DNA from: a virus
Length of the DNA: 39,935 nucleotides
UHGV virus genome: UHGV-0040432
Direction: 5' to 3' (one strand)
Shown here: positions 1-39,935 of the stretch, piece after piece
How the letters are laid out: the number at the start of each line of letters is the position of its first letter
Numbering within the stretch: position 1 is the stretch's first letter
Program-made: the position numbers and the translations under genes
The notes under the pieces: model-generated
Seen by the model: only the letters and a program-made list of their open reading frames with translations
Told to the model about the DNA's origin: nothing
Databases searched by the model: none

Positions 1-49
1 AAAATAGCGAAATGATTTTGGATTATCTTCAGAACGGATATTGATAATT

Positions 50-511
50 ATGCTGGGTGATAGCTTTCCTCCTGGGTTTATGGCTAGTTTTAGTCAGAAT
101 AGAGGTATATCACCTGGCGATGTTTTGTATCTACACTGTGAATTTACCACCCCGCCGAAAATTAAATTCATGGTAGTAGTTTGTTGTGAGCCACTTCTTG
201 TTCTTTTGATAAATTCCGAAGTAAACCCATTTATTCAACAAAACCATTCATTGATGGTTTGTCAGGTTGCGATCAGTCAAGCAGACCATGATTTTCTTGA
301 TTGGGACTCCTTTGTAAATTGCATTCAGGCCCATGAAGCATTTGACCTAGAGGTTATCAAAGAGCAGATAGCCGCTGACTATGGTGGGGTTTTGAAGGGG
401 CGTATTACAGATCAATGTATGCAACAAGTTCGGACTGCTGTTATGGCGTCTAAAACAATGGTAAAACGCCACAAAAGATCGATACTTAATGCGCTTCAAC
501 AATATGAGTAA
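50..511 (+). CDS. Hypothetical protein, AT-rich accessory (moron-like) gene
   Basis: Track ORF 41..511 with first ATG at 50; opposite orientation to the neighbouring early genes; followed by a hairpin terminator. No motif recognised. Confidence 0.45.
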   Translation: MLGDSFPPGFMASFSQNRGISPGDVLYLHCEFTTPPKIKFMVVVCCEPLLVLLINSEVNPFIQQNHSLMVCQVAISQADHDFLDWDSFVNCIQAHEAFDLEVIKEQIAADYGGVLKGRITDQCMQQVRTAVMASKTMVKRHKRSILNALQQYE

Positions 512-536
512 ACCCGCTATCTGGCGGGTTTATATT
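511..536 (+). terminator. Intrinsic terminator-like hairpin between convergent genes
   Basis: AACCCGC-tatctg-GCGGGTT stem-loop at 511..530 followed by TATATT. Confidence 0.45.
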
Positions 537-545
537 CAATAAAAT

Positions 546-824
546 TCAGCTAATTTTTCGCTTATCTGTTCTTACTCTCTCCCATTCAATTCTGCCTTCT
601 TCACGCCGCTGGTCTATATACTCAGCAAGATCCTGAATGTTGATGCAGCGCTTCGCTTTCTGTGATGTTCCTACACGATAAGTCGGAATAGGCAACTGAC
701 AGGCATTTGCTTTCGCTTCTGCTGTGTTAGGGCTCATACCGAAATACTTTTGGCATACAGCTGACAGCTCGATGTTAGGCGTGTTGAACTCAGCCATAAG
801 TAAAAACAAAGTATTCATAGACAT
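546..824 (-). CDS. PrtN-like small DNA-binding regulator (pyocin-activator/excisionase-like family)
   Basis: 92-aa ORF; N-terminus MNTLFLLMAEF and overall pattern recalled as PrtN-family; not verified by search. Confidence 0.55.
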   Translation of the reverse strand: MSMNTLFLLMAEFNTPNIELSAVCQKYFGMSPNTAEAKANACQLPIPTYRVGTSQKAKRCINIQDLAEYIDQRREEGRIEWERVRTDKRKIS

Positions 825-856
825 TCTCCATACAACCTGGCTGCACCCAGGGAAAA

Positions 857-1429
857 TTACAGGTCTCTGCTGGTGGCCGGAATCAACTTCTGCCAGATCG
901 CGGACACGTATTTTGCTTGATGTCGCGCATCGGCCAGTGCGTTATGTGCAACCCCATCGAATGGCATATCTCGCTTTGGATCGAAACCCACAACTCTGCC
1001 TAATGTGACGATGGTTCTGACGTCGTGATCGTTACAAAATTGCCACGGGCAAACCTGGCCGGCGTGCTCATATGCGCCGCGCAATATAACGTTGTCGAAA
1101 GTAGCTCCATTGCCCCAAACTTTTAAATATTTTGGGTTATCAGAATGCCGATTAATGAAATGGTTCAGTTCAGATAGGGCAGACGATATCGGCATCGCAT
1201 CATCAACACAGATTGCTGATCGCGCTTCTGAGCTTTGTCTTAACCACCACAGAATAGTGTCACCATCCGGCACCGCTCCCTGCTCCATAGCGCTTTCAAG
1301 GTTAACGGCGGTGTAAAACTCCTGACCCAATTCACCGCTTTGCGGATCGAAGAATACGGCACCAATGGAGACGATAGGGGCATTCGGTTTTTTGCCCATG
1401 GATTCAAGGTCGATCATTAAGTTGTTCAT
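857..1429 (-). CDS. DEDDh-type 3'-5' exonuclease (DnaQ-like)
   Basis: 190-aa ORF with DLESMG (Exo I D-x-E) and HNALADA (Exo III H-x4-D) motifs; overlaps downstream gene start by 4 nt. Confidence 0.7.
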   Translation of the reverse strand: MNNLMIDLESMGKKPNAPIVSIGAVFFDPQSGELGQEFYTAVNLESAMEQGAVPDGDTILWWLRQSSEARSAICVDDAMPISSALSELNHFINRHSDNPKYLKVWGNGATFDNVILRGAYEHAGQVCPWQFCNDHDVRTIVTLGRVVGFDPKRDMPFDGVAHNALADARHQAKYVSAIWQKLIPATSRDL

Positions 1430-1815
1430 ATTTTCTCTCTAATAGCTATGATTTCTTCCCCTTCTAAAGGGAGATGGGTAATCGCGAATGCCCCATCCTT
1501 CTTTTTGCCGATTGCGATAAATAGCGCGCCAATTTCTCTACGCTCAAGCCATGCATCACCACCGTTAACCCGGGTACGTAAGGTTGCCCAATCAGGTGCT
1601 TTTATAAAGTGGCGATAATTACCCTTCAAATATTTCCATACCGGCTCAGCATCAAACGCTGCAATCACCCCATCAATCACCTTCACAGCATCAGCCATTG
1701 CGTAGCCGAGATTACCGCCGTCGCTTTGTGCTGCTGCTTTGCTGAGTATTTCGCTTATCTGGTGCAGGCGATCGAGTGATACAGGACCGTGCGCCGGGTG
1801 GTTGTTAGTTGTCAT
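1426..1815 (-). CDS. Hypothetical phage early protein
   Basis: 129-aa ORF, translationally coupled (ATGA/ATGG-type overlaps) within the leftward operon. Confidence 0.6.
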   Translation of the reverse strand: MTTNNHPAHGPVSLDRLHQISEILSKAAAQSDGGNLGYAMADAVKVIDGVIAAFDAEPVWKYLKGNYRHFIKAPDWATLRTRVNGGDAWLERREIGALFIAIGKKKDGAFAITHLPLEGEEIIAIREKI

Positions 1816-2048
1816 GGGTTAGTCCTCACGGTTCTAAACAATACTGATTGCTGAAAGCCGGTAAGAAACCATAGCCCATCGACTCGCTGGCTCATCTCGT
1901 ACCAGTCTTCCGGGTTAAGGTCGGACACGAGGTTGTCACCACAAATACAAATATCAGGTCCGCGTTTCTCGGAATCATAAATATCACCTGGTGAAAACCA
2001 CTCAGGATTAGTGGAGTGAACACACTCCATTTTTGTTACGTCCGCCAT
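1812..2048 (-). CDS. Hypothetical small Cys-containing protein
   Basis: 78-aa ORF tightly packed in the operon; several Cys residues (C..C.C) may form a metal site. Confidence 0.55.
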   Translation of the reverse strand: MADVTKMECVHSTNPEWFSPGDIYDSEKRGPDICICGDNLVSDLNPEDWYEMSQRVDGLWFLTGFQQSVLFRTVRTNP

Positions 2049-2049
2049 C

Positions 2050-2577
2050 TCATTCCCCCTTCACGCCAATGCCAGCGGCGCGGAGTGCTTCTATGAAAAT
2101 ATCAAGCCCCTGATTAAATCCGATAGCCTCATAAAACTGTTTTGTGTGCATGTCCGGTGAATTGCGATATTGGGGCAGCGTCACTGTCCGCGCCTCCAGT
2201 TCTGCTATGCGCTGCCGAGCAGACTGATAAGCATCGATAACCACGTCCAACAATTGCCCGTCACACAGCAGTTTGCTAAGTTCAGGCTTCCACGCTACGC
2301 AGTCATCATCCGGGTCCTGCATGTTGTAGACGTAAGTATCAAAGGCACCCATAAAGCGCCCGAATCCTCCTTTGTCGTCTACAAGCACTTGCCAGGCGCG
2401 GAGAAGAAACAGTTTTTGGTTACGATCTAAATCCGTTCGGGATAGCTCATCAGCGATAATGCTGCTTTCACTACCGTGCCAGCGAGCGTCATTGCGTTGT
2501 GCCGCATGAAACAACTTCCAGAAATACTCGGTTTCTTTCTGATCAGGACGGCATTGCTTAATTGTATGCACTGTCAT
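2050..2577 (-). CDS. Hypothetical phage early protein
   Basis: 175-aa ORF with protein-like composition; 2-nt gap to the downstream gene. Confidence 0.6.
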   Translation of the reverse strand: MTVHTIKQCRPDQKETEYFWKLFHAAQRNDARWHGSESSIIADELSRTDLDRNQKLFLLRAWQVLVDDKGGFGRFMGAFDTYVYNMQDPDDDCVAWKPELSKLLCDGQLLDVVIDAYQSARQRIAELEARTVTLPQYRNSPDMHTKQFYEAIGFNQGLDIFIEALRAAGIGVKGE

Positions 2578-2605
2578 GCTGCGCGCTCCTGTTTGTTAAG
2601 TGCGG

Positions 2606-2860
2606 TCATTGGACTGTTCCTTTTCTGACTCTGCTCAATAACTTGTTAAACATCATGGTTAGGCTGTTACTGCACCCAAACGGCATATCGTTAACACGGT
2701 ATGTTGGAATGCCCTTGCGAACACCAGACTTCACGATCCGACCGGTGCCATAGAGTTGCGATAATGCGCCAGCGATCGAAGCTGTCTTTTTGTTTAAACC
2801 CTTAGCTATTTCAGCGCTGGTGGCGTTGGGGTGAGCCTGGAGATATTCAAATACGGTCAT
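2606..2860 (-). CDS. Small putative winged-helix DNA-binding protein
   Basis: 84-aa ORF; helix-turn-helix-like segment SAEIAKGLNKKTASIAGALSQL. Confidence 0.55.
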   Translation of the reverse strand: MTVFEYLQAHPNATSAEIAKGLNKKTASIAGALSQLYGTGRIVKSGVRKGIPTYRVNDMPFGCSNSLTMMFNKLLSRVRKGTVQ

Positions 2861-3033
2861 GGAGTTTTACCTTTACGTTCCTGTTCCAGTTGCACCAGAG
2901 ACTCTTTTAATGCTGCGAACGTAGCTTCCAGTCTGGTGGCGACTTCGCGCATAAGAGGTGCATGCTTTGGTGGCAATTCAGCAACGGAGGCAAAAGCCTC
3001 AGCTACGAGTTCTTTTACCTTCATGCGGCGCAT
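2857..3033 (-). CDS. Small hypothetical protein (58 aa; below the ORF-track size cutoff)
   Basis: Own translation of the minus strand: MRRMKVKELVAEAFASVAELPPKHAPLMREVATRLEATFAALKESLVQLEQERKGKTP; fills the gap between flanking genes with ATGA overlap to the downstream start. Confidence 0.4.
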   Translation of the reverse strand: MRRMKVKELVAEAFASVAELPPKHAPLMREVATRLEATFAALKESLVQLEQERKGKTP

Positions 3034-3560
3034 TGGCGCAGTTCCACCAGTTCGTTAAAGCGATTCATGAACAGGCCATAGGCTTGACCAGGACGGAGAG
3101 GGATAACCTGAACGAGATCAGAGCAGGGAATACCTTCGAGAATTTCCCATTTCGAGCCGTCATCGATTTCCAGATCACGGCGCTCGGTAGCTAACATGGT
3201 TAGATCGGCATATTTCACGGCAGCAGCTTGTTCAAGTGAGATACCGAATTTAAAGCGGATAAGACCATCAACATAAGTTTCCATGCGTTGGTAGTCAGGT
3301 AACAGGGCTTTGAGCGGGGCAGGAATATCCTGGCAATATGCCTCCGCAGCGTCGTGCATCAGCGCTTCAAAGGCGAACTCTGGCGGTACAATCTGGCTTA
3401 CAAGCACAGAGTGCTGGGCCACGCTGTAGAATTCTGGCAGATGCCCAGCGAATCGACAGATGTTGGAAAGCGCAGTCGCGATATCCTCAACATCGATATC
3501 GTCGATTGTGGCGGTCAGGTAGTTAAATTTTTTACCGGATAATGTCTGAATGTAGCTCAT
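3021..3560 (-). CDS. HD-domain phosphohydrolase (YfdR-like 5'-deoxynucleotidase family)
   Basis: Contains H..HD motif (SVAQHS, EALMHDAAEAY). Start chosen at MSYIQ because GGAG lies 8 nt upstream; track ORF extends to 3587. Confidence 0.65.
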   Translation of the reverse strand: MSYIQTLSGKKFNYLTATIDDIDVEDIATALSNICRFAGHLPEFYSVAQHSVLVSQIVPPEFAFEALMHDAAEAYCQDIPAPLKALLPDYQRMETYVDGLIRFKFGISLEQAAAVKYADLTMLATERRDLEIDDGSKWEILEGIPCSDLVQVIPLRPGQAYGLFMNRFNELVELRQCAA

Positions 3561-3688
3561 GGTTTTCTCCATATTGGCGCGCTGCACCGCGCAGATTTTG
3601 GTTGCACTAATCCCTCGCCGGGTGGCGATAATTAATGGAATTACGCTTCAATAAATCCCCGCGGCGCCGGGGATTTAATGCAGAGCAA

Positions 3689-4516
3689 TTAGGCTTTAAA
3701 GTTACCGATGAAAGTTTCCACTGATTCACCGTCGAACTTACTGATCAGCAAATCGCGGAATTCGTTGGCGATCTCTTCTTCCTGGGCTTCAAGTTGGACG
3801 ATGCGCAGAACAAAGCAGGGGTCATCGCTGGTCAGCAGGCTGTTACGCAAGCTAAAGCGGCGTTCGCCCAGACCTTCATACGGCACACATTTGAACTCGA
3901 ACGCCACAGGCATTACGTCTTTGCTGCTTGCTTCAACGCTTTGCATCAGCGATTTTTTACCAGCGAAATCACCAGTTTCATGGTCCTGCTGTGTTGCTTG
4001 CTGAATAGTGATACGACGCACAGCCTGAGCTGCCTGGGAAATCTGCATCGTATTGCCATCAGCATCAAACGCCAGCAGGTAATCGCTCCAGTCTTCCAGC
4101 CATTCAGCGATTTGCTTTTGCTTCAAACGTTGACCATCGATCTGCAGTAACGCGCGGAACGGGGCGGTTTTCTTCAGGGTGATCGAAGCAACGTTATCGG
4201 CGTGACCGGGATTATCCAGGGTGCCGATGTTGAACACTGAACGGGCGGTCATGTTGTCAGCATCAATGAAGCAACGGGCTGGATCGCTGGCGCTGGCGTA
4301 ACCTTTAGAATAACGTGCGAAATCGTCAATACTGGTTGTTGTCATTGCACCACGGAAGCGGAAACGCTCCAGAGAAAAGCGCTCAAGGCTTTCAACGCTA
4401 GTGCCATCTGGCAGCAATGCGGTCGGGCAAGCCAGGCCATGAATATCATTCAGGTGGTAGCCAGAAAGGACCAGGTCTTTTACCTGCTGAAATGTACCGC
4501 TGTCTAACTGAGACAT
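3689..4516 (-). CDS. Hypothetical prophage protein (YfdQ/DUF2303-like by recollection)
   Basis: 275-aa ORF; size and position match yfdQ-type genes of enterobacterial prophages; not verified. Confidence 0.55.
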   Translation of the reverse strand: MSQLDSGTFQQVKDLVLSGYHLNDIHGLACPTALLPDGTSVESLERFSLERFRFRGAMTTTSIDDFARYSKGYASASDPARCFIDADNMTARSVFNIGTLDNPGHADNVASITLKKTAPFRALLQIDGQRLKQKQIAEWLEDWSDYLLAFDADGNTMQISQAAQAVRRITIQQATQQDHETGDFAGKKSLMQSVEASSKDVMPVAFEFKCVPYEGLGERRFSLRNSLLTSDDPCFVLRIVQLEAQEEEIANEFRDLLISKFDGESVETFIGNFKA

Positions 4517-4572
4517 AAAAATTCCTTATTAACTGATGATCAAAGTGGTATCAGTGAGTTTGTTGTTGCGGA

Positions 4573-4944
4573 TCACTGAGCCGCTTTAAGCTTTCCATCC
4601 ACCGCGCCAGTGATCCCGAACAGCTGGCCCTGATCTTCCTGCAGGATGGTGAGCTTCCCGCCTTTGTTGACCCACATCGGGGTTTCGGTTGTGTCCTCTT
4701 CGGAAGCCTTACCACGCGGTGTCGGGGTGCTGTAGTTCAGCTTGTGCTTGATCTTGACGCGCTTCTCTTCAACGGAATTACCCATGCGCTCAAAATCAAA
4801 TGTGAGGACTACTTTGCCTTTGTTGCCGTTGTTCAGAACGCCAAGCGCGGTGGTATTAAGTGCTGCCGCGATTTTGTTCATGAACACGCCGGCATCCAGT
4901 TCGCCAAGAAAATCTGGCACTACGGTCATGCGGTCATTACTCAT
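4573..4944 (-). CDS. Hypothetical prophage protein (YfdP-like); first gene of the leftward early operon
   Basis: 123-aa ORF; GAGGG Shine-Dalgarno upstream of the ATG on the minus strand. Confidence 0.55.
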   Translation of the reverse strand: MSNDRMTVVPDFLGELDAGVFMNKIAAALNTTALGVLNNGNKGKVVLTFDFERMGNSVEEKRVKIKHKLNYSTPTPRGKASEEDTTETPMWVNKGGKLTILQEDQGQLFGITGAVDGKLKAAQ

Positions 4945-5815
4945 GGTTTTACCCTCGTTAAGGCGGCTGCCACCGCCGAACTTTCTCCATACACAACAGA
5001 GAAGGGCATCTGCATTGGTCCGCGGCTTGCAGGGACCGCTTTCTTTTTGCCCGGGTGGATTGGGTTATGAGCCCGTCGCCCGGTGATGCCCTTTTCTGTT
5101 GCGTAAAAAGGGCGGTACCGAGGTAGAACATTATCTTCGTCCCCCTTGCATAAGGTTGAAGACCCTGGTACCGCCAAGACTACACACAGCAATACTGGAA
5201 CTACGGTTATCACGGTCCTAAGCGTGATTTGGTTGTGGTGGCCGGTGCTGCGATATTCCGGCATGGGTTGATTACCAGTGACGCACCCTTTCGGGACACT
5301 CCCTCACGGTTTAGCGCATCAGCCTGCGCATTCACCACAACGAAGAGAACATTGCCGGTGTTCGAATCGAACGAACCTTTTCCCTGCCCAACCCTCCCAA
5401 CTAAATGGGACTGTCTGGAATCGAACCAGCACTTATGCCTTGCTCGTCAATGTTCTCATCGTTGTGCCCTGAAAAAGGCTGGCGGTTACCGGACAAGTGG
5501 GAAAACACCGGGCCGCCAGAACAGGGAGTTACTTGTTATAGCTTTGGCCTGCTTTTAACCACATCAGGCGCGGTGGTAGGTATCTTCGGGCGGGGTGCTA
5601 AGGGGGTGATTAGCCCTTGCCCTTAACACTCCTGCTGGTTTTGGTATTCCTGGCTTGGGTATCGCCACCAGCTATAGGAATTTGACTACGAGTCGCGGTT
5701 AATCAGACCGCGTCTCTGTTACCCCTCCCGAAGACACCTGTCAGCGAATCATCCGGTTATTCATACGCCACCGGCGGCTACTTCGTGGGCGTCCTGCCTG
5801 TTCGCTATGGAGTAG
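4945..5815 (-). other. ORF-free leader of the PL transcript; candidate structured noncoding RNA region
   Basis: No minus-strand ORF of 60 aa or more between 5265 and 5922; plus-strand ORFs here overlap in three frames with implausible composition; several GC-rich inverted repeats. Confidence 0.4.
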
Positions 5816-5867
5816 ACAATAAAATTAAATTGCGAATAACGCAAGTATTAAATTGCGATTTGCGCAA
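5816..5867 (-). promoter_or_regulatory. PL-like promoter with two OL-like operators
   Basis: Minus strand reads TTGCGT-17 nt-TATTGT (plus coordinates 5839..5844 and 5816..5821); operators TTGCG-N5-CGCAA at 5830..5844 and 5853..5867. Confidence 0.55.
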
Positions 5868-5876
5868 TATCGAGGC

Positions 5877-5904
5877 GTAAAAAAAACCGCCGTAAAGGCG
5901 GTTT
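5877..5904 (-). terminator. Intrinsic terminator downstream of the repressor gene
   Basis: AACCGCC-gtaaa-GGCGGTT hairpin followed on the minus strand by a U8 run. Confidence 0.75.
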
Positions 5905-5922
5905 CAACATTGATATGTAGTG

Positions 5923-6615
5923 TCAGGCGTGGCGTTTGAATGATTGAGATTGGCTTATCATTACCTTCCCAAAAATGTAAAAACGGTGTTCGTTTGTCTC
6001 ATCCACAGACCATTCTCTATATTTTGGGTTATCCGATATCACCAACAACTTATCAGGTATCATCTGTAATCGTTTGACGTAAATTTTATCATCAAAACCA
6101 AATACATATATTCCATCACCATCGAATTCATGAATAGAGATATCAACGAAGAGAAGATCACCAGGTTCGATAGTCTCAGCCATACTGTCGCCTCGAACGT
6201 TGATTACTTTTACTTGATCTGCCGTTCTTCCGCCGAACATCGCTAGCGCACGTTCATTGTTGTATTCGATTGACCTGATGACATCAATAATATCGCTGCC
6301 TTGAATAAAGCCACCACCAGCGCTGGCACTTACATCAAGAATCTCCACTCTAAACACAGATCCATCTCCAGAATGTGGGTTACTACCACTGTATTCACAT
6401 ACAGTAGTTTTATTTCCGCCTGGAGTAAATAGATCAGCAACGCTAACGCCTAAAGCTTGAGCATATTTGCTAAGTGATTGTTCAGTAAATGACTTCTGTT
6501 TGCCGGTTTCTACGCGCGAGATGTTAGCTCCGTCGACACCAACGGCTTCAGCAAGATCAGCGATTTTTAGACCCTTCGCTGTGCGAAGTTCTCTTATGCG
6601 GTTTCCTATGTTCAT
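5923..6615 (-). CDS. cI: cI-like repressor (N-terminal HTH, C-terminal S24 LexA-type peptidase domain)
   Basis: HTH segment IRELRTAKGLKIADLAEAVGV and GDSM serine motif with downstream Lys. Start set at the ATG giving MNIGNRIREL; track ORF begins at an upstream TTG (6678). Confidence 0.8.
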   Translation of the reverse strand: MNIGNRIRELRTAKGLKIADLAEAVGVDGANISRVETGKQKSFTEQSLSKYAQALGVSVADLFTPGGNKTTVCEYSGSNPHSGDGSVFRVEILDVSASAGGGFIQGSDIIDVIRSIEYNNERALAMFGGRTADQVKVINVRGDSMAETIEPGDLLFVDISIHEFDGDGIYVFGFDDKIYVKRLQMIPDKLLVISDNPKYREWSVDETNEHRFYIFGKVMISQSQSFKRHA

Positions 6616-6635
6616 GCGTCTATTACATGTTTTTT

Positions 6636-6698
6636 TTGCGTGATGTGCAAAGCAACTTGCGCAAGTCGTACGTTCCAATTAATATGCGTATTACGCAA
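6636..6698 (+). promoter_or_regulatory. OR region: PR promoter overlapping three operator-like palindromes
   Basis: PR -35 TTGCGC (6657..6662), 17-nt spacer, -10 TAATAT (6680..6685); operators at 6636..6650, about 6655..6671 and 6684..6698. Confidence 0.6.
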
Positions 6699-6712
6699 TT
6701 AAAGGAGGGTAT

Positions 6713-6958
6713 ATGCAATCACCGTTACGAATCTTGCGTAAATCGCAAGGTATGACTCTTTCCTGTGTAGCAAAAGGGGTTGATATCGACCCGGGAAATC
6801 TAAGTCGGATAGAGCGAGGGCAGCAAATTGCTTCCCTAGATATTGCTGAACGTCTAGTCCGTTTCTTCTCGGGAAAAATCAATGAGCTAGAAATTCTTTA
6901 CCCACATCGCTATTCGAACTGTACAGGCGCGAGTACAGACATAAAACCACAGGAATAA
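6713..6958 (+). CDS. cro: Cro-like HTH regulator (XRE family)
   Basis: 81-aa ORF divergent from cI; AGGAGGG Shine-Dalgarno upstream; HTH segment RKSQGMTLSCVAKGVDIDPGNLSRIERG. Confidence 0.8.
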   Translation: MQSPLRILRKSQGMTLSCVAKGVDIDPGNLSRIERGQQIASLDIAERLVRFFSGKINELEILYPHRYSNCTGASTDIKPQE

Positions 6959-6968
6959 GGGGTTAACC

Positions 6969-7520
6969 GTGGGTAACGAACCTATTTGGAAAGTTGAACG
7001 CCAGCCAGCCTGGCTGGTGGTAGCGATTAAAAGAACGATTACCGATCTACCTGGTGGTTATGCCGAGGCGGCGGAATGGTTGGGCGTGACAGAGAACGCA
7101 TTGTTTAACCGCCTTCGTGTCGACGGGGATCAGATCTTCCCTATGGGATGGGCGATGGTATTACAGAAAGCCGCCGGTGTTAGCTACATAGCTGATGCGT
7201 TTTCTCGCCAAACAGATAACGGGATCCATATCCCGGGTGCGGCACCAGAAACAGAGAACGAAGAGATTGGCTTAAAACTGGCTGAGCTGGTGGGCAGGCT
7301 TGGTGACCTGGTTAACGCATATCGTCGATACATCGATGATGGTGTGGTTGATAAAGGGGAGTGGGACAGTCTGAACGAAATCGCCTACCAGTTCCGGGTA
7401 ACGCTTATGACGTTTCTGAACCTGATTTCACGAGTCTATTGCCTTCCAGAAAAGAGTGACGCCCGCGAGTGTGCAGCTCCGGGCGCCTTGGCGAACAACT
7501 CTTCGAGTATGGAGAAATAA
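6969..7520 (+). CDS. CII-like regulatory protein
   Basis: 183-aa ORF with GTG start directly after cro; HTH-like AEWLGVTENALFNRLR; positional analogy to lambda cII. Confidence 0.5.
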   Translation: MGNEPIWKVERQPAWLVVAIKRTITDLPGGYAEAAEWLGVTENALFNRLRVDGDQIFPMGWAMVLQKAAGVSYIADAFSRQTDNGIHIPGAAPETENEEIGLKLAELVGRLGDLVNAYRRYIDDGVVDKGEWDSLNEIAYQFRVTLMTFLNLISRVYCLPEKSDARECAAPGALANNSSSMEK

Positions 7521-7692
7521 TCCGCATGAACAGTTTAACGGCTTTTAACCGTCTACCGCAACTAAGGATGATCCCGGTTTCGGGTACTCCGTTGTTTCGG
7601 TATGAACGCAGATTATCAAACCGCTGGGTTCCGTGTAACCACAGTAGGGCGGTTTCAATTGTGGGGGTCTACAACCGGAGGGCAAAACGCCT

Positions 7693-7872
7693 GTGCGCGA
7701 ACTTAACCGAAGGTTCAAAGACCACCGCGGGGTGCCTGTCCGTTTTATCCGCTGGGAACCAGAAACACAACGCGTTATCTACCTGCGTGATGGCTACCCG
7801 CACGAATGCTTCAGCCCACTTGAGCATTTCAGGCAAAAGTTCAGGGAGATAACGGACGATCATGAGCACTAA
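7693..7872 (+). CDS. Small hypothetical protein (59 aa, GTG start)
   Basis: Own translation: VRELNRRFKDHRGVPVRFIRWEPETQRVIYLRDGYPHECFSPLEHFRQKFREITDDHEH; GGAGGG lies 10 nt upstream. Competes with the compositionally odd track ORF 7469..7852. Confidence 0.3.
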   Translation: MRELNRRFKDHRGVPVRFIRWEPETQRVIYLRDGYPHECFSPLEHFRQKFREITDDHEH

Positions 7873-8719
7873 ATTAACCGGCTACGTATGGGATGGTTGC
7901 GCGGCGTCGGGCATGAAGTTGTCTAGTGTCGCGATCATGGCTCGCCTCGCTGATTTCAGCAGCGATGAGGGCGTGTGCTGGCCGTCCATTGAAACTATTG
8001 CTCGTCAGCTTGGCGCAGGGCCGAGCACTATCAGAACGGCAATCGCAAAGCTTGAAAAAGATGGCTGGCTCACGCGTACACAGCGCCGTAATGGAAACCG
8101 TAATGCGTCGAACGTGTACCGCCTGAATGTGGCGAAACTTCAGGCTGCTGCATTTTCTCAACTGTCAGATTCTGACACGTCAAAATCTGACGCATCAAAA
8201 TTTGACGCCTCAAAAACTGACCCGTCGAAATCTGGCAAAAATGGCGGTTTTGACCCGTCAGAATCTGGCGGGGATCCGTCAGTAAAATCAAAACAAGATC
8301 CACAATTAACTTCAAAACCCTCTTGTCCGGTTGCAGCGCAACCAGACCCTGAAGTCGTGATTACCGACCAGGCAATTTTGGTTCTGACCCATTTGAACCA
8401 GATCAGCGGATCCCGGTATCAGAAATCAAAAACATCCCTGGAGAACATCCGCGCCAGACTGCGTGAGGGATACAGCGTTGCAGACCTGCAACTGGTTATC
8501 GACCTGAAGCATGAGCACTGGCACGAGAACGACGAGCAGTACCAGTACATGCGGCCGGAAACTCTGTTTGGCCCGAAGAAATTCGAGAGCTATCTGCAAA
8601 GCGCTACCCGCTGGGATCAGAAGGGACGGCCTAAACGAGCTGACTGGGGCGCGAAAAAGCGCGATGTGATGGCTTTTGGTCCGGTTGATACAACGATTCC
8701 AGAGGGGTTCAGAGGATGA
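7862..8719 (+). CDS. Replication initiator (lambda O-like organisation: N-terminal HTH, iteron-encoded linker, conserved phage C-terminal domain)
   Basis: 285-aa ORF; tandem DNA iterons inside the gene encode the SKSDASKFDASKTD linker; C-terminal pattern recalled as the conserved phage replication C-terminus. Confidence 0.65.
   Translation: MSTKLTGYVWDGCAASGMKLSSVAIMARLADFSSDEGVCWPSIETIARQLGAGPSTIRTAIAKLEKDGWLTRTQRRNGNRNASNVYRLNVAKLQAAAFSQLSDSDTSKSDASKFDASKTDPSKSGKNGGFDPSESGGDPSVKSKQDPQLTSKPSCPVAAQPDPEVVITDQAILVLTHLNQISGSRYQKSKTSLENIRARLREGYSVADLQLVIDLKHEHWHENDEQYQYMRPETLFGPKKFESYLQSATRWDQKGRPKRADWGAKKRDVMAFGPVDTTIPEGFRG
8173..8289 (+). repeat. Putative ori iterons: four or five tandem 15-bp repeats followed by an AT-rich stretch
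   Basis: TGACACGTCAAAATC, TGACGCATCAAAATT, TGACGCCTCAAAAAC, TGACCCGTCGAAATC, then TGACCCGTCAGAATC after an 18-bp gap, then a partial copy. Confidence 0.6.
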
Positions 8720-9597
8720 CGTTAAACAAATATTGCCAGGCGCTGGCGGCACTACGTAGCCAACCAGCCCACGAACTGAAAGAAGTTGGCGATCAGTGGC
8801 GGACACCGGATCTGCTTTTCTGGGGTATCAACGCGCTATTTGGTCCATTGATTCTGGACTTGTTTGCTGACGACGACAACGCGAAGTGCCCGGCATGGTA
8901 CACCGCCGAAGATAACGCGCTGACGCAGGACTGGTCTGAACGTCTGGCAGAACTGGGCGGCGCTGGTTATGGCAACCCTCCGTATAGCCGTTCTCAGTAC
9001 CACGAGAAGCAGGCGATCACCGGCATGACGCACATCATGAAGTACGCAGCAGCCCAGCGCGAGAAGGGCGGTCGCTATGTATTCCTGATAAAAGCCGCGC
9101 CGAGTGAAACGTGGTGGCCGGAAGATGCCGATCACATTGTATTCATTCGCGGGCGCATTGGGTTCGATCTGCCTGTGTGGTTTGTACCTGCTGACGAAAA
9201 ACAGAAACCCACCAGCGCGTTTTTTGCCGGTGCCATAGCTGTATTCGATAAGTCATGGCGTGGTGAGCGGTTCAGCTATATCAACCGCACAGAACTGGAG
9301 GCAAAAGGTCGGGCATTTATGGCGCTGGCTCAATTCGCTGTTGGCAAAGAGCCGACAATTGCAATGCGGGCACCCCAGGAGCCAGTCATACCATCGGAAA
9401 CTGAGTCACGTATCTGGCCTCTCGAGGTTGGTCTGGTGTTTAACCAGGTGGAAGGCGTTGCCGTATTGAGTGAGGCTCAGCAGAACAAGCTGAAAGCCAA
9501 CATCAATCAACTCTGGCTGGAACGAACTGCCACCAGCGAAATTATCACAATTGCGCGTGGTCTTGTTGGCAGCATGCAGGGGGTAATCCATGCGTGA
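8716..9597 (+). CDS. DNA N6-adenine methyltransferase (phage Dam-like)
   Basis: 293-aa ORF with GNPPY catalytic motif; ATGA overlap with the rep gene. Confidence 0.7.
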   Translation: MTLNKYCQALAALRSQPAHELKEVGDQWRTPDLLFWGINALFGPLILDLFADDDNAKCPAWYTAEDNALTQDWSERLAELGGAGYGNPPYSRSQYHEKQAITGMTHIMKYAAAQREKGGRYVFLIKAAPSETWWPEDADHIVFIRGRIGFDLPVWFVPADEKQKPTSAFFAGAIAVFDKSWRGERFSYINRTELEAKGRAFMALAQFAVGKEPTIAMRAPQEPVIPSETESRIWPLEVGLVFNQVEGVAVLSEAQQNKLKANINQLWLERTATSEIITIARGLVGSMQGVIHA

Positions 9598-11524
9598 GAT
9601 TATCGTTGATAACTTTGCTGGTGGCGGTGGCGCATCAACGGGTATTGAACTGGCGATCGGACGCAGCGTGGATATTGCGATCAACCACGACGAAAACGCC
9701 ATTGCGATGCACAAGACGAACCACCCGGACACACTGCATTACTGCGAATCCGTATTTGACGTGGATCCGGTAGCCGCCACCGGAGGTAATCCTGTTGGGC
9801 TGGCATGGTTTAGCCCGGACTGCCGACACTTCTCGAAGGCAAAAGGCGCAAAGCCTGTGAAAAAAGAGATACGCGGTCTGGCCTGGATTGTTCTGCGTTG
9901 GGCACTGGCGAAGCGACCGCGTGTGATGATGCTGGAGAACGTGGAAGAGTTCAAAACGTGGGGACCGCTGCTGGCCGATGAAATGCGTCCGGATCCTGCC
10001 CGCACTGGCGAAACATTCAATGCATTTGTCGGCATGCTGTCCACAGGCATTCCTGCTGATCACCCGGCACTGGCTGAGGTTTGTGAGTTTCTGTCTATCG
10101 AAAGAGGTAGCGAGCAGGCGCAAAAGCTGGTGGATGGGCTGGGATATGATGTTGATTATCGCGAACTACGCGCGTGTGATTACGGCGCGCCGACGATCCG
10201 CAAACGCTTCTTCATGGTTATGCGTTGCGATGGCTGCCCAATCCAGTGGCCTGCTGTCACCCATGGGGATCCTAAGTCTCTGGAGGTGCAGAGCGGCAGG
10301 CTGATGCCATGGCGTACCGCTGCGGAATGTATCGACTGGAATGTTTCGGCCCTGTCCATCTTCGACCGCAAAAAACCGCTGGCGGAGAACACTCTGAAGC
10401 GGATCGCGCGCGGCATACAGCGCTTTGTTATCGAAAGTGCATCGCCGTTTATTGTGAAGTGCAATCACACGAGCTCAAAAAATGTGTATGACGCTTTTCG
10501 CGGACAGTCACTGAATGAGCCATTACAGACCATTACTAAAAAACTCGGCTACGCGTTAGCCGTTCCACACCTGACAAAATTCCGCACTGGCGCAACCGGG
10601 CAGCCCGTTACCGAACCTGTCCCGACGGTAACCGCTGGCACATCAAAACGCCCGGGTGGGAATGGGCATGCACTCGGGATTGTTGAGGCTGCACTGACGC
10701 CATTCCTGGCGGGTAATGGTGGTAGTGAATACCAGGCTAAACCGCGCCCGCTGGATAAACCTGCTCATACCATTCTGAAGCAATCCCGCGCCTGTCTTGT
10801 TGCGCCAGTGATAGCCCGCCAGTTTGGGGCCAGCGTAGGCCATCGGGCAGACGAACCGAGCGCAACCATCACCGCTGGCGGTGGCGGTAAATCTCAACTG
10901 GTAACGTCTACGCTGATCCAGATGGGTTATGGCGAACGACCTGGACAAGAACCGCGTGTGCTGCGGCTGGATAACCCGCTGGGGACCGTTACTGCAGGTG
11001 GAAATAAATTCGCGACTGTGAGCGCGTTCCTGGCGAAACACTACGGCGGTAACTACACGGGACCGGGTGTCAGTATGGATGAACCCGCGCACTCAGTGAC
11101 CACTGTCGACCATCATGCAGTAGTTGCCTCTCATCTGGTGAAACTGCGTGGAACATGCCGCGACGGGCAACGCCTTGATGTTCCCATGCCAACAATCACC
11201 GCTGGTGGCCAACACGTGGGTGAGGTACGCACATTTCTTGAGACGTATTGCGGGGAAAGTGACGATGAATGGCTGGTAACGATCGATGGGGTTAAATACC
11301 AGATCGTTGATATCGGAATGCGCATGTTGCAGCCGCATGAACTCTACAAAGCGCAGGGCTTCCCGGATGGATACGTTATTGATCAGGACTACCGTGGAAA
11401 TCGCTATGCAAAAGATAAGCAGGTAGCCCGCTGCGGTAATGCGGTACCACCACCATTCGCCAGGGCGCTGGTGGAGGCAAATCTTCCGGAACTGTGTGCA
11501 GTGCAACAGCAGGAGGTGGCATGA
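9590..11524 (+). CDS. DNA cytosine-C5 methyltransferase with extended variable region
   Basis: Motif I DNFAGGGG, catalytic PDC (SPDCRHFS), ENV, RKRFF and C-terminal GNAV; 644 aa with four T[VI]TAGG-type repeats in the variable region. Confidence 0.8.
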   Translation: MREIIVDNFAGGGGASTGIELAIGRSVDIAINHDENAIAMHKTNHPDTLHYCESVFDVDPVAATGGNPVGLAWFSPDCRHFSKAKGAKPVKKEIRGLAWIVLRWALAKRPRVMMLENVEEFKTWGPLLADEMRPDPARTGETFNAFVGMLSTGIPADHPALAEVCEFLSIERGSEQAQKLVDGLGYDVDYRELRACDYGAPTIRKRFFMVMRCDGCPIQWPAVTHGDPKSLEVQSGRLMPWRTAAECIDWNVSALSIFDRKKPLAENTLKRIARGIQRFVIESASPFIVKCNHTSSKNVYDAFRGQSLNEPLQTITKKLGYALAVPHLTKFRTGATGQPVTEPVPTVTAGTSKRPGGNGHALGIVEAALTPFLAGNGGSEYQAKPRPLDKPAHTILKQSRACLVAPVIARQFGASVGHRADEPSATITAGGGGKSQLVTSTLIQMGYGERPGQEPRVLRLDNPLGTVTAGGNKFATVSAFLAKHYGGNYTGPGVSMDEPAHSVTTVDHHAVVASHLVKLRGTCRDGQRLDVPMPTITAGGQHVGEVRTFLETYCGESDDEWLVTIDGVKYQIVDIGMRMLQPHELYKAQGFPDGYVIDQDYRGNRYAKDKQVARCGNAVPPPFARALVEANLPELCAVQQQEVA

Positions 11525-11907
11525 AACTTGTGCTCCCGTTCCCTCCAAGCGTGAACACGTACTGGCGCGCCCCTAATAAGGGGCCGCTGGCCGGTCGTCA
11601 CCTCATTAGCGCTGATGGTCGTAAATACCAGAGCGCTGCCTGCGTGGCGATCATTGAGCAATTACGACGTCTCCCGAAGCCATCGACTGAACCGGCAGCG
11701 GTAGAAATCACTCTGTACCCGCCGGATGCGCGCCGCCGGGATATCGATAATTACAACAAAGCCCTGTTTGACGCGCTGACGCATGCGGGTGTCTGGGAAG
11801 ACGACAGCCAGATTAAGCGCATGCTGGTGGAGTGGGGACCCGTAGTGCCGAAAGGTCGGGTAGAGATAACGATCAGCAGATATGAACCGGCGGGTGCAGC
11901 CGCCTGA
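11521..11907 (+). CDS. rusA: Holliday junction resolvase RusA
   Basis: 128 aa; N-terminus MKLVLPFPPSVNTYW and RRRDIDNYNKALFDALT match RusA as recalled; ATGA overlap with the upstream gene. Confidence 0.8.
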   Translation: MKLVLPFPPSVNTYWRAPNKGPLAGRHLISADGRKYQSAACVAIIEQLRRLPKPSTEPAAVEITLYPPDARRRDIDNYNKALFDALTHAGVWEDDSQIKRMLVEWGPVVPKGRVEITISRYEPAGAAA

Positions 11908-11920
11908 TATGGAGAAAAGT

Positions 11921-12604
11921 ATGAGCCAATTAGCAACAACAGCATTAACCATGTCCAGCAGCGATATTGCTGAGCTGGTGGAATCACGACATGACCATGT
12001 TAAACGGTCCATTGAACGCCTGGCAGAGCGCGGTGTTATTGAACTCCCCCCAATGGGGGAAGTTAAAAATCACCTCAATCAGTCGGTATCGGTTTATCTG
12101 ATAGGGAAGCGGGACAGTTATATCGTTGTCGCGCAGCTGTCGCCGGAGTTTACCGCGCGTCTGGTTGATCGCTGGCAGGAGCTTGAGCAGGCACAGCAGC
12201 AGACGATTCCTCAATCATTCTCTGAAGCCCTACGTCTTGCAGCTGACCTTGCTGAACAAAAACAGCAGTTGACTAACGAACTGGCTGCCGCGGCGCCGAA
12301 GGTAGCGTTTGTTGATCGGTACTGTACAGCCAGTGGGTCAATGTCATTCCGCCAGGTGGCAAAACTGCTTAAGGCCAAAGAGCCAGATCTGCGGTTATTC
12401 CTCCTTGAGAACGACATCATGTATCGCCTTGGCGGAACGATGACCCCACGGCATCAGCATATTGATGCGGGCCGTTTTGAAGTGAAAACCGGCACATCCG
12501 TAACCTCAAATCATGCATTCAGCCAGGCACGTTTCACGGCGAAAGGCGTGCGCTGGATTGGTGGACTGTGGGCAGAACACATTGCCAGGGGGCAGGTCGC
12601 GTGA
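11921..12604 (+). CDS. Rha-family phage regulatory protein / antirepressor
   Basis: N-terminus MSQLATTALTMSSSDIAELVESRHDHVKRSIERL typical of Rha; start at the ATG preceded by GGAGAAAAG. Confidence 0.7.
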   Translation: MSQLATTALTMSSSDIAELVESRHDHVKRSIERLAERGVIELPPMGEVKNHLNQSVSVYLIGKRDSYIVVAQLSPEFTARLVDRWQELEQAQQQTIPQSFSEALRLAADLAEQKQQLTNELAAAAPKVAFVDRYCTASGSMSFRQVAKLLKAKEPDLRLFLLENDIMYRLGGTMTPRHQHIDAGRFEVKTGTSVTSNHAFSQARFTAKGVRWIGGLWAEHIARGQVA

Positions 12605-13596
12605 GAGCTCTGCTTACCCCCGAGATCGCCCATCGTATGGGGATTGTGCTGTTCCGTCCCGGTGCGGAATTGATGCACCTCTTCATGCGTGGTCGCGTTC
12701 TGCTCGAGCCTGAACCAGAAGAAATGGCGTCATTCAGTACCGGGGCTGTTCCGGCAGCCATTCAGCCGCTGGCTGATGATCCGGTAATGCGGCAGGTCTT
12801 CGAGAATGAGAGGGTTATTCAGCGTGCCGGTGGGCTTCCTTCCCTTGAGCAATGGTTGAGTAATCGGTTTGAATGCCAGTGGCCACATTCAACGTGGCAC
12901 GACAAGAACTTCACAACAATGCGGCACCCACCAGGAAGTATTCGCCTGTGCTGGCATTGCGATCACACTTTGTCGGGGCAGCATACCGAACAGCTTGCAG
13001 GTATAGCGGCAGGAAACCTGGTATCCTGGATTCTGGAAGTCATTCGGCGTGATTCTGGTTTTCCCGAGTCGCATATCCTGACGCTTCCGGAACTGTGCTG
13101 GTGGATGGTCAGAAACGACCTGGCTGATGTTATTCCGGAAAGCGTTGCGCACAAAGGGCTGCGCCTTCCGGATGAGAAGATCCGTTCTGTCATGAGGGAA
13201 AGCGACATAGTGCCTTCCTCGTCAGCAACCAGACTCGTGCAGGAGAAGGCGAAGAAGATCCTCACGCTCTCTGTTGATCCGGAGTCGCCAGAGTCTTTCA
13301 TGCTCAGGCCAAAACGTCGCCGCTGGATAAATGAGACGTACACCCGCTGGGTTAAAACACAACCCTGTGAGTGTTGCCGACGGCCAGCAGATGATCCGCA
13401 CCATATCGTAGGGCACGGTATGGGGGGGACAGCAACAAAAGCCCATGACCTCTTCGTGATCCCTCTGTGCAGAGAGTGCCACGACGAGTTACACGCCGAC
13501 GTACCGGCATTCGAGCAGAAGCATGGTACGCAGCTTGAGCTGCTACTGCGTTTTATGGATCGGGCGCTGGCGATCGGCGTAATTGCGAAAGCTTAA
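12601..13596 (+). CDS. Phage protein with C-terminal HNH-like zinc-binding nuclease domain (DUF968-like)
   Basis: C-terminal CECC...HHIVGHG...CRECHDELH motif; GTG start overlapping the upstream stop; the start is uncertain (an in-frame ATG lies at 12637). Confidence 0.5.
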   Translation: MRALLTPEIAHRMGIVLFRPGAELMHLFMRGRVLLEPEPEEMASFSTGAVPAAIQPLADDPVMRQVFENERVIQRAGGLPSLEQWLSNRFECQWPHSTWHDKNFTTMRHPPGSIRLCWHCDHTLSGQHTEQLAGIAAGNLVSWILEVIRRDSGFPESHILTLPELCWWMVRNDLADVIPESVAHKGLRLPDEKIRSVMRESDIVPSSSATRLVQEKAKKILTLSVDPESPESFMLRPKRRRWINETYTRWVKTQPCECCRRPADDPHHIVGHGMGGTATKAHDLFVIPLCRECHDELHADVPAFEQKHGTQLELLLRFMDRALAIGVIAKA

Positions 13597-14307
13597 GTGT
13601 ATGGAGCGCAAAGAAGCATGAATCACCAAGACCTGAATTTTGTAAGAATAGAATTGCGCCGCGCGCTACCTGACCTCTCTGGGGGAACAAAAGGGCAGCT
13701 TGAGGCTTTCAGTGAACACCCACCAGCAGACAAAAATGCCACCCCGCGCCGTGGAATTCATCTCGTCGAACTCGAAGGAGATAAGGGGCCACGCTTTGTT
13801 AACTCACTTTCCGCGCCACTGTATGTGCTGGAAACACGCAGCCGCCGCAGGCCAATGCCGCCGATAAAAGATGCGGAATTTGAGTCCGCGCCGTGGCGTA
13901 GGGCAGTGTCCGCGCTTAGTGGATACCAGCAGGCCTGGTTGCGGTACTGCTACGGTTTTGACCTTAGCTATAAGCACCAGGTAATGATGTGTGAATACGT
14001 CTGGAAAACTTATCAGAAATGCCTGGGTGAAAACTCGCTTCAGGAGCGTGTAGTAAAGAAACTGATAGGTCTGGTATGGCTGGCAGGGCAGGAAATTGCC
14101 GCAACCAGAAATAATGAAACCTATAAAGACTATGCTGGTGCAGCGTTGGCCCGCATGGTTAGCGTTGACCGTTCAACATGGTTGCGTGTTTATTCAGGGC
14201 ACTGGGCTGGGTTAAAGGCCGCTTTTATCCAGCTTGACGAATCTGCGTTGGCCATGGCACTTGAATACTATGAGGAAGAAGAAACCCTCAAAGTGGCAGA
14301 AATGTGA
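13597..14307 (+). CDS. Putative late-gene antiterminator Q
   Basis: 236-aa ORF in the canonical Q position (after nin-like genes, directly upstream of a strong terminator and the lysis/structural genes); Cys-containing central region. Confidence 0.5.
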   Translation: MYGAQRSMNHQDLNFVRIELRRALPDLSGGTKGQLEAFSEHPPADKNATPRRGIHLVELEGDKGPRFVNSLSAPLYVLETRSRRRPMPPIKDAEFESAPWRRAVSALSGYQQAWLRYCYGFDLSYKHQVMMCEYVWKTYQKCLGENSLQERVVKKLIGLVWLAGQEIAATRNNETYKDYAGAALARMVSVDRSTWLRVYSGHWAGLKAAFIQLDESALAMALEYYEEEETLKVAEM

Positions 14308-14398
14308 ACTAAATTTCACTATCTCCTTCAAACGCGCTTGCAAAATGCAACAAAATAAGCCATATTTGAAGCATATTTGATATGTTGCCAAAGTTTTA
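14308..14398 (+). promoter_or_regulatory. Candidate late promoter (PR'-like) region
   Basis: Best hexamer pair is TTGCAA-17 nt-CATATT at 14338..14366, which is imperfect; assigned mainly by position between the Q-like gene and the terminator. Confidence 0.35.
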
Positions 14399-14427
14399 TA
14401 AACCCGCCGATGAGCGGGTTTTTTTAT
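14399..14427 (+). terminator. Strong intrinsic terminator (tR'-like)
   Basis: AAACCCGC-cgatga-GCGGGTTT hairpin followed by T6. Confidence 0.8.
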
Positions 14428-14547
14428 GGCAAATCAGTCATGCACGGCGCATAAAGGCGCTGGCGGTCGCAGAATGGAATTCTTCTCTTGCTGGTATCAC
14501 CAACCAGAGTTATCTGTATGTCACGCAACTAATTTTAGGTAAAAGAC

Positions 14548-14739
14548 ATGCTAAATCAGGAAGATATGACAGAAACGGCAAAGGCTGTTTTCAATGAACT
14601 AAGCGATAAACCAGCAACGGCTGGGGAGATTGCACAGAATACCCACCTCAGCCGCGAACGTTGCCAGCTCATACTCACGCAGCTGGTGATGGCTGGGTTA
14701 TCTGATTACCAGTTCGGATGTTATAAACGCCTCCAGTAA
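14548..14739 (+). CDS. Small hypothetical protein, possible DNA-binding
   Basis: 63-aa ORF downstream of the tR'-like terminator; HTH-like segment PATAGEIAQNTHLSRERCQLILTQL. Confidence 0.4.
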   Translation: MLNQEDMTETAKAVFNELSDKPATAGEIAQNTHLSRERCQLILTQLVMAGLSDYQFGCYKRLQ

Positions 14740-14889
14740 TGGGGGCTTTCTGCTGTGGAAATGGGCGGCTGGTGGGTGTTAGCGCACCCGGCCAGCCATC
14801 AGCTCATGCTTTCAGGTCACAAGCTAACCAAGGCCCACTGCTTTAGCGCAAAAGCAACGTGAGCCTATCAGAGTTATGCTTACTGATCT

Positions 14890-15942
14890 ATGAAAAATAC
14901 TGTAAAAATAAACAGTGCTGAGTTAATCAACGCTGATAGCCTGCATTACGTCGCCACCCTCCCGGATAACTCTATTGATCTGATAGTTACGGATCCGCCG
15001 TACTTCAAAGTGAAGCCCAACGGCTGGGACAACCAATGGAAGGGGGACGAGGACTACTTACGCTGGCTTGATAGCTGTCTGGCTGAGTATGCTCGCGTTC
15101 TTAAATCTGCTGGCAGCATTTACCTGTTTTGCGGTCACCGACTGGCCTCAGATATAGAGATTATGATGCGTGCCCGGTTCAACGTTTTGAATCACATCAT
15201 TTGGGCAAAACCATCGGGCCGTTGGAATGGATGTAATAAAGAAAGCCTGCGTGCGTACTTTCCATCTACGGAACGGATTTTGTTTGCTGAGCACTATCTT
15301 GGGCCGTACACAGGTAAAGAGGATGTTTACGAAAGGAAAAGCACAGAGCTAAAGCAGCACATTATGACGCCGCTGATTGATTACTTCCGTAATGCCCGTG
15401 AATCACTGGGTGTCAGCTCGAAAGAAATAGCTGAGGCAACCGGAAAGAAAAACATGGCGTCACACTGGTTTGGTGCAAGCCAATGGCAACTACCAAATGA
15501 AGTGGACTATAGAAAATTGCAGGAACTGTTCACGCGGATCGCTATCGATAAGCACATTCAGCAGAAGCTTGAACATCCTCACCATCAGCTGGTAGCCACC
15601 TATCAGTCATTAAACCGCAAGTATTCAGAATTGCTGGAGGAATACAAAACCCTCCGGCGCTGCTTCTCTGTTTCCGCTCTTGTTCCGTATACCGACGTAT
15701 GGACGCATAAGCCTGTGCAGTTTTATCCAGGCAAACATCCATGCGAAAAACCTGCCGACATGCTGAAGCAGATCATTAGCGCCAGCAGCAGACCAGGGGA
15801 TATCGTTGCCGATTTCTTTATGGGCTCAGGTTCAACTGTGAAAGCTGCAATAGAACTTGGTCGTCGGGCGATCGGGGTAGAACTGGAAGCTGACAGATTT
15901 ATTCAGACCACCGAAGAGGTGGAAAAATTGATCAAAACATAA
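14890..15942 (+). CDS. DNA methyltransferase, beta-class N6-adenine/N4-cytosine type
   Basis: DPPY motif near the N-terminus and FFMGSGST (FxGxG) near the C-terminus, the permuted order typical of beta-class amino-methyltransferases. Confidence 0.75.
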   Translation: MKNTVKINSAELINADSLHYVATLPDNSIDLIVTDPPYFKVKPNGWDNQWKGDEDYLRWLDSCLAEYARVLKSAGSIYLFCGHRLASDIEIMMRARFNVLNHIIWAKPSGRWNGCNKESLRAYFPSTERILFAEHYLGPYTGKEDVYERKSTELKQHIMTPLIDYFRNARESLGVSSKEIAEATGKKNMASHWFGASQWQLPNEVDYRKLQELFTRIAIDKHIQQKLEHPHHQLVATYQSLNRKYSELLEEYKTLRRCFSVSALVPYTDVWTHKPVQFYPGKHPCEKPADMLKQIISASSRPGDIVADFFMGSGSTVKAAIELGRRAIGVELEADRFIQTTEEVEKLIKT

Positions 15943-16088
15943 CGATCATCACGCCTCTGTGGATGTGGTGATCACCATTTTCAGGCACCGGGAATCATCC
16001 TTACTTTTATTTGAACAAAAGAGCCCGGTTGCCTGATTCCACATCCCCTCATTTCTGAGAGGAATCACAGCAATTAAGAGGGGGCTAA

Positions 16089-16475
16089 ATGTCCGATCCG
16101 ATTTCCGGTACTGGGCTGGCTGGTGGTGTCCTGACGGGAGCCAGCGTCTATGGATTTCTGTCCGGAACCGATTATGGTGTGGTGTTTGGCGCATTTGCCG
16201 GGGCTGTATTTTACATTGCAACCGCAGCGGATCTAAGTGCAGCACGCCGACTGGCATATTTTCTGGTTTCGTATATCGCGGGGATCCTTTGTTCCGGGCT
16301 GGTGGGTTCAAAGCTGGCTCAGGCTACCGGCTACAGTGATAAACCACTGGATGCCATTGGCGCCGTAATCGTTTCTGCTTTAGCCGTCAAAATCCTGACG
16401 TTCCTGAATAATCAGGATGTCGGCTCGCTGGTGGCGCTGATAACGCGCCGGGGAGGTTCAGGTGGTACAAAATGA
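16089..16475 (+). CDS. Holin
   Basis: 128-aa hydrophobic protein with several predicted transmembrane segments; strong AGAGGGGG Shine-Dalgarno; directly upstream of the endolysin. Confidence 0.65.
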   Translation: MSDPISGTGLAGGVLTGASVYGFLSGTDYGVVFGAFAGAVFYIATAADLSAARRLAYFLVSYIAGILCSGLVGSKLAQATGYSDKPLDAIGAVIVSALAVKILTFLNNQDVGSLVALITRRGGSGGTK

Positions 16476-16743
16476 CCCATCGGCAACTTTAAATGCATTG
16501 CTTTGCGCTGGGGTAGTGCTGACCCTGATGTTTTATCGTCGAGGCGATTCGCGACATCGACCATGGATATCTCGCCTGGCGTGGCTGCTTACGGTCATCT
16601 ATAGCGCGGTTCCGCTGGCATATCTGTGCGGTATCTACCCTTATTCATCGTGGGCCACTATCGGGGCCAACATTATTTTCCTGTCTGTGCTGGTCGCTGT
16701 CAGAGGCAACGTGGCACGCCTGGTTGATCATCTGAGGCAATAA
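16462..16743 (+). CDS. Holin-like / antiholin-like small membrane protein
   Basis: 93-aa protein with two or three hydrophobic segments; overlaps the upstream gene and abuts the endolysin start. Confidence 0.55.
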   Translation: MVQNDPSATLNALLCAGVVLTLMFYRRGDSRHRPWISRLAWLLTVIYSAVPLAYLCGIYPYSSWATIGANIIFLSVLVAVRGNVARLVDHLRQ

Positions 16744-17360
16744 TGAACCAATCACAATTTCAGCAGGCGGCTGGTATCAGCGCCGGGCTTTCTGCACGCT
16801 GGTTTCCGCACATTGATGCGGCAATGAAAGAGTTTGGAATCACAGCAGTTAACGATCAGGCCATGTTCATTGCGCAAGTTGGGCATGAATCTGCTGGTTT
16901 TACCTCGCTGGTCGAGAGCTTCAACTACTCGGTAGACGGGCTAAAGAAAACCTTTGGTAAACGCCTGACACCGTATCAGTGTGAAATGCTGGGGCGAGTA
17001 GATGGTAAGCAGGTGGCCCACCAGCCGCAAATAGCCAATCTGGTTTATGGTGACCGCATGGGGAATAACAGCCAGGGTGATGGCTGGAAATATCGTGGTC
17101 GTGGCCTGCTTCAAATCACCGGCCGCGAGAACTACGCCAAATGCGGTGCGGTGCTGAAGCTTGATCTGATCAGCACACCAGAGTTGCTGACACAGGATAA
17201 GCATGCCGCCCGTTCTGCTGCATGGTATTTCACATTACGTGGTTGCCTGATGTATTCAGGTGATGTTGTCCGTGTAACGCAGATCATTAACGGTGGCCAG
17301 AATGGACTGGCTGACAGAAATAGTCGTTATAACAAAGCGCGGGCGGCGTTGCTGGTATGA
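16743..17360 (+). CDS. Endolysin, glycoside hydrolase family 19 (chitinase-like)
   Basis: GHESAGF and [10 protein letters not shown] segments typical of GH19 phage endolysins, as recalled. Confidence 0.7.
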
Positions 17361-17884
17361 CAGCGGTTTTTGCTTTTGTTAAGGCGCGGTGGAAAACAAT
17401 CATAGTTTTGCTGATGTTGGCTGGTGCATTTCTTGCCGGGAATATCTGGAGTGAGCGGGGCTGGCAAAAGAAGTGGGCTGACCGTAATAGCATGGAATCT
17501 TCACAGGAAGCGAACGCGCAAACTGCCGCACGCTGGATTGAACAAGGGCGCATAATTGCCCGTGATGAGGCTGTAAAAGATGCACAAGCACAAGCCGCTA
17601 AATCTGCTGCCACTGCTGCTGGCCTGTCTGCCACTGTTAGCCAGTTGCGCACCGAAGCAACAAAGCTTGCCGCCCACCTGGACGCCGCAAAGCACACCTC
17701 AGATCTTGCCGCTGCCGTCAGAAGCAAAACAGCCGGAGCCGACGCCGCAGTGCTCGCCGACATGCTCGGACGCCTTGCAGAAGAAGCTCGATATTATGCT
17801 GAGCGATCTGACGAAAGCTACCGGGCTGGAATGACATGTGAGCGTGTTTACGACTCAGTGAGAGAGTCAAACAATAGCAGGTAA
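17357..17884 (+). CDS. Rz-like inner-membrane spanin
   Basis: 175 aa with N-terminal transmembrane segment and Ala/Gln-rich coiled-coil region; follows the endolysin with ATGA overlap. Confidence 0.7.
17580..17834 (+). CDS. Rz1-like outer-membrane lipoprotein spanin, embedded in the Rz gene in another frame
   Basis: 84 aa with lipobox LLASC and Pro-rich mature region, fully inside the Rz gene. Confidence 0.7.
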
Positions 17885-17967
17885 TCTCCGAGAGTAAGGG
17901 ACAATGCTATGTGATACATCGTGATTATTCGTTAGACTTCTCTTACCGTTAGGGATGAGGTCACCAA

Positions 17968-18312
17968 ATGAAAATCAGATATGTAATTGCGTTAACATTA
18001 TCATTGCTCGTTGCCGGTTGTGATAACGCGCCAAAGTTTGATGGTTCAAGCCAGGAGTCACTTCGATACTCAGCAGAGAAGGTATTCGAACCTTTGTCTG
18101 AAGAGAAGAAAGCTGAACTAAAGACAGCTATTATCGATACGCTGAATTACTACGACACCCAGGCAGAGCTAACCAACGACAAAAGCTATTCGTCGAATAA
18201 TATGCGGCTGGTTGTATTAGATGGGAAGACTGCCGATCAGGTTGTTTCTGAGGCAGCCAGCTATCGAGATAAAAAAGAGAAACTCGAGAAGAAATATTTA
18301 CATAATCAATGA
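17968..18312 (+). CDS. Lipoprotein of unknown function (moron between lysis genes and cos)
   Basis: Signal peptide with lipobox LVAGC; AT-rich coding sequence; GAGG Shine-Dalgarno; own terminator downstream. Confidence 0.65.
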   Translation: MKIRYVIALTLSLLVAGCDNAPKFDGSSQESLRYSAEKVFEPLSEEKKAELKTAIIDTLNYYDTQAELTNDKSYSSNNMRLVVLDGKTADQVVSEAASYRDKKEKLEKKYLHNQ

Positions 18313-18316
18313 TAAG

Positions 18317-18340
18317 AGGCCGCATTTAGCGGCCTTTTTC
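18317..18340 (+). terminator. Intrinsic terminator after the lipoprotein gene
   Basis: GGCCGC-attta-GCGGCC hairpin followed by T5. Confidence 0.75.
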
Positions 18341-18371
18341 ATACCTATTAATTGATAATCACTATCATTTG

Positions 18372-18420
18372 CGCGGGTCCTCCTGGCGATTCTGAACACC
18401 GAGGGGGCGAGGACACGCGG
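18372..18420. other. Candidate cos / packaging-initiation region
   Basis: Inverted repeat CGCGGGTCCTC ... GAGGACACGCG around a G-rich core (GGGGGCGAGGAC) directly upstream of the Nu1-like gene; I recall it as similar to lambda-type cosN but did not verify. Confidence 0.35.
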
Positions 18421-18533
18421 AAAACGGCTGGTTTTTTGCATTTTATCGACATCATCATCATTCCCTTAACTTGTTGATATTTCAGTCGTGAAATTATTCA
18501 CGATGTCGAAATGGTTAAATATTGTTCATCATC

Positions 18534-19040
18534 ATGGATAACGAACTGAAGAACCTTCGCCTCAACATCAATCAACTGGCAGCGGTGACCGATCTTCATC
18601 GTCAGACGATCGCAAGCAGGCTGAATAATGTTGAGCCCGCTCCAGGCAGTAATTCTCGTCTCAAGCTTTATTCTGTTGTCGATATTCTCCGGGAACTGCT
18701 GGGCCGAACCACGGCACCCGAGCTGGTGGATATCGATAAGATGTTACCGCCGGATCGTAAGGCGTGGTTTCAGTCCGAACGCGAGAGGCTTAAATTCCAG
18801 CAGGAAACAGGTGAGTTAATCCCGGCATCGACAGTTACCCGAGAATTTTCATCGATGGCAAAAGCCGTCGTTCAGGTGCTGGAAACGCTGCCGGATATTC
18901 TTGAACGTGATTGTGCGATGACGCCTGCAGCTGTCGTTCGGGTTCAAAAAGTCATTGATGACCTGCGGGATCAGATAGCCCTGAAGGTTGAGCAGGCAGA
19001 TACGCCGGAACAGGAGGACAGTTCGCCAGAAGAGGAGTAA
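18534..19040 (+). CDS. Terminase small subunit (Nu1-like)
   Basis: N-terminal HTH-like LNINQLAAVTDLHRQTIASRL; acidic C-terminus; immediately precedes the large terminase. Start at the first ATG (track ORF begins at an upstream TTG). Confidence 0.7.
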   Translation: MDNELKNLRLNINQLAAVTDLHRQTIASRLNNVEPAPGSNSRLKLYSVVDILRELLGRTTAPELVDIDKMLPPDRKAWFQSERERLKFQQETGELIPASTVTREFSSMAKAVVQVLETLPDILERDCAMTPAAVVRVQKVIDDLRDQIALKVEQADTPEQEDSSPEEE

Positions 19041-19043
19041 GCC

Positions 19044-21161
19044 ATGCGACAGGCCACGGCGGCGGAGCTAAGAAAAAACACTGCCGGGATCATCAGAGCA
19101 CCGCGTCGAATGCCTGTAGCCGAAGCCGTACATAAATATATGCGTGTTCCGGTCGGCGTGGGTAACTCCGTTGAGTGGGATCCTAATCTTGCCCCTTATG
19201 TTGTGGAGCCGATGAACTGCCTGGCATCACGCGAATATGATGCTGTCATTTTTGTTGGCCCTGCCCGAACGGGTAAAACCATTGGTCTGATTGATGGCTG
19301 GGTGGTGTACAACGTTGTCTGTGATCCGTCTGACATGCTCATCATTCAGATGACGGAAGAAAAAGCGCGCGAACACTCAAAAAAACGTCTGGCCCGAACA
19401 TTTCGTGTCAGCCCGGAGGTTGCATGCCGGCTGAGTCCTTCACGCAATGACAACAACGTGCATGACCGGACTTTCCTTGCCGGGAACTACCTGAAGATAG
19501 GCTGGCCGTCTATCAACATCATGTCGTCCTCAGATTTTAAGTGTGTGGCTCTGACGGATTACGATCGCTTCCCAGAAGATATCGACGGGGAAGGGGACGG
19601 ATTTTCGCTTGCTTCAAAACGTACCACCACCTTTATGTCGGCGGGGATGACGCTGGTCGAGAGTTCACCGGGCAGGGAAATAACCAATACGAAGTGGCGG
19701 AGAAAGTCACCTCACGAAGCCCCTCCCACGACCGGGATCCTGTCTTTATATAACCGCGGCGATCGTCGTCGCTGGTACTGGCCATGTCCACATTGTGGGG
19801 AATATTTCCAACCGGCCATGGAGGCGATGACAGGCTACCGGGAAACGTCTGACCCGGTAAAAGCCAGTGAAGCGGCGCATATTGAATGTCCGCATTGTAG
19901 CGGCATGATTACCGCCGACAGGAAGCGGGAACTGAACGGAAAGGGTGTCTGGTTGCGAGAGGGACAGACTATCGACCGTGAGGGCAACATCACCGGAGAA
20001 GCCCGACGCTCGCGCATTGCCTCGTTCTGGATGGAAGGACCAGCGGCGGCATACCAGACATGGGCGCAACTGGTTTACAAATTACTGACGGCGGAGCAGG
20101 ACTATGAGGCCACCGGCAGCGAAGAAACGCTCAAGACGGTAATTAATACGGACTGGGGGCTGCCTTATCTTCCCCGTGCAGCCAGTGAGCAGCGACGTGC
20201 TGACGTGCTGATGCTGCGGGCAGAAGACTATGGCAAACGACTTGTGCCGCCGAAAGTCCGTTTTCTTCTGGCTTCGGTGGATGTGCAGGGTGGGAAGAAG
20301 CGCCGTTTTGTCGTCCAGATCATCGGGTACGGTGAAAACGGCGAACGCTGGCTGGTGGACCGCTATAACATCCGCCAGTCCCTGCGTTGTGATGAAAATG
20401 GTGAGGCACAGCAGGTGCATCCCGGATCCTATCCGGAAGACTGGCAACTGCTCATCACGGATGTCCTCGAAAAAACCTATGCGTTGCAGTCAGACCCTTC
20501 GCGACGGATGCCCATTCTTGCAATGGCTGTCGACAGCGGCGGGGAAGATGGGGTTACGGATAACGCCTATAAATTCTGGCGCCAGTGTCGTCGTGACGGA
20601 CTGGGTAAACGGGTTTACCTGATAAAAGGTGACAGCACCCGACGCCAGAAAATCATTACTAAAACGCACCCTGACAACACAGGCCGAAGCGATCGCCGGG
20701 CGGATGCGCGTGGTGAGGTTCCGGTATATCTGTTGCAGACAGACCTGCTAAAAGATCAGCTCAGTAACAACCTTGAGCGTGAAACACCCGGTGCCGGGTA
20801 TATCCATTTTCCTGACTGGCTGGGGGAGTGGTTCTACGAAGAACTGACCTACGAAGAACGCGGTACGGACGGAAAATGGCGCAAACCCGGAAAAGGTAAT
20901 AACGAAGCCTTTGACCTTTTCTGTTATGCCCACGCCGTCGCTGTCCTGCGTGGTTATGAAAAAATCCGGGACTGGGAACAGCCCCCGGCATGGGCAGCTG
21001 CTCAGGAGAGTAATTCAAACATCATTGACGGGGAACGCCCCAGGGAGATTGCTGTGAAAAAAGCGGTACCTGTACGTTCGTCTCCTGTTTCTGTAACTGA
21101 ACAGCCCAGCCCGCTTTCTGGTGGCTGGCTGGGTGTCAGTGACAACGGAGGCTGGCTGTGA
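19044..21161 (+). CDS. Terminase large subunit (lambda gpA-like)
   Basis: 705 aa; Walker A VGPARTGKT; size and position as in lambda A. Confidence 0.85.
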   Translation: MRQATAAELRKNTAGIIRAPRRMPVAEAVHKYMRVPVGVGNSVEWDPNLAPYVVEPMNCLASREYDAVIFVGPARTGKTIGLIDGWVVYNVVCDPSDMLIIQMTEEKAREHSKKRLARTFRVSPEVACRLSPSRNDNNVHDRTFLAGNYLKIGWPSINIMSSSDFKCVALTDYDRFPEDIDGEGDGFSLASKRTTTFMSAGMTLVESSPGREITNTKWRRKSPHEAPPTTGILSLYNRGDRRRWYWPCPHCGEYFQPAMEAMTGYRETSDPVKASEAAHIECPHCSGMITADRKRELNGKGVWLREGQTIDREGNITGEARRSRIASFWMEGPAAAYQTWAQLVYKLLTAEQDYEATGSEETLKTVINTDWGLPYLPRAASEQRRADVLMLRAEDYGKRLVPPKVRFLLASVDVQGGKKRRFVVQIIGYGENGERWLVDRYNIRQSLRCDENGEAQQVHPGSYPEDWQLLITDVLEKTYALQSDPSRRMPILAMAVDSGGEDGVTDNAYKFWRQCRRDGLGKRVYLIKGDSTRRQKIITKTHPDNTGRSDRRADARGEVPVYLLQTDLLKDQLSNNLERETPGAGYIHFPDWLGEWFYEELTYEERGTDGKWRKPGKGNNEAFDLFCYAHAVAVLRGYEKIRDWEQPPAWAAAQESNSNIIDGERPREIAVKKAVPVRSSPVSVTEQPSPLSGGWLGVSDNGGWL

Positions 21162-21373
21162 CGAAATCAGAAATTCAGCAGATGCTGGTAACTCTGCGCC
21201 AGGCTTACCGGGATTCTCTGGACGGTAAAAGCGTGTCATTCACGGGGGTTAATGGCCGGGCAATTACCAACCATGACCCCAAAGCCCTGCGTGACGAGCT
21301 TGAATACTGGGAAAGGCGCTGGCGCGCTGTCTCAAACCGCAACGGCTCGTTCAAACTCGCTAACTTTCTGTAA
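21158..21373 (+). CDS. Head-tail joining protein (gpW-like)
   Basis: 71-aa ORF between terminase and portal, as lambda W; ATGA overlap with the terminase. Confidence 0.6.
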   Translation: MTKSEIQQMLVTLRQAYRDSLDGKSVSFTGVNGRAITNHDPKALRDELEYWERRWRAVSNRNGSFKLANFL

Positions 21374-21381
21374 GGCAAATC

Positions 21382-22893
21382 ATGGGATTTTTTGAAAAGG
21401 CACTGGGCGCAATATCGCCCGGGTGGGCGGCATCACGCGCACAAAACCGACTCAGACTCAGAGCCTATGAGGCAGCAAATCCGACTCGGCTGCATAAGGG
21501 GAAACGTGAATCCCGGTCAGCGGACACCGCTGTATTTGCAGCCGGTACTTCATTACGAGAGCAGGCCCGCTGGCTTGATGAAAACCATGATCTGGTGATT
21601 GGTCTTTTTGACAAGATGGAGGATCGGGTTATCGGTGCTCACGGGATCCACGTTGAGCCGCAGCCGCTTGATCTTGAGGGTAATCTCCACTCTGAGTTTG
21701 CTGGTCAGTTATCCGCGCTCTGGGCGGAATGGTCGGTTCGTCCGGAAGTGACCGGGATGTTTACCCGTCCGGAAGCAGAGCGGCTTTTGTTACGTTCAGC
21801 ACTGCGTGATGGTGAAGTGTTTACACAGATGGTGCGGGGAAATGTAGCCGGTTTGCAGCATTCAACCCAGGTACCGTTTTCTCTTGAACTGCTGGAGGCG
21901 GATTTTGTTCCGTTTAACCTGAACAGTACCTCCGGGCAGCAGATCCGCCAGGGGATTATTGTCAATGCCTGGGGGCGACCGACGGGCTACAGAGTTTATA
22001 AGAACCATCCTGCCAGTTTTGCGGGACTCAATGCTGATTTAAAAACTGTTTCGGCTGACAGCATGCTGCACCTGGCTATGCGTAAACGGCTTCACCAGTT
22101 AAGGGGAATCAGCCTCATCCATGGCGTGATCACCCGACTCTCCGATATTAAGGATTATGAAGAGAGTGAGCGCGTGGCGGCACGTATTGCGGCGGCGCTG
22201 GGTTTCTATATCAAACGTGGGGATGCTCAGTCTCTTGATACAGAAACCGAGTTTTCAACACCGGGTGGACAGCGCCATTACGATATTGCGCCGGGGATGA
22301 TTTATGACGAGCTAAAGCCAGGCGAGGATCTGGGCATGGTGGAGTCGAATCGCCCGAATGTTCATCTGTATGAGTTCAGGAATGGTCAGATGCGCGCTGT
22401 TGCGGCGGGGACACGTGGCAGTTATTCCAGCATCGCGCGGGATTACAACGGTACCTACAGTTCACAGCGGCAGGAACTGGTAGAGAGTTTTGAAGGTTAC
22501 AACGTTCTGCAGCAGTGGTTTGTTGGGCAGCAAAGCCGTCCTGTATACCGAAACTGGCTGGCAATGGCGTTGCTCAGCGGCGTTACCATCCCCAAAGATG
22601 TCGACAAAAAATCCCTTTATAACGCGCTCTATCTTGGGCCAGTCATGCCGTGGATTGATCCGGGAAAAGAGGCTGCTGCCTGGAAGGCTATTGTCCGTGG
22701 AGGGGCAGGCACAGAAGCCGAATGGACGCGCGCACGTGGTCAGAATCCGCAGGAGGTGAAACGTCAGCGTCTCCGGGAAACCCAATTCAACCGAGAAAAC
22801 GGGCTGGTGTTCGACTCAGACGCCGCCAACGATAAAGGAGTGCTCCCTGATGCAGCAAATGATAAGCCCGCCCCGTCGCGGGACGATGATTAA
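21382..22893 (+). CDS. Portal protein (lambda gpB-type)
   Basis: 503 aa in the canonical portal position and size. Confidence 0.8.
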   Translation: MGFFEKALGAISPGWAASRAQNRLRLRAYEAANPTRLHKGKRESRSADTAVFAAGTSLREQARWLDENHDLVIGLFDKMEDRVIGAHGIHVEPQPLDLEGNLHSEFAGQLSALWAEWSVRPEVTGMFTRPEAERLLLRSALRDGEVFTQMVRGNVAGLQHSTQVPFSLELLEADFVPFNLNSTSGQQIRQGIIVNAWGRPTGYRVYKNHPASFAGLNADLKTVSADSMLHLAMRKRLHQLRGISLIHGVITRLSDIKDYEESERVAARIAAALGFYIKRGDAQSLDTETEFSTPGGQRHYDIAPGMIYDELKPGEDLGMVESNRPNVHLYEFRNGQMRAVAAGTRGSYSSIARDYNGTYSSQRQELVESFEGYNVLQQWFVGQQSRPVYRNWLAMALLSGVTIPKDVDKKSLYNALYLGPVMPWIDPGKEAAAWKAIVRGGAGTEAEWTRARGQNPQEVKRQRLRETQFNRENGLVFDSDAANDKGVLPDAANDKPAPSRDDD

Positions 22894-24952
22894 TCCCCGC
22901 GCCAGTGTGGCTGGTATCGATGCCGCAAACGGTCAGTGCTGGTATGAGATTCGCGCACTGGCTGCAGGGCGTGTGGAAATATTTCTCTATGACGTGATCG
23001 GCGGCTGGGGGATTACCGCTCAGCAGTTCGTCTCCGACTGTAAGGAGGCCGGGGTGTTTGAGGCCAGCGCTGTCGATCTACATATCCACAGCCCGGGCGG
23101 CGATGTGATGCAGGGATTTGCCATCTTTAACACCTTGTCCCGTCTGAAGGCGAAGCTGGATATCTGGGTGGACGGCGTGGCTGCCAGTATGGCTTCAATG
23201 ATTGTCTGCCTGCCCGGTGCCACGGTGCATATGCCGGAAAACGCCTGGCTGATGGTACACAAGCCGTGGGGCGGGATCGCCGGGGATTCCGATGATATGC
23301 GTGATTACGCTGCCTGGCTTGATCGTAATGAAGCGCTGATGCTCAGTGCCTACATGAACAAGACCGGGCTGGGGCAGGAAGAACTGGAGGCGATGCTGAA
23401 AGCTGAAACCTGGCTTAATGGCGCGGAGGCGGTGGAAAAAGGTTTCGCTGACACGCTTGAACCAGAACTGCAGGCCGCGGCCTGTGTGAATCAAAATAAA
23501 CTGAAGGATTATCAGAATATGCCAGAACAGATTAAAAACCTTTTTGGGCCGCGTGCCGAAGGCCCTGCAAGTCAGCCGCAACCCGCACAAAACCCGGCGC
23601 CGCAGGCCGCAAATAACCCACCGGCACAGCAACCCACCCAGCAACCGCTGGCAGGAAATATCGACATTACCGCGCTGGCCGCCCAGCTCCAGCAGCAGAT
23701 GCAGGCGGCGAATACTGAACGAGTAAGCGCAGTTTCCGCTGTGTTTGATGCGTTTCCTGCTTTCGGCTCGCTGAAAGCAGAATGCATCACGGATATTTCC
23801 TGCTCAGCGGAACAGGCCCGCACCAAATTGCTCAATGCGCTGGCGGCAGGCACTACCCCGAGTGCCGGACCGGGTGCAGTTCACATCCATGCGGGTAACG
23901 GGAACATTGTTGGTGATTCCATTCGTGCGGCGGTAATGAACCGTGCGGGCTATGCGCAGGCGGAAAAAGATAACGCCTACAACGGGTATACCTTGCGCGA
24001 ACTGGCCCGCGCCTCGCTGGTGGATCGTGGTATCGGTATTTCTGGTGTCGGTACCGCACAGGCGATGGTTGGGCTGGCGTTCACCCACAGCAGCAGTGAT
24101 TTCGGCAATATCCTGATGGATGTGGCGCATAAGGCGGCATTGCTTGGCTGGGATGAGGCCAGCGAAACATTCGAACAGTGGACCCGTAAAGGCACACTGA
24201 CCGATTTCAAAACCGCACACCGCGTTGGCCTGGAGTCACTGGCATCGCTGCGTAAGGTTCGCGCCGGGGCGGAATATAAATATGTCACCATTAAAGATCG
24301 CGGTGAGCCGATTGCACTGGCCACCTATGGTGAGCTTTTCAGCATTGACCGCCAGACTATCATCAACGATGACCTGGATATGCTGACGCGTATCCCGCAG
24401 GCAATGGGGCTTGCTGCGCGAGCTACTGTAGGCGATCTGGTCTGGGCTGTACTGACCAGCAACCCGAAAATGTCGGACGGTAAGCCGTTGTTCCACGCCG
24501 ATCATGGCAACCTTGTTGCAGCCGATCTGAGTATTGAAGGGCTGGATACTGCACGTAAGGCAATGCTGCTGCAAAAATCCGGCGATCGTCGTCTGAATAT
24601 TCGTCCGGCCTACATGCTGACGCCAGTGGCAATTGAGTCACGGGCAAACCAGCTGATTAAGTCCGCCAGCGTACCTGGCGCAGACGCGAACAGCGGGATC
24701 GTTAACCCGATCCAGAACTTTGTGACAGTGGCTTCTGAGGCCCGCCTGGATGACAGCAGCCCGACGGATTTTTACCTGACTGCTGCGCAGGGGCGCGACA
24801 CCATTGAAGTGGCCTATCTGGACGGTATCGACACGCCGTATCTGGAGCAGCAGCAGGGCTTTACTGTGGACGGTGCCGCATTCAAGGTGCGCATTGATGC
24901 GGGTGTGGCCCCGCTTGACTGGCGCGGGCTGGTTAAAGTCACCAAAAAATAA
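22886..24952 (+). CDS. Prohead protease (ClpP/S14 family)-scaffold-major capsid fusion protein
   Basis: ClpP-like Ser motif (GVAASMASM) and His motif (HKPWGG) in the N-terminal third; Gln/Pro/Ala-rich linker; about 400-aa C-terminal domain consistent with a major capsid protein. Start uncertain (22850 or 22886). Confidence 0.7.
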   Translation: MINPRASVAGIDAANGQCWYEIRALAAGRVEIFLYDVIGGWGITAQQFVSDCKEAGVFEASAVDLHIHSPGGDVMQGFAIFNTLSRLKAKLDIWVDGVAASMASMIVCLPGATVHMPENAWLMVHKPWGGIAGDSDDMRDYAAWLDRNEALMLSAYMNKTGLGQEELEAMLKAETWLNGAEAVEKGFADTLEPELQAAACVNQNKLKDYQNMPEQIKNLFGPRAEGPASQPQPAQNPAPQAANNPPAQQPTQQPLAGNIDITALAAQLQQQMQAANTERVSAVSAVFDAFPAFGSLKAECITDISCSAEQARTKLLNALAAGTTPSAGPGAVHIHAGNGNIVGDSIRAAVMNRAGYAQAEKDNAYNGYTLRELARASLVDRGIGISGVGTAQAMVGLAFTHSSSDFGNILMDVAHKAALLGWDEASETFEQWTRKGTLTDFKTAHRVGLESLASLRKVRAGAEYKYVTIKDRGEPIALATYGELFSIDRQTIINDDLDMLTRIPQAMGLAARATVGDLVWAVLTSNPKMSDGKPLFHADHGNLVAADLSIEGLDTARKAMLLQKSGDRRLNIRPAYMLTPVAIESRANQLIKSASVPGADANSGIVNPIQNFVTVASEARLDDSSPTDFYLTAAQGRDTIEVAYLDGIDTPYLEQQQGFTVDGAAFKVRIDAGVAPLDWRGLVKVTKK

Positions 24953-24954
24953 CG

Positions 24955-24977
24955 ACCGCCGCCTGGCGGTTTTTTTA
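24955..24977 (+). terminator. Intrinsic terminator after the capsid gene
   Basis: ACCGCC-gcct-GGCGGT hairpin followed by T7. Confidence 0.75.
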
Positions 24978-25024
24978 TCCCTGAAGGCGGCGCTGGTCGC
25001 CTTTTCCTTTTATGGAGAAAAAAC

Positions 25025-25360
25025 ATGGCGAATAACTATCAGCAGGACGGTACCACACTGGATTATCACAATGCGGGTGTTGATGCCGTTTCATCCGGTG
25101 CGCTGGTGGCGGTCGGCGGAATTGCCGGGGTGGCACACAGCGATATTCCTGCTGGCGAGTGGGGAACACTGCATATGGCCGGTGTTTTTGTGCTGCCTAA
25201 AGCGGCAGAAGAAATTGCGGCTGGCCAGAAACTGTATCTGGCTGGCGGCAAGCTGACGGTGGCAAAAGGCGATGATGCAACGCCAAACCCGGTTGTTGGT
25301 TCCGCCTGGGGAGCAGCTGAGGCGGATGGTGCTGATGTTGCCGTCCGCCTGGGGTTCTGA
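25025..25360 (+). CDS. Head decoration / capsid cement protein (gpD-like)
   Basis: 111-aa Gly/Ala-rich protein immediately after the capsid gene; GGAGAAAAAAC Shine-Dalgarno. Confidence 0.55.
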   Translation: MANNYQQDGTTLDYHNAGVDAVSSGALVAVGGIAGVAHSDIPAGEWGTLHMAGVFVLPKAAEEIAAGQKLYLAGGKLTVAKGDDATPNPVVGSAWGAAEADGADVAVRLGF

Positions 25361-25716
25361 TGAGCCGGTTCCGGGAGCGTTTGGCTAAAGCAGATGCCCG
25401 GATTAACCGGGCGTTTGCCGAAGAAGTCCCTGCATGCCTGCAAACGGGTGAAGGCCCGCGTCTGGTGACCGTGATTTTTGAATCACCGGATGCGCTGTCG
25501 GGTGTACCGGGCGGCGGGGAAATTCAGAACCATTCCCCGGCGTTCAGTGCAATGACTGCGGATATTTCCGGTCTCGAAAAACATGACGGTGTGGTTATCA
25601 ATACCATCCCTTACCGGGTGACACATATCGGCGCGGATGAAGAAGGGCGGACCCGCGTCACGCTGGCATATGGGGAACCCGGCAAAACACAGCCTCAGAT
25701 CGATAAATGGAGCTGA
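25360..25716 (+). CDS. Phage head-tail connector region protein (unassigned)
   Basis: 118-aa ORF coupled to the decoration gene by ATGA overlap. Confidence 0.55.
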   Translation: MSRFRERLAKADARINRAFAEEVPACLQTGEGPRLVTVIFESPDALSGVPGGGEIQNHSPAFSAMTADISGLEKHDGVVINTIPYRVTHIGADEEGRTRVTLAYGEPGKTQPQIDKWS

Positions 25717-25726
25717 TATGGCGCGG

Positions 25727-26374
25727 GAGTCTCGACTGCGGCGGGATTTACCCGTCGATATTGATGTGGATGTTATCTGGCGAATTGCGGACAGTATCGG
25801 TGCGACGCAAAAACAGTTCCGTGCAGCATACTCGCGCGCGCTCAGACGTACTGCCGCCACGCTGCGAAAGAAAGCGATGGCGGATCTGAAAGACGGGCTG
25901 GCCCCACGCAGTATGGATCTGGTCCGGCGCCGTCTGCTGTCTTTTCGTCTGGACAGGGGATCACAACTGGATAATTTCCGGCTCTGGTTCGGGCTGAATG
26001 CCATTAAGGTGAAAGACCTTAAAGGACGAATCAACGGGCGGCTGCGACCGCACCATACCCGGCGTGACCGCAACACGGGGCGTTTTATTAAAGCGCGCCG
26101 CCAGGCAGAAAACGCCGGATTTTCCCCGAAAGGTAATCTGCTGAGCGAACGGTCGTTTGAAAACGGGGAGGTGTCCCGTTCAAAACGGGATAATCGCCGG
26201 ACGGTGGTTATTCGCGATCCCCAGACCCGCCGGACACGCGAAGCAGAAATAGATATCTACGAACCGATGCTGAACTACATCGAAGACAACGCATTTGCGG
26301 AAGCGATGGAGATTTTTATGCATCACTTTGAAACCGACATTCGCGGGCGCGTAAAAGCCCGTATTTCTGTCTGA
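25727..26374 (+). CDS. Basic (Arg-rich) phage structural/assembly protein (unassigned)
   Basis: Start at the ATG preceded by TGGAG; strongly basic composition. Confidence 0.55.
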   Translation, partial: ESRLRRDLPVDIDVDVIWRIADSIGATQKQFRAAYSRALRRTAATLRKKAMADLKDGLAPRSMDLVRRRLLSFRLDRGSQLDNFRLWFGLNAIKVKDLKGRINGRLRPHHTRRDRNTGRFIKARRQAENAGFSPKGNLLSERSFENGEVSRSKRDNRRTVVIRDPQTRRTREAEIDIYEPMLNYIEDNAFAEAMEIFMHHFETDIRGRVKARISV

Positions 26375-26385
26375 GGTAACGAACG

Positions 26386-26940
26386 ATGGCCGAGCCACTG
26401 TTACTGGGGCGGTATCACGATGCTGTGACTGACGCATTAAAAAAAATCGGATGGGTGCGTGATGCCGGTGCGTATCCGGAACGAAATGTTCCCCGCTTTT
26501 CGGGCCTGACCACGCCCGCGGTGTATTTCTCGATTAACAGCTGGGAACAGGGTGGAGGTAATGAGGGGCAACTGAGCGTTAATTTAACCTGTGATCTCTT
26601 CGTGGTGGTGGATGCCGCCGGATCGGGTGTGAGTCAGCCTGAGATTTTTGTCAGAACCGCTGCGGCCGATATTACCCAGTGGATTGACGGGCAGCAGTTT
26701 GGTCTGGGCCATATTGAGCCTGCGGTATTCACCACGGCTGAACGTGATGAGTTTGATCCGCGAATGGATGATTATCTGGTCTGGCGTATTTCATTCACCC
26801 AGGCGGCTGCATTTGGTACTGACCCCTTTGCACACAATGGCATGCCTCTGCAGCAGGCCTGGCTGGGTGCTGCACCTGATACGGGCCGTAATCACGTGGA
26901 TGACTATCAGCTTATCTGGGAGGCTCAGCCCGATGAGTGA
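26386..26940 (+). CDS. Phage structural protein (unassigned, head-tail joining region)
   Basis: 184-aa ORF between head and tail modules. Confidence 0.55.
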   Translation: MAEPLLLGRYHDAVTDALKKIGWVRDAGAYPERNVPRFSGLTTPAVYFSINSWEQGGGNEGQLSVNLTCDLFVVVDAAGSGVSQPEIFVRTAAADITQWIDGQQFGLGHIEPAVFTTAERDEFDPRMDDYLVWRISFTQAAAFGTDPFAHNGMPLQQAWLGAAPDTGRNHVDDYQLIWEAQPDE

Positions 26941-27550
26941 TATAGAAGGCGACCTGCAGCGCAGACTGGCGAACCTTGTCCGGCGCGGTGTTATTCATTC
27001 CGTCAGGCACGATCGCATCCCAAAATGCCGGGTGGATTTGGGGGATATCATCACGACCTGGCTGCCGTTGTGCCAGGGGTTTTCAGGAACCAACCGTGCT
27101 GATTCAAATCCTTATGCCGTGGGGGATGCGGTTACGGTCCTGTCCGAAGCCGGAGAACTCAACAACGGACGGGTGTTTCCCGGCTGGAACACAGGAAAGC
27201 TGCCGGTGCCGGAAGGAAGTGACAGCGAACACATTACGCGTTACAGCGACGGGACCGAGATCCGTTATGACAGGAACGCGCATGCCCTGACGATTACGCT
27301 GGCTGATGGTGGAACTTACAAAATTGTCGGTAAAGGCACGCTGGATGGTCCGGTTGAAATTACCGATACCCTGACAGTTCAGGGCAAAACCCAGATTAAT
27401 GCTGACACGTCGGTTGCAGGGAATATCGGGGCGTCAAAGGAGATAACGGACAAATCCGGCAGCATGAGCAAGATACGTGAAGTCTTTAACAACCACGATC
27501 ACCGCGGCGACAGCGGCGGGCTCACCGATAAACCTAATCAGAAAATGTGA
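26933..27550 (+). CDS. Baseplate assembly protein V (P2 gpV / Mu gp45-like spike)
   Basis: N-terminal RRGVIHS...CRVDLGD and C-terminal HDHRGDSGG resemble P2 gpV as recalled; ATG overlaps the upstream stop. Confidence 0.65.
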   Translation: MSDIEGDLQRRLANLVRRGVIHSVRHDRIPKCRVDLGDIITTWLPLCQGFSGTNRADSNPYAVGDAVTVLSEAGELNNGRVFPGWNTGKLPVPEGSDSEHITRYSDGTEIRYDRNAHALTITLADGGTYKIVGKGTLDGPVEITDTLTVQGKTQINADTSVAGNIGASKEITDKSGSMSKIREVFNNHDHRGDSGGLTDKPNQKM

Positions 27551-27572
27551 CCTGCTGCGGCAGGTTTTTTTA
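27550..27572 (+). terminator. Intrinsic terminator before the sheath gene
   Basis: ACCTGC-tgcg-GCAGGT hairpin followed by T7. Confidence 0.7.
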
Positions 27573-27588
27573 TGCCTGGAGAAAAAAC

Positions 27589-29058
27589 ATGTCTCAGTTA
27601 CATGGCGTTGAAACTATTGAACTCACCTCGGGTACGGTGGCGGTTACCACGATTCAGACCGCCATTATCGGCCTGGTGGGAACGGCACCTGATGCGTCGG
27701 GGGGAACAGCCGCATCGGGATCATCCGGTACACCCATTCTCGATAACGTTATCGACTTCACTGCAACCATTAAGGGGCGGGAAGGCAATGTCATCAATGT
27801 CGCTGCGCTGGCCGGACAGCCGGCAGCCGAAAACCCTGCTGCGGTTGTGACGTCAGCAAGCTGGGATCCTGAATCGCTGACACTAAAAATCACGCTGGGT
27901 TGTGATGAACAAGGTGTTATCACGGCTAAACCCGGAGACGTTGCTGAGGCTGTCGGTGGTGTTGATGGCGCAAAAGTCAGTGCGAGCGGGCGCGGTGACG
28001 GGATTGTCCAGCCCTTCAGCCTGCAATTAGCGGGGGGTGAAGATGAACCCTTTCCACTCAATACGCCGGTGGCGGTCGTCGGCACCACGCTGTTATCCCG
28101 CCTGGGTGAAAAAGGTACGCTGAAACAGGCACTGACAGACATTAACGATCAGCGTAATGCGCTGACGGTGGTGGTGCGTGTGGCAGATGAAAACGATGTG
28201 GCAAAACGACGCGCTGCAGTACTGAAGGGGATCAGCACCCTGTCTTCAGCGAAATCTGTTACCACGTACCAGCCGCGTATTGTGATAGCGCCGGGATTCA
28301 GTGAGGACGATGCGGTTGGTAAGGGGCTGGAAACCGTGGCAGGGAAATTGCGCGCCGTTGCATATGTTGACTGCGCCTCCGGTGCGACGCTGCAGGAAGT
28401 GGTACAGCGTCGCCAGTCCTATGGCGCACGAACTGAACTGTTGCGCCCGCGGGTACAGGCGAGCGATGCAGATGGCCAACTGGTTTATCGCCCTTACTCT
28501 GCGTTTGCTGCCGGGTTACGCGCCCGCATCGACTTTGAAAAAGGCTGGTGGTGGAGCAAGTCAAACCAGGACATCAACAACATCCTCGGTGTTGAGCAGA
28601 TCGATGAATTTATCCTCGGGGATGAGAACTGCGATGCAAACCTGCTCAACATGCAGAACGTGTCCACCATTATCCGCCGGGCGGGTTTTAAACACTGGGG
28701 GAACCGTCTGTGTGCAACCAATCCACAGTGGCGTTTTGAATCTGTCCGCCGTACTGCTGATGTTATTGAGGACAGCATCCAGGAAACCATGCTGGAGTAT
28801 GTTGACCGCCCACTGGACCGGGAAAATGCGGATGACATTATCGGCACCATCAATGCCTATATGCGGCAACTGGTCGGTCTTGGCGCCATATTCGGTGGGC
28901 GGGCCTGGCTGGATGAAGAACTGAACACCGCGGAAACCATGGCGTCGGGTGTCCTGTACATCAATTATGACTTTGGTCCGAAATCGCCGACTGAACTTAT
29001 CAGCCTGCGCGTCCGGGTGAACAATAACTATGCGCTTGAGGAGATGCTTGCAGCATGA
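27589..29058 (+). CDS. Tail sheath protein
   Basis: 490 aa; start at the ATG preceded by GGAGAAAAAAC; directly upstream of the tube gene. Confidence 0.75.
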   Translation: MSQLHGVETIELTSGTVAVTTIQTAIIGLVGTAPDASGGTAASGSSGTPILDNVIDFTATIKGREGNVINVAALAGQPAAENPAAVVTSASWDPESLTLKITLGCDEQGVITAKPGDVAEAVGGVDGAKVSASGRGDGIVQPFSLQLAGGEDEPFPLNTPVAVVGTTLLSRLGEKGTLKQALTDINDQRNALTVVVRVADENDVAKRRAAVLKGISTLSSAKSVTTYQPRIVIAPGFSEDDAVGKGLETVAGKLRAVAYVDCASGATLQEVVQRRQSYGARTELLRPRVQASDADGQLVYRPYSAFAAGLRARIDFEKGWWWSKSNQDINNILGVEQIDEFILGDENCDANLLNMQNVSTIIRRAGFKHWGNRLCATNPQWRFESVRRTADVIEDSIQETMLEYVDRPLDRENADDIIGTINAYMRQLVGLGAIFGGRAWLDEELNTAETMASGVLYINYDFGPKSPTELISLRVRVNNNYALEEMLAA

Positions 29059-29561
29059 GCGATAAAAACACACTACGCGTCTGGACCTTCTTCCGGCAGG
29101 GGATCCGTATTCAGGGGGCGCATGAATTTACGCCGCCGTCTCTGGCTATTGTTAAAACGGATTTGCGTACCGGCGCACAGGATGCGCCAACTCCGGTTGA
29201 TGACGGCATGGAAGCACTGACCTGTCAGGTTAAATTTTATGGGATAGATACGGATATGCTGGCCAGCTTTGGTTTTGTCAGCGGCAGCCGTTCACGCTTT
29301 ACGGCTTATCAGGGCTATCTCGGTAACGGCACTGCGCGCGGTACGGTTGAGGAAATCGAGGGGTTTGTACAGACCGTCACGCCGGATGCGCGCAGTAAGG
29401 ACACGCTTTCCGAAAATGCCGTGACGGTTGATATTGCCGTCAGCTACTACCGTCAGTCACTGGACGGGCGCGAACTGTTTGCCATCGACACAGAGCGTTT
29501 CGCCCGCCGGGTTAATGGCGTTGATGTGCTTTCTGGCCTGGCTGCCAAAGTGCGTCTCTGA
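29055..29561 (+). CDS. Tail tube protein
   Basis: 168-aa ORF coupled to the sheath gene by ATGA overlap. Confidence 0.7.
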   Translation: MSDKNTLRVWTFFRQGIRIQGAHEFTPPSLAIVKTDLRTGAQDAPTPVDDGMEALTCQVKFYGIDTDMLASFGFVSGSRSRFTAYQGYLGNGTARGTVEEIEGFVQTVTPDARSKDTLSENAVTVDIAVSYYRQSLDGRELFAIDTERFARRVNGVDVLSGLAAKVRL

Positions 29562-29585
29562 TTTTACTGTTATCCCACCACTGTA

Positions 29586-29607
29586 ACGGCCTGCGGGCCG
29601 TTTTTTT
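29586..29607 (+). terminator. Intrinsic terminator after the tube gene
   Basis: CGGCC-tgcg-GGCCG hairpin followed by T7. Confidence 0.75.
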
Positions 29608-29619
29608 ATGGAGCATCCT

Positions 29620-29919
29620 ATGAGCTTTCCTGGTGAAACCCGCGTTATAAAACTGTATTCCCCCGTATCACTTGATAATGGGGTCGTGATCGATGAAGTC
29701 ACCATGCGTGAACCGCTGGTTCGCGATCGCATCACTCATGCCAAAGACCGCGGCAACGAAGAAGAGAAAGAAGCCCGCATGATTGCGCTGCTGTGCAATC
29801 TCAGTGAACAGGATCTCTGGCTGATGACGGCGGCAGATTACTCACAGTTGCTGGATGCCTTTAACGTTTTTATGCTCCCGCCCGCGAAGCGACCGAAGGC
29901 GGGCTCCTCCGGGCAATAA
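29620..29919 (+). CDS. Tail assembly chaperone (P2 gpE-like)
   Basis: About 100 aa, located between tube and tape measure; start at the second ATG (GGAG 6 nt upstream); a -1-frame ORF overlaps its 3' end. Confidence 0.6.
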   Translation: MSFPGETRVIKLYSPVSLDNGVVIDEVTMREPLVRDRITHAKDRGNEEEKEARMIALLCNLSEQDLWLMTAADYSQLLDAFNVFMLPPAKRPKAGSSGQ

Positions 29920-30021
29920 GATTTCTGGGGCGGCGACTGCATTTTCCGATGACGGAATACCTCGATATGCCGTTCAGCACTTTCTCTGATTTTTTGACCG
30001 ACGAACTGGAGACGATAAACC

Positions 30022-31845
30022 ATGGGCGGAATAAGCCAGAACCTTAAGGCCGTCATTACCTTTGGCGGAAACCTGGATAATTCATGGAAACGATCTGCAG
30101 ATGGTCTGCAAAAAAGCCTGAAAGATGTCGGAAAGCAGTCTGAACGACTGACAAAAGACCAGACCAGACTGGCAGCAGAAATCAAACGCGCCAAACTGGC
30201 CGGTGAAAGCCTGGGGGATTTGAAGCGCCGCTATACCGATGTTTCCAGGGAAATCCGCAAAACGGAGGCGGAGCAGCAGAAACTGAATGTACAGATGCAA
30301 AAAGCACAGCGCATTCAGGCATTCAAAGGAGCCGGTACAGGTCTGTTCCGGCGCGGTCTGGGGATCGCCGGGCAGGTGGGCGGGATGTTTGGATCCGGGC
30401 TGGCTATTGGCGGTGGCGGTGTGGTGGCTTCAGCTCTTGGCACACTGATAGCGCCAGCGGCCACCAATGCTGAAACGGCAACCCGCACTAATGTCGCAAA
30501 AAGTTACGGCGTGGACGTGGCCACGTTTAATGCCTGGGATTCTCTGGCGAAGCAGTACGACATGAATGCGGAAAACATTGGCGATCTCTTTGAAGAGTAT
30601 CTGCACAAATCCGGGGAGTATAAACAGAACGGTAAGCAGGGCTCGTTGCAGGATGCGTTTGAAACGCTCGGGTTCAAAGCGGGGGATTTTGCCGGGCTCA
30701 GCGATATGGCGCAGTTCGACAAAATTGTTGAACGGGCGCTCAGCCTTCAGGACGAGTCAAAAGCCTCCTTCGCACTGGATTCTCTTTTTGGCGGGGAAGC
30801 AAGCAAACTGCTGATGCTTATCAAGCAGTCTGGCCGGAGCTACCGCGACCTGATGGACGAACAGCGGCGCTACAACCTTGTGACCAAAGAGGGGGCTGAT
30901 GGTGCGGTTGCGGGTAATCAGGCTATCAATAATCTCCGCACTGTTTTCTCTTCTGCGGTCGCAGAAATTTCCGGGCAACTGGGAAATGAACTGGCGCCGG
31001 ATATCCGTAACCTGACGAATGATCTTGCCGACTGGTTCAAAGGTGGCGGGATCAAACGCATTGTAACTTTCCTGCGAAACGACCTCTATCCCGGCGTTCT
31101 GTCGTTCGGGCAGGGGGTGGTTTTTGTCGGGAAAATTATTTACGCGCTGGCTAAAAAACTGTCCTGGCTGCTGCCGGATGACCGTAATGACCAGCGTGAC
31201 GTCCTCAAAACGCTTGCGGCAAATGGAGTAGAAAGAGCACGTTTCAGGGCAAGCCAGAATGGACAGGGGGAATGGTTTGACCAGCAACTGAAAGAGCGTC
31301 CTGACCTGCCGCAAGAGGTTAAACACTCCTGGGAATCCACCCGGGGACTGTTTGGCTTTGATTCTGATGATGAGACATTTAACAAATCGCTTGATAAATA
31401 TCTGTCACCTGAAGGTGGCGATTCGCTTTTAAACTGGAATGCGGCACTACAGCAAAACAAGGAGCATGTAGCGCAACTCGTTGAAGAGGAACCGGAAAGC
31501 AGTACCGGAGCTTGGGATAAATATCCAAACGCTTTCCTTCTTCCCACCGGGCAGCAGGACAGACATGTTACTACAACAGACAGATCACCTGCCGAGCCTG
31601 TGATTCTGAAAGACGAGAGCACGGGCGGTTACTGGGAAAGTCTGCTTCAGAAAATGGATGTACTGGATAAGCAGCCGCCATCACGGCAGATAACCGATAA
31701 CCGCAAATTTGAGTACCACTTCGAAATTAATGCCGCGCCGGGACAGGATGAGAAAGCCATTGCCGATGAAGTGACCACGGTGACGAAAAACAATTCTGCT
31801 TTTAATGGTGATAACAGCCTTCTGGATGGGGGACTTGTCTGGTGA
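30022..31845 (+). CDS. Tail tape measure protein
   Basis: 607 aa, N-terminal coiled-coil-rich region and Gly-rich segments; canonical position. Confidence 0.8.
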   Translation: MGGISQNLKAVITFGGNLDNSWKRSADGLQKSLKDVGKQSERLTKDQTRLAAEIKRAKLAGESLGDLKRRYTDVSREIRKTEAEQQKLNVQMQKAQRIQAFKGAGTGLFRRGLGIAGQVGGMFGSGLAIGGGGVVASALGTLIAPAATNAETATRTNVAKSYGVDVATFNAWDSLAKQYDMNAENIGDLFEEYLHKSGEYKQNGKQGSLQDAFETLGFKAGDFAGLSDMAQFDKIVERALSLQDESKASFALDSLFGGEASKLLMLIKQSGRSYRDLMDEQRRYNLVTKEGADGAVAGNQAINNLRTVFSSAVAEISGQLGNELAPDIRNLTNDLADWFKGGGIKRIVTFLRNDLYPGVLSFGQGVVFVGKIIYALAKKLSWLLPDDRNDQRDVLKTLAANGVERARFRASQNGQGEWFDQQLKERPDLPQEVKHSWESTRGLFGFDSDDETFNKSLDKYLSPEGGDSLLNWNAALQQNKEHVAQLVEEEPESSTGAWDKYPNAFLLPTGQQDRHVTTTDRSPAEPVILKDESTGGYWESLLQKMDVLDKQPPSRQITDNRKFEYHFEINAAPGQDEKAIADEVTTVTKNNSAFNGDNSLLDGGLVW

Positions 31846-32312
31846 GTGAAATTATCCCGATATTTGAAGATTCAGGCCAGCGCAGTGCAGGCGCATTACG
31901 GGGTGGGCAGGAAGCCCGCGTGATGATGATGCTGGGGAATTTCGCCTTTTCGATTGATACAGCGGCTTATCATCAGCTCACCCGTGAGGCCAGCTGGCGC
32001 TGGAGTGAACAGGAACGCATCGGCAAACAGGACCTTCTTCAGTACACCGGAAAGCCTGGCCGTACCGTCAGGCTTGAAGGGCAGTCTCACGCCTTTTTCC
32101 GTAAAGGGGTGGAAGGGGTAAATGATTTATTTGATCTTGCCGATCAGGCGAAACCCCAGCAGCTTGTCAGCGGAGAAGGCGATGTACTGGGGTGGTGGGT
32201 GGTGACCGACTTTTCAGACACGACGAGTAAGTTTTTACCGGGTGGCGGTCACCGAAACAAAAACTGGACGATGACGCTAAAACACTATGCCGACGATCTA
32301 TCAAACCCGTGA
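31842..32312 (+). CDS. Tail protein U-like (P2 gpU family)
   Basis: Segment MMMLGNFAFSID...WRWSEQERIGK resembles the gpU N-terminus as recalled; true start may be the internal ATG at 31923. Confidence 0.6.
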   Translation: MSEIIPIFEDSGQRSAGALRGGQEARVMMMLGNFAFSIDTAAYHQLTREASWRWSEQERIGKQDLLQYTGKPGRTVRLEGQSHAFFRKGVEGVNDLFDLADQAKPQQLVSGEGDVLGWWVVTDFSDTTSKFLPGGGHRNKNWTMTLKHYADDLSNP

Positions 32313-32502
32313 CGGAGATGTACTGGATGCAATTTGTGCCGTGCATTACGGTACTGAAAATCTTTCAGACTCAGTGACTCAGGTTCTTGAAGCCAATCAG
32401 GGGCTGGCGGATCAGGGGGCTATGTATCCTTCCGGCCTGTATATCACACTGCCGGATCTGGTGACGCCCGTAGCGGAATCGCCATTCAGTTTATGGGATT
32501 GA
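32287..32502 (+). CDS. Tail protein X (P2 gpX-like)
   Basis: 71 aa; GDVLDAICAVHYG ... ITLPDLVTPVAESPFSLWD closely matches the gpX pattern. Confidence 0.7.
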   Translation: MPTIYQTRDGDVLDAICAVHYGTENLSDSVTQVLEANQGLADQGAMYPSGLYITLPDLVTPVAESPFSLWD

Positions 32503-32503
32503 T

Positions 32504-33622
32504 ATGGCAGATCAGACAGCGATGCCGGAATATGCGCCGGCCTTCAGCATTCAGGCCGAAGGGAAAGATATAACCCGGGTGCTGCAACAATGCCTGAGTG
32601 AACTGACCCTGACGGATTATGGTGGGGCAACAGCGAAAGCCGATGAACTGAAAATCAGCCTCATCTCTGAAACGCTGGCGCTTCCCACTAAAGGTGCCCG
32701 GCTCCGGGTTGCTCTGGGATTCAATGACCAGTTGATCGATAAAGGCTGGTTTGTTGTCAGTGGTGTCTCGAGCAGCGGTCCGCCAAGGCGTATTGAGCTT
32801 TATGCGACCGCCGCGCCGATGAACGCCCAGAAACAACCCGGAGATGTGACAAGCCAGAAAACCCGGAGCTGGGATAACCTTCGCCTTGCCGATATTGTCA
32901 AAACGGTGGCCACCGATAACGGGCTGATCCCCCGCGTGGCCGACGCGCTCAAAGATATTCATATAAATCACATCGATCAGGTGGCGGAATCCGATGCCAA
33001 CCTGCTCGCAAGGCTTGCACGTGACTACAACGCAGTGAGCAAACCATCAGGAGGCTACTGGCTTTTTTTAAAGCAGGGGGCCACGGCAACGGCTTCAGGG
33101 AAACAGACTGGCGGGATCACCATCACACCGGATGAAGTATCAAACTGGTCCTACAGTGAAGGTGAGCGGGGGAGTTCGACAGGTAAAGCTACAGGGAATG
33201 GAGGAAAAGCCAAAGAGAAAATCGGCGTGCGTTATTACGACGAGGAGGATGGCACGACAAAGACCTCCTCCGTTGAACATGATGGCCCGGCGATGACTAA
33301 TCCCTATACCCAGTCGGAGAAAAACACCGCCGAGCAACAGGCAAACTCCAGGAAAACACAGGCGAAGCGTAACGAGCAGAAAATGACGCTCACGGGGCCA
33401 TGTCGCCCTAAACATGTTCCGCTGACAGCAGAAGCAAGTGTGTCGACTTCCGGTTTTGGCTCCCGTGAGGATCGGGCCTGGGTGGTTGAGTCTCTGGTCT
33501 TTTCTCTGACGTCAGCAGGATTCAGCTACACCTACAACCTTGTCGTGGATATTCGTAAACCCGCAGCAGCTTCGAAAAAATCAGAAAAGCAGGACAAAAA
33601 AGGCCCGTCCTACTTCGGTTAA
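32504..33622 (+). CDS. Tail protein D (P2 gpD-like)
   Basis: 372 aa; N-terminal PEYAPAFSIQAEGKDITRVLQQCLSELTLTDYGGATAKADELKISL pattern typical of gpD. Confidence 0.7.
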   Translation: MADQTAMPEYAPAFSIQAEGKDITRVLQQCLSELTLTDYGGATAKADELKISLISETLALPTKGARLRVALGFNDQLIDKGWFVVSGVSSSGPPRRIELYATAAPMNAQKQPGDVTSQKTRSWDNLRLADIVKTVATDNGLIPRVADALKDIHINHIDQVAESDANLLARLARDYNAVSKPSGGYWLFLKQGATATASGKQTGGITITPDEVSNWSYSEGERGSSTGKATGNGGKAKEKIGVRYYDEEDGTTKTSSVEHDGPAMTNPYTQSEKNTAEQQANSRKTQAKRNEQKMTLTGPCRPKHVPLTAEASVSTSGFGSREDRAWVVESLVFSLTSAGFSYTYNLVVDIRKPAAASKKSEKQDKKGPSYFG

Positions 33623-33661
33623 CCCTCCCGCCATCCGGCGACTCAGCTACGGAATTTAATC

Positions 33662-34015
33662 ATGAACGGTGTAAACAACCGGACCGGAAAACGCCTGTCC
33701 GGCGTCGCCCATTTGCGCCAGTCCGTCAGCGACATACTGACCACTCCCATCGGGAGCCGGGTTCTTGTCCGTGACTATGGCAGTGATCTGTTTTCGCTGG
33801 TGGATAACCCACGGGATGATTTGACCCGACTACAAATAATCGCCGCGTCAGCGACCGCACTGGCCCGGTGGGAAACGCGGCTGAATGTAACACGTGTGCT
33901 TGTTTCCTTTCCTGAAGGGGAGTCCGGCTGTGTGCTGGATATCGAGGGGATCAACAAGGAAACCAATTTACCTGTCAGAACGGGAGACATAACGATTTAT
34001 GGCAAGCAGCTATGA
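33662..34015 (+). CDS. Baseplate assembly protein W (gpW / gp25-like)
   Basis: 117 aa; TPIGSRVLVRDYGSDLF motif as in P2 gpW. Confidence 0.7.
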   Translation: MNGVNNRTGKRLSGVAHLRQSVSDILTTPIGSRVLVRDYGSDLFSLVDNPRDDLTRLQIIAASATALARWETRLNVTRVLVSFPEGESGCVLDIEGINKETNLPVRTGDITIYGKQL

Positions 34016-34919
34016 CGTGATCAACCTGTCCGAACTGGATGTACCGGATGCCATTGTGGTGCCGGATGCGACTGAAATCTTCACCCGGTGGCTGGCGCGC
34101 CTGCGGGAACTTGATAAGCAGTTTGATGCGCTGGTGGAATCCGATCCAACGTTTAAACAGGGGGAGGTGAATGCCTACCAGCTGACGCTTGTGTTTCAGC
34201 GGGTTAATGATGCCGTGCGGGCGGTATTTCTCGCGAGTGCAAAAGAGGCAGATCTTGACCAGATAGGTGCTGCATTCAACGTTAAACGTCAGGTGATTAA
34301 GCCCGGCGATCCGCTTGCCATCCCGCCAGTGGAGCCTGAACTGGAAGACGATGCGGCATTTCGCGAACGTATCCAGCTTTCATGGGCGCAGCTGAATACA
34401 GCAGGCGCGCGTAACGCATACCGCTTTCATGCGAAGTCTGCCGATACGGATGTGCTGGATGCAGATGCCTATGGGCCGGAAACCCATAACCGGCCTGGCT
34501 ACGTTGATGTCTATGTCCTGTCCCGTACCGGGGATGGAACAGCGGGACAGACCCTGCTTGATAAGGTTAACAGCACACTGAATGCGGATGAAATCCGCCC
34601 GTTAACGGACTATGTGACGGTAAAAAGTGCCACGATTGCAAACTATGCCGTTACGGCGGAGCTGGAGATCCCGGAAGGACCTGACGCCAGTACGGTGCTG
34701 AATAATGCCATCGATGTTTTACGGTCATACACCATGCTTTCCCATCGGATTAAAACTGTCATCCCGCTGTCCGCCATTTATGCCGCGCTGCAGCAATCCG
34801 GTGTGGTCCGGGTAAGGCTGATTTCTCCGGTGACAGATCTGGAAGCGGAAGCGGGTAAAGCCCCGTGGTGTACCGCCATTAATGTCACCCGCAGGGAGGT
34901 AAGCAGCAATGACGGCTAA
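33999..34919 (+). CDS. Baseplate assembly protein J (gpJ-like)
   Basis: 306-aa ORF following the W-like gene, in P2 W-J-I order. Confidence 0.7.
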   Translation: MASSYDVINLSELDVPDAIVVPDATEIFTRWLARLRELDKQFDALVESDPTFKQGEVNAYQLTLVFQRVNDAVRAVFLASAKEADLDQIGAAFNVKRQVIKPGDPLAIPPVEPELEDDAAFRERIQLSWAQLNTAGARNAYRFHAKSADTDVLDADAYGPETHNRPGYVDVYVLSRTGDGTAGQTLLDKVNSTLNADEIRPLTDYVTVKSATIANYAVTAELEIPEGPDASTVLNNAIDVLRSYTMLSHRIKTVIPLSAIYAALQQSGVVRVRLISPVTDLEAEAGKAPWCTAINVTRREVSSNDG

Positions 34920-35472
34920 GTTTCGATCTCTGCTTCCTCCAGGCGCATTTCATGAAGAGCGGGCGCAGGAGCAGGCCAGCGCTGAGCAAATCGCCACCCT
35001 CGATACCAACATGGTGCGCAAGTCCAAAAATCCTGACACCTGTCCGGCGCATCTTCTCCCCTGGCTGGCCTGGGAGCATGCCGTTGATTTCTGGGATGAC
35101 GGCTGGACAGAGGCGCAGAAGCGACAGGTGATAAAAGATGCCGCTTATGTTCATCAGCACAGGGGAACGGCCGGGGCGGTACGCCGTTCTCTCGGGTCTG
35201 TGAACCTGCCCACAACCGTGGTTGAGTGGTGGGAAGACACGCCGCGCGCTGAACCTTACACCTTCCGGATCGAAGTACAGAGCAGTGAGGGGGTCAGCGA
35301 CGCTCTCTATCATCAGATCCGCCAGCTCACCGATCGGGCCAAGAACCTGCGCAGCTATCTGAGCAGAATCGATGTGATGGCGAATGTGGGTATGGACGGG
35401 GCTTTTTATATTTCGGGTGCGACAACAGCGCATATCGATGTGGACATTTTTACCGGGGAATCTCATGGCTGA
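34909..35472 (+). CDS. Baseplate/tail protein I (gpI-like)
   Basis: 187-aa ORF between the J-like gene and the tail fibre gene. Confidence 0.65.
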   Translation: MTAKFRSLLPPGAFHEERAQEQASAEQIATLDTNMVRKSKNPDTCPAHLLPWLAWEHAVDFWDDGWTEAQKRQVIKDAAYVHQHRGTAGAVRRSLGSVNLPTTVVEWWEDTPRAEPYTFRIEVQSSEGVSDALYHQIRQLTDRAKNLRSYLSRIDVMANVGMDGAFYISGATTAHIDVDIFTGESHG

Positions 35473-36868
35473 TTACTACTCAATTATCACTAACCGGGGT
35501 AAAGAACTGGAAGCGGAGGCGCTGGCCAGTGGTCGCCTGATTGTACTGACTCACTTTGTGGTGGGGGACAGTAATGGCAAGCAGGTTAAACCCGATCCGT
35601 CGCAAATCCGGTTGATCAATGAAACGTACCGGGGAGATATCGCTGAGCTGGTGGTGTCACCGGAGCAGTCCACGCAGTTAATGGCAAAAATCGTTCTGCC
35701 GACCGGGGTTGGTGGATTCACCGTTCGCGAAGTCGGTTTAATGACTGACGCCGGAGAGCTTTACGCGGTGGCAAACTGCCCATCGATCGATAAGCCGGTT
35801 GGTGGTGTCAGCGTTAACATGCAGTTTCGCCTGGCGGTATCAGATACCTCAAATATCACGCTGAATGTTGCTACAGGTGACGGCTTATTCCTGCGCATTG
35901 ACCAGAACCTGAAAGAGATAAAAGCGCGGGGCGCGGAAGCACAAAAAACGTCGCGTGAATCCATTGGTGTCCTCGATGGCACGACACAACAAAGAGGGCT
36001 GGTTCAACTTAACAGTGCGGTGAACAGCACTAGTGAAACGCAGGCTGCCACCCCTGCCGCAGTTAAAATCGCAATGGATAATGCGAATGCGCGGCTGGCT
36101 AAAGACCGGAACGGCGGTGACATTCCGAATGTCGCATTATTTCTACAAAACCTTGGTATAGACCGCATCGACCAGGACTCAAACGAAACACGCATCTGGT
36201 CGCCTGATGGAAAAAACTACATTTTTGTTCAAAACGGAGTCTGGGGTGCATATTCAATCAATTCTCCCGCCGGAGCATTATCTCTGGGGTTAGGGTTTGG
36301 CGGGACGGGCGCTACAGACGCTGCGGGGGCAAGGACCAATCTTGGGTTAGGAGACTCTTCTACGCGAGATGTCGGCACTGTATCTGGAACTGTTGCTGCT
36401 GGTGATGATAGCCGTATCACAGGCGCAATGCAGCAAAACCAAAATGGTAATGACATCCCTGATAAAGCTGAGTTCAGAAGTAACATCGGGCTTGGCTCTG
36501 CCGCAACAAGAGCGGTCGGGAACGGCGCAAACCAGATCCCTGACATGAGTTTCTTTTCTGCAGCACTGGCTATCAATGGATGGGCAAAACTGCCAAACGG
36601 GCTAATCATTCAGCAGGGAACATCTACAGCAGCCACTCCATCAAGCCCTGATGTTCTGGTTAACTTCCCAATTCCATTCCCAACAGGGGTTTTACATATT
36701 GGTGAGCACGACTCAAATGGCGGTCTGTCTATGACACTCTGGCAGCTCAATAACATTACAAGAACCGCTTTTTATGCCGGTGCTCTTGGTGGCGTTACTC
36801 GTGGAAATACAACCATTCGGGCTCTTGCCACGTCTGCTGCATGTAACTGGTTTGCAATAGGATATTAA
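35465..36868 (+). CDS. Tail fibre protein (P2 gpH-like N-terminus, Gly-rich repetitive C-terminus)
   Basis: N-terminal segment REVGLMTDAGELYAVANCP resembles the conserved gpH region; start at the ATG overlapping the upstream stop. Confidence 0.75.
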   Translation: MADYYSIITNRGKELEAEALASGRLIVLTHFVVGDSNGKQVKPDPSQIRLINETYRGDIAELVVSPEQSTQLMAKIVLPTGVGGFTVREVGLMTDAGELYAVANCPSIDKPVGGVSVNMQFRLAVSDTSNITLNVATGDGLFLRIDQNLKEIKARGAEAQKTSRESIGVLDGTTQQRGLVQLNSAVNSTSETQAATPAAVKIAMDNANARLAKDRNGGDIPNVALFLQNLGIDRIDQDSNETRIWSPDGKNYIFVQNGVWGAYSINSPAGALSLGLGFGGTGATDAAGARTNLGLGDSSTRDVGTVSGTVAAGDDSRITGAMQQNQNGNDIPDKAEFRSNIGLGSAATRAVGNGANQIPDMSFFSAALAINGWAKLPNGLIIQQGTSTAATPSSPDVLVNFPIPFPTGVLHIGEHDSNGGLSMTLWQLNNITRTAFYAGALGGVTRGNTTIRALATSAACNWFAIGY

Positions 36869-36869
36869 G

Positions 36870-37298
36870 ATGAACAAATATTTATATGACGCTAGGACGA
36901 ATGCCTTTTACCCATTAAGCCTTCAGGGGGATTATGAAGCGGCCAACACCTGGCCGGCGAGTGGTGTGGAAGTTGATGATGACGTTTTTAAAACATTTCA
37001 ATCACCACCTCCGGGTAAAATGATGGTGGCCGGTAAAGATGGCTATCCGGCATGGGCTGATGTTCCTCCACCATCCAAAGAAAACATTGTTGCTGCCGCT
37101 GAAATTGAGAAACAGTCCAAGATTGATCAAGCTAACGACTATATGAACAGTAAGCAATGGCCCGGGAAGGCCGCTATGGGGCGATTGAAAGATTCAGAAA
37201 AGGTGCAATACAACGCCTGGCTGGATTATTTGGATGAACTGGAGGCTGTGGATACAGCGGCTGCGCCAGACATTAAATGGCCTGAAAAACCAGAATAG
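36870..37298 (+). CDS. Tail fibre assembly protein (Tfa, gpG-like)
   Basis: 142-aa ORF directly after the fibre gene with Tfa-like composition. Confidence 0.7.
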   Translation: MNKYLYDARTNAFYPLSLQGDYEAANTWPASGVEVDDDVFKTFQSPPPGKMMVAGKDGYPAWADVPPPSKENIVAAAEIEKQSKIDQANDYMNSKQWPGKAAMGRLKDSEKVQYNAWLDYLDELEAVDTAAAPDIKWPEKPE

Positions 37299-37367
37299 GA
37301 ACGTTTACGAAAATGAATATTTCAGGTGCAAATGGCATGATCCCGGCTTTTAGCGAAGGGATTGATC

Positions 37368-37919
37368 ATGCTGATAGGCTATGTACGGGTGTCAACAAAT
37401 GACCAGAACACAGCATTGCAGAGAAACGCGCTTGAGTGTGCAGGATGTGAGCTGATATTCGAAGACAAGATAAGTGGAAAAACGTCAGACCGACCAGGCT
37501 TAAAAAAGGTGCTCAGAACATTATCAGAAGGTGACACGCTGGTGGTCTGGAAGCTGGATCGTCTCGGTCGTAGTATGCGGCATCTTGTCGTGTTGGTCGA
37601 AGAAATGAGGGAACGCGGCATAAACTTCCGTAGCCTGACCGACAGTATAGATACCTCCACACCGATGGGACGCTTTTTCTTTCATGTCATGGGAGCGCTT
37701 GCGGAGATGGAGAGAGAGCTTATTGTTGAGCGAACACGGGCTGGTTTAGCAGTTGCGCGCGAAGATGGTCGGATCGGCGGCAGACGGCCAAAGTTAACTG
37801 CTGAAGAGTGGGCTCAGGCTGGAAGGTTGATTGCTGCTGGAGAGTCACGAAAACGTGTGGCTATAATTTATGATGTAGGGGTGTCAACGCTATACAAAAA
37901 ATTTCCTGCGCGGTGTTGA
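37368..37919 (+). CDS. Serine recombinase, DNA invertase (Hin/Gin/Cin/Pin family)
   Basis: N-terminal MLIGYVRVSTNDQ with catalytic Ser; C-terminal HTH; GAAGGG Shine-Dalgarno 8 nt upstream. Confidence 0.85.
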   Translation: MLIGYVRVSTNDQNTALQRNALECAGCELIFEDKISGKTSDRPGLKKVLRTLSEGDTLVVWKLDRLGRSMRHLVVLVEEMRERGINFRSLTDSIDTSTPMGRFFFHVMGALAEMERELIVERTRAGLAVAREDGRIGGRRPKLTAEEWAQAGRLIAAGESRKRVAIIYDVGVSTLYKKFPARC

Positions 37920-38047
37920 GAAGATGCCACCGCGTCGTCGTATGCAAGAACGGGCGGCGGCGGACTGGCGAACGTTCGATAGTGCGAGTATTGAATGATT
38001 GCCAGTCACGGCGGATTGTACTTAAGCGATATGATGGTTCAAGGCGT

Positions 38048-38290
38048 TTAATCTGAAACCAGCCACATATCAGCCTCTTCAAACATTTCCTGAACAGTAC
38101 GGCTTATCTGTTCCTTCTCATGCTTGCTGGCGTCAGTGTTGATCGCCGGCAGTGTCATCATCGGTTTAACCCGAACATCAGCATCGGGGAAGATCCGGTG
38201 AACCCTCTTACTCAATTCGCCCAGAATGATATCTTTTGCACCAGGCAGACCATCAAAATTCCTTTTGTCATAAACGAGTTCCACGAACAT
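38048..38290 (-). CDS. dinI: DinI-like protein (DinI/MsgA family)
   Basis: 80 aa; pattern LxGELSKRxHRxFPDADVRVKP ... QEMFEEADMWLVSD matches DinI as recalled. Confidence 0.7.
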   Translation of the reverse strand: MFVELVYDKRNFDGLPGAKDIILGELSKRVHRIFPDADVRVKPMMTLPAINTDASKHEKEQISRTVQEMFEEADMWLVSD

Positions 38291-38305
38291 TGCTTATTGC
38301 TCCTT

Positions 38306-38325
38306 TACTGGATGGATATACAGTA
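38306..38325. promoter_or_regulatory. LexA (SOS) box between divergent dinI-like and umuD'-like genes
   Basis: TACTGGATGGATATACAGTA, i.e. CTGG-N8-ACAG, one mismatch from the CTGT-N8-ACAG core. Confidence 0.65.
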
Positions 38326-38368
38326 TTTATACTGTGTTTTTATCCGGTATTCAAGAGAGGGCGTAAAC

Positions 38369-38758
38369 ATGGGCTTTCCTTCACCTGCGGCAGATTATGT
38401 TGAAACACGAATCTCCCTCGATCAGCAGTTAATCAGCCAGCCTGCAGCGACTTATTTCATGCGGGCATCGCGTTCACATTTCAGGGAAGGGATAATCCAG
38501 GGAGCGTTGCTTGTTGTGGATGCGTCACTTACTGCCTGCGATGGTTCACTGCTGATATGTGCAATCGACGGGGAATTCAGGATCAAGCGATACCGAACTC
38601 ACCCTCAGCCCCACCTGATAAATCTGGAGAACGGGAGAAGGGAAGCGCTGCCAGTAGATGATGACGCTTACAGTTCTGCACCCGCTATATTCGGGGTGAT
38701 CACGTACATCATTAATGATGCTAGGAATGGAGAGTTCGACGATTGCCCAGTTATGTAA
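38369..38758 (+). CDS. UmuD'-like protein (S24 family; P1 HumD-type, lacking the N-terminal cleavable tail)
   Basis: Starts M-GFPSPAADYVE, aligning with the residue that follows the UmuD self-cleavage site; GEFRIKR retains the Lys region; strong SD upstream. No umuC-like gene follows. Confidence 0.65.
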   Translation: MGFPSPAADYVETRISLDQQLISQPAATYFMRASRSHFREGIIQGALLVVDASLTACDGSLLICAIDGEFRIKRYRTHPQPHLINLENGRREALPVDDDAYSSAPAIFGVITYIINDARNGEFDDCPVM

Positions 38759-38760
38759 TG

Positions 38761-38791
38761 AAAAAAAAGCCCGTTTATACGGGCTTTCGTT
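38761..38791. terminator. Bidirectional intrinsic terminator between the umuD'-like gene and the integrase gene
   Basis: A8 run, AAGCCCG-tttata-CGGGCTT hairpin, T-rich tail. Confidence 0.7.
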
Positions 38792-39885
38792 TAGTCATTT
38801 TTTCTGGACTTTTGCAATTGTTCAAGCCTTACATGAAGTGATTTAGGGAATAGCTCTGTGTAAACTTGCCACAGTACATTCAGCGACCTGTGGCCAGTAA
38901 CTTGGGCCACTTCCTCTATACTGAATCCAGCTTCAAAAAGTCTGCTTGCGCCTTCCCTTCTAAGGTCATGATATCTTAGATCCTCAATTCCAAGAGCACT
39001 TCTTACCCTTTGGAATCCTGCCGTTACGGAACTGCTTATATAAGGGAATATTAGCTCTGACTTACGCGGCTGGCGCTGGACAATATCCCAGGCTTCTCCG
39101 AGTAAAGCTACATTCATGTGGTTCCCTTCTTTTTTACGTGGATCCTTCCTATCTCTCACCAGCACTGATTTTTGTTTTTCATCGATATCATCCCATCGCA
39201 GACGACAAACCTCGCCAATGCGCATGCACGATAAAACCGAAAACATCAGAATATCGACGAATGGGATTTTTGATCCCCGCCTTTGTGAACGTTGCTTCAG
39301 GCCTTCGATCAGCATGTCTAATTCTTCAGATGCTGGTCGACGACTACGGCGATTTGATTTTCCAATTAGCCCCAATTTAAGGAGATGAGGTCGCGCCTCT
39401 TTTGCTGGATTGCTAGTATAGTTAATGCCATACACTGGCTTTGCACAATCAAGCACGCTTCCAAGATAGCTGACGTCATGGCTTACGGTCGCTGGCCCGG
39501 CTCCTGCATTATTTCGCAATCGACAGTGCTCTATTACGTCATTTGCGGTTAATGACAACAGGGGGATAGCTGCAATGTCGCAGTCAACGAGCATATTAAG
39601 AACATAGCTTTTTGTTCGCCCCGCTTTGCCACCAGCGTTTGGATCATTGATATATTTTTGCAACAAATCACGGACTGTTATTCCGGTAGCATCATCAGAT
39701 GATGGGAGACCATAAAGATCCAGTTCCATAACCCTCTGGGCTCCCCATGTTTTAGCATGCGCCTGTTTTGGGAAGGTTTTACTTTCTCTGAATGTGATAA
39801 CGCCTTTTTCCTTAATTAACACAGTACAACGGTAGCGTGGAGTGCCATCAGATTTTAGTCGTTTCTCTATGTTATAGTATGCCAT
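38791..39885 (-). CDS. int: Tyrosine recombinase, phage integrase
   Basis: 364 aa; C-terminal catalytic region with HDLRR motif and downstream Tyr (LWQVYTE); N-terminal SAM-like domain. Confidence 0.85.
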   Translation of the reverse strand: MAYYNIEKRLKSDGTPRYRCTVLIKEKGVITFRESKTFPKQAHAKTWGAQRVMELDLYGLPSSDDATGITVRDLLQKYINDPNAGGKAGRTKSYVLNMLVDCDIAAIPLLSLTANDVIEHCRLRNNAGAGPATVSHDVSYLGSVLDCAKPVYGINYTSNPAKEARPHLLKLGLIGKSNRRSRRPASEELDMLIEGLKQRSQRRGSKIPFVDILMFSVLSCMRIGEVCRLRWDDIDEKQKSVLVRDRKDPRKKEGNHMNVALLGEAWDIVQRQPRKSELIFPYISSSVTAGFQRVRSALGIEDLRYHDLRREGASRLFEAGFSIEEVAQVTGHRSLNVLWQVYTELFPKSLHVRLEQLQKSRKND

Positions 39886-39935
39886 TACTCTGTCTCGTCA
39901 TTTCAGGTTCCCATACGTATGGGGGCCTGAGTGGG

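Follow-up and report, generated by a model that had tools for sequence, protein, structure and literature searches.

Conserved structured-RNA modules in the predicted early-left leader of a virus genome

In the virus genome UHGV-0040432, analyzed here as a single window of 39,935 nucleotides, about 0.87 kb (positions 4945 to 5815) separates a PL-like promoter from the first early-left gene. What occupies this interval, and is it a single entity? An earlier note, made from the sequence alone, had proposed a candidate large structured RNA. The interval is indeed non-coding, structured, conserved, and covarying, but it is not one large RNA. Judged from the sequence, the early-left (PL) operon, which is transcribed from the minus strand, has this interval as its non-coding leader, and the leader is assembled from conserved structured-RNA modules that also occur independently. 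The modules recur in hundreds of phages; the family scans, which were seeded on fixed words, comprised at least 120 loci.

Promoter, leader boundaries, and coding potential

The ends of the leader are defined by the following elements.

5816 to 5867, minus strand: PL-like promoter with two operator-like repeats, read from the sequence
4942 to 4977, minus strand: last hairpin, GGCGG-UGGCAG-CCGCC (4977-4962), followed by the Shine-Dalgarno sequence GAGGG (4956-4952) and the start codon of the sb37-like gene (4944-4942)

The PL-like promoter is located just left of an S24/HTH cI-like repressor gene (5923-6678, minus strand) and consists of a -35 box, TTGCGT (5844-5839), a 17-nt spacer, and a -10 box, TATTGT (5821-5816). 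It is flanked by operator-like TTGCG..CGCAA repeats at 5867-5853 and 5844-5830, and it was missed by a consensus promoter scan. From its position, we infer a transcription start site near 5809, in agreement with the minus-strand start at about 5808 in the earlier note. The first early-left gene begins with the ATG at 4944, also as proposed there, and its sb37-like product matches phrog_204; no zinc-finger or orf33-like first gene was found elsewhere in the window. Between PL and this gene there is no N-like antiterminator ORF, and a scan of 4945-5815 allowing up to three mismatches gave no boxA match, which bears out the same two absences reported previously. The N gene is likewise missing from ST64B, SfV, the Stx2-converting phages Stx2a_1447 and WGPS2, and other lambdoid phages (e.g., phiNP).

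The statement that the transcribed strand lacks any ORF of 60 amino acids or more was incorrect, as a 107-amino-acid ORF runs from 5264 to 4941 on the minus strand. The wider claim that the interval contains no credible gene nevertheless stands. A Pfam search of the interval ORFs, including this one, gave no match. Among 45 homologues, substitutions were spread evenly over codon positions 1, 2, and 3 (240, 193, and 226, respectively), without the bias of a coding sequence, and 130 of the 160 indels in the ORF region were out of frame. On these three results, the ORF was rejected as a gene, and a conserved coding frame in homologues, which the note had named as grounds for abandoning its proposal, was sought and not found. 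That the interval is a frameshifted pseudogene, or that the 107-amino-acid ORF (5264-4941) is a small real gene, is almost certainly wrong, even though the ORF exists, its stop codon and the next start codon share nucleotides (AUGA), and the frame is open across the helix P5 (described below) in 54 of 99 homologues. Its AUG is not preceded by a Shine-Dalgarno sequence, and its PHROG matches are weak and partial, spanning only 23 to 41 residues and sitting on conserved RNA helices. At least two PHROG "protein families" without an assigned function seem to be partly built on these RNA motifs, and recognition of the motifs would therefore improve phage annotation.

Structured modules of the leader

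The minimum free energy of the leader was -343 kcal/mol, compared with -293.5 ± 9.2 kcal/mol for shuffled sequences (z = -5.4), and six long inverted-repeat pairs were identified. In the 5'-to-3' order on the minus strand, the modules are E, PD, T1, P0-TLM, HP3, a seed-like single strand, T2, P5, and the ribosome-binding site.

5743 to 5806, minus strand: element E, a promoter-proximal structured RNA (covariation and covariance model)
5571 to 5746, minus strand: domain PD, a long-range helix with arms at 5746-5721 and 5596-5571 (inverted repeat I1)
5558 to 5577, minus strand: small hairpin ACCAC-CGCGCCUGAU-GUGGU, conserved in leader L001 and in SfV
5471 to 5519, minus strand: T1, an intrinsic-terminator-like hairpin, CUGGCGG...CCGCCAG, followed by CCUUUUUC
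5336 to 5466, minus strand: P0, a 19-bp helix with arms at 5466-5448 and 5354-5336 and one conserved U.U mismatch (inverted repeat I2 and fold)
5232 to 5341, minus strand: TLM, a tRNA-like three-way junction (covariance model R1 and isolated fold)
5209 to 5229, minus strand: HP3, the hairpin AAUCACG-CUUAGGAC-CGUGAU, directly 3' of TLM (fold)
5176 to 5191, minus strand: conserved single-stranded stretch UGCUGUGUGUAGUCUU, resembling a small RNA seed, just 5' of T2
5103 to 5175, minus strand: T2, a long intrinsic-terminator-like hairpin, GGCGGUACC...GGUACCGCC, followed by CUUUUUAC (inverted repeat I5)
4992 to 5102, minus strand: P5, a second P0-like helix, GCAACAGAAAAGGGCAUC / GAUGCCCUUCUCUGUUGUG (inverted repeat I3)

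Element E is 64 nt long and begins a few bases past the predicted PL start site. An outer stem (AGCGAA/UUCGCU) encloses the invariant core GGCAGGACGCCCACGAAGUAGCC and an inner hairpin, CCGGU-GGCGUAUGAAUA-ACCGG. We found 92 distinct variants, in which 94.9% of the cells were paired and both sides had changed in 10 of the 11 pairs; the covariation score was 0.707, compared with 0.195 after shuffling and no more than 0.14 with the pairing slid, so that covariation in E is strong. The E covariance model recognized the window with 95 bits and in a single copy, and each locus, the window included, had one E match only, with no second copy downstream of PR. Of 108 leaders, about 70 contain a strict sigma-70 pattern no more than 80 nt upstream of E. 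Among the examples listed, E begins about 25 to 30 nt past the -10 box and the operators vary between phages; with the spacing to E unchanged, relatives have promoters and operators of their own. In certain relatives, the distance from E to a small zinc-finger gene is only ~40 nt and includes no terminator, and for this reason E could act on translation or stability rather than on read-through.

The PD helix (core CAGGUGUCUUCGGGAGGGG / CCCCGCCCGAAGAUACCUG) closes off about 124 nt, in which the hairpin GCGG-UCUGAUUAA-CCGC (5711-5695) is located. PD is present in the minimum-free-energy fold and is retained in about 20 related leaders, with exchanges between GUGUC/GACAC and GUAUC/GAUAC. T1 (-18.5 kcal/mol, z = -2.2) and T2 (-29.7 kcal/mol, z = -2.9) both have stable G+C-rich stems followed by UUUUU on the transcribed strand, as expected of intrinsic terminators; a simple terminator scan did not report them, as both have loops longer than 8 nt. 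T1 is common to ST64B and to leaders L001, L225, and L259, and the T2 stem has been swapped entirely in ST64B (GUCGGCGU/ACGCCGAC) with the U-run retained. The seed-like stretch belongs to a BLAST block (5165-5191) kept in L001 and SfV, and the stretch itself was also found in phiNP, ST64B, and leaders L016, L119, and L123. A search of the window for antisense targets of the leader returned mostly trivial self-matches and otherwise only 11-mers at chance level.

The apical domain of P0 carries two hairpins resembling tRNA T arms, namely, CUGG-UUCGAUU-CCAG (5429-5415) and GGUUCG-UUCGAUU-CGAACACC (5377-5357). Compensatory variation in P0 is extensive (at least 46 distinct homologues), and G.U pairs outnumber A.C combinations 57 to 10. 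P5 (-52.6 kcal/mol, z = -5.2) also has compensatory variants in homologues and encloses the M-hairpin (5083-5051) and a variable hairpin (5039-5017). The M-hairpin carries CGGGCUCAUAACCC, a 14-mer identical to the anticodon arm of a tRNA-Met(CAU) gene in locus L362.

Several elements described in the earlier note can now be assigned to these modules. Its CTGGCGG/CCGCCAG inverted repeat is T1 (5479-5485/5513-5519), and the repeat GCCCTTTT/AAAAGGGC is real as well (pair I4, about 5088-5095/5106-5113). The terminator-like hairpin seen at 5008-5040 on the plus strand is the mirror image of the variable hairpin of the minus-strand RNA. The T-loop-like motif GGTTCGATTCC, located at 5427-5417 on the minus strand and accompanied by a second TTCGATT hairpin at 5377-5357, led to modules that are truly tRNA related.

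The most tRNA-like of the modules is TLM. In the window, its stem P1 (UGUGGUG/CACCACA, 5339-5333/5240-5234) is followed by P2 (GCGCA-GGCUGA-UGCGC, 5329-5314), a variable domain (5313-5263), P3 (GCCGG-loop-CCGGC, 5262-5241), which abuts P1, and a 3' tail, ACCA. Covariance model R1 recognized TLM with 48.8 bits (E = 5e-11), and the isolated fold again gave P1, P2, and P3. Covariation was observed in P2, P3, and an extension of P1. The stems measure 7, 5, and 5 bp, so that a 7-bp acceptor stem is continuous with a 5-bp T stem and is accompanied by a D-like stem (GCGCA/UGCGC); as modeled, this geometry fits the coaxial acceptor/T-arm stack of a tRNA-like RNase P substrate. The T-like loop is AGAUCAGCA (9 nt), with a 12-nt variant in the window, and both this loop and the D-like loop are nearly invariant. 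Their complementarity (GCUGA/UCAGC) is conserved and has been relocated in ST64B and SfV. The loops differ from those of tRNA, however, in that there is no UUCRANY T-loop, the UUCGAUU loops being confined to the P0 apical hairpins, and the anticodon arm is replaced by a hypervariable insert ranging from 6 to about 180 nt across the family, a spread that itself speaks for non-coding sequence. U precedes the stem at position -1 in 136 of 150 sequences, A follows it in 130 of 150, and CCA follows it in only about half of the members.

TLM is among the most sequence-conserved non-coding elements in this study. The exact 25-mer was present in the genomes of 38 species, not one of the 25 core nucleotides differs between phages and prophages of Gamma- and those of Betaproteobacteria, and P1 was GUGGUG/CACCAC in 100% of the selected set. 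This near-invariance of the stems, beyond the needs of pairing, hints at a specific partner. A genuine tRNA-Arg(UCU) stands exactly in the place of TLM after P0 in SPN9TCW and in leaders L373 and L390, and HP3 is kept after TLM and after this tRNA alike. Sixteen TLM loci contain at least one tRNA gene, and in 13 of these a co-oriented tRNA gene is located within 600 nt. ARAGORN detected no tRNA or tmRNA in the window, the Rfam tRNA model gave no match there even at E values of up to 10, and TLM was neither annotated in the genome records inspected nor matched by any Rfam family.

Altogether, the analysis of homologues suggested in the earlier note revealed covariation in E, P0, P5, and the P2, P3, and extended P1 stems of TLM, and the Rfam search, also suggested there, matched the leader to no Rfam 15 family; at gathering and permissive thresholds, neither the window nor one compact family member gave a relevant hit. 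Across E, P0, and TLM, G.U outnumbers A.C 99 to 16 on the minus strand, and the leader element points in the same direction as PL, tRNA genes, and the terminator-like hairpins. The whole 0.87 kb as a single obligate RNA was rejected, as the modules were found separately and recombined in other phages; in leaders L225, L251, L259, and L275, for example, T1 is joined straight to P5. Because the modules occur independently and two terminator-like hairpins lie between them, we regard the leader as a mosaic of several RNA families.

Proposed function and rival explanations

The anatomy of the leader suggests a combination of RNA-based read-through control (E, T1, and T2) with a tRNA-mimic processing cassette, a reading to which we assign a probability of roughly 55%. 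E would fold once RNA polymerase exits PL and would help the polymerase to read through T1 and T2 ahead of the first gene, by analogy with the position and logic of HK022 putL; in some relatives, a putative rrn-type boxA follows E immediately. Between T1 and T2, the cassette would consist of the long helix P0 and the tRNA look-alike TLM, in which the 7-bp acceptor stem is predicted to stack on the T-like arm, the D-like loop to pair with the T-like loop, and a freely varying insert to take the place of the anticodon domain. RNase P and 3' processing enzymes may treat TLM as a tRNA precursor and thereby punctuate the transcript. Such processing would free the P0 RNA upstream and an RNA comprising the hairpin, seed, and terminator downstream, while P5 would display the tRNA-Met anticodon-arm mimic immediately 5' of the ribosome-binding site. 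Weighing against antitermination are the dissimilarity of E to put RNAs, its single copy, and the lack of boxA in the window; the tRNA-precursor model is weakened by the presence of CCA in about half of the members only and by the failure of ARAGORN and the Rfam tRNA model to detect TLM. It is possible, though we think it doubtful, that P0-TLM, the T-arm hairpins, and the tRNA-Met hairpin constitute an unrecognized, trans-acting, modular class of tRNA mimics and that E is a new promoter-proximal RNA reprogramming polymerase in lambdoid phages without N. If so, the mimics would act on a conserved host machine, e.g., by blunting tRNA-targeting immunity, or would assemble via their complementary loops.

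Other explanations share part of this evidence. TLM, the P0 T-arm hairpins, and the tRNA-Met mimic might act in trans as decoys or inhibitors of host tRNA-targeting nucleases or other factors, shielding the phage at an early stage of infection. The 25-nt core is identical from Enterobacterales to Betaproteobacteria, and a conserved molecular partner is therefore implied; the invariance of the stems past pairing needs, the copying of specific tRNA parts (the UUCGAUU T-loops and CGGGCUCAUAACCC), and inserts that resemble diversifying cargo point in the same direction. The cassette is moreover found in PL-proximal and Q-proximal positions, typical sites of accessory genes, those downstream of Q being "moron" sites (PMC4104026). 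We consider protection in trans unlikely, as it is based on resemblance, no defense or counterdefense gene is linked to the cassette, and anticodon nucleases usually target the anticodon arm, which TLM lacks. A tRNA gene cluster that has decayed into functionless pseudogene debris would account for TLM, the T-loops, the Met anticodon arm, and the nearby tRNA genes, as well as for the real tRNA-Arg that replaces TLM in some phages and the tRNA with an expanded anticodon loop that occupies the place of P0 in GC-rich phages. Debris would not, however, hold a 25-nt core identical across bacterial classes, would show no compensatory changes such as those in P0, P2, P3, and E, and would lose the non-tRNA complementary loops GGCUGA and AUCAGC, which makes decay very improbable.

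A role at the DNA level, with recombination "boundary" sequences or MITE-like cassettes bearing the terminal inverted repeats GTTGTGGTG...CACCACAAC driving mosaic exchange, is improbable to nearly the same degree. Mosaic junctions do coincide with module boundaries, the four leaders that join T1 to P5 look as if the P0 and P5 arms had recombined, the same framing repeats surround very different inserts, and the stem sequences are near-invariant. Yet the excess of G.U over A.C is strand specific, the orientation is fixed relative to promoters, terminators, and tRNA genes, and the helices covary while unpaired loops are conserved; recombination may be a mere by-product of sequence conservation. 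The idea that the leader or P0-TLM is a large "ornate" RNA, multimerizing through intermolecular GCUGA/UCAGC loops in the manner of ROOL and GOLLD cages or the phi29 pRNA ring, draws on its phage origin and proximity to tRNA genes (both shared with ROOL and GOLLD), on the high folding z-scores, and on the 5- to 6-nt loop complementarity that is kept despite stem changes or loop relocation (ST64B and SfV). We find this very improbable as well: the modules are separate and occur in many combinations, two terminator-like hairpins cut the leader, Rfam gives no ROOL or GOLLD match, and the loop-loop pairing can be intramolecular, as in the tRNA elbow.

Comparison with known systems

HK022-type put RNA binds the zinc-binding domain of the RNA polymerase beta' subunit and suppresses termination. 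E resembles the putL sites of HK022 and HK639 in lying a few nucleotides from the PL start (5806-5743 relative to a start at ~5809, with a promoter directly upstream in relatives), in its length of ~65 nt, in having stems closed near the 5' end, and in its location upstream of terminators in lambdoid phages without an N gene; the position and size of putL are as published (PMC9378689). By visual comparison, however, E is unrelated in sequence to the putL of either HK022 or HK639, BLAST against HK022 revealed similarity in the cI gene only, and the E covariance model found nothing in HK022 or HK639. Homology of E to these put RNAs was rejected on the basis of these three results. E also differs from HK022 put in being a single copy with no PR-side partner and from putL in its topology, one outer stem around a conserved core plus one hairpin. 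With regard to the boxA of lambda nut sites and rrn operons, GCUCUUUAACAA, which we take to be the E. coli rrn boxA consensus, is located at a fixed offset past E, after a hairpin, in 21 of 108 E leaders, whereas the window has the PD arm GUGUCUUCGGGAGGGGU at that place. For the passage of polymerase through the terminators of the early-left operon in phages without N, on which the literature searched gave no explanation, E is a very testable candidate, being 64 nt long, strongly covarying, and invariably located at the 5' end of the transcript.

Like ROOL and GOLLD, the leader is encoded by phages and prophages, highly structured, and often near tRNA islands, and the GOLLD linker sometimes contains tRNAs. 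No match to either covariance model was obtained at gathering thresholds or at E values of up to 10, and the leader modules are small (60 to 130 nt), separable, and shuffled, in contrast to the one conserved 500- to 800-nt fold of ROOL and GOLLD. The bacterial Y RNA YrlA places a tRNA-like domain on a long helix. P0-TLM likewise combines a long helix with a tRNA-mimicking module having T-arm features, but there is no Rfam match, the order of parts and the sequences differ, and no rsr or rtcB neighborhood was seen in the annotated loci examined. Kissing loops are known from the purine riboswitch, in which J2/3 forms the ligand pocket, and from phi29 pRNA. TLM is similar to such kissing-loop three-way junctions in that P1 closes two hairpins with complementary loops (GCUGA/UCAGC), but unlike in purine riboswitches, its J2/3 is hypervariable (6 to about 180 nt), and there is no sequence relation. 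The literature on tRNA-like phage RNAs, put, HK639, ST64B small RNAs, and processive antitermination contained no description of the modules that we could find, and the published work on Pas, HnrS, and anti-sRNAs concerns other loci.

tRNA-like signals cut by RNase P are present in the C4 and CI RNA precursors of phages P1 and P4, respectively, and in the mascRNA element of mammalian MALAT1. TLM is not homologous to these signals, the Rfam C4 and tRNA models giving no match, and it differs in its 9-nt T-like loop, predicted Watson-Crick loop-loop contact, and hypervariable insert at the "anticodon" position. Like these signals, it is a tRNA look-alike within a longer transcript, it is interchangeable with a real tRNA, and its cleavage would set the ends of the neighboring RNAs; its acceptor stem and T-like arm are predicted to stack, and its D-like and T-like loops may pair. 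TLM may be the counterpart, in bacterial phages, of transcript punctuation by tRNA-like elements, or else it may be a tRNA mimic of a new kind.

A non-coding interval in the lambdoid immunity region

The window contains a lambdoid immunity region, and the interval at 4945-5815 forms the leader between its PL-like promoter and the first early-left gene. The genes and those leader modules that are referred to by coordinates are as follows.

6969-7520, plus: YmfL/cII-like gene (YmfL name taken from the syntenic gene in related locus L001)
6713-6958, plus: cro-like gene
5923-6678, minus: cI-like repressor, S24/HTH (ORF calling and Pfam)
Immediately left of cI: terminator, two TTGCG..CGCAA operator-like repeats, and a promoter
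5844-5839 and 5821-5816: PL-like promoter (TTGCGT, 17 nt, TATTGT), start site near 5809
5806-5743, minus: element E (scan with an invariant 23-mer)
5519-5471, minus: T1, stable stem with a UUUUU run 3' of it (transcribed strand)
5341-5232, minus: TLM, a tRNA-like three-way junction (side-by-side reading of homologues, covariance model, and isolated fold)
5175-5103, minus: T2, stable stem, likewise with UUUUU at its 3' side (transcribed strand)
5102-4992, minus: P5, the second P0-like helix of the window (fold z = -5.2)
4941-5264, minus: 107-aa ORF, its stop codon overlapping the next gene's start codon (AUGA)
4573-4944, minus, left of the gap: sb37-like gene (phrog_204)
Left of the gap, same strand: DUF2303 gene and then one more ORF

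The PL promoter and start site agree with those proposed in the earlier note, and the sequence motifs named there were all found, at most a few bases from where it had placed them. A consensus promoter scan did not report the PL-like promoter of the window. The same note held that the transcribed strand has no ORF of 60 aa or more, which is wrong, as the 107-aa ORF (5264-4941) demonstrates. This ORF lies wholly over the T-like arm of TLM (P3) and modules HP3, T2, and P5, and it has no match in Pfam. Across 45 homologues, substitutions at codon positions 1, 2, and 3 numbered 240, 193, and 226, and 130 of 160 indels were out of frame; of 99 homologues, 45 do not have the frame open. We rejected the ORF as a gene because of the missing Pfam match, the lack of a codon-position signature, and the frame-breaking indels. 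The interval is non-coding.

Two spurious ORFs over the RNA modules gave partial matches to PHROG families of unknown function, namely 5229-5558 (plus) to phrog_36251 (E = 9e-14, 41 residues) and 4958-5131 (minus) to phrog_33599 (E = 1e-9, 23 residues). Such "protein families" were probably built in part from miscalled ORFs on conserved RNA.

The fold energy of the interval was -343 kcal/mol, compared with -293.5 +/- 9.2 kcal/mol for shuffled sequences (z = -5.4), and six long inverted-repeat pairs were found within it. Rfam 15 gave no matches to the interval at either gathering or permissive thresholds, and ARAGORN detected nothing. G.U pairs outnumbered A.C pairs 99 to 16 over E, helix P0, and TLM combined, a count partly biased by member selection, and 13 to 4 in the unbiased E set. 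Together with the U-runs and with the way the modules are oriented to promoters and tRNA genes, this excess points to a minus-strand RNA.

All lambdoid relatives among the phages matched by BLAST have an unannotated gap of 0.8 to 1.2 kb that separates cI from the first early-left gene. BLAST matched the interval only piecewise in phage genomes, including Citrobacter phiNP, Salmonella ST64B, Shigella SfV and SfII, Edwardsiella EPP-1, Stx2-converting Stx2a_1447 and WGPS2, and the uetakeviruses SPN1S and SPN9TCW, and its conserved blocks were delimited by local BLAST. A 40-nt core piece also occurs in unrelated virulent phages (Klebsiella phages of ~46 to 49 kb, Erwinia phiEt88, E. coli ep3, and one Ackermannviridae phage), directly upstream of tRNA genes and on the same strand. 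The analysis shows the interval to be made up of several structured-RNA families, which are conserved and widespread, can occur apart from one another, and are not in Rfam. The literature searched held no description of these elements; its coverage was incomplete, and an earlier description is possible.

The tRNA-like module and its associated helices

Side-by-side reading of homologues gave the TLM consensus GUGGUG-AAU-GCGCA-GGCUGA-UGCGC-(variable)-GCCGG-AGAUCAGCA-CCGGC-CACCAC. Two scans of viral contigs, seeded with the D-like arm and the T-like arm of TLM, returned at least 120 loci each and at least 150 distinct members together. The stem is preceded by U in 136 of 150 members and followed by A in 130 of 150, so the acceptor-like stem (P1) comprises 7 bp. 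The T-like stem abuts it, as in tRNA. The region at the anticodon position (J2/3) ranges from 6 to ~180 nt and the entire module from 56 to 226 nt. Compensatory variants occur in the D-like arm P2 (GCGUA/UACGU, GACGG/CCGUC, GUGCG/CGCAC, and UCGGA/UCCGA), in P3 (GCAGG/CCUGC, GUUGG/CCAAC, and GACGG/CCGUC), and in the P1 extension (GGA/UCC and GUG/CAC), and despite them the stems show unusually little sequence change. The two loops are complementary (GCUGA/UCAGC) and both remain constant while P2 varies; in ST64B and SfV, these two sequences are on different hairpins, with the complementarity kept. With trimmed cores as its input, a covariance model scored the window copy at 48.8 bits and also recovered the divergent ST64B and SfV copies, and the window TLM folded in isolation into the predicted structure. 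Two weak matches to the model in the late region of the window, 23942-24013 (plus; 16.0 bits, E = 0.037) and 37020-37077 (minus; 13.7 bits, E = 0.15), are probably due to chance.

The exact TLM 25-mer is present in 38 species-representative genomes, a set that spans many Enterobacterales, Aeromonas, Moraxellaceae, Hahella, the betaproteobacteria Massilia, Janthinobacterium, and Xenophilus, and one Martelella contig. That stems and loops hardly change over such distant hosts suggests that they have a specific partner which is itself conserved, and TLM may therefore act in trans as a tRNA mimic. Within the transcript, TLM would be handled as a tRNA precursor and would thus punctuate it.

Among the 120 loci listed, a cI homologue is upstream of TLM in ~35, and most of these are PL leaders, with sb37/DUF2303 on the downstream side; in 15, TLM closely follows a Q-like antiterminator gene; and a tRNA gene is present at 16. 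In 13 of these 16, the tRNA gene is co-oriented with TLM, at most 400 nt upstream or 600 nt downstream. In SPN9TCW (2428-2650, minus; between the terminase and portal genes) and loci L373 and L390, TLM is replaced, in exactly its position, by a genuine tRNA-Arg(UCU), with the same downstream hairpin and the same upstream helix, P0 with the window-type double T-loop apical domain. In GC-rich phages (L032, 5857-5954, minus; L033), P0 is replaced by a tRNA-like gene that has a hugely expanded anticodon loop and ends 1 to 4 nt ahead of TLM; ARAGORN called one of them a 98-nt tRNA-Pro. L125 and L120, with a J2/3 of just 6 and 32 nt, respectively, are the most compact TLM copies. No P0 is present in them; a promoter-like sequence immediately precedes TLM, and a terminator lies ~100 nt beyond it. 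They resemble small RNA genes that stand alone.

The 19-bp helix P0 (CACAAC...GUUGUG) precedes two thirds of TLMs. Compensatory changes in it are massive, an internal mismatch is conserved, and its apical domain is variable, containing in the window two T-arm-like hairpins with UUCGAUU loops. With the P0 3'-arm as seed, a canonical TLM came next in 43 of 126 cases, the remainder leading into other modules with the same or a compensated closing stem, into a genuine tRNA, or straight into a gene. In L371, L388, L401, and others, the module after P0 is framed by GUGCUG...CAGCAC, the TLM closing stem in compensated form, around an unrelated interior (AAUUAAGCGAAUACCGGAAGCAGAACCGG...).

The apical "M-hairpin" of P5, which is the P0 apical domain in other phages, contains CGGGCUCAUAACCC, identical to the anticodon arm of the L362 tRNA-Met(CAU) gene and matching also that of the E. 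coli initiator tRNA. In L136, L150, L177, and L034, the variant CCUGAUGA-CGGGCUCAUAAUCC-AAUCCAUCAGG directly follows an apparent tRNA 3' end (GGTTCGATTCC...CACCA), a placement that is a further link of these motifs to tRNA genes. In L225, L251, L259, and L275, T1 is joined straight to P5 and the P0 apical domain, TLM, HP3, and T2 are absent, as if lost when the homologous arms of P0 and P5 recombined.

Element E, terminator-like hairpins, and a proposed role in antitermination

The scan for the E 23-mer identified at least 120 loci with at least 92 distinct variants. A strict sigma-70 pattern lies within 80 nt upstream of E in ~70 of the 108 leaders listed, and in the examples listed E starts ~25 to 30 nt past the -10 box; the operators ahead of it differ widely among phages. 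The directly adjoining promoter and varied operators place E, a single-copy element, at the 5' end of the transcript. Both of its helices show strong covariation (94.9% of cells paired; both partners altered in 10 of 11 pairs), the score being 0.707 versus 0.195 for shuffled and at most 0.14 for slid pairings.

In 21 of the 108 leaders listed (L212, L215, L226, L242, L250, and others), a hairpin and then GCUCUUUAACAA, the rrn boxA consensus, follow at a fixed offset, about 87 nt past the start of the E core, which suggests Nus-factor-dependent antitermination in these N-less phages. The window leader has no boxA; an arm of the 26-nt long-range helix PD is present instead. E would take part in read-through of the terminator-like T1 and T2. 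In ST64B, the T2 stem is exchanged and the U-run retained. A conserved unpaired stretch, UGCUGUGUGUAGUCUU, lies ahead of T2, and HP3, this stretch, and T2 in combination resemble a small regulatory RNA.

In many relatives (for example, L001, 3076-3441, minus, and E loci L251 and L260), the first gene after E encodes a small "ClpX C4-type zinc finger" protein (MNHLFTCSFCG...), in the position of N in lambda; the window has no homologue of it. The HK639 record carries annotations for an "M3-like RNA" after cII and a "putL-like antiterminator RNA" (12911-12970, plus; 9188-9313, minus), neither of which resembles the modules of the window leader. E was not found in HK022 or HK639, and the put RNAs of these phages, which are antiterminator RNAs, bear no resemblance to it. 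The role proposed for E would be put-like in logic, yet E itself stands outside the put family.

Follow-up and report, generated by a model that had tools for sequence, protein, structure and literature searches.

The window, a stretch of 39,935 nucleotides (UHGV virus genome UHGV-0040432), is an almost complete lambdoid prophage of the SfV/ST64B/phiNP type. It encodes three DNA methyltransferases, each read from the + strand and free of internal stops on ORF translation: a Dam-like N6-adenine enzyme, a C5-cytosine enzyme with a cassette array in its variable region, and a beta-class N6-adenine enzyme (Table 1). The original prediction of three methylases of different classes was borne out by profiles and motifs, which placed NPPY, PDC/ENV and DPPY followed by FxGxG where they had been expected. 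By gene order, all three genes lie within lytic-cycle transcription units of the prophage.

Table 1. Features of the methyltransferase region and its surroundings (positions in the window)
Feature	Position	Strand	Details
Phage-type (Dam-like) N6-adenine DNA methyltransferase	8716..9597	+	293 aa; PF05869/TIGR01712; catalytic domain ~aa 1-210 plus C-terminal extension
Unannotated ~60-aa domain, C-terminus of the Dam-like protein	9406..9582	+	WPxEV...LKxxINxxWLE; PHROG 16025 match only
C5-cytosine DNA methyltransferase	9590..11524	+	644 aa; catalytic core aa 1-285 + 568-644
Seven tandem TRD-like cassettes	10448..11233	+	motif VIII-IX interval; 33-45 aa each, aa 287-548
Cassette 0	10448-10558	+	
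Cassette A	10559-10693	+	
Cassette B	10694-10807	+	
Cassette C	10808-10909	+	
Cassette D	10910-11023	+	
Cassette E	11024-11128	+	
Cassette G	11129-11233	+	
Degenerate remnant of terminal 'H' cassette	11234..11290	+	FLETYCGESDDEWLV; PxxTxT core lost
RusA resolvase	11521-11907	+	ordinary nin-region gene
Rha/KilAC antirepressor	11921-12604	+	ordinary nin-region gene
DUF968/HNH protein	12601-13596	+	ordinary nin-region gene
Late-gene antiterminator Q	13618..14307	+	PF06323 E 1e-36; gene call in identical public contig
Strong intrinsic-terminator-like hairpin, tR' position	14400..14427	+	8-bp stem, 5 G-C pairs, then TTTTTTT
63-aa winged-helix-like ORF directly 5' of the beta-class methylase	14548..14739	+	weak Pfam DprA_WH/TrmB matches, PHROG 331
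Beta-class N6-adenine methyltransferase, M.EcoGII family	14890..15942	+	350 aa; PF01555 E 1.2e-43, aa 29-336
Holins	16089 onward		3' of the beta-class methylase
Terminase	19044-21161		usual phage nuclease

Consecutive genes of the early-right operon overlap by 4 nt (replication protein/Dam-like), 8 nt (Dam-like/C5) and 4 nt (C5/RusA). The stop codon of the Dam-like gene and the start codon of the C5 gene overlap (ATGCGTGA), and these two genes are translationally coupled. The beta-class gene follows Q and the hairpin and precedes the holins, downstream of the late terminator as had been proposed. The description of this site as a moron slot is right as to position; no independent promoter was detected by a promoter scan so insensitive that the expected late promoter was missed as well. 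A faint lysogenic promoter would lie below the reach of such a scan.

Pfam and PHROGs searches matched no restriction endonuclease in the ORFs of the left arm, nin region and lysis region, a scan that stopped short of the head and tail ORFs at ~21-37 kb. This agrees with the earlier claim that a restriction endonuclease is absent. The neighbors of the methylases in the scanned ORFs are the replication protein, RusA, the antirepressor, the DUF968/HNH protein, Q and the holins; RusA, DUF968/HNH and the terminase have usual phage functions. A Type II restriction-modification system appears unlikely, since no restriction endonuclease family matched beside the methylases in these ORFs, although an enzyme too divergent for these profiles would escape such a scan. 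A role as cognate restriction enzyme for the genes at 11521..13596 was likewise rejected, RusA, the antirepressor and DUF968/HNH being usual nin-region content. The prophage of E. coli Nissle 1917 (EcN), which shows 97% identity over the aligned 70% of the region, keeps DUF968 and RusA, and the C5 gene is absent from it.

The Dam-like protein matched Pfam PF05869 (Dam; E 3.9e-44, 150.7 bits against a cut-off of 28.1) and NCBIfam TIGR01712 (phage_N6A_met; 206 bits against a cut-off of 97), and carries GNPPYS at aa 86-91, with NPPY at aa 87-90. Profile match, NPPY motif and nin-region site are shared with the other members of this family (T1 Dam, HP1 Dam, M.EcoVT2Dam, SfV 'dam' and ST64B Sb44). 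Identity was 75-79% to SfV dam, ST64B sb44 and the phiNP mtase, and only 33% to M.EcoVT2Dam, the nearest enzyme of known GATC specificity among those compared. At 33% identity GATC specificity is not transferable, and the target is uncertain. GATC occurs at 201 sites spread evenly over the window (observed/expected 0.88), and its methylation would bring little gain in a Dam+ host. M.EcoVT2Dam (175 aa) also lacks the extra C-terminal domain of ~60 aa, for which a Pfam search gave no match. At least 47 of 72 species loci have this domain immediately 5' of the C5 gene, as a stand-alone protein (22 loci) or fused to an NPPY Dam (17), a DPPH methylase (5) or an MT-A70 methylase (1). Neither this small conserved domain nor the C5 variable region with its seven cassettes had figured in the original prediction.

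In the beta-class enzyme DPPY (aa 35) precedes FMGSGS (aa 310), the motif order of its class. It is 75% identical over the full length (349 aa) to M.EcoGII, as compared with a query machine-read from a supplement that contains a few reading errors; 75% identical to the enzyme of phage 1720a-02; and 83% identical to the reconstructed ancestor Anc291 over aa 1-237, a span that takes in most of the target-recognition domain (TRD). M.EcoGII reportedly methylates adenines non-specifically, is silent in lysogens and does harm when expressed (Murray et al. 2018, PMC5778455), and non-specificity is retained in Anc291 and SUPREM. The likeness to M.EcoGII and M.EcoGI of E. coli O104:H4 prophages extends to near-equal length (349 vs 350 aa) and a shared DPPY-TRD-FxGxG order, and the M.EcoGII-like gene of phage 1720a-02 occupies the same slot between Q and lysis or cargo genes, again with a small upstream ORF. 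About a quarter of residues are unlike those of M.EcoGII, however, many of them in the central TRD, and we infer non-specificity for the prophage enzyme by homology. The 63-aa ORF has a counterpart of 83% identity ahead of the M.EcoGII-like gene of phage 1720a-02 and is also present in EcN, phiP27 and SfV; it may be a partner or regulator of the methylase.

The C5 enzyme matched Pfam PF00145 (E 4.1e-20) and contains motifs I, IV, VI, VIII, IX and X in canonical order, including FAGGGG (aa 9), SPDCRHFS (aa 75-82), ENV (116), RKR (204), MRMLQPHELYKAQGFP as motif IX (aa 577-592) and GNAVPPP (616). The catalytic Pro-Cys of motif IV reads PDC in place of PC. The core was modeled by AlphaFold with pLDDT above 90, and Foldseek matched it to DNMT1/MET1, 3g7u, M.HaeIII and M.HhaI; the predicted structure confirms a C5 methyltransferase fold. 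The enzyme missed the cut-off of NCBIfam TIGR00675 ('dcm'; 54.1 bits against 100.65, with the match limited to aa 5-122), and on this score a Dcm orthologue was rejected in favor of a divergent subfamily. A Salmonella enterica cluster of 1124 members matches the protein at 98% identity, and among 5426 complete E. coli genomes only 13 carry the gene. The family comprises 2559 clusters at E<1e-30 and crosses phyla, with members in enterobacteria, Paenibacillus, Sporomusa, Pseudomonas and many phages.

The cassette array occupies the interval between motifs VIII and IX, the usual seat of C5 target-recognition domains. Each cassette consists of a strand, a Gly-rich loop and a [D/E]xPxxT[VIL]T core, and a cassette HMM recovered six copies in the C5 enzyme (i-E 3e-12 to 5e-18) plus a weaker seventh. 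At the place of the degenerate H remnant, phiNP, ZF40 and a Bacillus phi105 record have an intact H cassette (FLxKYYG...PLxTVTTxDRFGLV). Cassettes were typed in 270 proteins, with a distant set of 150 representatives at 50% identity. Among close homologues of 570-700 aa, entire cassettes are cleanly gained or lost, yielding 16 different architectures; natural variants without A, B, D or 0, or with an added F or type 34, are full-length and conserved as judged from sequence. The 150 representatives carry 0-12 cassettes per protein, of ~100 types in shuffled order. No type is repeated in 139 of the 150, and all 150 architectures are different.

By sequence and by analogy with the enzymes of Bacillus phages SPR and phi3T, the cassettes may be read as an array of multiple TRDs. 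The Bacillus phage C5 enzymes (M.SPRI, M.Phi3TI, M.SPbetaI and M.H2I; Trautner and colleagues) are also solitary and phage-borne, with one catalytic core. They too have short modules of ~40 aa in tandem between motifs VIII and IX, with a PxxT[LVI] core, and independent loss or gain of modules would be a further likeness. M.SPbetaI, a true two-specificity enzyme, contains exactly two such cores (SPTLTTMGGGH and EPAFTVNTIDRHGV), and type-specific cassette HMMs gave weak matches that fell repeatedly on these two TRD cores. However, motif IV is FPC in the Bacillus enzymes and SPDC in the prophage enzyme, which belongs to a different sequence family, and a two-sequence BLASTP comparison with M.SPbetaI gave short, weak matches only (best E 0.006). 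The Bacillus enzymes have two or three modules, whereas the putatively multispecific prophage enzyme has seven and its relatives up to 12. TRDs in the Trautner papers reportedly measure 38-51 aa. To our knowledge, nobody knows how multiple TRDs alternate at one catalytic site, the Bacillus enzymes included.

Similarity of the cassettes to the genuine SPbeta TRDs was not significant (hhalign E 0.3, on the core of the SPbeta GCNGC-TRD), cassette profiles did not match an M.HhaI sequence, and two AlphaFold runs gave no structural support for cassettes 0-E (pLDDT 22-59). The absence of significant similarity to proven TRDs would suit an arrangement in which the cassettes are not independent but build one large DNA-binding surface, such as a beta-meander clamp, with a single long, degenerate or near-non-specific target, or else bind ssDNA or RNA. 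Short strands modeled at the cassette borders could, at low confidence, pair into one sheet; the retention of H in 106 of the 150 representatives, usually in last position, suggests a fixed structural role for that cassette at least; and the M.EcoGII-type partner demonstrates that phages evolve non-specific methylases. We nevertheless consider a single surface unlikely. Removal, insertion and reordering of units at a dN/dS of ~0.05 are not expected of one integrated domain, and the near-absence of repeated types within a protein is untypical of structural repeats and is predicted by selection for distinct specificities. With the cassettes taken as separate TRDs, we tentatively suggest, as an idea somewhat short of probable, that 'hyper-multispecific' phage cytosine methyltransferases make up a very large cross-phylum family with the C5 enzyme among them, a family of which we found no published description. 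Its members would string up to a dozen shuffled cassettes of ~40 aa from a pool of ~100 types, and the upstream ~60-aa domain would be a new accessory subunit.

The layout of Dam-like and C5 genes, Q and beta-class methylase is also that of phiNP, an inducible Citrobacter phage, and of 8 further species loci. In phiNP (OR565852) the order is replication gene, N6A methylase, C5 methylase, Q, small ORF, beta-class methylase and holin, with identities of 79% (N6A), 70% (C5) and 83% (beta-class); its C5 enzyme of 575 aa bears another cassette set, 0-B-C-E-G-H. The adenine methylase pair is common in SfV-like phages, both enzymes being present in SfV, cdtI, mEp460 and the EcN prophage, and the C5 gene is absent from most E. 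coli relatives. Each methylase was compared with homologues from five other species. At unsaturated synonymous sites, dN/dS was 0.09-0.15 for the Dam-like gene, 0.04-0.07 for the C5 gene and, where measurable, 0.03 for the beta-class gene, indicating strong purifying selection on all three. No inactivating lesions were seen in ORF integrity, catalytic motifs or dN/dS against these homologues.

From their sequence and placement, the three solitary methylases probably modify phage DNA as it replicates in the induced cell, and genomes would be packaged already protected from the restriction enzymes of the next host. Such self-protection of progeny DNA is the best reading because of the lytic-operon placement and the 75% identity of the beta-class enzyme to the lysogen-silent M.EcoGII. 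As gene order and coupling suggest, derepression would switch on the early-right operon, with the replication protein, the Dam-like enzyme, the coupled C5 enzyme and RusA. The single C5 catalytic core could then bring any of its seven cassettes of ~35-45 aa to the major groove, and with seven alternatives on one core several unrelated short targets would be methylated. This is the logic of the multispecific SPR, phi3T and SPbeta enzymes of Bacillus phages, with a much longer array. Antitermination by Q past the hairpin at 14400-14427 would finally yield the M.EcoGII-type enzyme together with the lysis genes; its homology is established, and its predicted product is adenine methylation largely or wholly independent of sequence. 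All three genes would be expected to be off in the lysogen. A 2025 review describes this strategy of temperate phages as a 'Trojan horse'. Against this reading, heavy m5C and m6A would expose the phage to modification-dependent nucleases such as McrBC, McrA and Mrr, and the C5 gene is rare in E. coli.

The original prediction had offered two functions, of which anti-restriction self-protection is supported: M.EcoGII and Anc291, to which the beta-class enzyme is so similar, are both experimentally non-site-specific, and the slot is that of phage 1720a-02. The other, that the methylases act as morons in the lysogen, placing prophage-specific methylation on the host chromosome and changing host expression, was not upheld and appears very improbable. 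Related phages do fill the slot of the third gene with stx and other cargo genes, and one prophage methylase that does affect its host is the 16S rRNA-directed MT-A70 enzyme of Stx phages. However, two of the genes are coupled within an early lytic operon, the third lies behind a strong, Q-dependent terminator, M.EcoGII is silent in its own lysogen and damaging when expressed, and STEC lysogens with M.EcoGI/II and VT2-Dam homologues show GATC and CTGCAG motifs only. Somewhat less remote, but still improbable, is a role in phage DNA transactions (replication or packaging timing, strand discrimination, mismatch repair avoidance) rather than in anti-restriction. The location of the Dam-like and C5 genes between the replication gene and RusA, the frequent and evenly spread GATC sites, and the precedent of P1, in which Dam-type methylation is required at pac, are consistent with this role; according to the 2025 review, packaging in P1 depends on GATC methylation, and control of the viral cycle may be the task of many orphan phage methylases. 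Yet a non-specific adenine enzyme and a many-cassette C5 enzyme are ill suited to site-specific regulation, and the dispensability of the C5 gene in close relatives such as the EcN prophage, together with freely variable cassette content, is more in keeping with an arms race than with a fixed regulatory site. Least credible of all is that the genes are decaying relics without current function, for example of a lost restriction-modification system. Although no cognate nuclease was found in the scanned ORFs, the C5 homologue of Enterobacter wuhouensis L010 has an apparent premature stop, and the terminal H cassette is degenerate here, the intact ORFs with all catalytic motifs, the dN/dS of 0.03-0.15, the near-identical copies in over a thousand database sequences and the conserved layout in an inducible phage all argue against decay.

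The methylase trio as such is ordinary, as solitary phage methylases are a recognized means of restriction evasion and two of the three belong to described families. Multispecific methylases have been a textbook oddity of a few Bacillus phages, whose enzymes contain two or three recognition domains. The 2025 review credits the multispecific strategy to Bacillus phages only. Judged by its sequences, the C5 family seems to apply this logic on a larger scale, with seven cassettes here, up to twelve elsewhere and ~100 types. If so, one C5 protein would shield phage DNA from many restriction enzymes at once, and the natural cassette combinations would form a ready library for the cassette-to-DNA recognition code of C5 methyltransferases. 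Prediction of C5 methylase targets from sequence is a long-standing unsolved problem; it would become open to direct test with natural proteins that are one cassette apart. Together with an M.EcoGII-type partner, such C5 enzymes would influence the passage of prophages across the restriction barriers of the Enterobacterales, and would also affect the behavior of phage DNA in McrBC or Mrr cloning hosts.

All three methyltransferase genes were found as uninterrupted ORFs on the plus strand, and each belongs to the class for which it had been named in the original prediction, with Pfam matches and sequence motifs in agreement. The Dam-like protein, which carries NPPY, scored 206 bits (cut-off 97) against the NCBIfam equivalog TIGR01712, 'phage N-6-adenine-methyltransferase'. 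The C5-cytosine enzyme contains FAGGGG, SPDCRHFS, ENV, RKR, the motif IX stretch MRMLQPHELYKAQGFP and GNAVPPP, and in the third enzyme DPPY precedes FMGSGS, the motif order of the beta class. No inactivating lesion was evident, and comparison with homologues from five other species gave dN/dS values of 0.03 to 0.15 for all three genes, at saturated synonymous divergence. These data indicate that the three genes are functional and not relics.

Positions of the methyltransferase genes and other features in the window
Feature	Position	Strand	Details
Rv2179c-like 3'-5' exoribonuclease	857-1429	-	early-left region
Predicted deoxyribonucleoside 5'-monophosphate phosphatase	3021-3587	-	early-left region
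cI-like repressor	5923-6678	-	
Replication protein	7862-8719		
Dam-like methyltransferase	8716-9597	+	293 aa; PF05869, E 3.9e-44; NPPY at aa 87-90
Domain of ~60 aa in the Dam-like protein	9406-9582		residues ~231-289
C5 methyltransferase	9590-11524	+	644 aa; PF00145, E 4.1e-20
Q	13618-14307		
Strong terminator-like hairpin	14400-14427		8-bp stem and T run; ~90 nt past Q
Winged-helix-like ORF	14548-14739		63 aa
Terminator-like hairpin	14729-14746		after the 63-aa ORF
Beta-class methyltransferase	14890-15942	+	350 aa; PF01555, E 1.2e-43
Terminase	19044-21161		
Hin/Gin-type serine invertase	37362-37919		beside tail-fibre genes
UmuD-like S24 peptidase ORF	38120-38758		between invertase and integrase
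Integrase	38791-39885	-	

A nearly complete lambdoid prophage makes up the window; it also encodes RusA, an antirepressor and a DUF968/HNH protein, then two holins, an endolysin, and head and tail genes ahead of the tail-fibre invertase and integrase. The Hin/Gin-type invertase adjoins the tail-fibre genes, pointing to an invertible host-range segment. A SocA/Panacea-domain gene lies on the source contig just beyond the window (L003 1-455). The 20-kb stretch around the C5 gene has an identical copy in the public assembly GCA_003471655.1. Of the complete E. coli relatives, the nearest is a prophage of strain Nissle 1917 (EcN), with 96.8% identity over 70% of the region; it differs in lacking the C5 gene and in carrying a 439-aa version of the Dam-like protein.

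The absence of an adjacent nuclease, part of the original prediction, was borne out: no restriction endonuclease family was detected among the ORFs of the left arm, nin region and lysis region. The nucleases present in the window, namely RusA, the DUF968/HNH protein and terminase, have standard phage functions. The DUF968/HNH protein was rejected as a cognate restriction enzyme, being a standard nin-region gene that occurs also without the C5 gene; both RusA and DUF968 are found in the EcN prophage. Examination of palindrome avoidance in the window revealed only the usual enterobacterial biases, and GATC was not avoided.

Over its full length, the beta-class enzyme shared 75% identity with M.EcoGII (sequence taken from the supplement of the SUPREM paper, with a few machine-reading errors). 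It also shared 75% identity with its phage 1720a-02 counterpart, which is named as very similar in the M.EcoGII paper (Murray et al. 2018, PMC5778455), and, across aa 1-237, 83% with the reconstructed ancestor Anc291. Homologues at 75-83% identity occupy the same place in SfV, phiP27, mEp460, cdtI, Stx2 phages and phiNP. M.EcoGII methylates adenine in any context, is unexpressed in its own lysogen and is harmful upon expression (PMC5778455), and non-site-specific activity is kept in both Anc291 and SUPREM. By sequence, the window enzyme is a new member of this family, and there are good grounds to infer that it methylates adenine non-specifically late in the lytic cycle. Directly before the gene lies a 63-aa winged-helix-like ORF whose product may control the non-specific methylase or act as its partner. 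Phage 1720a-02 has an ORF of 83% identity at the equivalent position, and the ORF is present also in EcN, phiP27 and SfV.

The Dam-like enzyme was 75-79% identical to the products of the 'dam' genes of SfV, SfII, ST64B (sb44) and phiNP, and 33% identical to M.EcoVT2Dam, a family member with a documented GATC target. GATC is thus a reasonable guess, and not a conclusion, for the target of the window enzyme. Many of these PF05869 Dam-type genes are named 'phosphoadenosine phosphosulfate reductase' in RefSeq (for example in NC_003444 SfV, NC_004313 ST64B and NC_009514 cdtI). Since the Dam-like protein aligns only to the C-terminal positions 284-489 of the 495 in PHROG 33262, this label probably stems from PAPS-reductase-Dam fusion proteins and appears to be a propagated misannotation, wrong for these Dam genes. 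In the EcN version (L001 3992-5311), the same catalytic domain, 93% identical, is separated by an insertion of ~150 aa from the same small C-terminal domain.

The replication gene overlaps the Dam-like gene by 4 nt, the Dam-like gene overlaps the C5 gene by 8 nt (ATGCGTGA), and the C5 gene overlaps rusA by 4 nt; together they make up one translationally coupled block in the early-right operon. The third gene was confirmed in the moron slot downstream of the late terminator, the slot that carries stx in Stx phages. Because it follows Q and the strong terminator-like hairpin, with the 63-aa ORF before it and the holins after it, the beta-class gene is placed in the late transcript. A scan of 13500-16300 for sigma-70-like promoters returned none, and overlooked even the expected late promoter, rendering it uninformative either way.

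The original prediction read the nin-region pair and the late gene as serving either anti-restriction self-protection or epigenetic modification of the host in lysogens. The first of these readings is supported by homology and context. The second is not supported, given the coupling to the early operon, the position in the late transcript and the silence of M.EcoGII in its lysogen, and the placement of the genes does not suggest lysogenic expression. In published work, STEC lysogens carrying M.EcoGI/II homologues displayed no additional methylation motif, and a 2025 review describes both M.EcoGII and Mom as silent in lysogens.

The C5 enzyme has a canonical catalytic core (AlphaFold pLDDT >90), and a Foldseek search of the PDB with this core recovered DNMT1, MET1, 3g7u, M.HaeIII and M.HhaI, confirming the C5 fold and nothing further. 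From motif VIII (aa 204) to motif IX (aa 577), the enzyme spans ~370 aa, of which residues 287-548 form seven tandem cassettes (0, A, B, C, D, E and G) of 33-45 aa each. Every cassette combines a [D/E]xPxxT[VIL]T core with a hydrophobic strand and a Gly-rich loop. An eighth, H, is a remnant without the core motif, which is kept in phiNP, Pectobacterium phage ZF40 and a record titled Bacillus phage phi105.

Comparison of homologues revealed that whole cassettes are gained, lost and reordered. Close homologues (570-700 aa, 78-98% identity) differed from the window protein by clean whole-cassette deletions or insertions, with 16 distinct architectures among 120 proteins. Natural variants separated by one or two cassettes include P0064 (without A), P0015 and P0039 (without D), P0102 (without B and D) and P0003 (with an additional F). 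An exhaustive search of 1.84 billion representatives yielded 2559 clusters at E<1e-30. Among the best 150 of these, proteins carried 0-12 cassettes (mode 6-7), all 150 architectures were different, and no type was repeated within the protein in 139. Single-linkage clustering merged all cassettes and was replaced by average linkage on HMM-aligned columns, which gave ~100 types. Order was shuffled among the same 150, as in one representative homologue, P0124 (0-D-E-C-G-like-H, against 0-A-B-C-D-E-G in the window protein). Cassettes and catalytic core were about equally conserved (57-64% and ~60%, respectively), a comparison biased by the definition of types.

The family extends across Enterobacterales, Paenibacillus, Sporomusa, Pseudomonas and many phage genomes, the Paenibacillus, Sporomusa and Pseudomonas members being among loci L075-L089. 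The ZF40 homologue has 717 aa, with an extra N-terminal extension of ~70 aa. The phi105-titled record (KY197768, L006 1501-2820) encodes a family member of ~440 aa, ~50% identical, with three cassettes only (D-G-H), recognizably of the same types as the enterobacterial ones. In Enterobacter wuhouensis (L010 7001-8932), a 91% identical homologue has an apparent in-frame stop after ~452 codons, reflecting either a pseudogene or a sequencing error.

In C5 methyltransferases, the target-recognition domain (TRD) is located between motifs VIII and IX. Several TRDs in tandem are known only from the multispecific methylases that temperate phages of Bacillus encode. Because position, size, conserved core, apparent separability and the single copy per type all fit, we consider with moderate confidence that the cassettes are independent TRDs. 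In the main rival explanation, the cassettes would together build a composite surface for DNA binding whose one specificity is degenerate or relaxed. Exactly two cores of a comparable kind, SPTLTTMGGGH and EPAFTVNTIDRHGV, are present in M.SPbetaI, a genuine two-specificity enzyme (sequence from the phage record). When the cassettes were compared with its TRDs by profile and HMM, no hit reached significance, and the weak hits landed on these two cores. No match was obtained between the cassettes and M.HhaI. AlphaFold2 with a diverse alignment of 143 sequences gave a confident core and pLDDT of 40-59 over cassettes 0-E; a rerun on close homologues, in an alignment that was mostly collinear, did worse (22-35 over aa 286-545), and neither run yielded a usable model of the array. 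Full-text literature searches turned up neither an account of this C5 family nor multi-TRD enzymes beyond Bacillus, and no papers on phages Eeyore and Flotzy; the 2025 review credits Bacillus temperate phages alone with the multi-TRD strategy.

The ~60-aa domain at the end of the Dam-like protein (consensus WPAEV...LKxHINRMWLE...) lies outside the methylase domain and matches no Pfam family. Among loci L010-L089, examined just upstream of position 7001, the domain was present in the ORF ending at the C5 start in at least 47 of the 72 species-level loci with enough upstream sequence. In 22 loci it stands alone (~85 aa), in 17 it is fused to NPPY Dam, as in the window, and other fusions join it to a DPPH-type methylase (5 loci) or an MT-A70 methylase (1 locus). 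Across these varied contexts it is therefore this domain, rather than Dam, that constantly accompanies the C5 gene. We suspect that it is a putative accessory or regulatory partner or subunit of the C5 enzyme. The EcN Dam has the domain even though no C5 gene lies next to it, and the homologues retrieved with the domain as query were all fragments and brought no annotation. ZF40 differs in that gp20 (L007 779-1255), encoded upstream of its C5 homologue, is a 158-aa protein with no more than weak class-I methyltransferase hits, and not a PF05869 Dam.

The adenine-enzyme pair is widespread across SfV-like phages. Of 5426 complete E. coli genomes, ~1000 contain a match to at least part of the 7.2-kb region, in most cases of low identity. 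Within this species the C5 gene is rare (13 of the 5426, ~81% nucleotide identity), and it is frequent in Salmonella, Citrobacter, Klebsiella, Enterobacter and Kluyvera; speculatively, its rarity could reflect the cost of m5C-marked DNA in McrBC/McrA hosts. phiNP, an inducible phage of Citrobacter rodentium, has the full trio in the same order, as do 8 of the ~65 species loci that had sufficient flanking sequence. Collectively, two of the three methylases, the Dam-like and beta-class enzymes, are new members of known families. The third, the C5 enzyme, seems to be a new and greatly expanded version of the idea behind multispecific phage methylases, accompanied by a conserved partner domain.

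Follow-up and report, generated by a model that had tools for sequence, protein, structure and literature searches.

The window analysed here, a stretch of viral DNA of 39,935 nt (UHGV-0040432), encodes a 644-aa protein which, judged by its sequence motifs, is very probably an active C5-cytosine DNA methyltransferase, and which carries seven contiguous homologous units between its catalytic motifs VIII and IX. It is likely that this array constitutes a modular DNA-recognition region. The explanation favored here is that of an active orphan C5 methyltransferase of a lambdoid-type prophage, in which seven homologous strand-plus-loop modules make up the variable region and render the enzyme multispecific; taken as a whole, we consider this reading an evenly balanced proposition. 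That two or more of the units would confer distinct target sequences, as analogy suggests, has at best an even chance of being correct. Such an enzyme would most likely act in anti-restriction and recognize more than one target sequence.

Gene, catalytic motifs and genomic neighbourhood

The gene is complete in the list of open reading frames (9590..11524, plus strand), in agreement with the length of 644 aa given by the initial annotation. Its product matches Pfam family PF00145 (E 4e-20, 72.9 bits; cut-off 22); the alignment to the model is confined to the motifs of the N-terminal part and to the very C-terminus. From NCBIfam only the generic dcm superfamily was returned, with a score that fell short of the cut-off. 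Motifs I, IV, VI, VIII, IX and X of C5 methyltransferases occur in this order, all on the plus strand, and are invariant in alignment A3. Motif I (FAGGGG, aa 9-14, 9614..9631), predicted to bind AdoMet, has F9 and G11-G14 invariant in alignments A3 and A4. Motif IV (SPDCRHFS, 9812..9835) contains the catalytic Cys78, and its residues S75, P76, D77 and C78 (SPDC, aa 75-78) are invariant in 12 relatives of 46-59% identity. Motif VI (ENV, aa 116-118, 9935..9943) is invariant in both alignments, and motif VIII (TIRKRFF, aa 202-208, with RKR at 204-206; 10193..10213), which has the invariant arginines R204 and R206, pairs in alignment with the same motif of PDB entry 3g7u. Motif IX (RMLQPHELYKAQGFP, aa 578-592, RML..GFP; 11321..11365) is matched by positions 268-321 of the Pfam profile and could also be aligned to the PDB sequences of DNMT1 and 3g7u, while motif X (GNAV, aa 616-619, 11435..11446) retains G616 and N617 as invariant residues. 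The two-domain fold of C5 enzymes, in which a small recognition domain accompanies the Rossmann-like catalytic domain, is likewise present. By exact look-up, an identical protein was found in Citrobacter portucalensis (WP_118263028.1); its 90%-identity cluster comprises 1,124 members from Salmonella, Citrobacter and E. coli, and all of them are named merely 'DNA cytosine methyltransferase'.

The ATG of the C5 gene lies in an 8-nt overlap with the stop of the upstream gene, which encodes a phage Dam-type N6-adenine methyltransferase (8716..9597, plus strand; PF05869, E 4e-44) and is itself preceded by a gene for a replication protein (7862-8719). Downstream follow RusA (11494-11907), Ant/Rha (11882-12604), an ORF of 342 aa with a DUF968 domain (12568-13596; E 5e-78) and the antiterminator Q (13597-14307). 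In this early rightward block the C5 gene sits between the replication genes and Q, a position which, by lambdoid analogy, suggests that it would be expressed during lytic growth and not in the lysogen. No restriction enzyme gene was found near the C5 gene among these neighbours, and thus no adjacent cognate endonuclease as in a type II restriction-modification system; PADLOC matches at the locus were restricted to methylase models. As an adjacent restriction enzyme gene is lacking, we regard the C5 methylase as an orphan.

An integrase gene (38791-39885, minus strand) is located at the right-hand end, early-left genes and a cI-like repressor (41-6678; repressor at 5923-6678, minus strand) lie at the left, and tail and baseplate genes are found between them, as is the terminase (19044-21161). 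With the integrase to the right and the repressor to the left, the window appears to hold most of one prophage. Three orphan DNA methyltransferase genes are present on this prophage (8716-9597, 9590-11524 and 14890-15942). The third of these, a beta-class N6/N4 methylase (PF01555), is encoded just downstream of Q, and its best relatives in the PDB are 9c3u and 8urk, both labelled 'Methyltransferase', and M.RsrI. The DUF968 ORF, two genes downstream of the C5 methylase, has a weak match to the HNHc_6 nuclease model and a Cys/His-rich C-terminus; it was not called a defence or restriction protein by PADLOC.

The repeat array and its natural variants

The initial annotation had drawn attention to four T[VI]TAG-containing segments in the variable region of the protein. 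All four exist (aa 346, 426, 466 and 535; nt 10625, 10865, 10985 and 11192), they do lie between motifs VIII and IX, and in 20,000 shuffles of the protein the motif never occurred more than once per shuffle. As a count of the repeats, however, four is too low, as the region contains seven contiguous units of 34-44 aa each, which follow one another without spacers from aa 297 to aa 555 (nt 10478-11254). The cores of the three units that had been missed read EPLQTITKK, KPAHTILKQ and EPAHSVTTVDHH. Scored with a leave-one-out HMM built from the other six, every unit reached 8.0-23.8 bits and outperformed all 500 of its own shuffles.

All units are encoded on the plus strand. Unit 1 (aa 297-334, 10478..10591) has the core EPLQTITKK and reached 15.1 bits, a score equalled by 0 of 500 shuffles; it was among those missed, as were units 3 and 6. 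Unit 2 (aa 335-378, 10592..10723; core EPVPTVTAGTSKRPGGNGHALG) is distinguished by a long loop and is followed by unit 3 (aa 379-413, 10724..10828; core KPAHTILKQSRA). Unit 4 (aa 414-448, 10829..10933; core EPSATITAGGGGKSQLV) is of a type also found in relatives at only ~47-59% identity. After unit 5 (aa 449-487, 10934..11050; core NPLGTVTAGGNKFA) comes unit 6 (aa 488-521, 11051..11152; core EPAHSVTTVDHHAVV), the counterpart of the well-modelled unit in a two-unit relative, P0223, that is described below. Unit 7 (aa 522-555, 11153..11254; core VPMPTITAGGQHVGEVRTFL) belongs to a class which is normally next to last in the family and is the last one here. The shared scaffold consists of G5, P11, T14, [VI]15, T16, V25, L29 and G34. 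At the DNA level, similarity between units is limited to stretches of 12-28 nt at conserved codons, so that the duplications that gave rise to them must be old. The array is rich in Gly and Thr and net basic, and among close homologues its identity is 92.5%, as compared to 92.6% for the catalytic core.

The terminal unit of the TKDRFGLV type is absent from the 644-aa protein and its close relatives (aa 556-577, nt 11255-11320; alignments A3 and A8), and a short stretch, ESDDEW, links unit 7 straight to the beta-hairpin that precedes motif IX. In some close relatives, 17 additional residues (TLAVTEYDEDRAQQTLA) separate unit 7 from this hairpin.

Comparison of homologues shows that the units are gained and lost as wholes. 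Close homologues (at least 84% identity) have lengths of 570 to 700 aa that fall into classes set apart by the presence or absence of complete units, in register: unit 2 is missing in the 599-aa relative P0064, unit 3 in P0066 (609 aa) and P0102, and unit 5 in relatives of 605 (P0023), 626 and 629 aa, while relatives of 679-700 aa, such as P0003 (679 aa) and P0013 (691 aa), have an extra unit after unit 6, which is one of two kinds. An extreme case is the natural relative P0223 (488 aa), which possesses equivalents of units 6 and 7 only and can be aligned, with 46% identity, to the 644-aa protein as far as the C-terminus; units 1-5 are thus dispensable in nature. Among 150 representatives sharing no more than 50% mutual identity, every one had a different ordered unit architecture. 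Units were assigned to classes by greedy clustering on profile columns, since single-linkage clustering had merged all of them into one cluster. By this classification, the upstream class pairs occurred in both orders in 20 of the 40 cases that could be tested, whereas the two final classes stay in place: a TxDRFGLV-type unit occupies the final place in ~94 of the 150 representatives, and a GGxHxxEVRAFL unit normally stands next to last. Within the enterobacterial subfamily the order of units is largely conserved. In architecture alone, the seven contiguous units of 34-44 aa correspond to the tandem recognition modules of SPR-type multispecific enzymes, of which two or more, each ~40-50 aa long and non-overlapping, separate motif VIII from motif IX of a single catalytic core. 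The unit losses, the extra units, the shuffled order and P0223 demonstrate that these modules are separable while the rest of the enzyme stays intact.

Unit structure and possible functions of the array

Structure prediction, which the initial annotation had named as a way to examine the repeats, was informative for the catalytic domain and for one unit of the two-unit relative, but not for the seven-unit array itself. AlphaFold2, run on the full 644-aa protein with an alignment of 86 homologues, returned a confident catalytic domain, while aa 252-576 had a pLDDT of ~25 and no secondary structure, although the alignment columns in this region were well filled. The model of P0223, obtained with 142 diverse representatives, was considerably better (pLDDT 85.5, pTM 0.86). 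Here, each hydrophobic half in the successive units is modelled as a beta-strand (residues 318-326 and 350-359), and the intervening Gly-rich half (..ESPIGTITTVD.., with the P..T[VI]T pattern) as a 23-residue loop with a pLDDT of 83-87. The modelled unit therefore consists of a strand and a long loop, placed within a small domain that superimposes on M.HhaI; the second unit was predicted poorly (pLDDT ~40).

The most variable positions of the unit in the family as a whole are 18-22, and the scaffold positions are near-invariant. When units are compared by type, positions 13 and 18-21, which adjoin the T[VI]T core and fall into the loop, are near-fixed within a type and highly variable between types, with a difference of 2.3-2.6 bits between the between-type and the within-type entropy, a contrast that is inflated because the types were defined from the same columns. 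Positions 7-10 vary even inside a type. A pattern of this kind at positions 13 and 18-21 is the one expected of specificity-determining residues. In M.HhaI, recognition loop 2 starts at the conserved T250-L251, and in M.HaeIII the base-contacting arginines flank the segment EPAFTVQASGR. By analogy, the type-defining residues of the units sit at the corresponding place.

That a phage methylase may carry recognition modules in tandem is already established for Bacillus, where the multispecific phage enzymes possess 2-5 recognition domains. The Bacillus enzymes M.SPRI, M.Phi3TI, M.Rho11sI, M.H2I, M.phiBssHII and M.BceSV are, like the 644-aa protein, phage or prophage orphans with a single catalytic core. 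In both groups, contiguous modules of ~35-50 aa with a P-x-T-[LIV]-T-like core are inserted between motifs VIII and IX. We retrieved and aligned the original SPR, rho11s, phi3T and H2 genes; they share a core, and modules of the type ..G[LIV]SPT[IL]TT.. occur or are missing as blocks, as in the repeat family. An element conserved in front of motif IX (EPxxTVxTxDRxGV) takes the form DEPAFTVNTIDRHGV in the Bacillus enzymes and is represented by the TKDRFGLV class in most members of the repeat family, unlike the 644-aa protein, which is devoid of the usual final TKDRF unit. In contrast, the catalytic cores of the two groups are related only at the level of PF00145, the repeat family has regular 34-aa repeats, up to 12 per protein, that a single profile detects, and its hosts are mainly Proteobacteria rather than Bacillus. 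The unit profile lands exactly on the PT[IL]T and DEPAFTV places of the Bacillus enzymes and yet scores ~0 bits against SPR, phi3T, rho11s and H2; an HhaI sequence gave no significant score either, and no match was found among all PDB sequences. Pfam, searched with the array alone and with each unit fused to the C-terminus, yielded no match to the array at E<=10 and recognized only motifs IX and X. Because of the ~0-bit scores and the lack of a PDB match, the likeness to the Bacillus modules is one of organization and motif, with no demonstrable homology to characterized recognition domains. The resemblance to tandem target-recognition domains proposed in the initial annotation thus stands with regard to modular units, a strand-loop build and the same organizational logic, but does not extend to detectable sequence similarity. 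As similarity to SPR, phi3T, rho11s and H2, to PDB sequences and to Pfam families is not significant, the equation of a unit with a recognition domain rests on the likeness of the motifs, on where the units lie in the protein and on a single structural model.

Other enzymes are more distant in organization. M.HhaI and M.HaeIII, for which DNA complexes have been solved, are monospecific type II enzymes of 327-330 aa with one recognition region and ~21-22% identity to the 644-aa protein, and the unit profile misses both. The PDB entry 3g7u, a putative DNA modification methyltransferase of 376 aa from an E. coli prophage, has no repeat array. A functional analogy exists to M.EcoGII, also an orphan prophage methylase, which is thought to modify phage DNA in lytic growth and thereby to evade many restriction systems; it is, however, a beta-class adenine methylase, and its breadth arises from missing specificity and not from arrayed modules.

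Three other readings of the array have to be considered. The seven units might be structural repeats of a single beta-sheet which jointly read one site, the array being one enlarged recognition domain; the site could then be long, degenerate or bipartite, and the number of units would tune affinity or geometry without adding targets. We consider this unlikely, but it is in line with several observations: the two-unit model places the strands of consecutive units in one small domain, the last two classes have a fixed order throughout the family, unit order in the enterobacterial subfamily is largely conserved, and repeat proteins generally tolerate changes in repeat number. A cooperative reader of one site would, however, be expected to break when single internal units are gained or lost, as happens between near-identical enzymes. 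It also fits poorly with half of the testable upstream class pairs occurring in both orders, with loop residues that sharply define unit types across ~47-59% identity, as if each type had its own task, and with the existence of a natural two-unit enzyme. Even less probable, in our view, is that the array serves as a flexible, basic DNA tether of low specificity. Many units would then be inactive pseudo-domains, and the enzyme would be promiscuous, its target motif being very short or relaxed, with an effect analogous to that of the non-specific M.EcoGII. The Gly/Thr-rich and net basic composition and the lack of a fixed array structure in AlphaFold point in this direction, as do two further orphan methylase genes on the same prophage and the knowledge that prophages carry promiscuous orphan methylases which are silent in lysogens. 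A generic tether would not be expected to show strongly conserved, type-specific loop residues, however, nor an array conserved equally with the catalytic core, and one unit was confidently modelled as an ordered strand-loop-strand element.

That the units are ankyrin-like helical repeats which mediate protein-protein interaction instead of DNA reading seems hardly credible. The idea arises from a phmmer match of two units (the C-terminal pair of a relative, searched against the PDB) to a designed ankyrin protein and from a similar spacing (P-L-H ... H ... LV ... L ... G) with a period of 33-34 residues. The match is non-significant (E 1.2, the level of chance), at E<=10 the array matches no Pfam family, ankyrin or other, the model shows beta-strands in place of helices for the hydrophobic segments, AlphaFold predicted no helices in the seven-unit array, and the T-[VI]-T core is rich in beta-branched residues. 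Identity as an ankyrin repeat was rejected on account of the silent Pfam models and the modelled strands.

Under the multispecific reading, it might be hypothesized that every module arose by duplication of the 'TL' recognition loop, the canonical element with which C5 methyltransferases read DNA. The strands of the modules would extend one beta-sheet scaffold, and the loops would act as alternative DNA-reading heads. The enzyme might then methylate several different short sequences, as do those of the Bacillus phages SPR, phi3T and rho11s. Transcribed together with the early lytic genes from its place between the replication genes and Q, it would leave the DNA of progeny phages pre-methylated against several host restriction systems. 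Reviews describe the tandem recognition domains of phage methyltransferases as an anti-restriction device. The gain, loss and reordering of units, the size of the family and the orphan status make an SPR-like multispecific enzyme plausible. Among the points against it is the reach of the loops, as seven of them on one sheet would each have to get to a single active site.

Distribution of the repeat family and implications

A search across 1.84 billion cluster representatives, with E<=0.001 as threshold, yielded 8,382 relatives, of which 2,559 (50%-identity clusters) also passed E<=1e-30; their hosts are mainly Proteobacteria. The unit profile, rebuilt from family sequences, has the consensus TGSRGQPLDEPLPTVTAGGGHFALVAAFLVKYYG; with this refined profile, 0-12 units per protein were counted, most commonly 6-8. 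By tblastn, the array was detected in 103 phage records, all with generic annotations, including phages of Pseudomonas (among them F116), Vibrio, Aeromonas, Rhizobium, Burkholderia, Pectobacterium (ZF40) and Myxococcus (Mx4). PHROG 23072 spans the array but is named just 'DNA methyltransferase'. In the searched literature, a 2025 review included, no tandem recognition domains are described outside the enzymes of Bacillus phages and prophages, and no characterized homologue of the repeat family was found there. Neither this family of regular 34-aa repeats nor its scale, its unit numbers or its proteobacterial range is described in the searchable literature.

If the units are independent reading heads, multispecific cytosine methylation would extend from a few Bacillus phage enzymes to thousands, affecting prophages of Salmonella, Citrobacter, Klebsiella, Enterobacter, Yersinia, Pseudomonas and Vibrio, among others. 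A natural collection of short, portable cassettes of specificity would then also become available for methyltransferase engineering, and part of the ability of temperate phages to overcome restriction barriers would be explained. A bolder version, to which we give only tentative credence and which is somewhat unlikely, holds that this proteobacterial C5 family possesses up to ~12 interchangeable 34-aa cassettes, each with its own target, so that one enzyme would recognize at least five unrelated sites, and that phages re-assort the cassettes to track host restriction. Five or more unrelated sites per enzyme would exceed those of any characterized methyltransferase. Activities of this kind could easily have escaped notice in published methylomes, since PacBio sequencing detects 5mC poorly. 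Natural variants that differ by deletion or insertion of one unit make the question of multispecificity directly testable.

Two further types of insertion were observed in the family outside the array. In P0018, P0039 and P0043, a segment of ~21-24 aa, e.g. PPKPDLPEALMADFIGPVYP, follows motif VI (columns 131-154 of alignment A1); it is missing from the 644-aa protein, where the equivalent position is aa ~130 (nt ~9977). The family members of ~1,000 aa (P0130, P0176, P0216 and P0200; 938-1113 aa) contain an intein with a Hint domain, inserted at or beside the catalytic motif IV (SPDC), at the equivalent of aa ~77 (nt ~9818), and in P0176 and P0216 the intein has a LAGLIDADG homing-endonuclease domain in addition to Hint.

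Follow-up and report, generated by a model that had tools for sequence, protein, structure and literature searches.

A single fibre-tfa cassette between two half-canonical crossover sites in a Chris1-like Citrobacter prophage: a collapsed, probably still weakly invertible segment

The fibre region described here is probably an invertible segment that has collapsed to a single cassette and is still weakly invertible. It belongs to a stretch of viral DNA of 39,935 nucleotides (UHGV-0040432; hereafter called the window), which is a Chris1-like Citrobacter portucalensis prophage integrated beside dusA. We favour, with somewhat better than even confidence, the view that the region is a one-cassette derivative of a Gin/Pin-type inversion system whose sites support a low-frequency ON/OFF flip of the fibre and also act as cassette-swap junctions. 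This is a known type of switch in a stripped-down form, and it reveals no new mechanism. The features of the region are collected in Table 1.

Table 1. Fibre, tfa and invertase region of the window, with its crossover sites.
Feature	Position	Strand	Description or basis
Tail-fibre gene	35465-36868	+	P2 gpH / Mu S type, 467 aa; ORF and Pfam
Constant part of fibre gene (Sc)	35465-36154	+	
Variable part of fibre gene (Sv)	36155-36868	+	
Left crossover site	36141-36166	+	TTCTACAAAACC TT GGTATAGACCGC
Left site, outer half	36141-36152		TTCTACAAAACC
Left site, centre	36153-36154		TT
Left site, inner half	36155-36166		GGTATAGACCGC
Single Sv-tfa cassette, potentially invertible	36155-37299	+	1,145 bp, bounded by the central TT and AA
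tfa, tail-fibre assembly chaperone	36870-37298	+	142 aa; Pfam Caudo_TAP, 1e-32
Right crossover site	37288-37313	+	AACCAGAATAGG AA CGTTTACGAAAA
Right site, inner half	37288-37299		AACCAGAATAGG
Right site, centre	37300-37301		AA
Right site, outer half	37302-37313		CGTTTACGAAAA
DNA invertase, Gin/Pin subfamily small serine recombinase	37368-37919	+	183 aa; Pfam Resolvase and HTH_7
Expected Fis-dependent recombinational enhancer (putative)	37385-37470	+	inferred from gin/pinE alignment

The baseplate genes gpW-gpJ-gpI are followed by the fibre gene, with its tail-collar N-terminal and variable receptor-binding C-terminal parts, and then by the gene of the Caudo_TAP chaperone. Pfam analysis of the fibre protein identified an N-terminal Phage_tail_fib domain, Phage_fiber_2 and Gp53-like_C, i.e. 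a tail-collar fibre with a gp53-like C-terminus. By Pfam content and gene order, this is a Tfa-chaperoned tail fibre of the P2 gpH/gpG and Mu S/U type. Over residues 1-232, the Sc part shares 97% identity with the Chris1 fibre, and past residue 232 there is no similarity. As a sequence-only reading of this DNA had pointed out, the invertase gene lies 69 bp past tfa (from the tfa end at 37298 to the invertase ATG at 37368), and no oppositely oriented fibre C-terminus or tfa is present; the window has no second fibre/tfa set, and the minus-strand ORFs within 36155-37299 are all short. Scanning 35300-38400 for promoters and terminators gave no signal exceeding the shuffled expectation, and an NCBIfam search with the fibre, Tfa and invertase proteins returned no informative equivalog.

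The invertase ORF is intact, and its product matches Resolvase at 5e-50, HTH_7 at 3e-14 and PDB entry 3UJ3 at 3e-92. Identity is 79% with Mu Gin and 88% with PinE of K-12, enzymes whose inversion activity has been demonstrated experimentally, and 99% with the Chris1 invertase. The serine that aligns with the nucleophile of Gin (Ser9) is conserved, as are the invariant Arg, Asp and Glu columns. With its N-terminal catalytic domain and C-terminal helix-turn-helix, the protein is a small serine recombinase. The first 200 nt of its gene align without gaps and at high nucleotide identity with Mu gin and K-12 pinE, a similarity that is confounded by coding constraint; the putative enhancer falls in this part, which corresponds to the stretch of gin reported to contain the enhancer. 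In the Hin system, about 100 bp separate the proximal Fis site from the closest hix site (PMC3798978).

The cassette is flanked by an inverted pair of crossover sites, with TT at the centre of one and the complementary AA at the centre of the other, each having one canonical half, the outer one. The left site sits where Sc meets Sv within the fibre gene. The right one shortly precedes the invertase gene, and the tfa stop codon is 1 bp ahead of its central dinucleotide. Using a half-site scoring matrix built from relatives with two Sv-tfa sets, we scored ~80,000 12-mers of the window. The two outer halves came out as its top-scoring 12-mers (15.7 bits for 36141-36152 and 15.6 bits for the reverse complement of 37302-37313), and they point toward each other from either side of the cassette. 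Scores of the inner halves are at background level, with -5.2 bits for GGTATAGACCGC and -4.1 bits for AACCAGAATAGG, values that fall in the top 7-10% of random 12-mers of the window. The sites therefore lack a dyad: because the inner halves are degenerate, they are 26-bp sites without two recognisable 12-bp halves, and no inverted repeat joins the left and right sites in the window. Canonical invertase sites have two recognisable halves, and serine invertases make a 2-bp staggered cut at the centre. Given the background scores of the inner halves, the efficiency of inversion may thus be very low or nil.

The hix-like half-site that the sequence-only reading had noticed in the fibre gene is the left outer half, the best 12-mer of the window. 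The weaker site that it had placed near 37282-37296 has a counterpart in TGAAAAACC at 37283-37291, but this motif overlaps the degenerate inner half and does not define the crossover. We rejected it as a half-site with an AG centre because all homology breaks, and the junction of a related locus described below (L140), put the exchange at AA, 8 bp on. These had been regarded as the only two candidates; the conserved right half, further downstream, had been overlooked. Likewise, the proposal that the second site is too diverged to be seen is apt for its inner half, but the site exists and its outer half is canonical. Action of the recombinase on a distant site was not borne out within the 39.9-kb window, in which the matrix scan found no further credible crossover site. 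A sequence at 234-245 (TTCAACAAAACC, one mismatch) was discarded, having an AT centre and an unrelated partner half, as was a site-like 26-mer at 39750 with a CC centre and two weak halves.

Comparison with relatives that carry complete segments, an approach that had been suggested from the outset, revealed the same outer half-sites and invertase, and hence a conserved site pair. The closest relatives with the same backbone, namely Chris1, E. coli SC476 and a C. freundii locus (L154), keep two sets and have their invertase and outer half-sites in common with the window, in agreement with the earlier idea of a collapsed invertible segment. The left outer half with its TT centre is the same in Chris1 and SC476, and the right outer half with its AA centre matches Chris1, SC476 and e14-like elements. 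Chris1 (ON041214) covers 79% of positions 14000-38900 of the window at 96.7% nucleotide identity. Its region comprises the fibre gene, tfa, tfa', Sv' and the invertase gene, and an inverted repeat of 52 nt lies at its two sites; its homology with the window ends at 36161, in the left site, and restarts at 37300. All megablast matches that reach the invertase, in both the phage and the E. coli collections, begin precisely at 37300. The two-set segment of e14-like elements is found in both orientations (E. coli AH01 vs fEC.1). A single backbone presents all states of decay: two sets, one set with an invertase, and one set without it.

The same cassette, at 98-99% nucleotide identity and again as a single set with an invertase, is present in two unrelated backbones, represented by loci L005/L006 and L027. 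Their fibre N-termini are unrelated to that of the window, and their invertases are only 55% and 48% identical to its invertase. Homology breaks at TT and AA, beyond which the outer half-sites differ (CCTTTTTTATAA, CCTTTGGTAGAA); on the left side, it starts at 36141 for L005 and at 36109 for L027. In addition, Sv modules at least 89% identical to that of the window are joined to at least eight further N-terminal modules, always with ..L-x-x-L before the junction and G/R-I/L-D/E-R after it. Altogether, this type of cassette is fused to at least nine N-termini at one point. With this cassette, the layout of a single set plus invertase recurs across several backbones and with three invertase subfamilies. 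The last 25 nt of tfa (TGGCCTGA-A/C-AAACCAGAATAGGAAC) are identical among otherwise diverged tfa genes, including that of locus L162, which lacks invertase ORFs of 100 aa or more downstream as far as the locus end.

Inverting the cassette in silico brings a stop after eight codons, such that the fibre ends in ...LQNL-PILVFQAI and has 238 residues (230 native ones plus PILVFQAI); no alternative ORF is created. The predicted OFF junctions of the window read CTACAAAACCTTCCTATTCTGG and GGTCTATACCAACGTTTACG, also given as CTACAAAACCTTCCTATTCTGGTTTTTCAGG and GATGCGGTCTATACCAACGTTTACGAAAATG. The same pattern, base for base, is found in L140, a single-set locus whose cassette is assembled in the inverted orientation. 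Its junctions are TTCTCGAATACC TT CCTATTCTGG and ...GGTCTAATCC AA CGTTTAAGAAAA, and its fibre ends in LEYL-PILVCQAI followed by a stop. L140 is one short Logan contig of a related element, not identical to the window prophage: its cassette shares 68-72% nucleotide identity with that of the window and its invertase is 85% identical. Its right inner half is the same as that of the window (CCAGAATAGG), and its left inner half is likewise poor (-5.1 bits). The sequence-only reading had foreseen neither the flipping of a single cassette, as in L140, nor the movement of one cassette between unrelated prophages at precisely these two points.

For the window prophage itself, which is carried by assemblies GCA_003471655.1, GCA_033235525.1/CP137485.1, GCA_027672235.1 and GCA_027672265.1, all informative contigs are ON. 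Twenty-three contigs encode the exact Tfa protein, in the orientation of the window wherever the flanks reveal it; this prophage was never seen inverted, all informative contigs retrieved via the tfa or invertase protein being ON. Scans of IMG/VR yielded the ON right junction on three contigs and the OFF junction on none, numbers too small to be weighed. None of six predicted OFF-state proteins had an exact match among ~15 billion proteins, where the ON fibre is present. In metagenome contigs, there were no inverted right junctions, and a cassette-internal 19-mer used as a control had 112 matches, all in unrelated genes; since this collection holds no copy of the cassette, the zero is uninformative. 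The single match to the inverted right junction among genome contigs was in an Acidobacteriaceae MAG with unrelated flanks. Several apparent OFF-state short fibres were also dismissed: P0147 is a frameshifted fibre, P0143 is located at a contig end, and P0133, P0140, P0128 and P0129 are contig-end partials running into other Sv modules. Contig ends near the invertase in L009, L010, L014, L017 and L018, considered as signs of inversion heterogeneity, do not coincide with the points of crossover and are consistent with repeated invertase genes.

In the mechanism that we propose, dimers of the invertase, held by the strong outer halves, would still synapse both sites, presumably assisted by Fis and by the putative enhancer near the start of the invertase gene, and strand exchange at TT/AA would invert the 1,145-bp cassette infrequently. 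The flipped prophage would code for the truncated 238-aa fibre, and its Sv-tfa genes would be directed away from the late operon; as there is no second Sv-tfa set, this state would be OFF. Virions from a flipped prophage should be devoid of a receptor-binding tip, so new lysogens would begin ON, which would explain the dominance of ON in assemblies. The phage would gain nothing obvious from the OFF state. The sites would double as junctions for swaps of whole Sv-tfa cassettes between co-resident prophages, and such swaps at these two sites would account for the presence of one cassette in several unrelated backbones. Judging solely from the position of the junction, the second set was most likely lost when the right site recombined with a pseudo-site located at the stop codon of tfa (...AATAGG AA). 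A broader proposition, which we regard as rather unlikely and put forward tentatively, is that half-canonical sites make single Sv-tfa cassettes mobile. Gin/Pin-type invertases of prophages sharing a cell would perform natural recombinase-mediated cassette exchange, which would spread one receptor-binding cassette over unrelated backbones; every recipient would acquire a low-frequency ON/OFF switch with the sites, and the 25-nt tfa end would serve as the right recombination signal.

Other explanations have to be weighed against a weakly invertible segment. That the invertase is a mere passenger next to chance site-like sequences might seem suggested by the left 12-mer, which taken alone is not over-represented (two matches at up to two mismatches vs 2.9 expected in the window). 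However, no other 12-mers of the window score as high as the outer half-sites, which face each other; relatives with segments in both orientations conserve them, and every comparison places the homology breakpoints at the central dinucleotides. The comparative data effectively refute coincidence. A possible reading, to which we give a minority share of our confidence, is that of a relic locked in the ON state, with one usable half per site and an invertase that owes its retention to a recent collapse or to action in trans on invertible segments elsewhere in the genome, in other prophages. The lack of inverted copies of this element, the background scores of both inner halves and the existence of same-backbone relatives without any invertase all suit such a relic. 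Action in trans has precedents: PinQ and PinR, which adjoin single stf-tfa sets in Qin and Rac, are active and invert the P segment of another prophage, e14 (PMC12529663), and an EC958 prophage with a truncated invertase still inverts, which implies trans action (PMC4134206). Yet the L140 pair, of the same architecture, with the same right inner half and an invertase 85% identical, does recombine; cassette transfer between backbones has occurred precisely at these points; and the 39.9-kb window offers no other credible site on which the enzyme could act.

At the other extreme, the ON/OFF switch might be selected, the OFF state, the truncated fibre or expression of Sv-tfa from the reverse side benefiting the phage or the lysogen, for instance through a surface protein or a receptor blocker resembling StfE2. 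The recurrence of the single-set layout would fit, the invariant tfa end may point to a constraint on the right site at the level of DNA, and fibre chimaeras made by inversion can serve in defence (PMC12529663). However, the OFF product adds just eight residues with no alternative ORF, assemblies are strongly ON, cassette transfer explains the recurrence equally well, and L162 keeps the tfa end while lacking a downstream invertase ORF of 100 aa or more as far as the locus end. We consider a selected phase switch very unlikely, and retain a collapsed but weakly invertible segment as the preferred reading.

Among known systems, Mu G/Gin and e14 P/PinE, as well as P1 Cin and Salmonella Hin, have 26-bp sites of 12+2+12 organization in the same placement as in the window; the central dinucleotides are TC/GA in Mu and TT/AA in e14. 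In contrast with the window, which has one tip and one canonical half per site, Mu G and e14 P switch between two functional tips. Chris1 has the same left outer half, nearly the same right one (CGTTTACAAAAA vs CGTTTACGAAAA) and TT/AA centres, but two tail-to-tail Sv-tfa sets over ~3 kb between dyad-symmetric sites, whereas the window has one unrelated set. The stfR-tfaR-pinR genes of Rac, and pinQ of Qin, in E. coli K-12 resemble the window in that a single fibre-tfa set adjoins a small serine invertase; however, PinR is only 38% identical to the window invertase and is transcribed toward the fibre genes, and Rac and Qin are lambdoid. Iida and Hiestand-Nauer (1986/1987) reportedly described recombination of P1 Cin at quasi-sites (cixQ), giving rare inversions and deletions on laboratory plasmids. 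As in the window, the exchange there occurs at sequences that match the true site mainly in one half and the centre, but those are plasmid events in the laboratory, whereas the half-canonical sites of the window are the resident pair of a natural prophage. Shuffling of tail-fibre modules, with crossover sites as hot spots, is said to be the subject of a review by Sandmeier (1994). The Min system of p15B similarly joins fibre C-terminal modules to differing N-termini at crossover sites, but with six sites and many segments at one locus, unlike the single cassettes at many loci of the type seen here.

Fibre switching by invertases is textbook knowledge, and collapsed or orphan forms are commonly written off as decay. 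If a half-canonical segment with one cassette can still flip, prophages annotated with fibre, tfa and invertase genes may yield some fibreless, non-infectious particles, a fraction relevant to prophage induction assays and phage engineering. For annotation, a conserved outer half-site should be sought just upstream of the invertase gene rather than a palindrome. Finally, the breakpoints, resolved to the base, make an unusually clean case for invertase sites as the seams along which receptor-binding modules pass from one phage to another, unrelated one.

At its 3' end, the window comprises the tail and attachment region of a prophage (Table). Citrobacter phage Chris1 is 96.7% identical to window 14000-38900 over 79% of the length. 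In identical copies of the prophage in Citrobacter portucalensis assemblies (L003/L013 7606-10552), the integrase gene adjoins dusA-pspG-qor-dnaB, and hence the prophage is integrated at dusA. In another locus, L002 (CP137485), the region past DinI differs, with an ABC/HlyD-type exporter instead of the integrase. The sequence-only reading had described an invertase gene 69 bp downstream of tfa, with a single fibre/tfa set. All its features were recovered at their positions, the 69-bp gap is correct, and the other strand encodes neither an alternative fibre nor a tfa. The invertase shares 79% identity with Mu Gin, an enzyme of solved structure, and 88% with K-12 PinE, and it has kept all invariant catalytic columns. 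In invertases of this family, the Fis enhancer is reported to lie in the 5' part of the gene; in Hin, ~100 bp separate it from the proximal site (PMC3798978). Over its first 200 nt, the window gene aligns with both gin and pinE with no gaps, a conservation that may equally reflect coding constraint.

Table. Gene layout and crossover sites of the window, with the sites of two-set relatives (Chris1, E. coli SC476, e14-like elements)
Feature	Position	Product or sequence
gpW/gpJ/gpI-type baseplate genes		first in gene order, ahead of the fibre gene
Fibre gene	35465-36868	467 aa
Left crossover site	36141-36166	TTCTACAAAACC TT GGTATAGACCGC
tfa chaperone gene	36870-37298	142 aa
Right crossover site	37288-37313	AACCAGAATAGG AA CGTTTACGAAAA
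Serine invertase gene	37368-37919	183 aa
DinI gene (minus strand), S24/UmuD-like gene, tyrosine integrase gene	38048-39885	prophage terminus
Left sites, two-set relatives		TTCTACAAAACC TT GGTTTAGTAGAA or CTCTCGAAAACC TT GGTTTGGGAGAA
Right sites, two-set relatives		(T/C)TCTACNAAACC or TTCTCCCAAACC, AA, CGTTTA(C/T)(A/G)AAAA

The outer halves and TT/AA centres of the window sites are those of the two-set relatives Chris1, E. coli SC476 and the e14-like elements. The count of the 12-mer TTCTACAAAACC is by itself without significance. Scored with a half-site matrix derived from these relatives, the top two 12-mers of the window are TTCTACAAAACC (15.7 bits) and the reverse complement of CGTTTACGAAAA (37302-37313; 15.6 bits), and these outer halves point toward each other. 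The inner halves score at background (left -5.2, right -4.1 bits), and no inverted repeat joining the two window sites was found. The right-hand candidate proposed earlier, TGAAAAACC (37283-37291), overlaps the right site only in the degenerate inner half, and the conserved half, on the invertase side, had been overlooked. Near the start of the window, far from the cassette, TTCAACAAAACC is a copy of the left outer half with one mismatch; as a further site, TTCAACAAAACC AT TCATTGATGGTT (234-259) was judged a chance match. Its centre is AT, and it contains a small palindrome of its own (AAACCAT...ATGGTTT).

Homology to Chris1 extends up to 36161 and resumes at 37300, and in the collections of phage and E. 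coli sequences all invertase-covering matches begin at query base 1917, i.e. window 37300. The cassette, consisting of the variable fibre C-terminus (Sv) and tfa (36155-37299), is present at 98-99% nucleotide identity in two further contexts, a small element (L005/L006; 399-aa fibre, 188-aa invertase) and a Mu-like C. freundii prophage (L027; 335-aa fibre, 189-aa invertase). In both, a single set is followed by the invertase gene, homology stops at TT and AA, and another outer half-site follows AA; their invertases are 55% and 48% identical to that of the window, respectively. Cassettes with at least 89% identical Sv are joined to at least eight additional N-terminal modules, in every case at the left-site codons. 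The very small phage-like element (L005 1-6100 and L006), located in a C. freundii assembly beside cytochrome bc1 genes, codes for an HTH_3 repressor, Cro, YdaT and three unknown proteins besides the fibre, tfa and invertase, with no baseplate or capsid genes among the gene calls, and may be an e14-like remnant.

Inverting the cassette in silico brings the fibre frame to a stop after eight codons (...LQNL-PILVFQAI*). A natural counterpart is the 2.7-kb Logan contig L140, which contains an invertase 85% identical to that of the window, the 3' part of a fibre constant region and one Sv-tfa set (Sv ~72% identical in amino acids), inverted relative to both neighbours. Its truncated fibre ends in LEYL-PILVCQAI*, matching the PILVFQAI* predicted before L140 was seen. 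The junctions are TTCTCGAATACC TT CCTATTCTGGTTTGTCAGG and ...GGTCGATACGGTCTAATCC AA CGTTTAAGAAAATG; the right inner half is identical to that of the window, and the left one is as poor (-5.1 bits). As the left and right sites have no common 31-mer, k-mer misassembly is ruled out. Thus, a pair of such half-canonical sites has recombined at TT/AA in nature.

Contigs retrieved with the exact tfa (n=23) or invertase (n=18) proteins are in the ON (full-fibre) orientation wherever their flanks are informative. In IMG/VR, the ON form of the right junction occurs three times and an OFF junction not at all, and none of six predicted OFF-state proteins occurs in a 15-billion-protein collection that contains the ON fibre. 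Numerous fibre proteins that share this constant region and are deposited as 'partial' (P0133, of 236 aa with 75 member sequences, P0140, P0128, P0129) end between a few and a few tens of residues past the crossover site, P0133 and P0140 nearest to it, indicating that short-read assemblies often break there. A seeming fibre-gene disruption in the metagenome scaffold L011 (~2614-2690) is a run of N, i.e. a scaffold gap.

The same backbone was seen in every state: two sets with an invertase, one set with an invertase (the window) and one set without (prophages L155-L159). Two sets together with an invertase occur in Chris1, SC476 and L154. In L154 (C. freundii CP099254), an uncalled second Sv' of only ~91 aa (6960-7240, minus strand; start MPFAPEIFIFVNVG...) reads outward from the right crossover site; short silent fibre tips thus escape gene callers, and a two-set locus may look like 'one and a half set'. 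In L155-L159, whose hosts are other Enterobacteriaceae as well as E. coli, the place of the invertase gene between tfa and the DinI gene is taken by an acyltransferase-3 gene in opposite orientation (PF01757; 6602-7684), a candidate O-antigen modification moron. E. coli AH01 (NZ_CP055251) and fEC.1 have the same e14-like segment in opposite orientations; the AH01 fibre gene upstream of it (L023 2966-3712) is labelled 'integrase' in RefSeq, probably a propagated misannotation.

In the window type, the tfa stop codon abuts AA, which suggests that the second set may have been lost when the right site exchanged strands with a pseudo-site located where tfa ends. Unlike this type, L141, a Mu-like C. 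freundii prophage, represents another route to a one-cassette segment, by internal deletion: its single set is accompanied by a ~150-bp tfa' 3'-end remnant (5441-5620; minus strand ...LIRIDPARPVWP) preceding an intact right site, CAGTTTGAAACC AA CCTTTGGTAGAA. The last 25 nt of tfa with the crossover centre read TGGCCTGA-A/C-AAACCAGAATAGGAAC (window 37275-37303; L140 1851-1876; loci L162 5136-5160 and L161 181-205), identical among tfa genes elsewhere too diverged for blastn alignment, and the outer half-sites that follow differ. Removal of the 8 bp AGAATAGG would yield a canonical right site, GCCTGAAAAACC AA CGTTTACGAAAA. The conservation of this end may reflect a signal at the DNA level or, alternatively, a seam of recombination within tfa.

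Enzyme, site position and layout are as in the Mu G, e14 P and P1 C systems; two defining features of those systems are absent from the window, which lacks a pair of alternative sets and has sites that are not dyad-symmetric. A single fibre-tfa set beside an invertase was already known from stfR-tfaR-pinR of Rac, in the best-annotated genome. Module shuffling at crossover sites is an old idea, reportedly treated in a review by Sandmeier (cited in PMC4134206). New are its base-exact demonstration, the half-canonical site design and a natural one-cassette segment found in the OFF orientation.

That the two best-scoring half-sites flank the cassette by coincidence alone is extremely improbable, with breakpoints at the same centres in other backbones. 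Selection for an ON/OFF function is quite unlikely as well. The main rival reading, which the lack of any flipped copy among the informative contigs would fit, is a segment locked ON in this prophage, the invertase being a recent relic or acting in trans. Trans action has precedents, since PinQ and PinR act on the e14 P segment (PMC12529663) and it was inferred for EC958 Phi4 (PMC4134206). Set beside the recombined sites of L140, such locking is possible but less likely. We consider it probable that the window has a collapsed one-cassette Gin/Pin-type segment that is still weakly invertible, whose flip would turn the fibre off without switching host range and whose sites would also be the seams at which prophages exchange cassettes.

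Follow-up and report, generated by a model that had tools for sequence, protein, structure and literature searches.

A Predicted LexA-Controlled dinI–humD Pair beside the Integrase Gene of a Temperate Phage Is an Ordinary Prophage Accessory Cassette

Introduction

At positions 38048–38758 of the viral genome UHGV-0040432 (39,935 nucleotides; this whole stretch is called the window here), two short genes resembling dinI and umuD' are transcribed away from each other beside an integrase gene. The locus raises the question of whether such a pair is a working LexA-controlled unit or the residue of a umuDC operon, what its two products would do in a damaged lysogen, and how unusual the arrangement is. 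The original prediction, made from the sequence of the window, had proposed a compact SOS-responsive module. We followed up this proposal computationally. The phage that carries the pair is a Citrobacter-type temperate phage with lambdoid regulation and a contractile tail.

Results and Discussion

Gene Content and Start Sites

Divergent dinI-like and umuD'-like genes are present, as originally predicted, on either side of a 78-bp gap (38291–38368), and the predicted proximity to the integrase gene is also borne out, with the integrase gene convergent to the umuD'-like gene (Table 1). Profile searches against the DinI and S24 families, which had been suggested as a check, return matches in both cases. 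The DinI-like product matches Pfam PF06183 (E 5.1e-21; 75.2 bits, cutoff 24.2) and PHROG 189, "RecA filament binding protein DinI" (4e-21), and, when aligned to 1GHH, the structure of E. coli DinI, preserves the acidic helix at the C terminus. Through this helix, it would be expected to bind RecA filaments. Its score against the NCBIfam DinI equivalog NF007893 is 42.8 bits, far under the cutoff of 111, indicating that the gene belongs with the phage/MsgA-type paralogues rather than being the chromosomal orthologue and that its effect on RecA may differ.

The product of the second gene matches the NCBIfam HumD equivalog NF051876 at 226.8 bits (cutoff 120) over positions 1–129 of 129, and we refer to it as HumD. 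It also matches Pfam Peptidase_S24 (PF00717; 34.8 bits, cutoff 23.3), PHROG 811, "UmuD-like protein", and UmuD' crystal structures (E 4.8e-24). Residue 2 of HumD is aligned to residue 1 of UmuD', which is Gly25 of full-length UmuD, so HumD corresponds to Met followed by mature UmuD'. The N-terminal arm with its Ala/Cys-Gly cleavage site is absent and the protein begins at Gly, which makes it a UmuD'-like product rather than a self-cleaving precursor. This alignment agrees with the earlier suggestion that the protein starts at the mature UmuD' position and would not need self-cleavage.

In some gene predictions, this protein is 148 aa or longer (P0001, P0025, and P0079), and humD has no umuC behind it. 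These two facts could be accommodated if the open reading frame were a 5'-truncated umuDC remnant, or if it started at ATG 38312 to give 148 aa, the LexA-like sequence being coincidental. We consider this reading highly improbable. ATG 38312 is located inside the LexA box, upstream of the predicted -10 element, and the intergenic lengths of relatives differ by 1–2 nt, which indicates that the 148-aa database forms are gene-calling artifacts. The MGFPSP start, in contrast, is found in 99 of the 120 homologues listed and stays the same behind upstream sequences of four unrelated kinds: the compact intergenic region, the overlapping ORF of HK140, the P1 locus, and phiKO2, where the start codon is GTG. 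A curated 129-position model is matched end to end, and the LexA box scores far beyond chance, as described below.

Selection on the coding sequences bears on the same point. The median dN/dS of humD is 0.059 at a dS of 0.41 (73 distinct relatives), and that of dinI is 0.10 (63 relatives). With such strong purifying selection on both, neither gene is a pseudogene; a truncated umuDC pseudogene, which had been named as the finding that would speak against the original prediction, is not what the substitution pattern of humD indicates. Taken together, dN/dS, intergenic length changes, and start conservation led us to reject both the pseudogene reading and a start at 38312.

A tblastn search with E. 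coli UmuC found no umuC in the 39.9-kb window (best E 3.4), consistent with the predicted absence of a umuC-like partner. The large early-region ORFs of the window encode methylases, a DUF968 protein, Q, an antirepressor, and a CI-like repressor, with no umuC among them. Downstream of humD there is a putative terminator and then the convergent integrase gene rather than an operon with umuC. The GC-rich hairpin at this junction (RNA fold -15.3 kcal/mol, z = -4.6) is probably a bidirectional terminator. In a PADLOC search, neither the DinI-like protein nor HumD matched a defense system.

Table 1. Coordinates of the dinI–humD cassette and its flanking features in the window
Feature	Coordinates	Strand	Details	Basis
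dinI-family gene	38048-38290	minus	80 aa, stop codon within coordinates	Pfam PF06183
Shine-Dalgarno-like AAGGAG for dinI	38300-38305	minus	9 nt before ATG	read from sequence
Predicted sigma-70 promoter, humD	38304-38333	plus	-35 TTTACT 38304-38309, 18-nt spacer, -10 TATACT 38328-38333	9/12 consensus matches
LexA box 1, TACTGGATGGATATACAGTA	38306-38325		CTG-N10-CAG; CTGG-N8-ACAG at 38308-38323	PWM 24.3
Predicted sigma-70 promoter, dinI	38326-38354	minus	-35 TTGAAT 38354-38349, 17-nt spacer, -10 TATAAA 38331-38326	9/12 consensus matches
Box 2, degenerate LexA-like, TACTGTGTTTTTATCCGGTA	38330-38349		CAG changed to CGG	PWM 16.3, fourth best in window
Shine-Dalgarno GAGG for humD	38357-38360	plus	8 nt before ATG	read from sequence
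humD-family gene	38369-38758	plus	129 aa, stop codon within coordinates; ATG at 38369	
GC-rich hairpin	38766-38787		between stop codons of humD and integrase gene	terminator scan, minus strand
Integrase gene	38791-39885	minus	convergent with humD	

The Shared Operator

The near-consensus SOS box expected between the divergent start codons is box 1 in Table 1. We scored candidate sites with a position weight matrix (PWM) derived from a set of about 29 E. coli SOS boxes; the absolute scores are approximate. On this scale, box 1 is the top site of the window and lies above the median of the training sites, and in 300 shuffles of the window no site scored as high as 20. The site is a CTG-N10-CAG palindrome with an AT-rich spacer, overlaps a predicted promoter, and stands 43 nt before the humD ATG. 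It is found in all of the related dinI–humD loci examined (84/84), in which substitutions hardly ever touch the CTG or CAG triplet and variation falls mostly in the spacer. It is also kept across the roughly 30% DNA divergence that separates the window from phiKO2, where an annotated lexA site occupies the same position.

Box 2 follows 4 bp from box 1. In about 11 related loci, the position that is altered in the window reads CCAG, giving a full consensus with PWM scores of 21–24, and in phiKO2 the box is absent. Its occurrence in full form in some relatives and absence from phiKO2 suggest that box 2 is lineage-specific and probably weak in the window phage. The original description of a single LexA box is therefore accurate for the deeply conserved core, box 1 being the only such box in phiKO2, and inaccurate here, where the degenerate second box is also present.

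The promoters in Table 1 were predicted by a consensus scan, and both are just 9/12 matches; transcription is predicted to start at about 38340 for humD and at about 38319 for dinI. As placed, the -10 hexamers of humD and dinI would overlap on opposite strands, as annotated for phiKO2, and box 1 would cover the humD -35 element and spacer together with the expected dinI start site, again matching the layout annotated for phiKO2. With the best LexA-box match of the window in the 78-bp gap, the compact module looks LexA-controlled, as originally proposed.

We consider it probable that the locus is an autonomous SOS-inducible accessory ("moron") cassette, in which a protein that binds RecA filaments and a pre-activated accessory subunit of Pol V are expressed together under LexA repression. 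In the lysogen, LexA on 38306–38325 would block both overlapping promoters, possibly with the help of the weak box 2. DNA damage would trigger RecA-stimulated self-cleavage of LexA and release dinI and humD together. The DinI paralogue would then bind RecA filaments and modulate their coprotease activity, while HumD, translated in an already "processed" form, would form dimers and join host UmuC in translesion synthesis of the Pol V type, with no need to wait for the slow cleavage that UmuD undergoes in a RecA-dependent manner. The proposed HumD–UmuC partnership is drawn by analogy with the HumD protein of P1, which is 73% identical. More speculatively, the two products may cooperate, with DinI blocking the processing of host UmuD and HumD bypassing the block.

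Active Site and C-Terminal Tail of HumD

The original prediction had pointed to divergence of the GDSM region, and RSHF does stand in place of the UmuD GDSM motif in HumD. The substitution is real, but it probably does not amount to loss of the active site, since Ser36 of HumD most likely aligns to Ser60 of UmuD, and Lys73 aligns to Lys97. Both a family-profile alignment (47 sequences versus PDB chains) and a MAFFT alignment introduce a one-residue deletion at Gly58, which brings Ser36 to Ser60, and both align Lys73 to Lys97. A single-sequence phmmer alignment instead puts His37 at Ser60; we set it aside and preferred the family-profile alignment. In the 106 members of the family, residue 36 is a Ser (75 members) or a Thr (30 members), with a single Ala, and every 85%-identity lineage has Ser or Thr there. 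Lys73 is kept in 102 of the 106, and the GDSM motif is not kept. These patterns suggest that HumD has probably kept the Ser-Lys catalytic pair, be it for a structural or a catalytic reason, and the Thr variants speak against a strict catalytic need. AlphaFold run on a 43-sequence HumD alignment, which is too shallow, gave an unusable model with a mean pLDDT of 46.8.

Residues 115–129 of HumD (38711–38755) form an acidic tail, INDARxGEFDDCPVM, that is conserved in HumD proteins and absent from E. coli UmuD'.

The altered motif and the HumD-specific tail are both features that would fit a protein acting to restrain mutagenesis, whether by titrating UmuC, by forming heterodimers with host UmuD or UmuD', or as a replisome checkpoint factor, and the P1 humD gene adjoins hot, which encodes a homologue of Pol III theta. 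We regard this reading as doubtful. In the work of McLenigan et al. (1999), P1 HumD reportedly complemented umuD functions, bringing back both mutagenesis and survival after UV, and associated with UmuC and with RecA filaments; complementation is reported to have been good only on overexpression. The window protein has 73% of its residues in common with P1 HumD, which speaks against a restraining role.

The same features of HumD enter into a further possibility, that a DinI paralogue and a ready-made UmuD', recurrently paired at a single operator, together constitute a phage-run override of the host mutagenesis checkpoint. Here, DinI may keep RecA from promoting the processing of host UmuD and perhaps also delay cleavage of the prophage's own repressor; HumD, needing no processing, may take over UmuC; and the Ser/Thr-Lys pair and acidic tail may give HumD an activity that UmuD' lacks, for example on S24 proteins in trans. 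Taken as a whole, we think this scenario improbable. If it were true, the G/A polymorphism in box 2 (position 38346) would set different SOS thresholds among prophage variants.

Prevalence of the Arrangement

The claim of the original prediction that such a module is not commonly noted in lambdoid prophages is wrong. The phiKO2 GenBank record contains it, as does HK140 with one additional ORF. When 5426 complete E. coli genomes were searched, 203 matched the region, and in 33 of these the match covered at least 80% of its length. PGAP labels the two products as "HumD family translesion DNA polymerase" and as a DinI family protein. E. coli Nissle 1917 is among the matching genomes (95% identity), and this member of the lineage would be convenient for simple genetic tests. 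Relatives also occur on hundreds of IMG/VR contigs, and a protein search returned 562 clusters at 90% identity, with the exact HumD protein of the window in a 1430-member cluster drawn mostly from Citrobacter.

We surveyed 260 HumD loci, encoding 160 distinct proteins in at least 14 lineages, and counted a LexA box wherever a PWM score of at least 15 occurred within 450 nt upstream. Such a box is present upstream of humD at 246 of the 260 loci, whereas a divergent dinI gene is present at 120, indicating that LexA control is family-wide and that DinI is a frequent but optional partner. The spacing from box to ATG falls into three classes: 15–19 nt where humD is alone, 43–47 nt in the compact pair with dinI, and 257–285 nt where an extra ORF intervenes. 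Because about half of the HumD loci lack dinI (those of P1, HK639, and N15 among them), the products of dinI and humD need not act together.

DinI paralogues likewise stand alone in many lambdoid phages (phi80 dinL, mEp237, HK225, and Gifsy), which invites the reading that the cassette mainly tunes the threshold or timing of prophage induction rather than translesion synthesis. DinI would then act on RecA filaments, either stabilizing them or lowering their coprotease activity toward the CI-like repressor of the prophage (5923–6678), and HumD would come second, as a passenger or as a factor that modulates host UmuD/UmuC. This repressor has an S24 self-cleavage domain and thus depends on RecA filaments, the dinI paralogues of Salmonella prophages are LexA-regulated (PMC8072944), and the cassette would be expressed exactly while induction is being decided. 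Such a role for DinI leaves unexplained, however, both the strong purifying selection on HumD (dN/dS 0.059) and the link of HumD to LexA at loci without dinI. We therefore view it as a possible but rather unlikely main function, and one that is compatible with the SOS-inducible accessory cassette proposed above.

Other Features of the Prophage and Its Relatives

Two further strong LexA-box-like sequences occur elsewhere in the window. The first, CACTGTATTCACATACAGTA (6387–6406; PWM 21.4), lies inside the CI-like repressor gene (5923–6678, minus strand), between the sequences for the HTH and S24 domains. The cI genes of phiNP, Eeyore, and SfII retain its CTG-N10-CAG core, although their flanks are only 71–79% identical. 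A search for a sigma-70-like promoter near 6387–6406 found none. The second, TACTGTAAAAATAAACAGTG (14898–14917; PWM 22.4), lies over codons 3–9 of an N6/N4 DNA methylase gene (14890–15942, plus strand), with the gene for the Q antiterminator and a hairpin resembling a terminator (near 14400–14430) upstream. This site may mark an SOS-controlled methylase moron.

A DNA invertase gene (37362–37919; Resolvase and HTH_7 domains) follows the tail fiber and tail-fiber assembly genes. Neither an inverted alternative fiber set nor long inverted repeats were found in this region (35384–37919). Citrobacter phage Chris1, which is 97% identical, has inverted alternative fiber genes, and the host-range switch of the window phage seems to have lost its second cassette.

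In Chris1, the dinI–humD cassette is replaced (locus L103, 30776–32748): a 3' dinI/msgA remnant is followed by a GGDEF/EAL diguanylate cyclase/phosphodiesterase gene and then by the integrase gene. The site of the cassette by the integrase gene is a hotspot for cargo exchange. Citrobacter meridianamericanus, the genome of locus L006, contains a second humD copy (locus L013, 4001–4384) that is 57% identical and has internal stop codons, and that appears, by these two properties, to belong to a decaying cassette of a different prophage.

Comparison with Known Systems

The chromosomal genes of E. coli offer the most familiar point of reference. E. coli UmuD is 42% identical to the window HumD over the UmuD' part, and LexA control is shared, being predicted for the window gene. 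Chromosomal UmuD, however, has a 24-residue arm that is cleaved with the help of RecA, and umuD is cotranscribed with umuC, whereas the window HumD has neither the arm nor a umuC gene beside it. Similarly, the chromosomal dinI gene is unlinked to umuDC, while dinI and humD are physical neighbors in the window; the DinI-like product retains the fold and the acidic helix of DinI.

Prophage-borne DinI paralogues are also known from Gifsy-1 through Gifsy-3 of Salmonella. Some of these dinI homologues are reportedly cotranscribed with antirepressor genes (Lemire et al. 2011). In the Gifsy genes, about 19 bp separate a LexA box from the ATG, and damage induction is seen experimentally, nalidixic acid raising the expression of such Salmonella prophage dinI homologues 4.6- to 23-fold (PMC8072944). 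An adjacent humD is not reported for them in that article.

The resemblance to P1 HumD that had been noted originally is exact: the two proteins are of equal length, share the MGFPSP start and 73% identity, and occur without umuC, and the window protein matches the HumD equivalog over positions 1–129. One article (PMC7092418), in which McLenigan et al. 1999 (J Bacteriol 181:7005) is cited, describes P1 HumD as an already activated UmuD. In P1, which is a plasmid prophage, an annotated LexA site likewise serves two divergent genes, lxr and humD, with the box about 19 nt from the humD ATG as compared to 43 nt in the window. A comparison of Lxr with the DinI paralogue found no similarity, so the divergent partner in P1 is a different protein. 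In N15 (gene 26) and HK639 (gene 28), a HumD-type protein is encoded after the tail fiber gene and the dinI partner is absent; loci of the HK639 type have the LexA box 14–17 nt upstream of humD.

The lambdoid phage HK140 has the same setting as the window, with gp26 (DinI), gp27, and gp28 (UmuD-like) adjoining attP/int between the tail fiber gene and the integrase gene and a LexA-like box adjoining dinI. Unlike the window, HK140 has an extra 79-aa ORF, gp27 (PHROG 3893; locus L002, 3322–3561), between the box and humD, and the gp27 stop codon overlaps the humD start. An ORF of about 79 aa at this position would make the unit a three-gene SOS cassette, and about half of the close relatives of the window (loci L008–L102) carry this longer form. 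Neither HK140 gp27 nor P1 Lxr has a significant match in Pfam.

Finally, the arrangement in the window is closely paralleled in phiKO2, a linear plasmid-prophage of Klebsiella. Its genes 22 (DinI) and 23 (UmuD-like) are likewise divergent, with about 78 nt between their start codons and an annotated lexA site at the matching offset, and their -10 signals overlap, as is predicted for the window. In both phages, the cassette comes directly after the tail genes and has terminators on both sides. The proteins are 69% (HumD) and 75% (DinI) identical to those of the window. The phiKO2 locus differs in the GTG start codon of humD, in the absence of the second LexA-like box, and in abutting partition genes rather than an integrase gene, as follows from its being a linear plasmid prophage. 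The dinI–humD cassette of the window is thus a real but ordinary prophage accessory cassette and nothing new, its arrangement being widespread and already known from the annotation of phiKO2. Overall, it illustrates, in a clean and well-conserved form, the way in which temperate phages connect accessory genes to the SOS regulon of the host.
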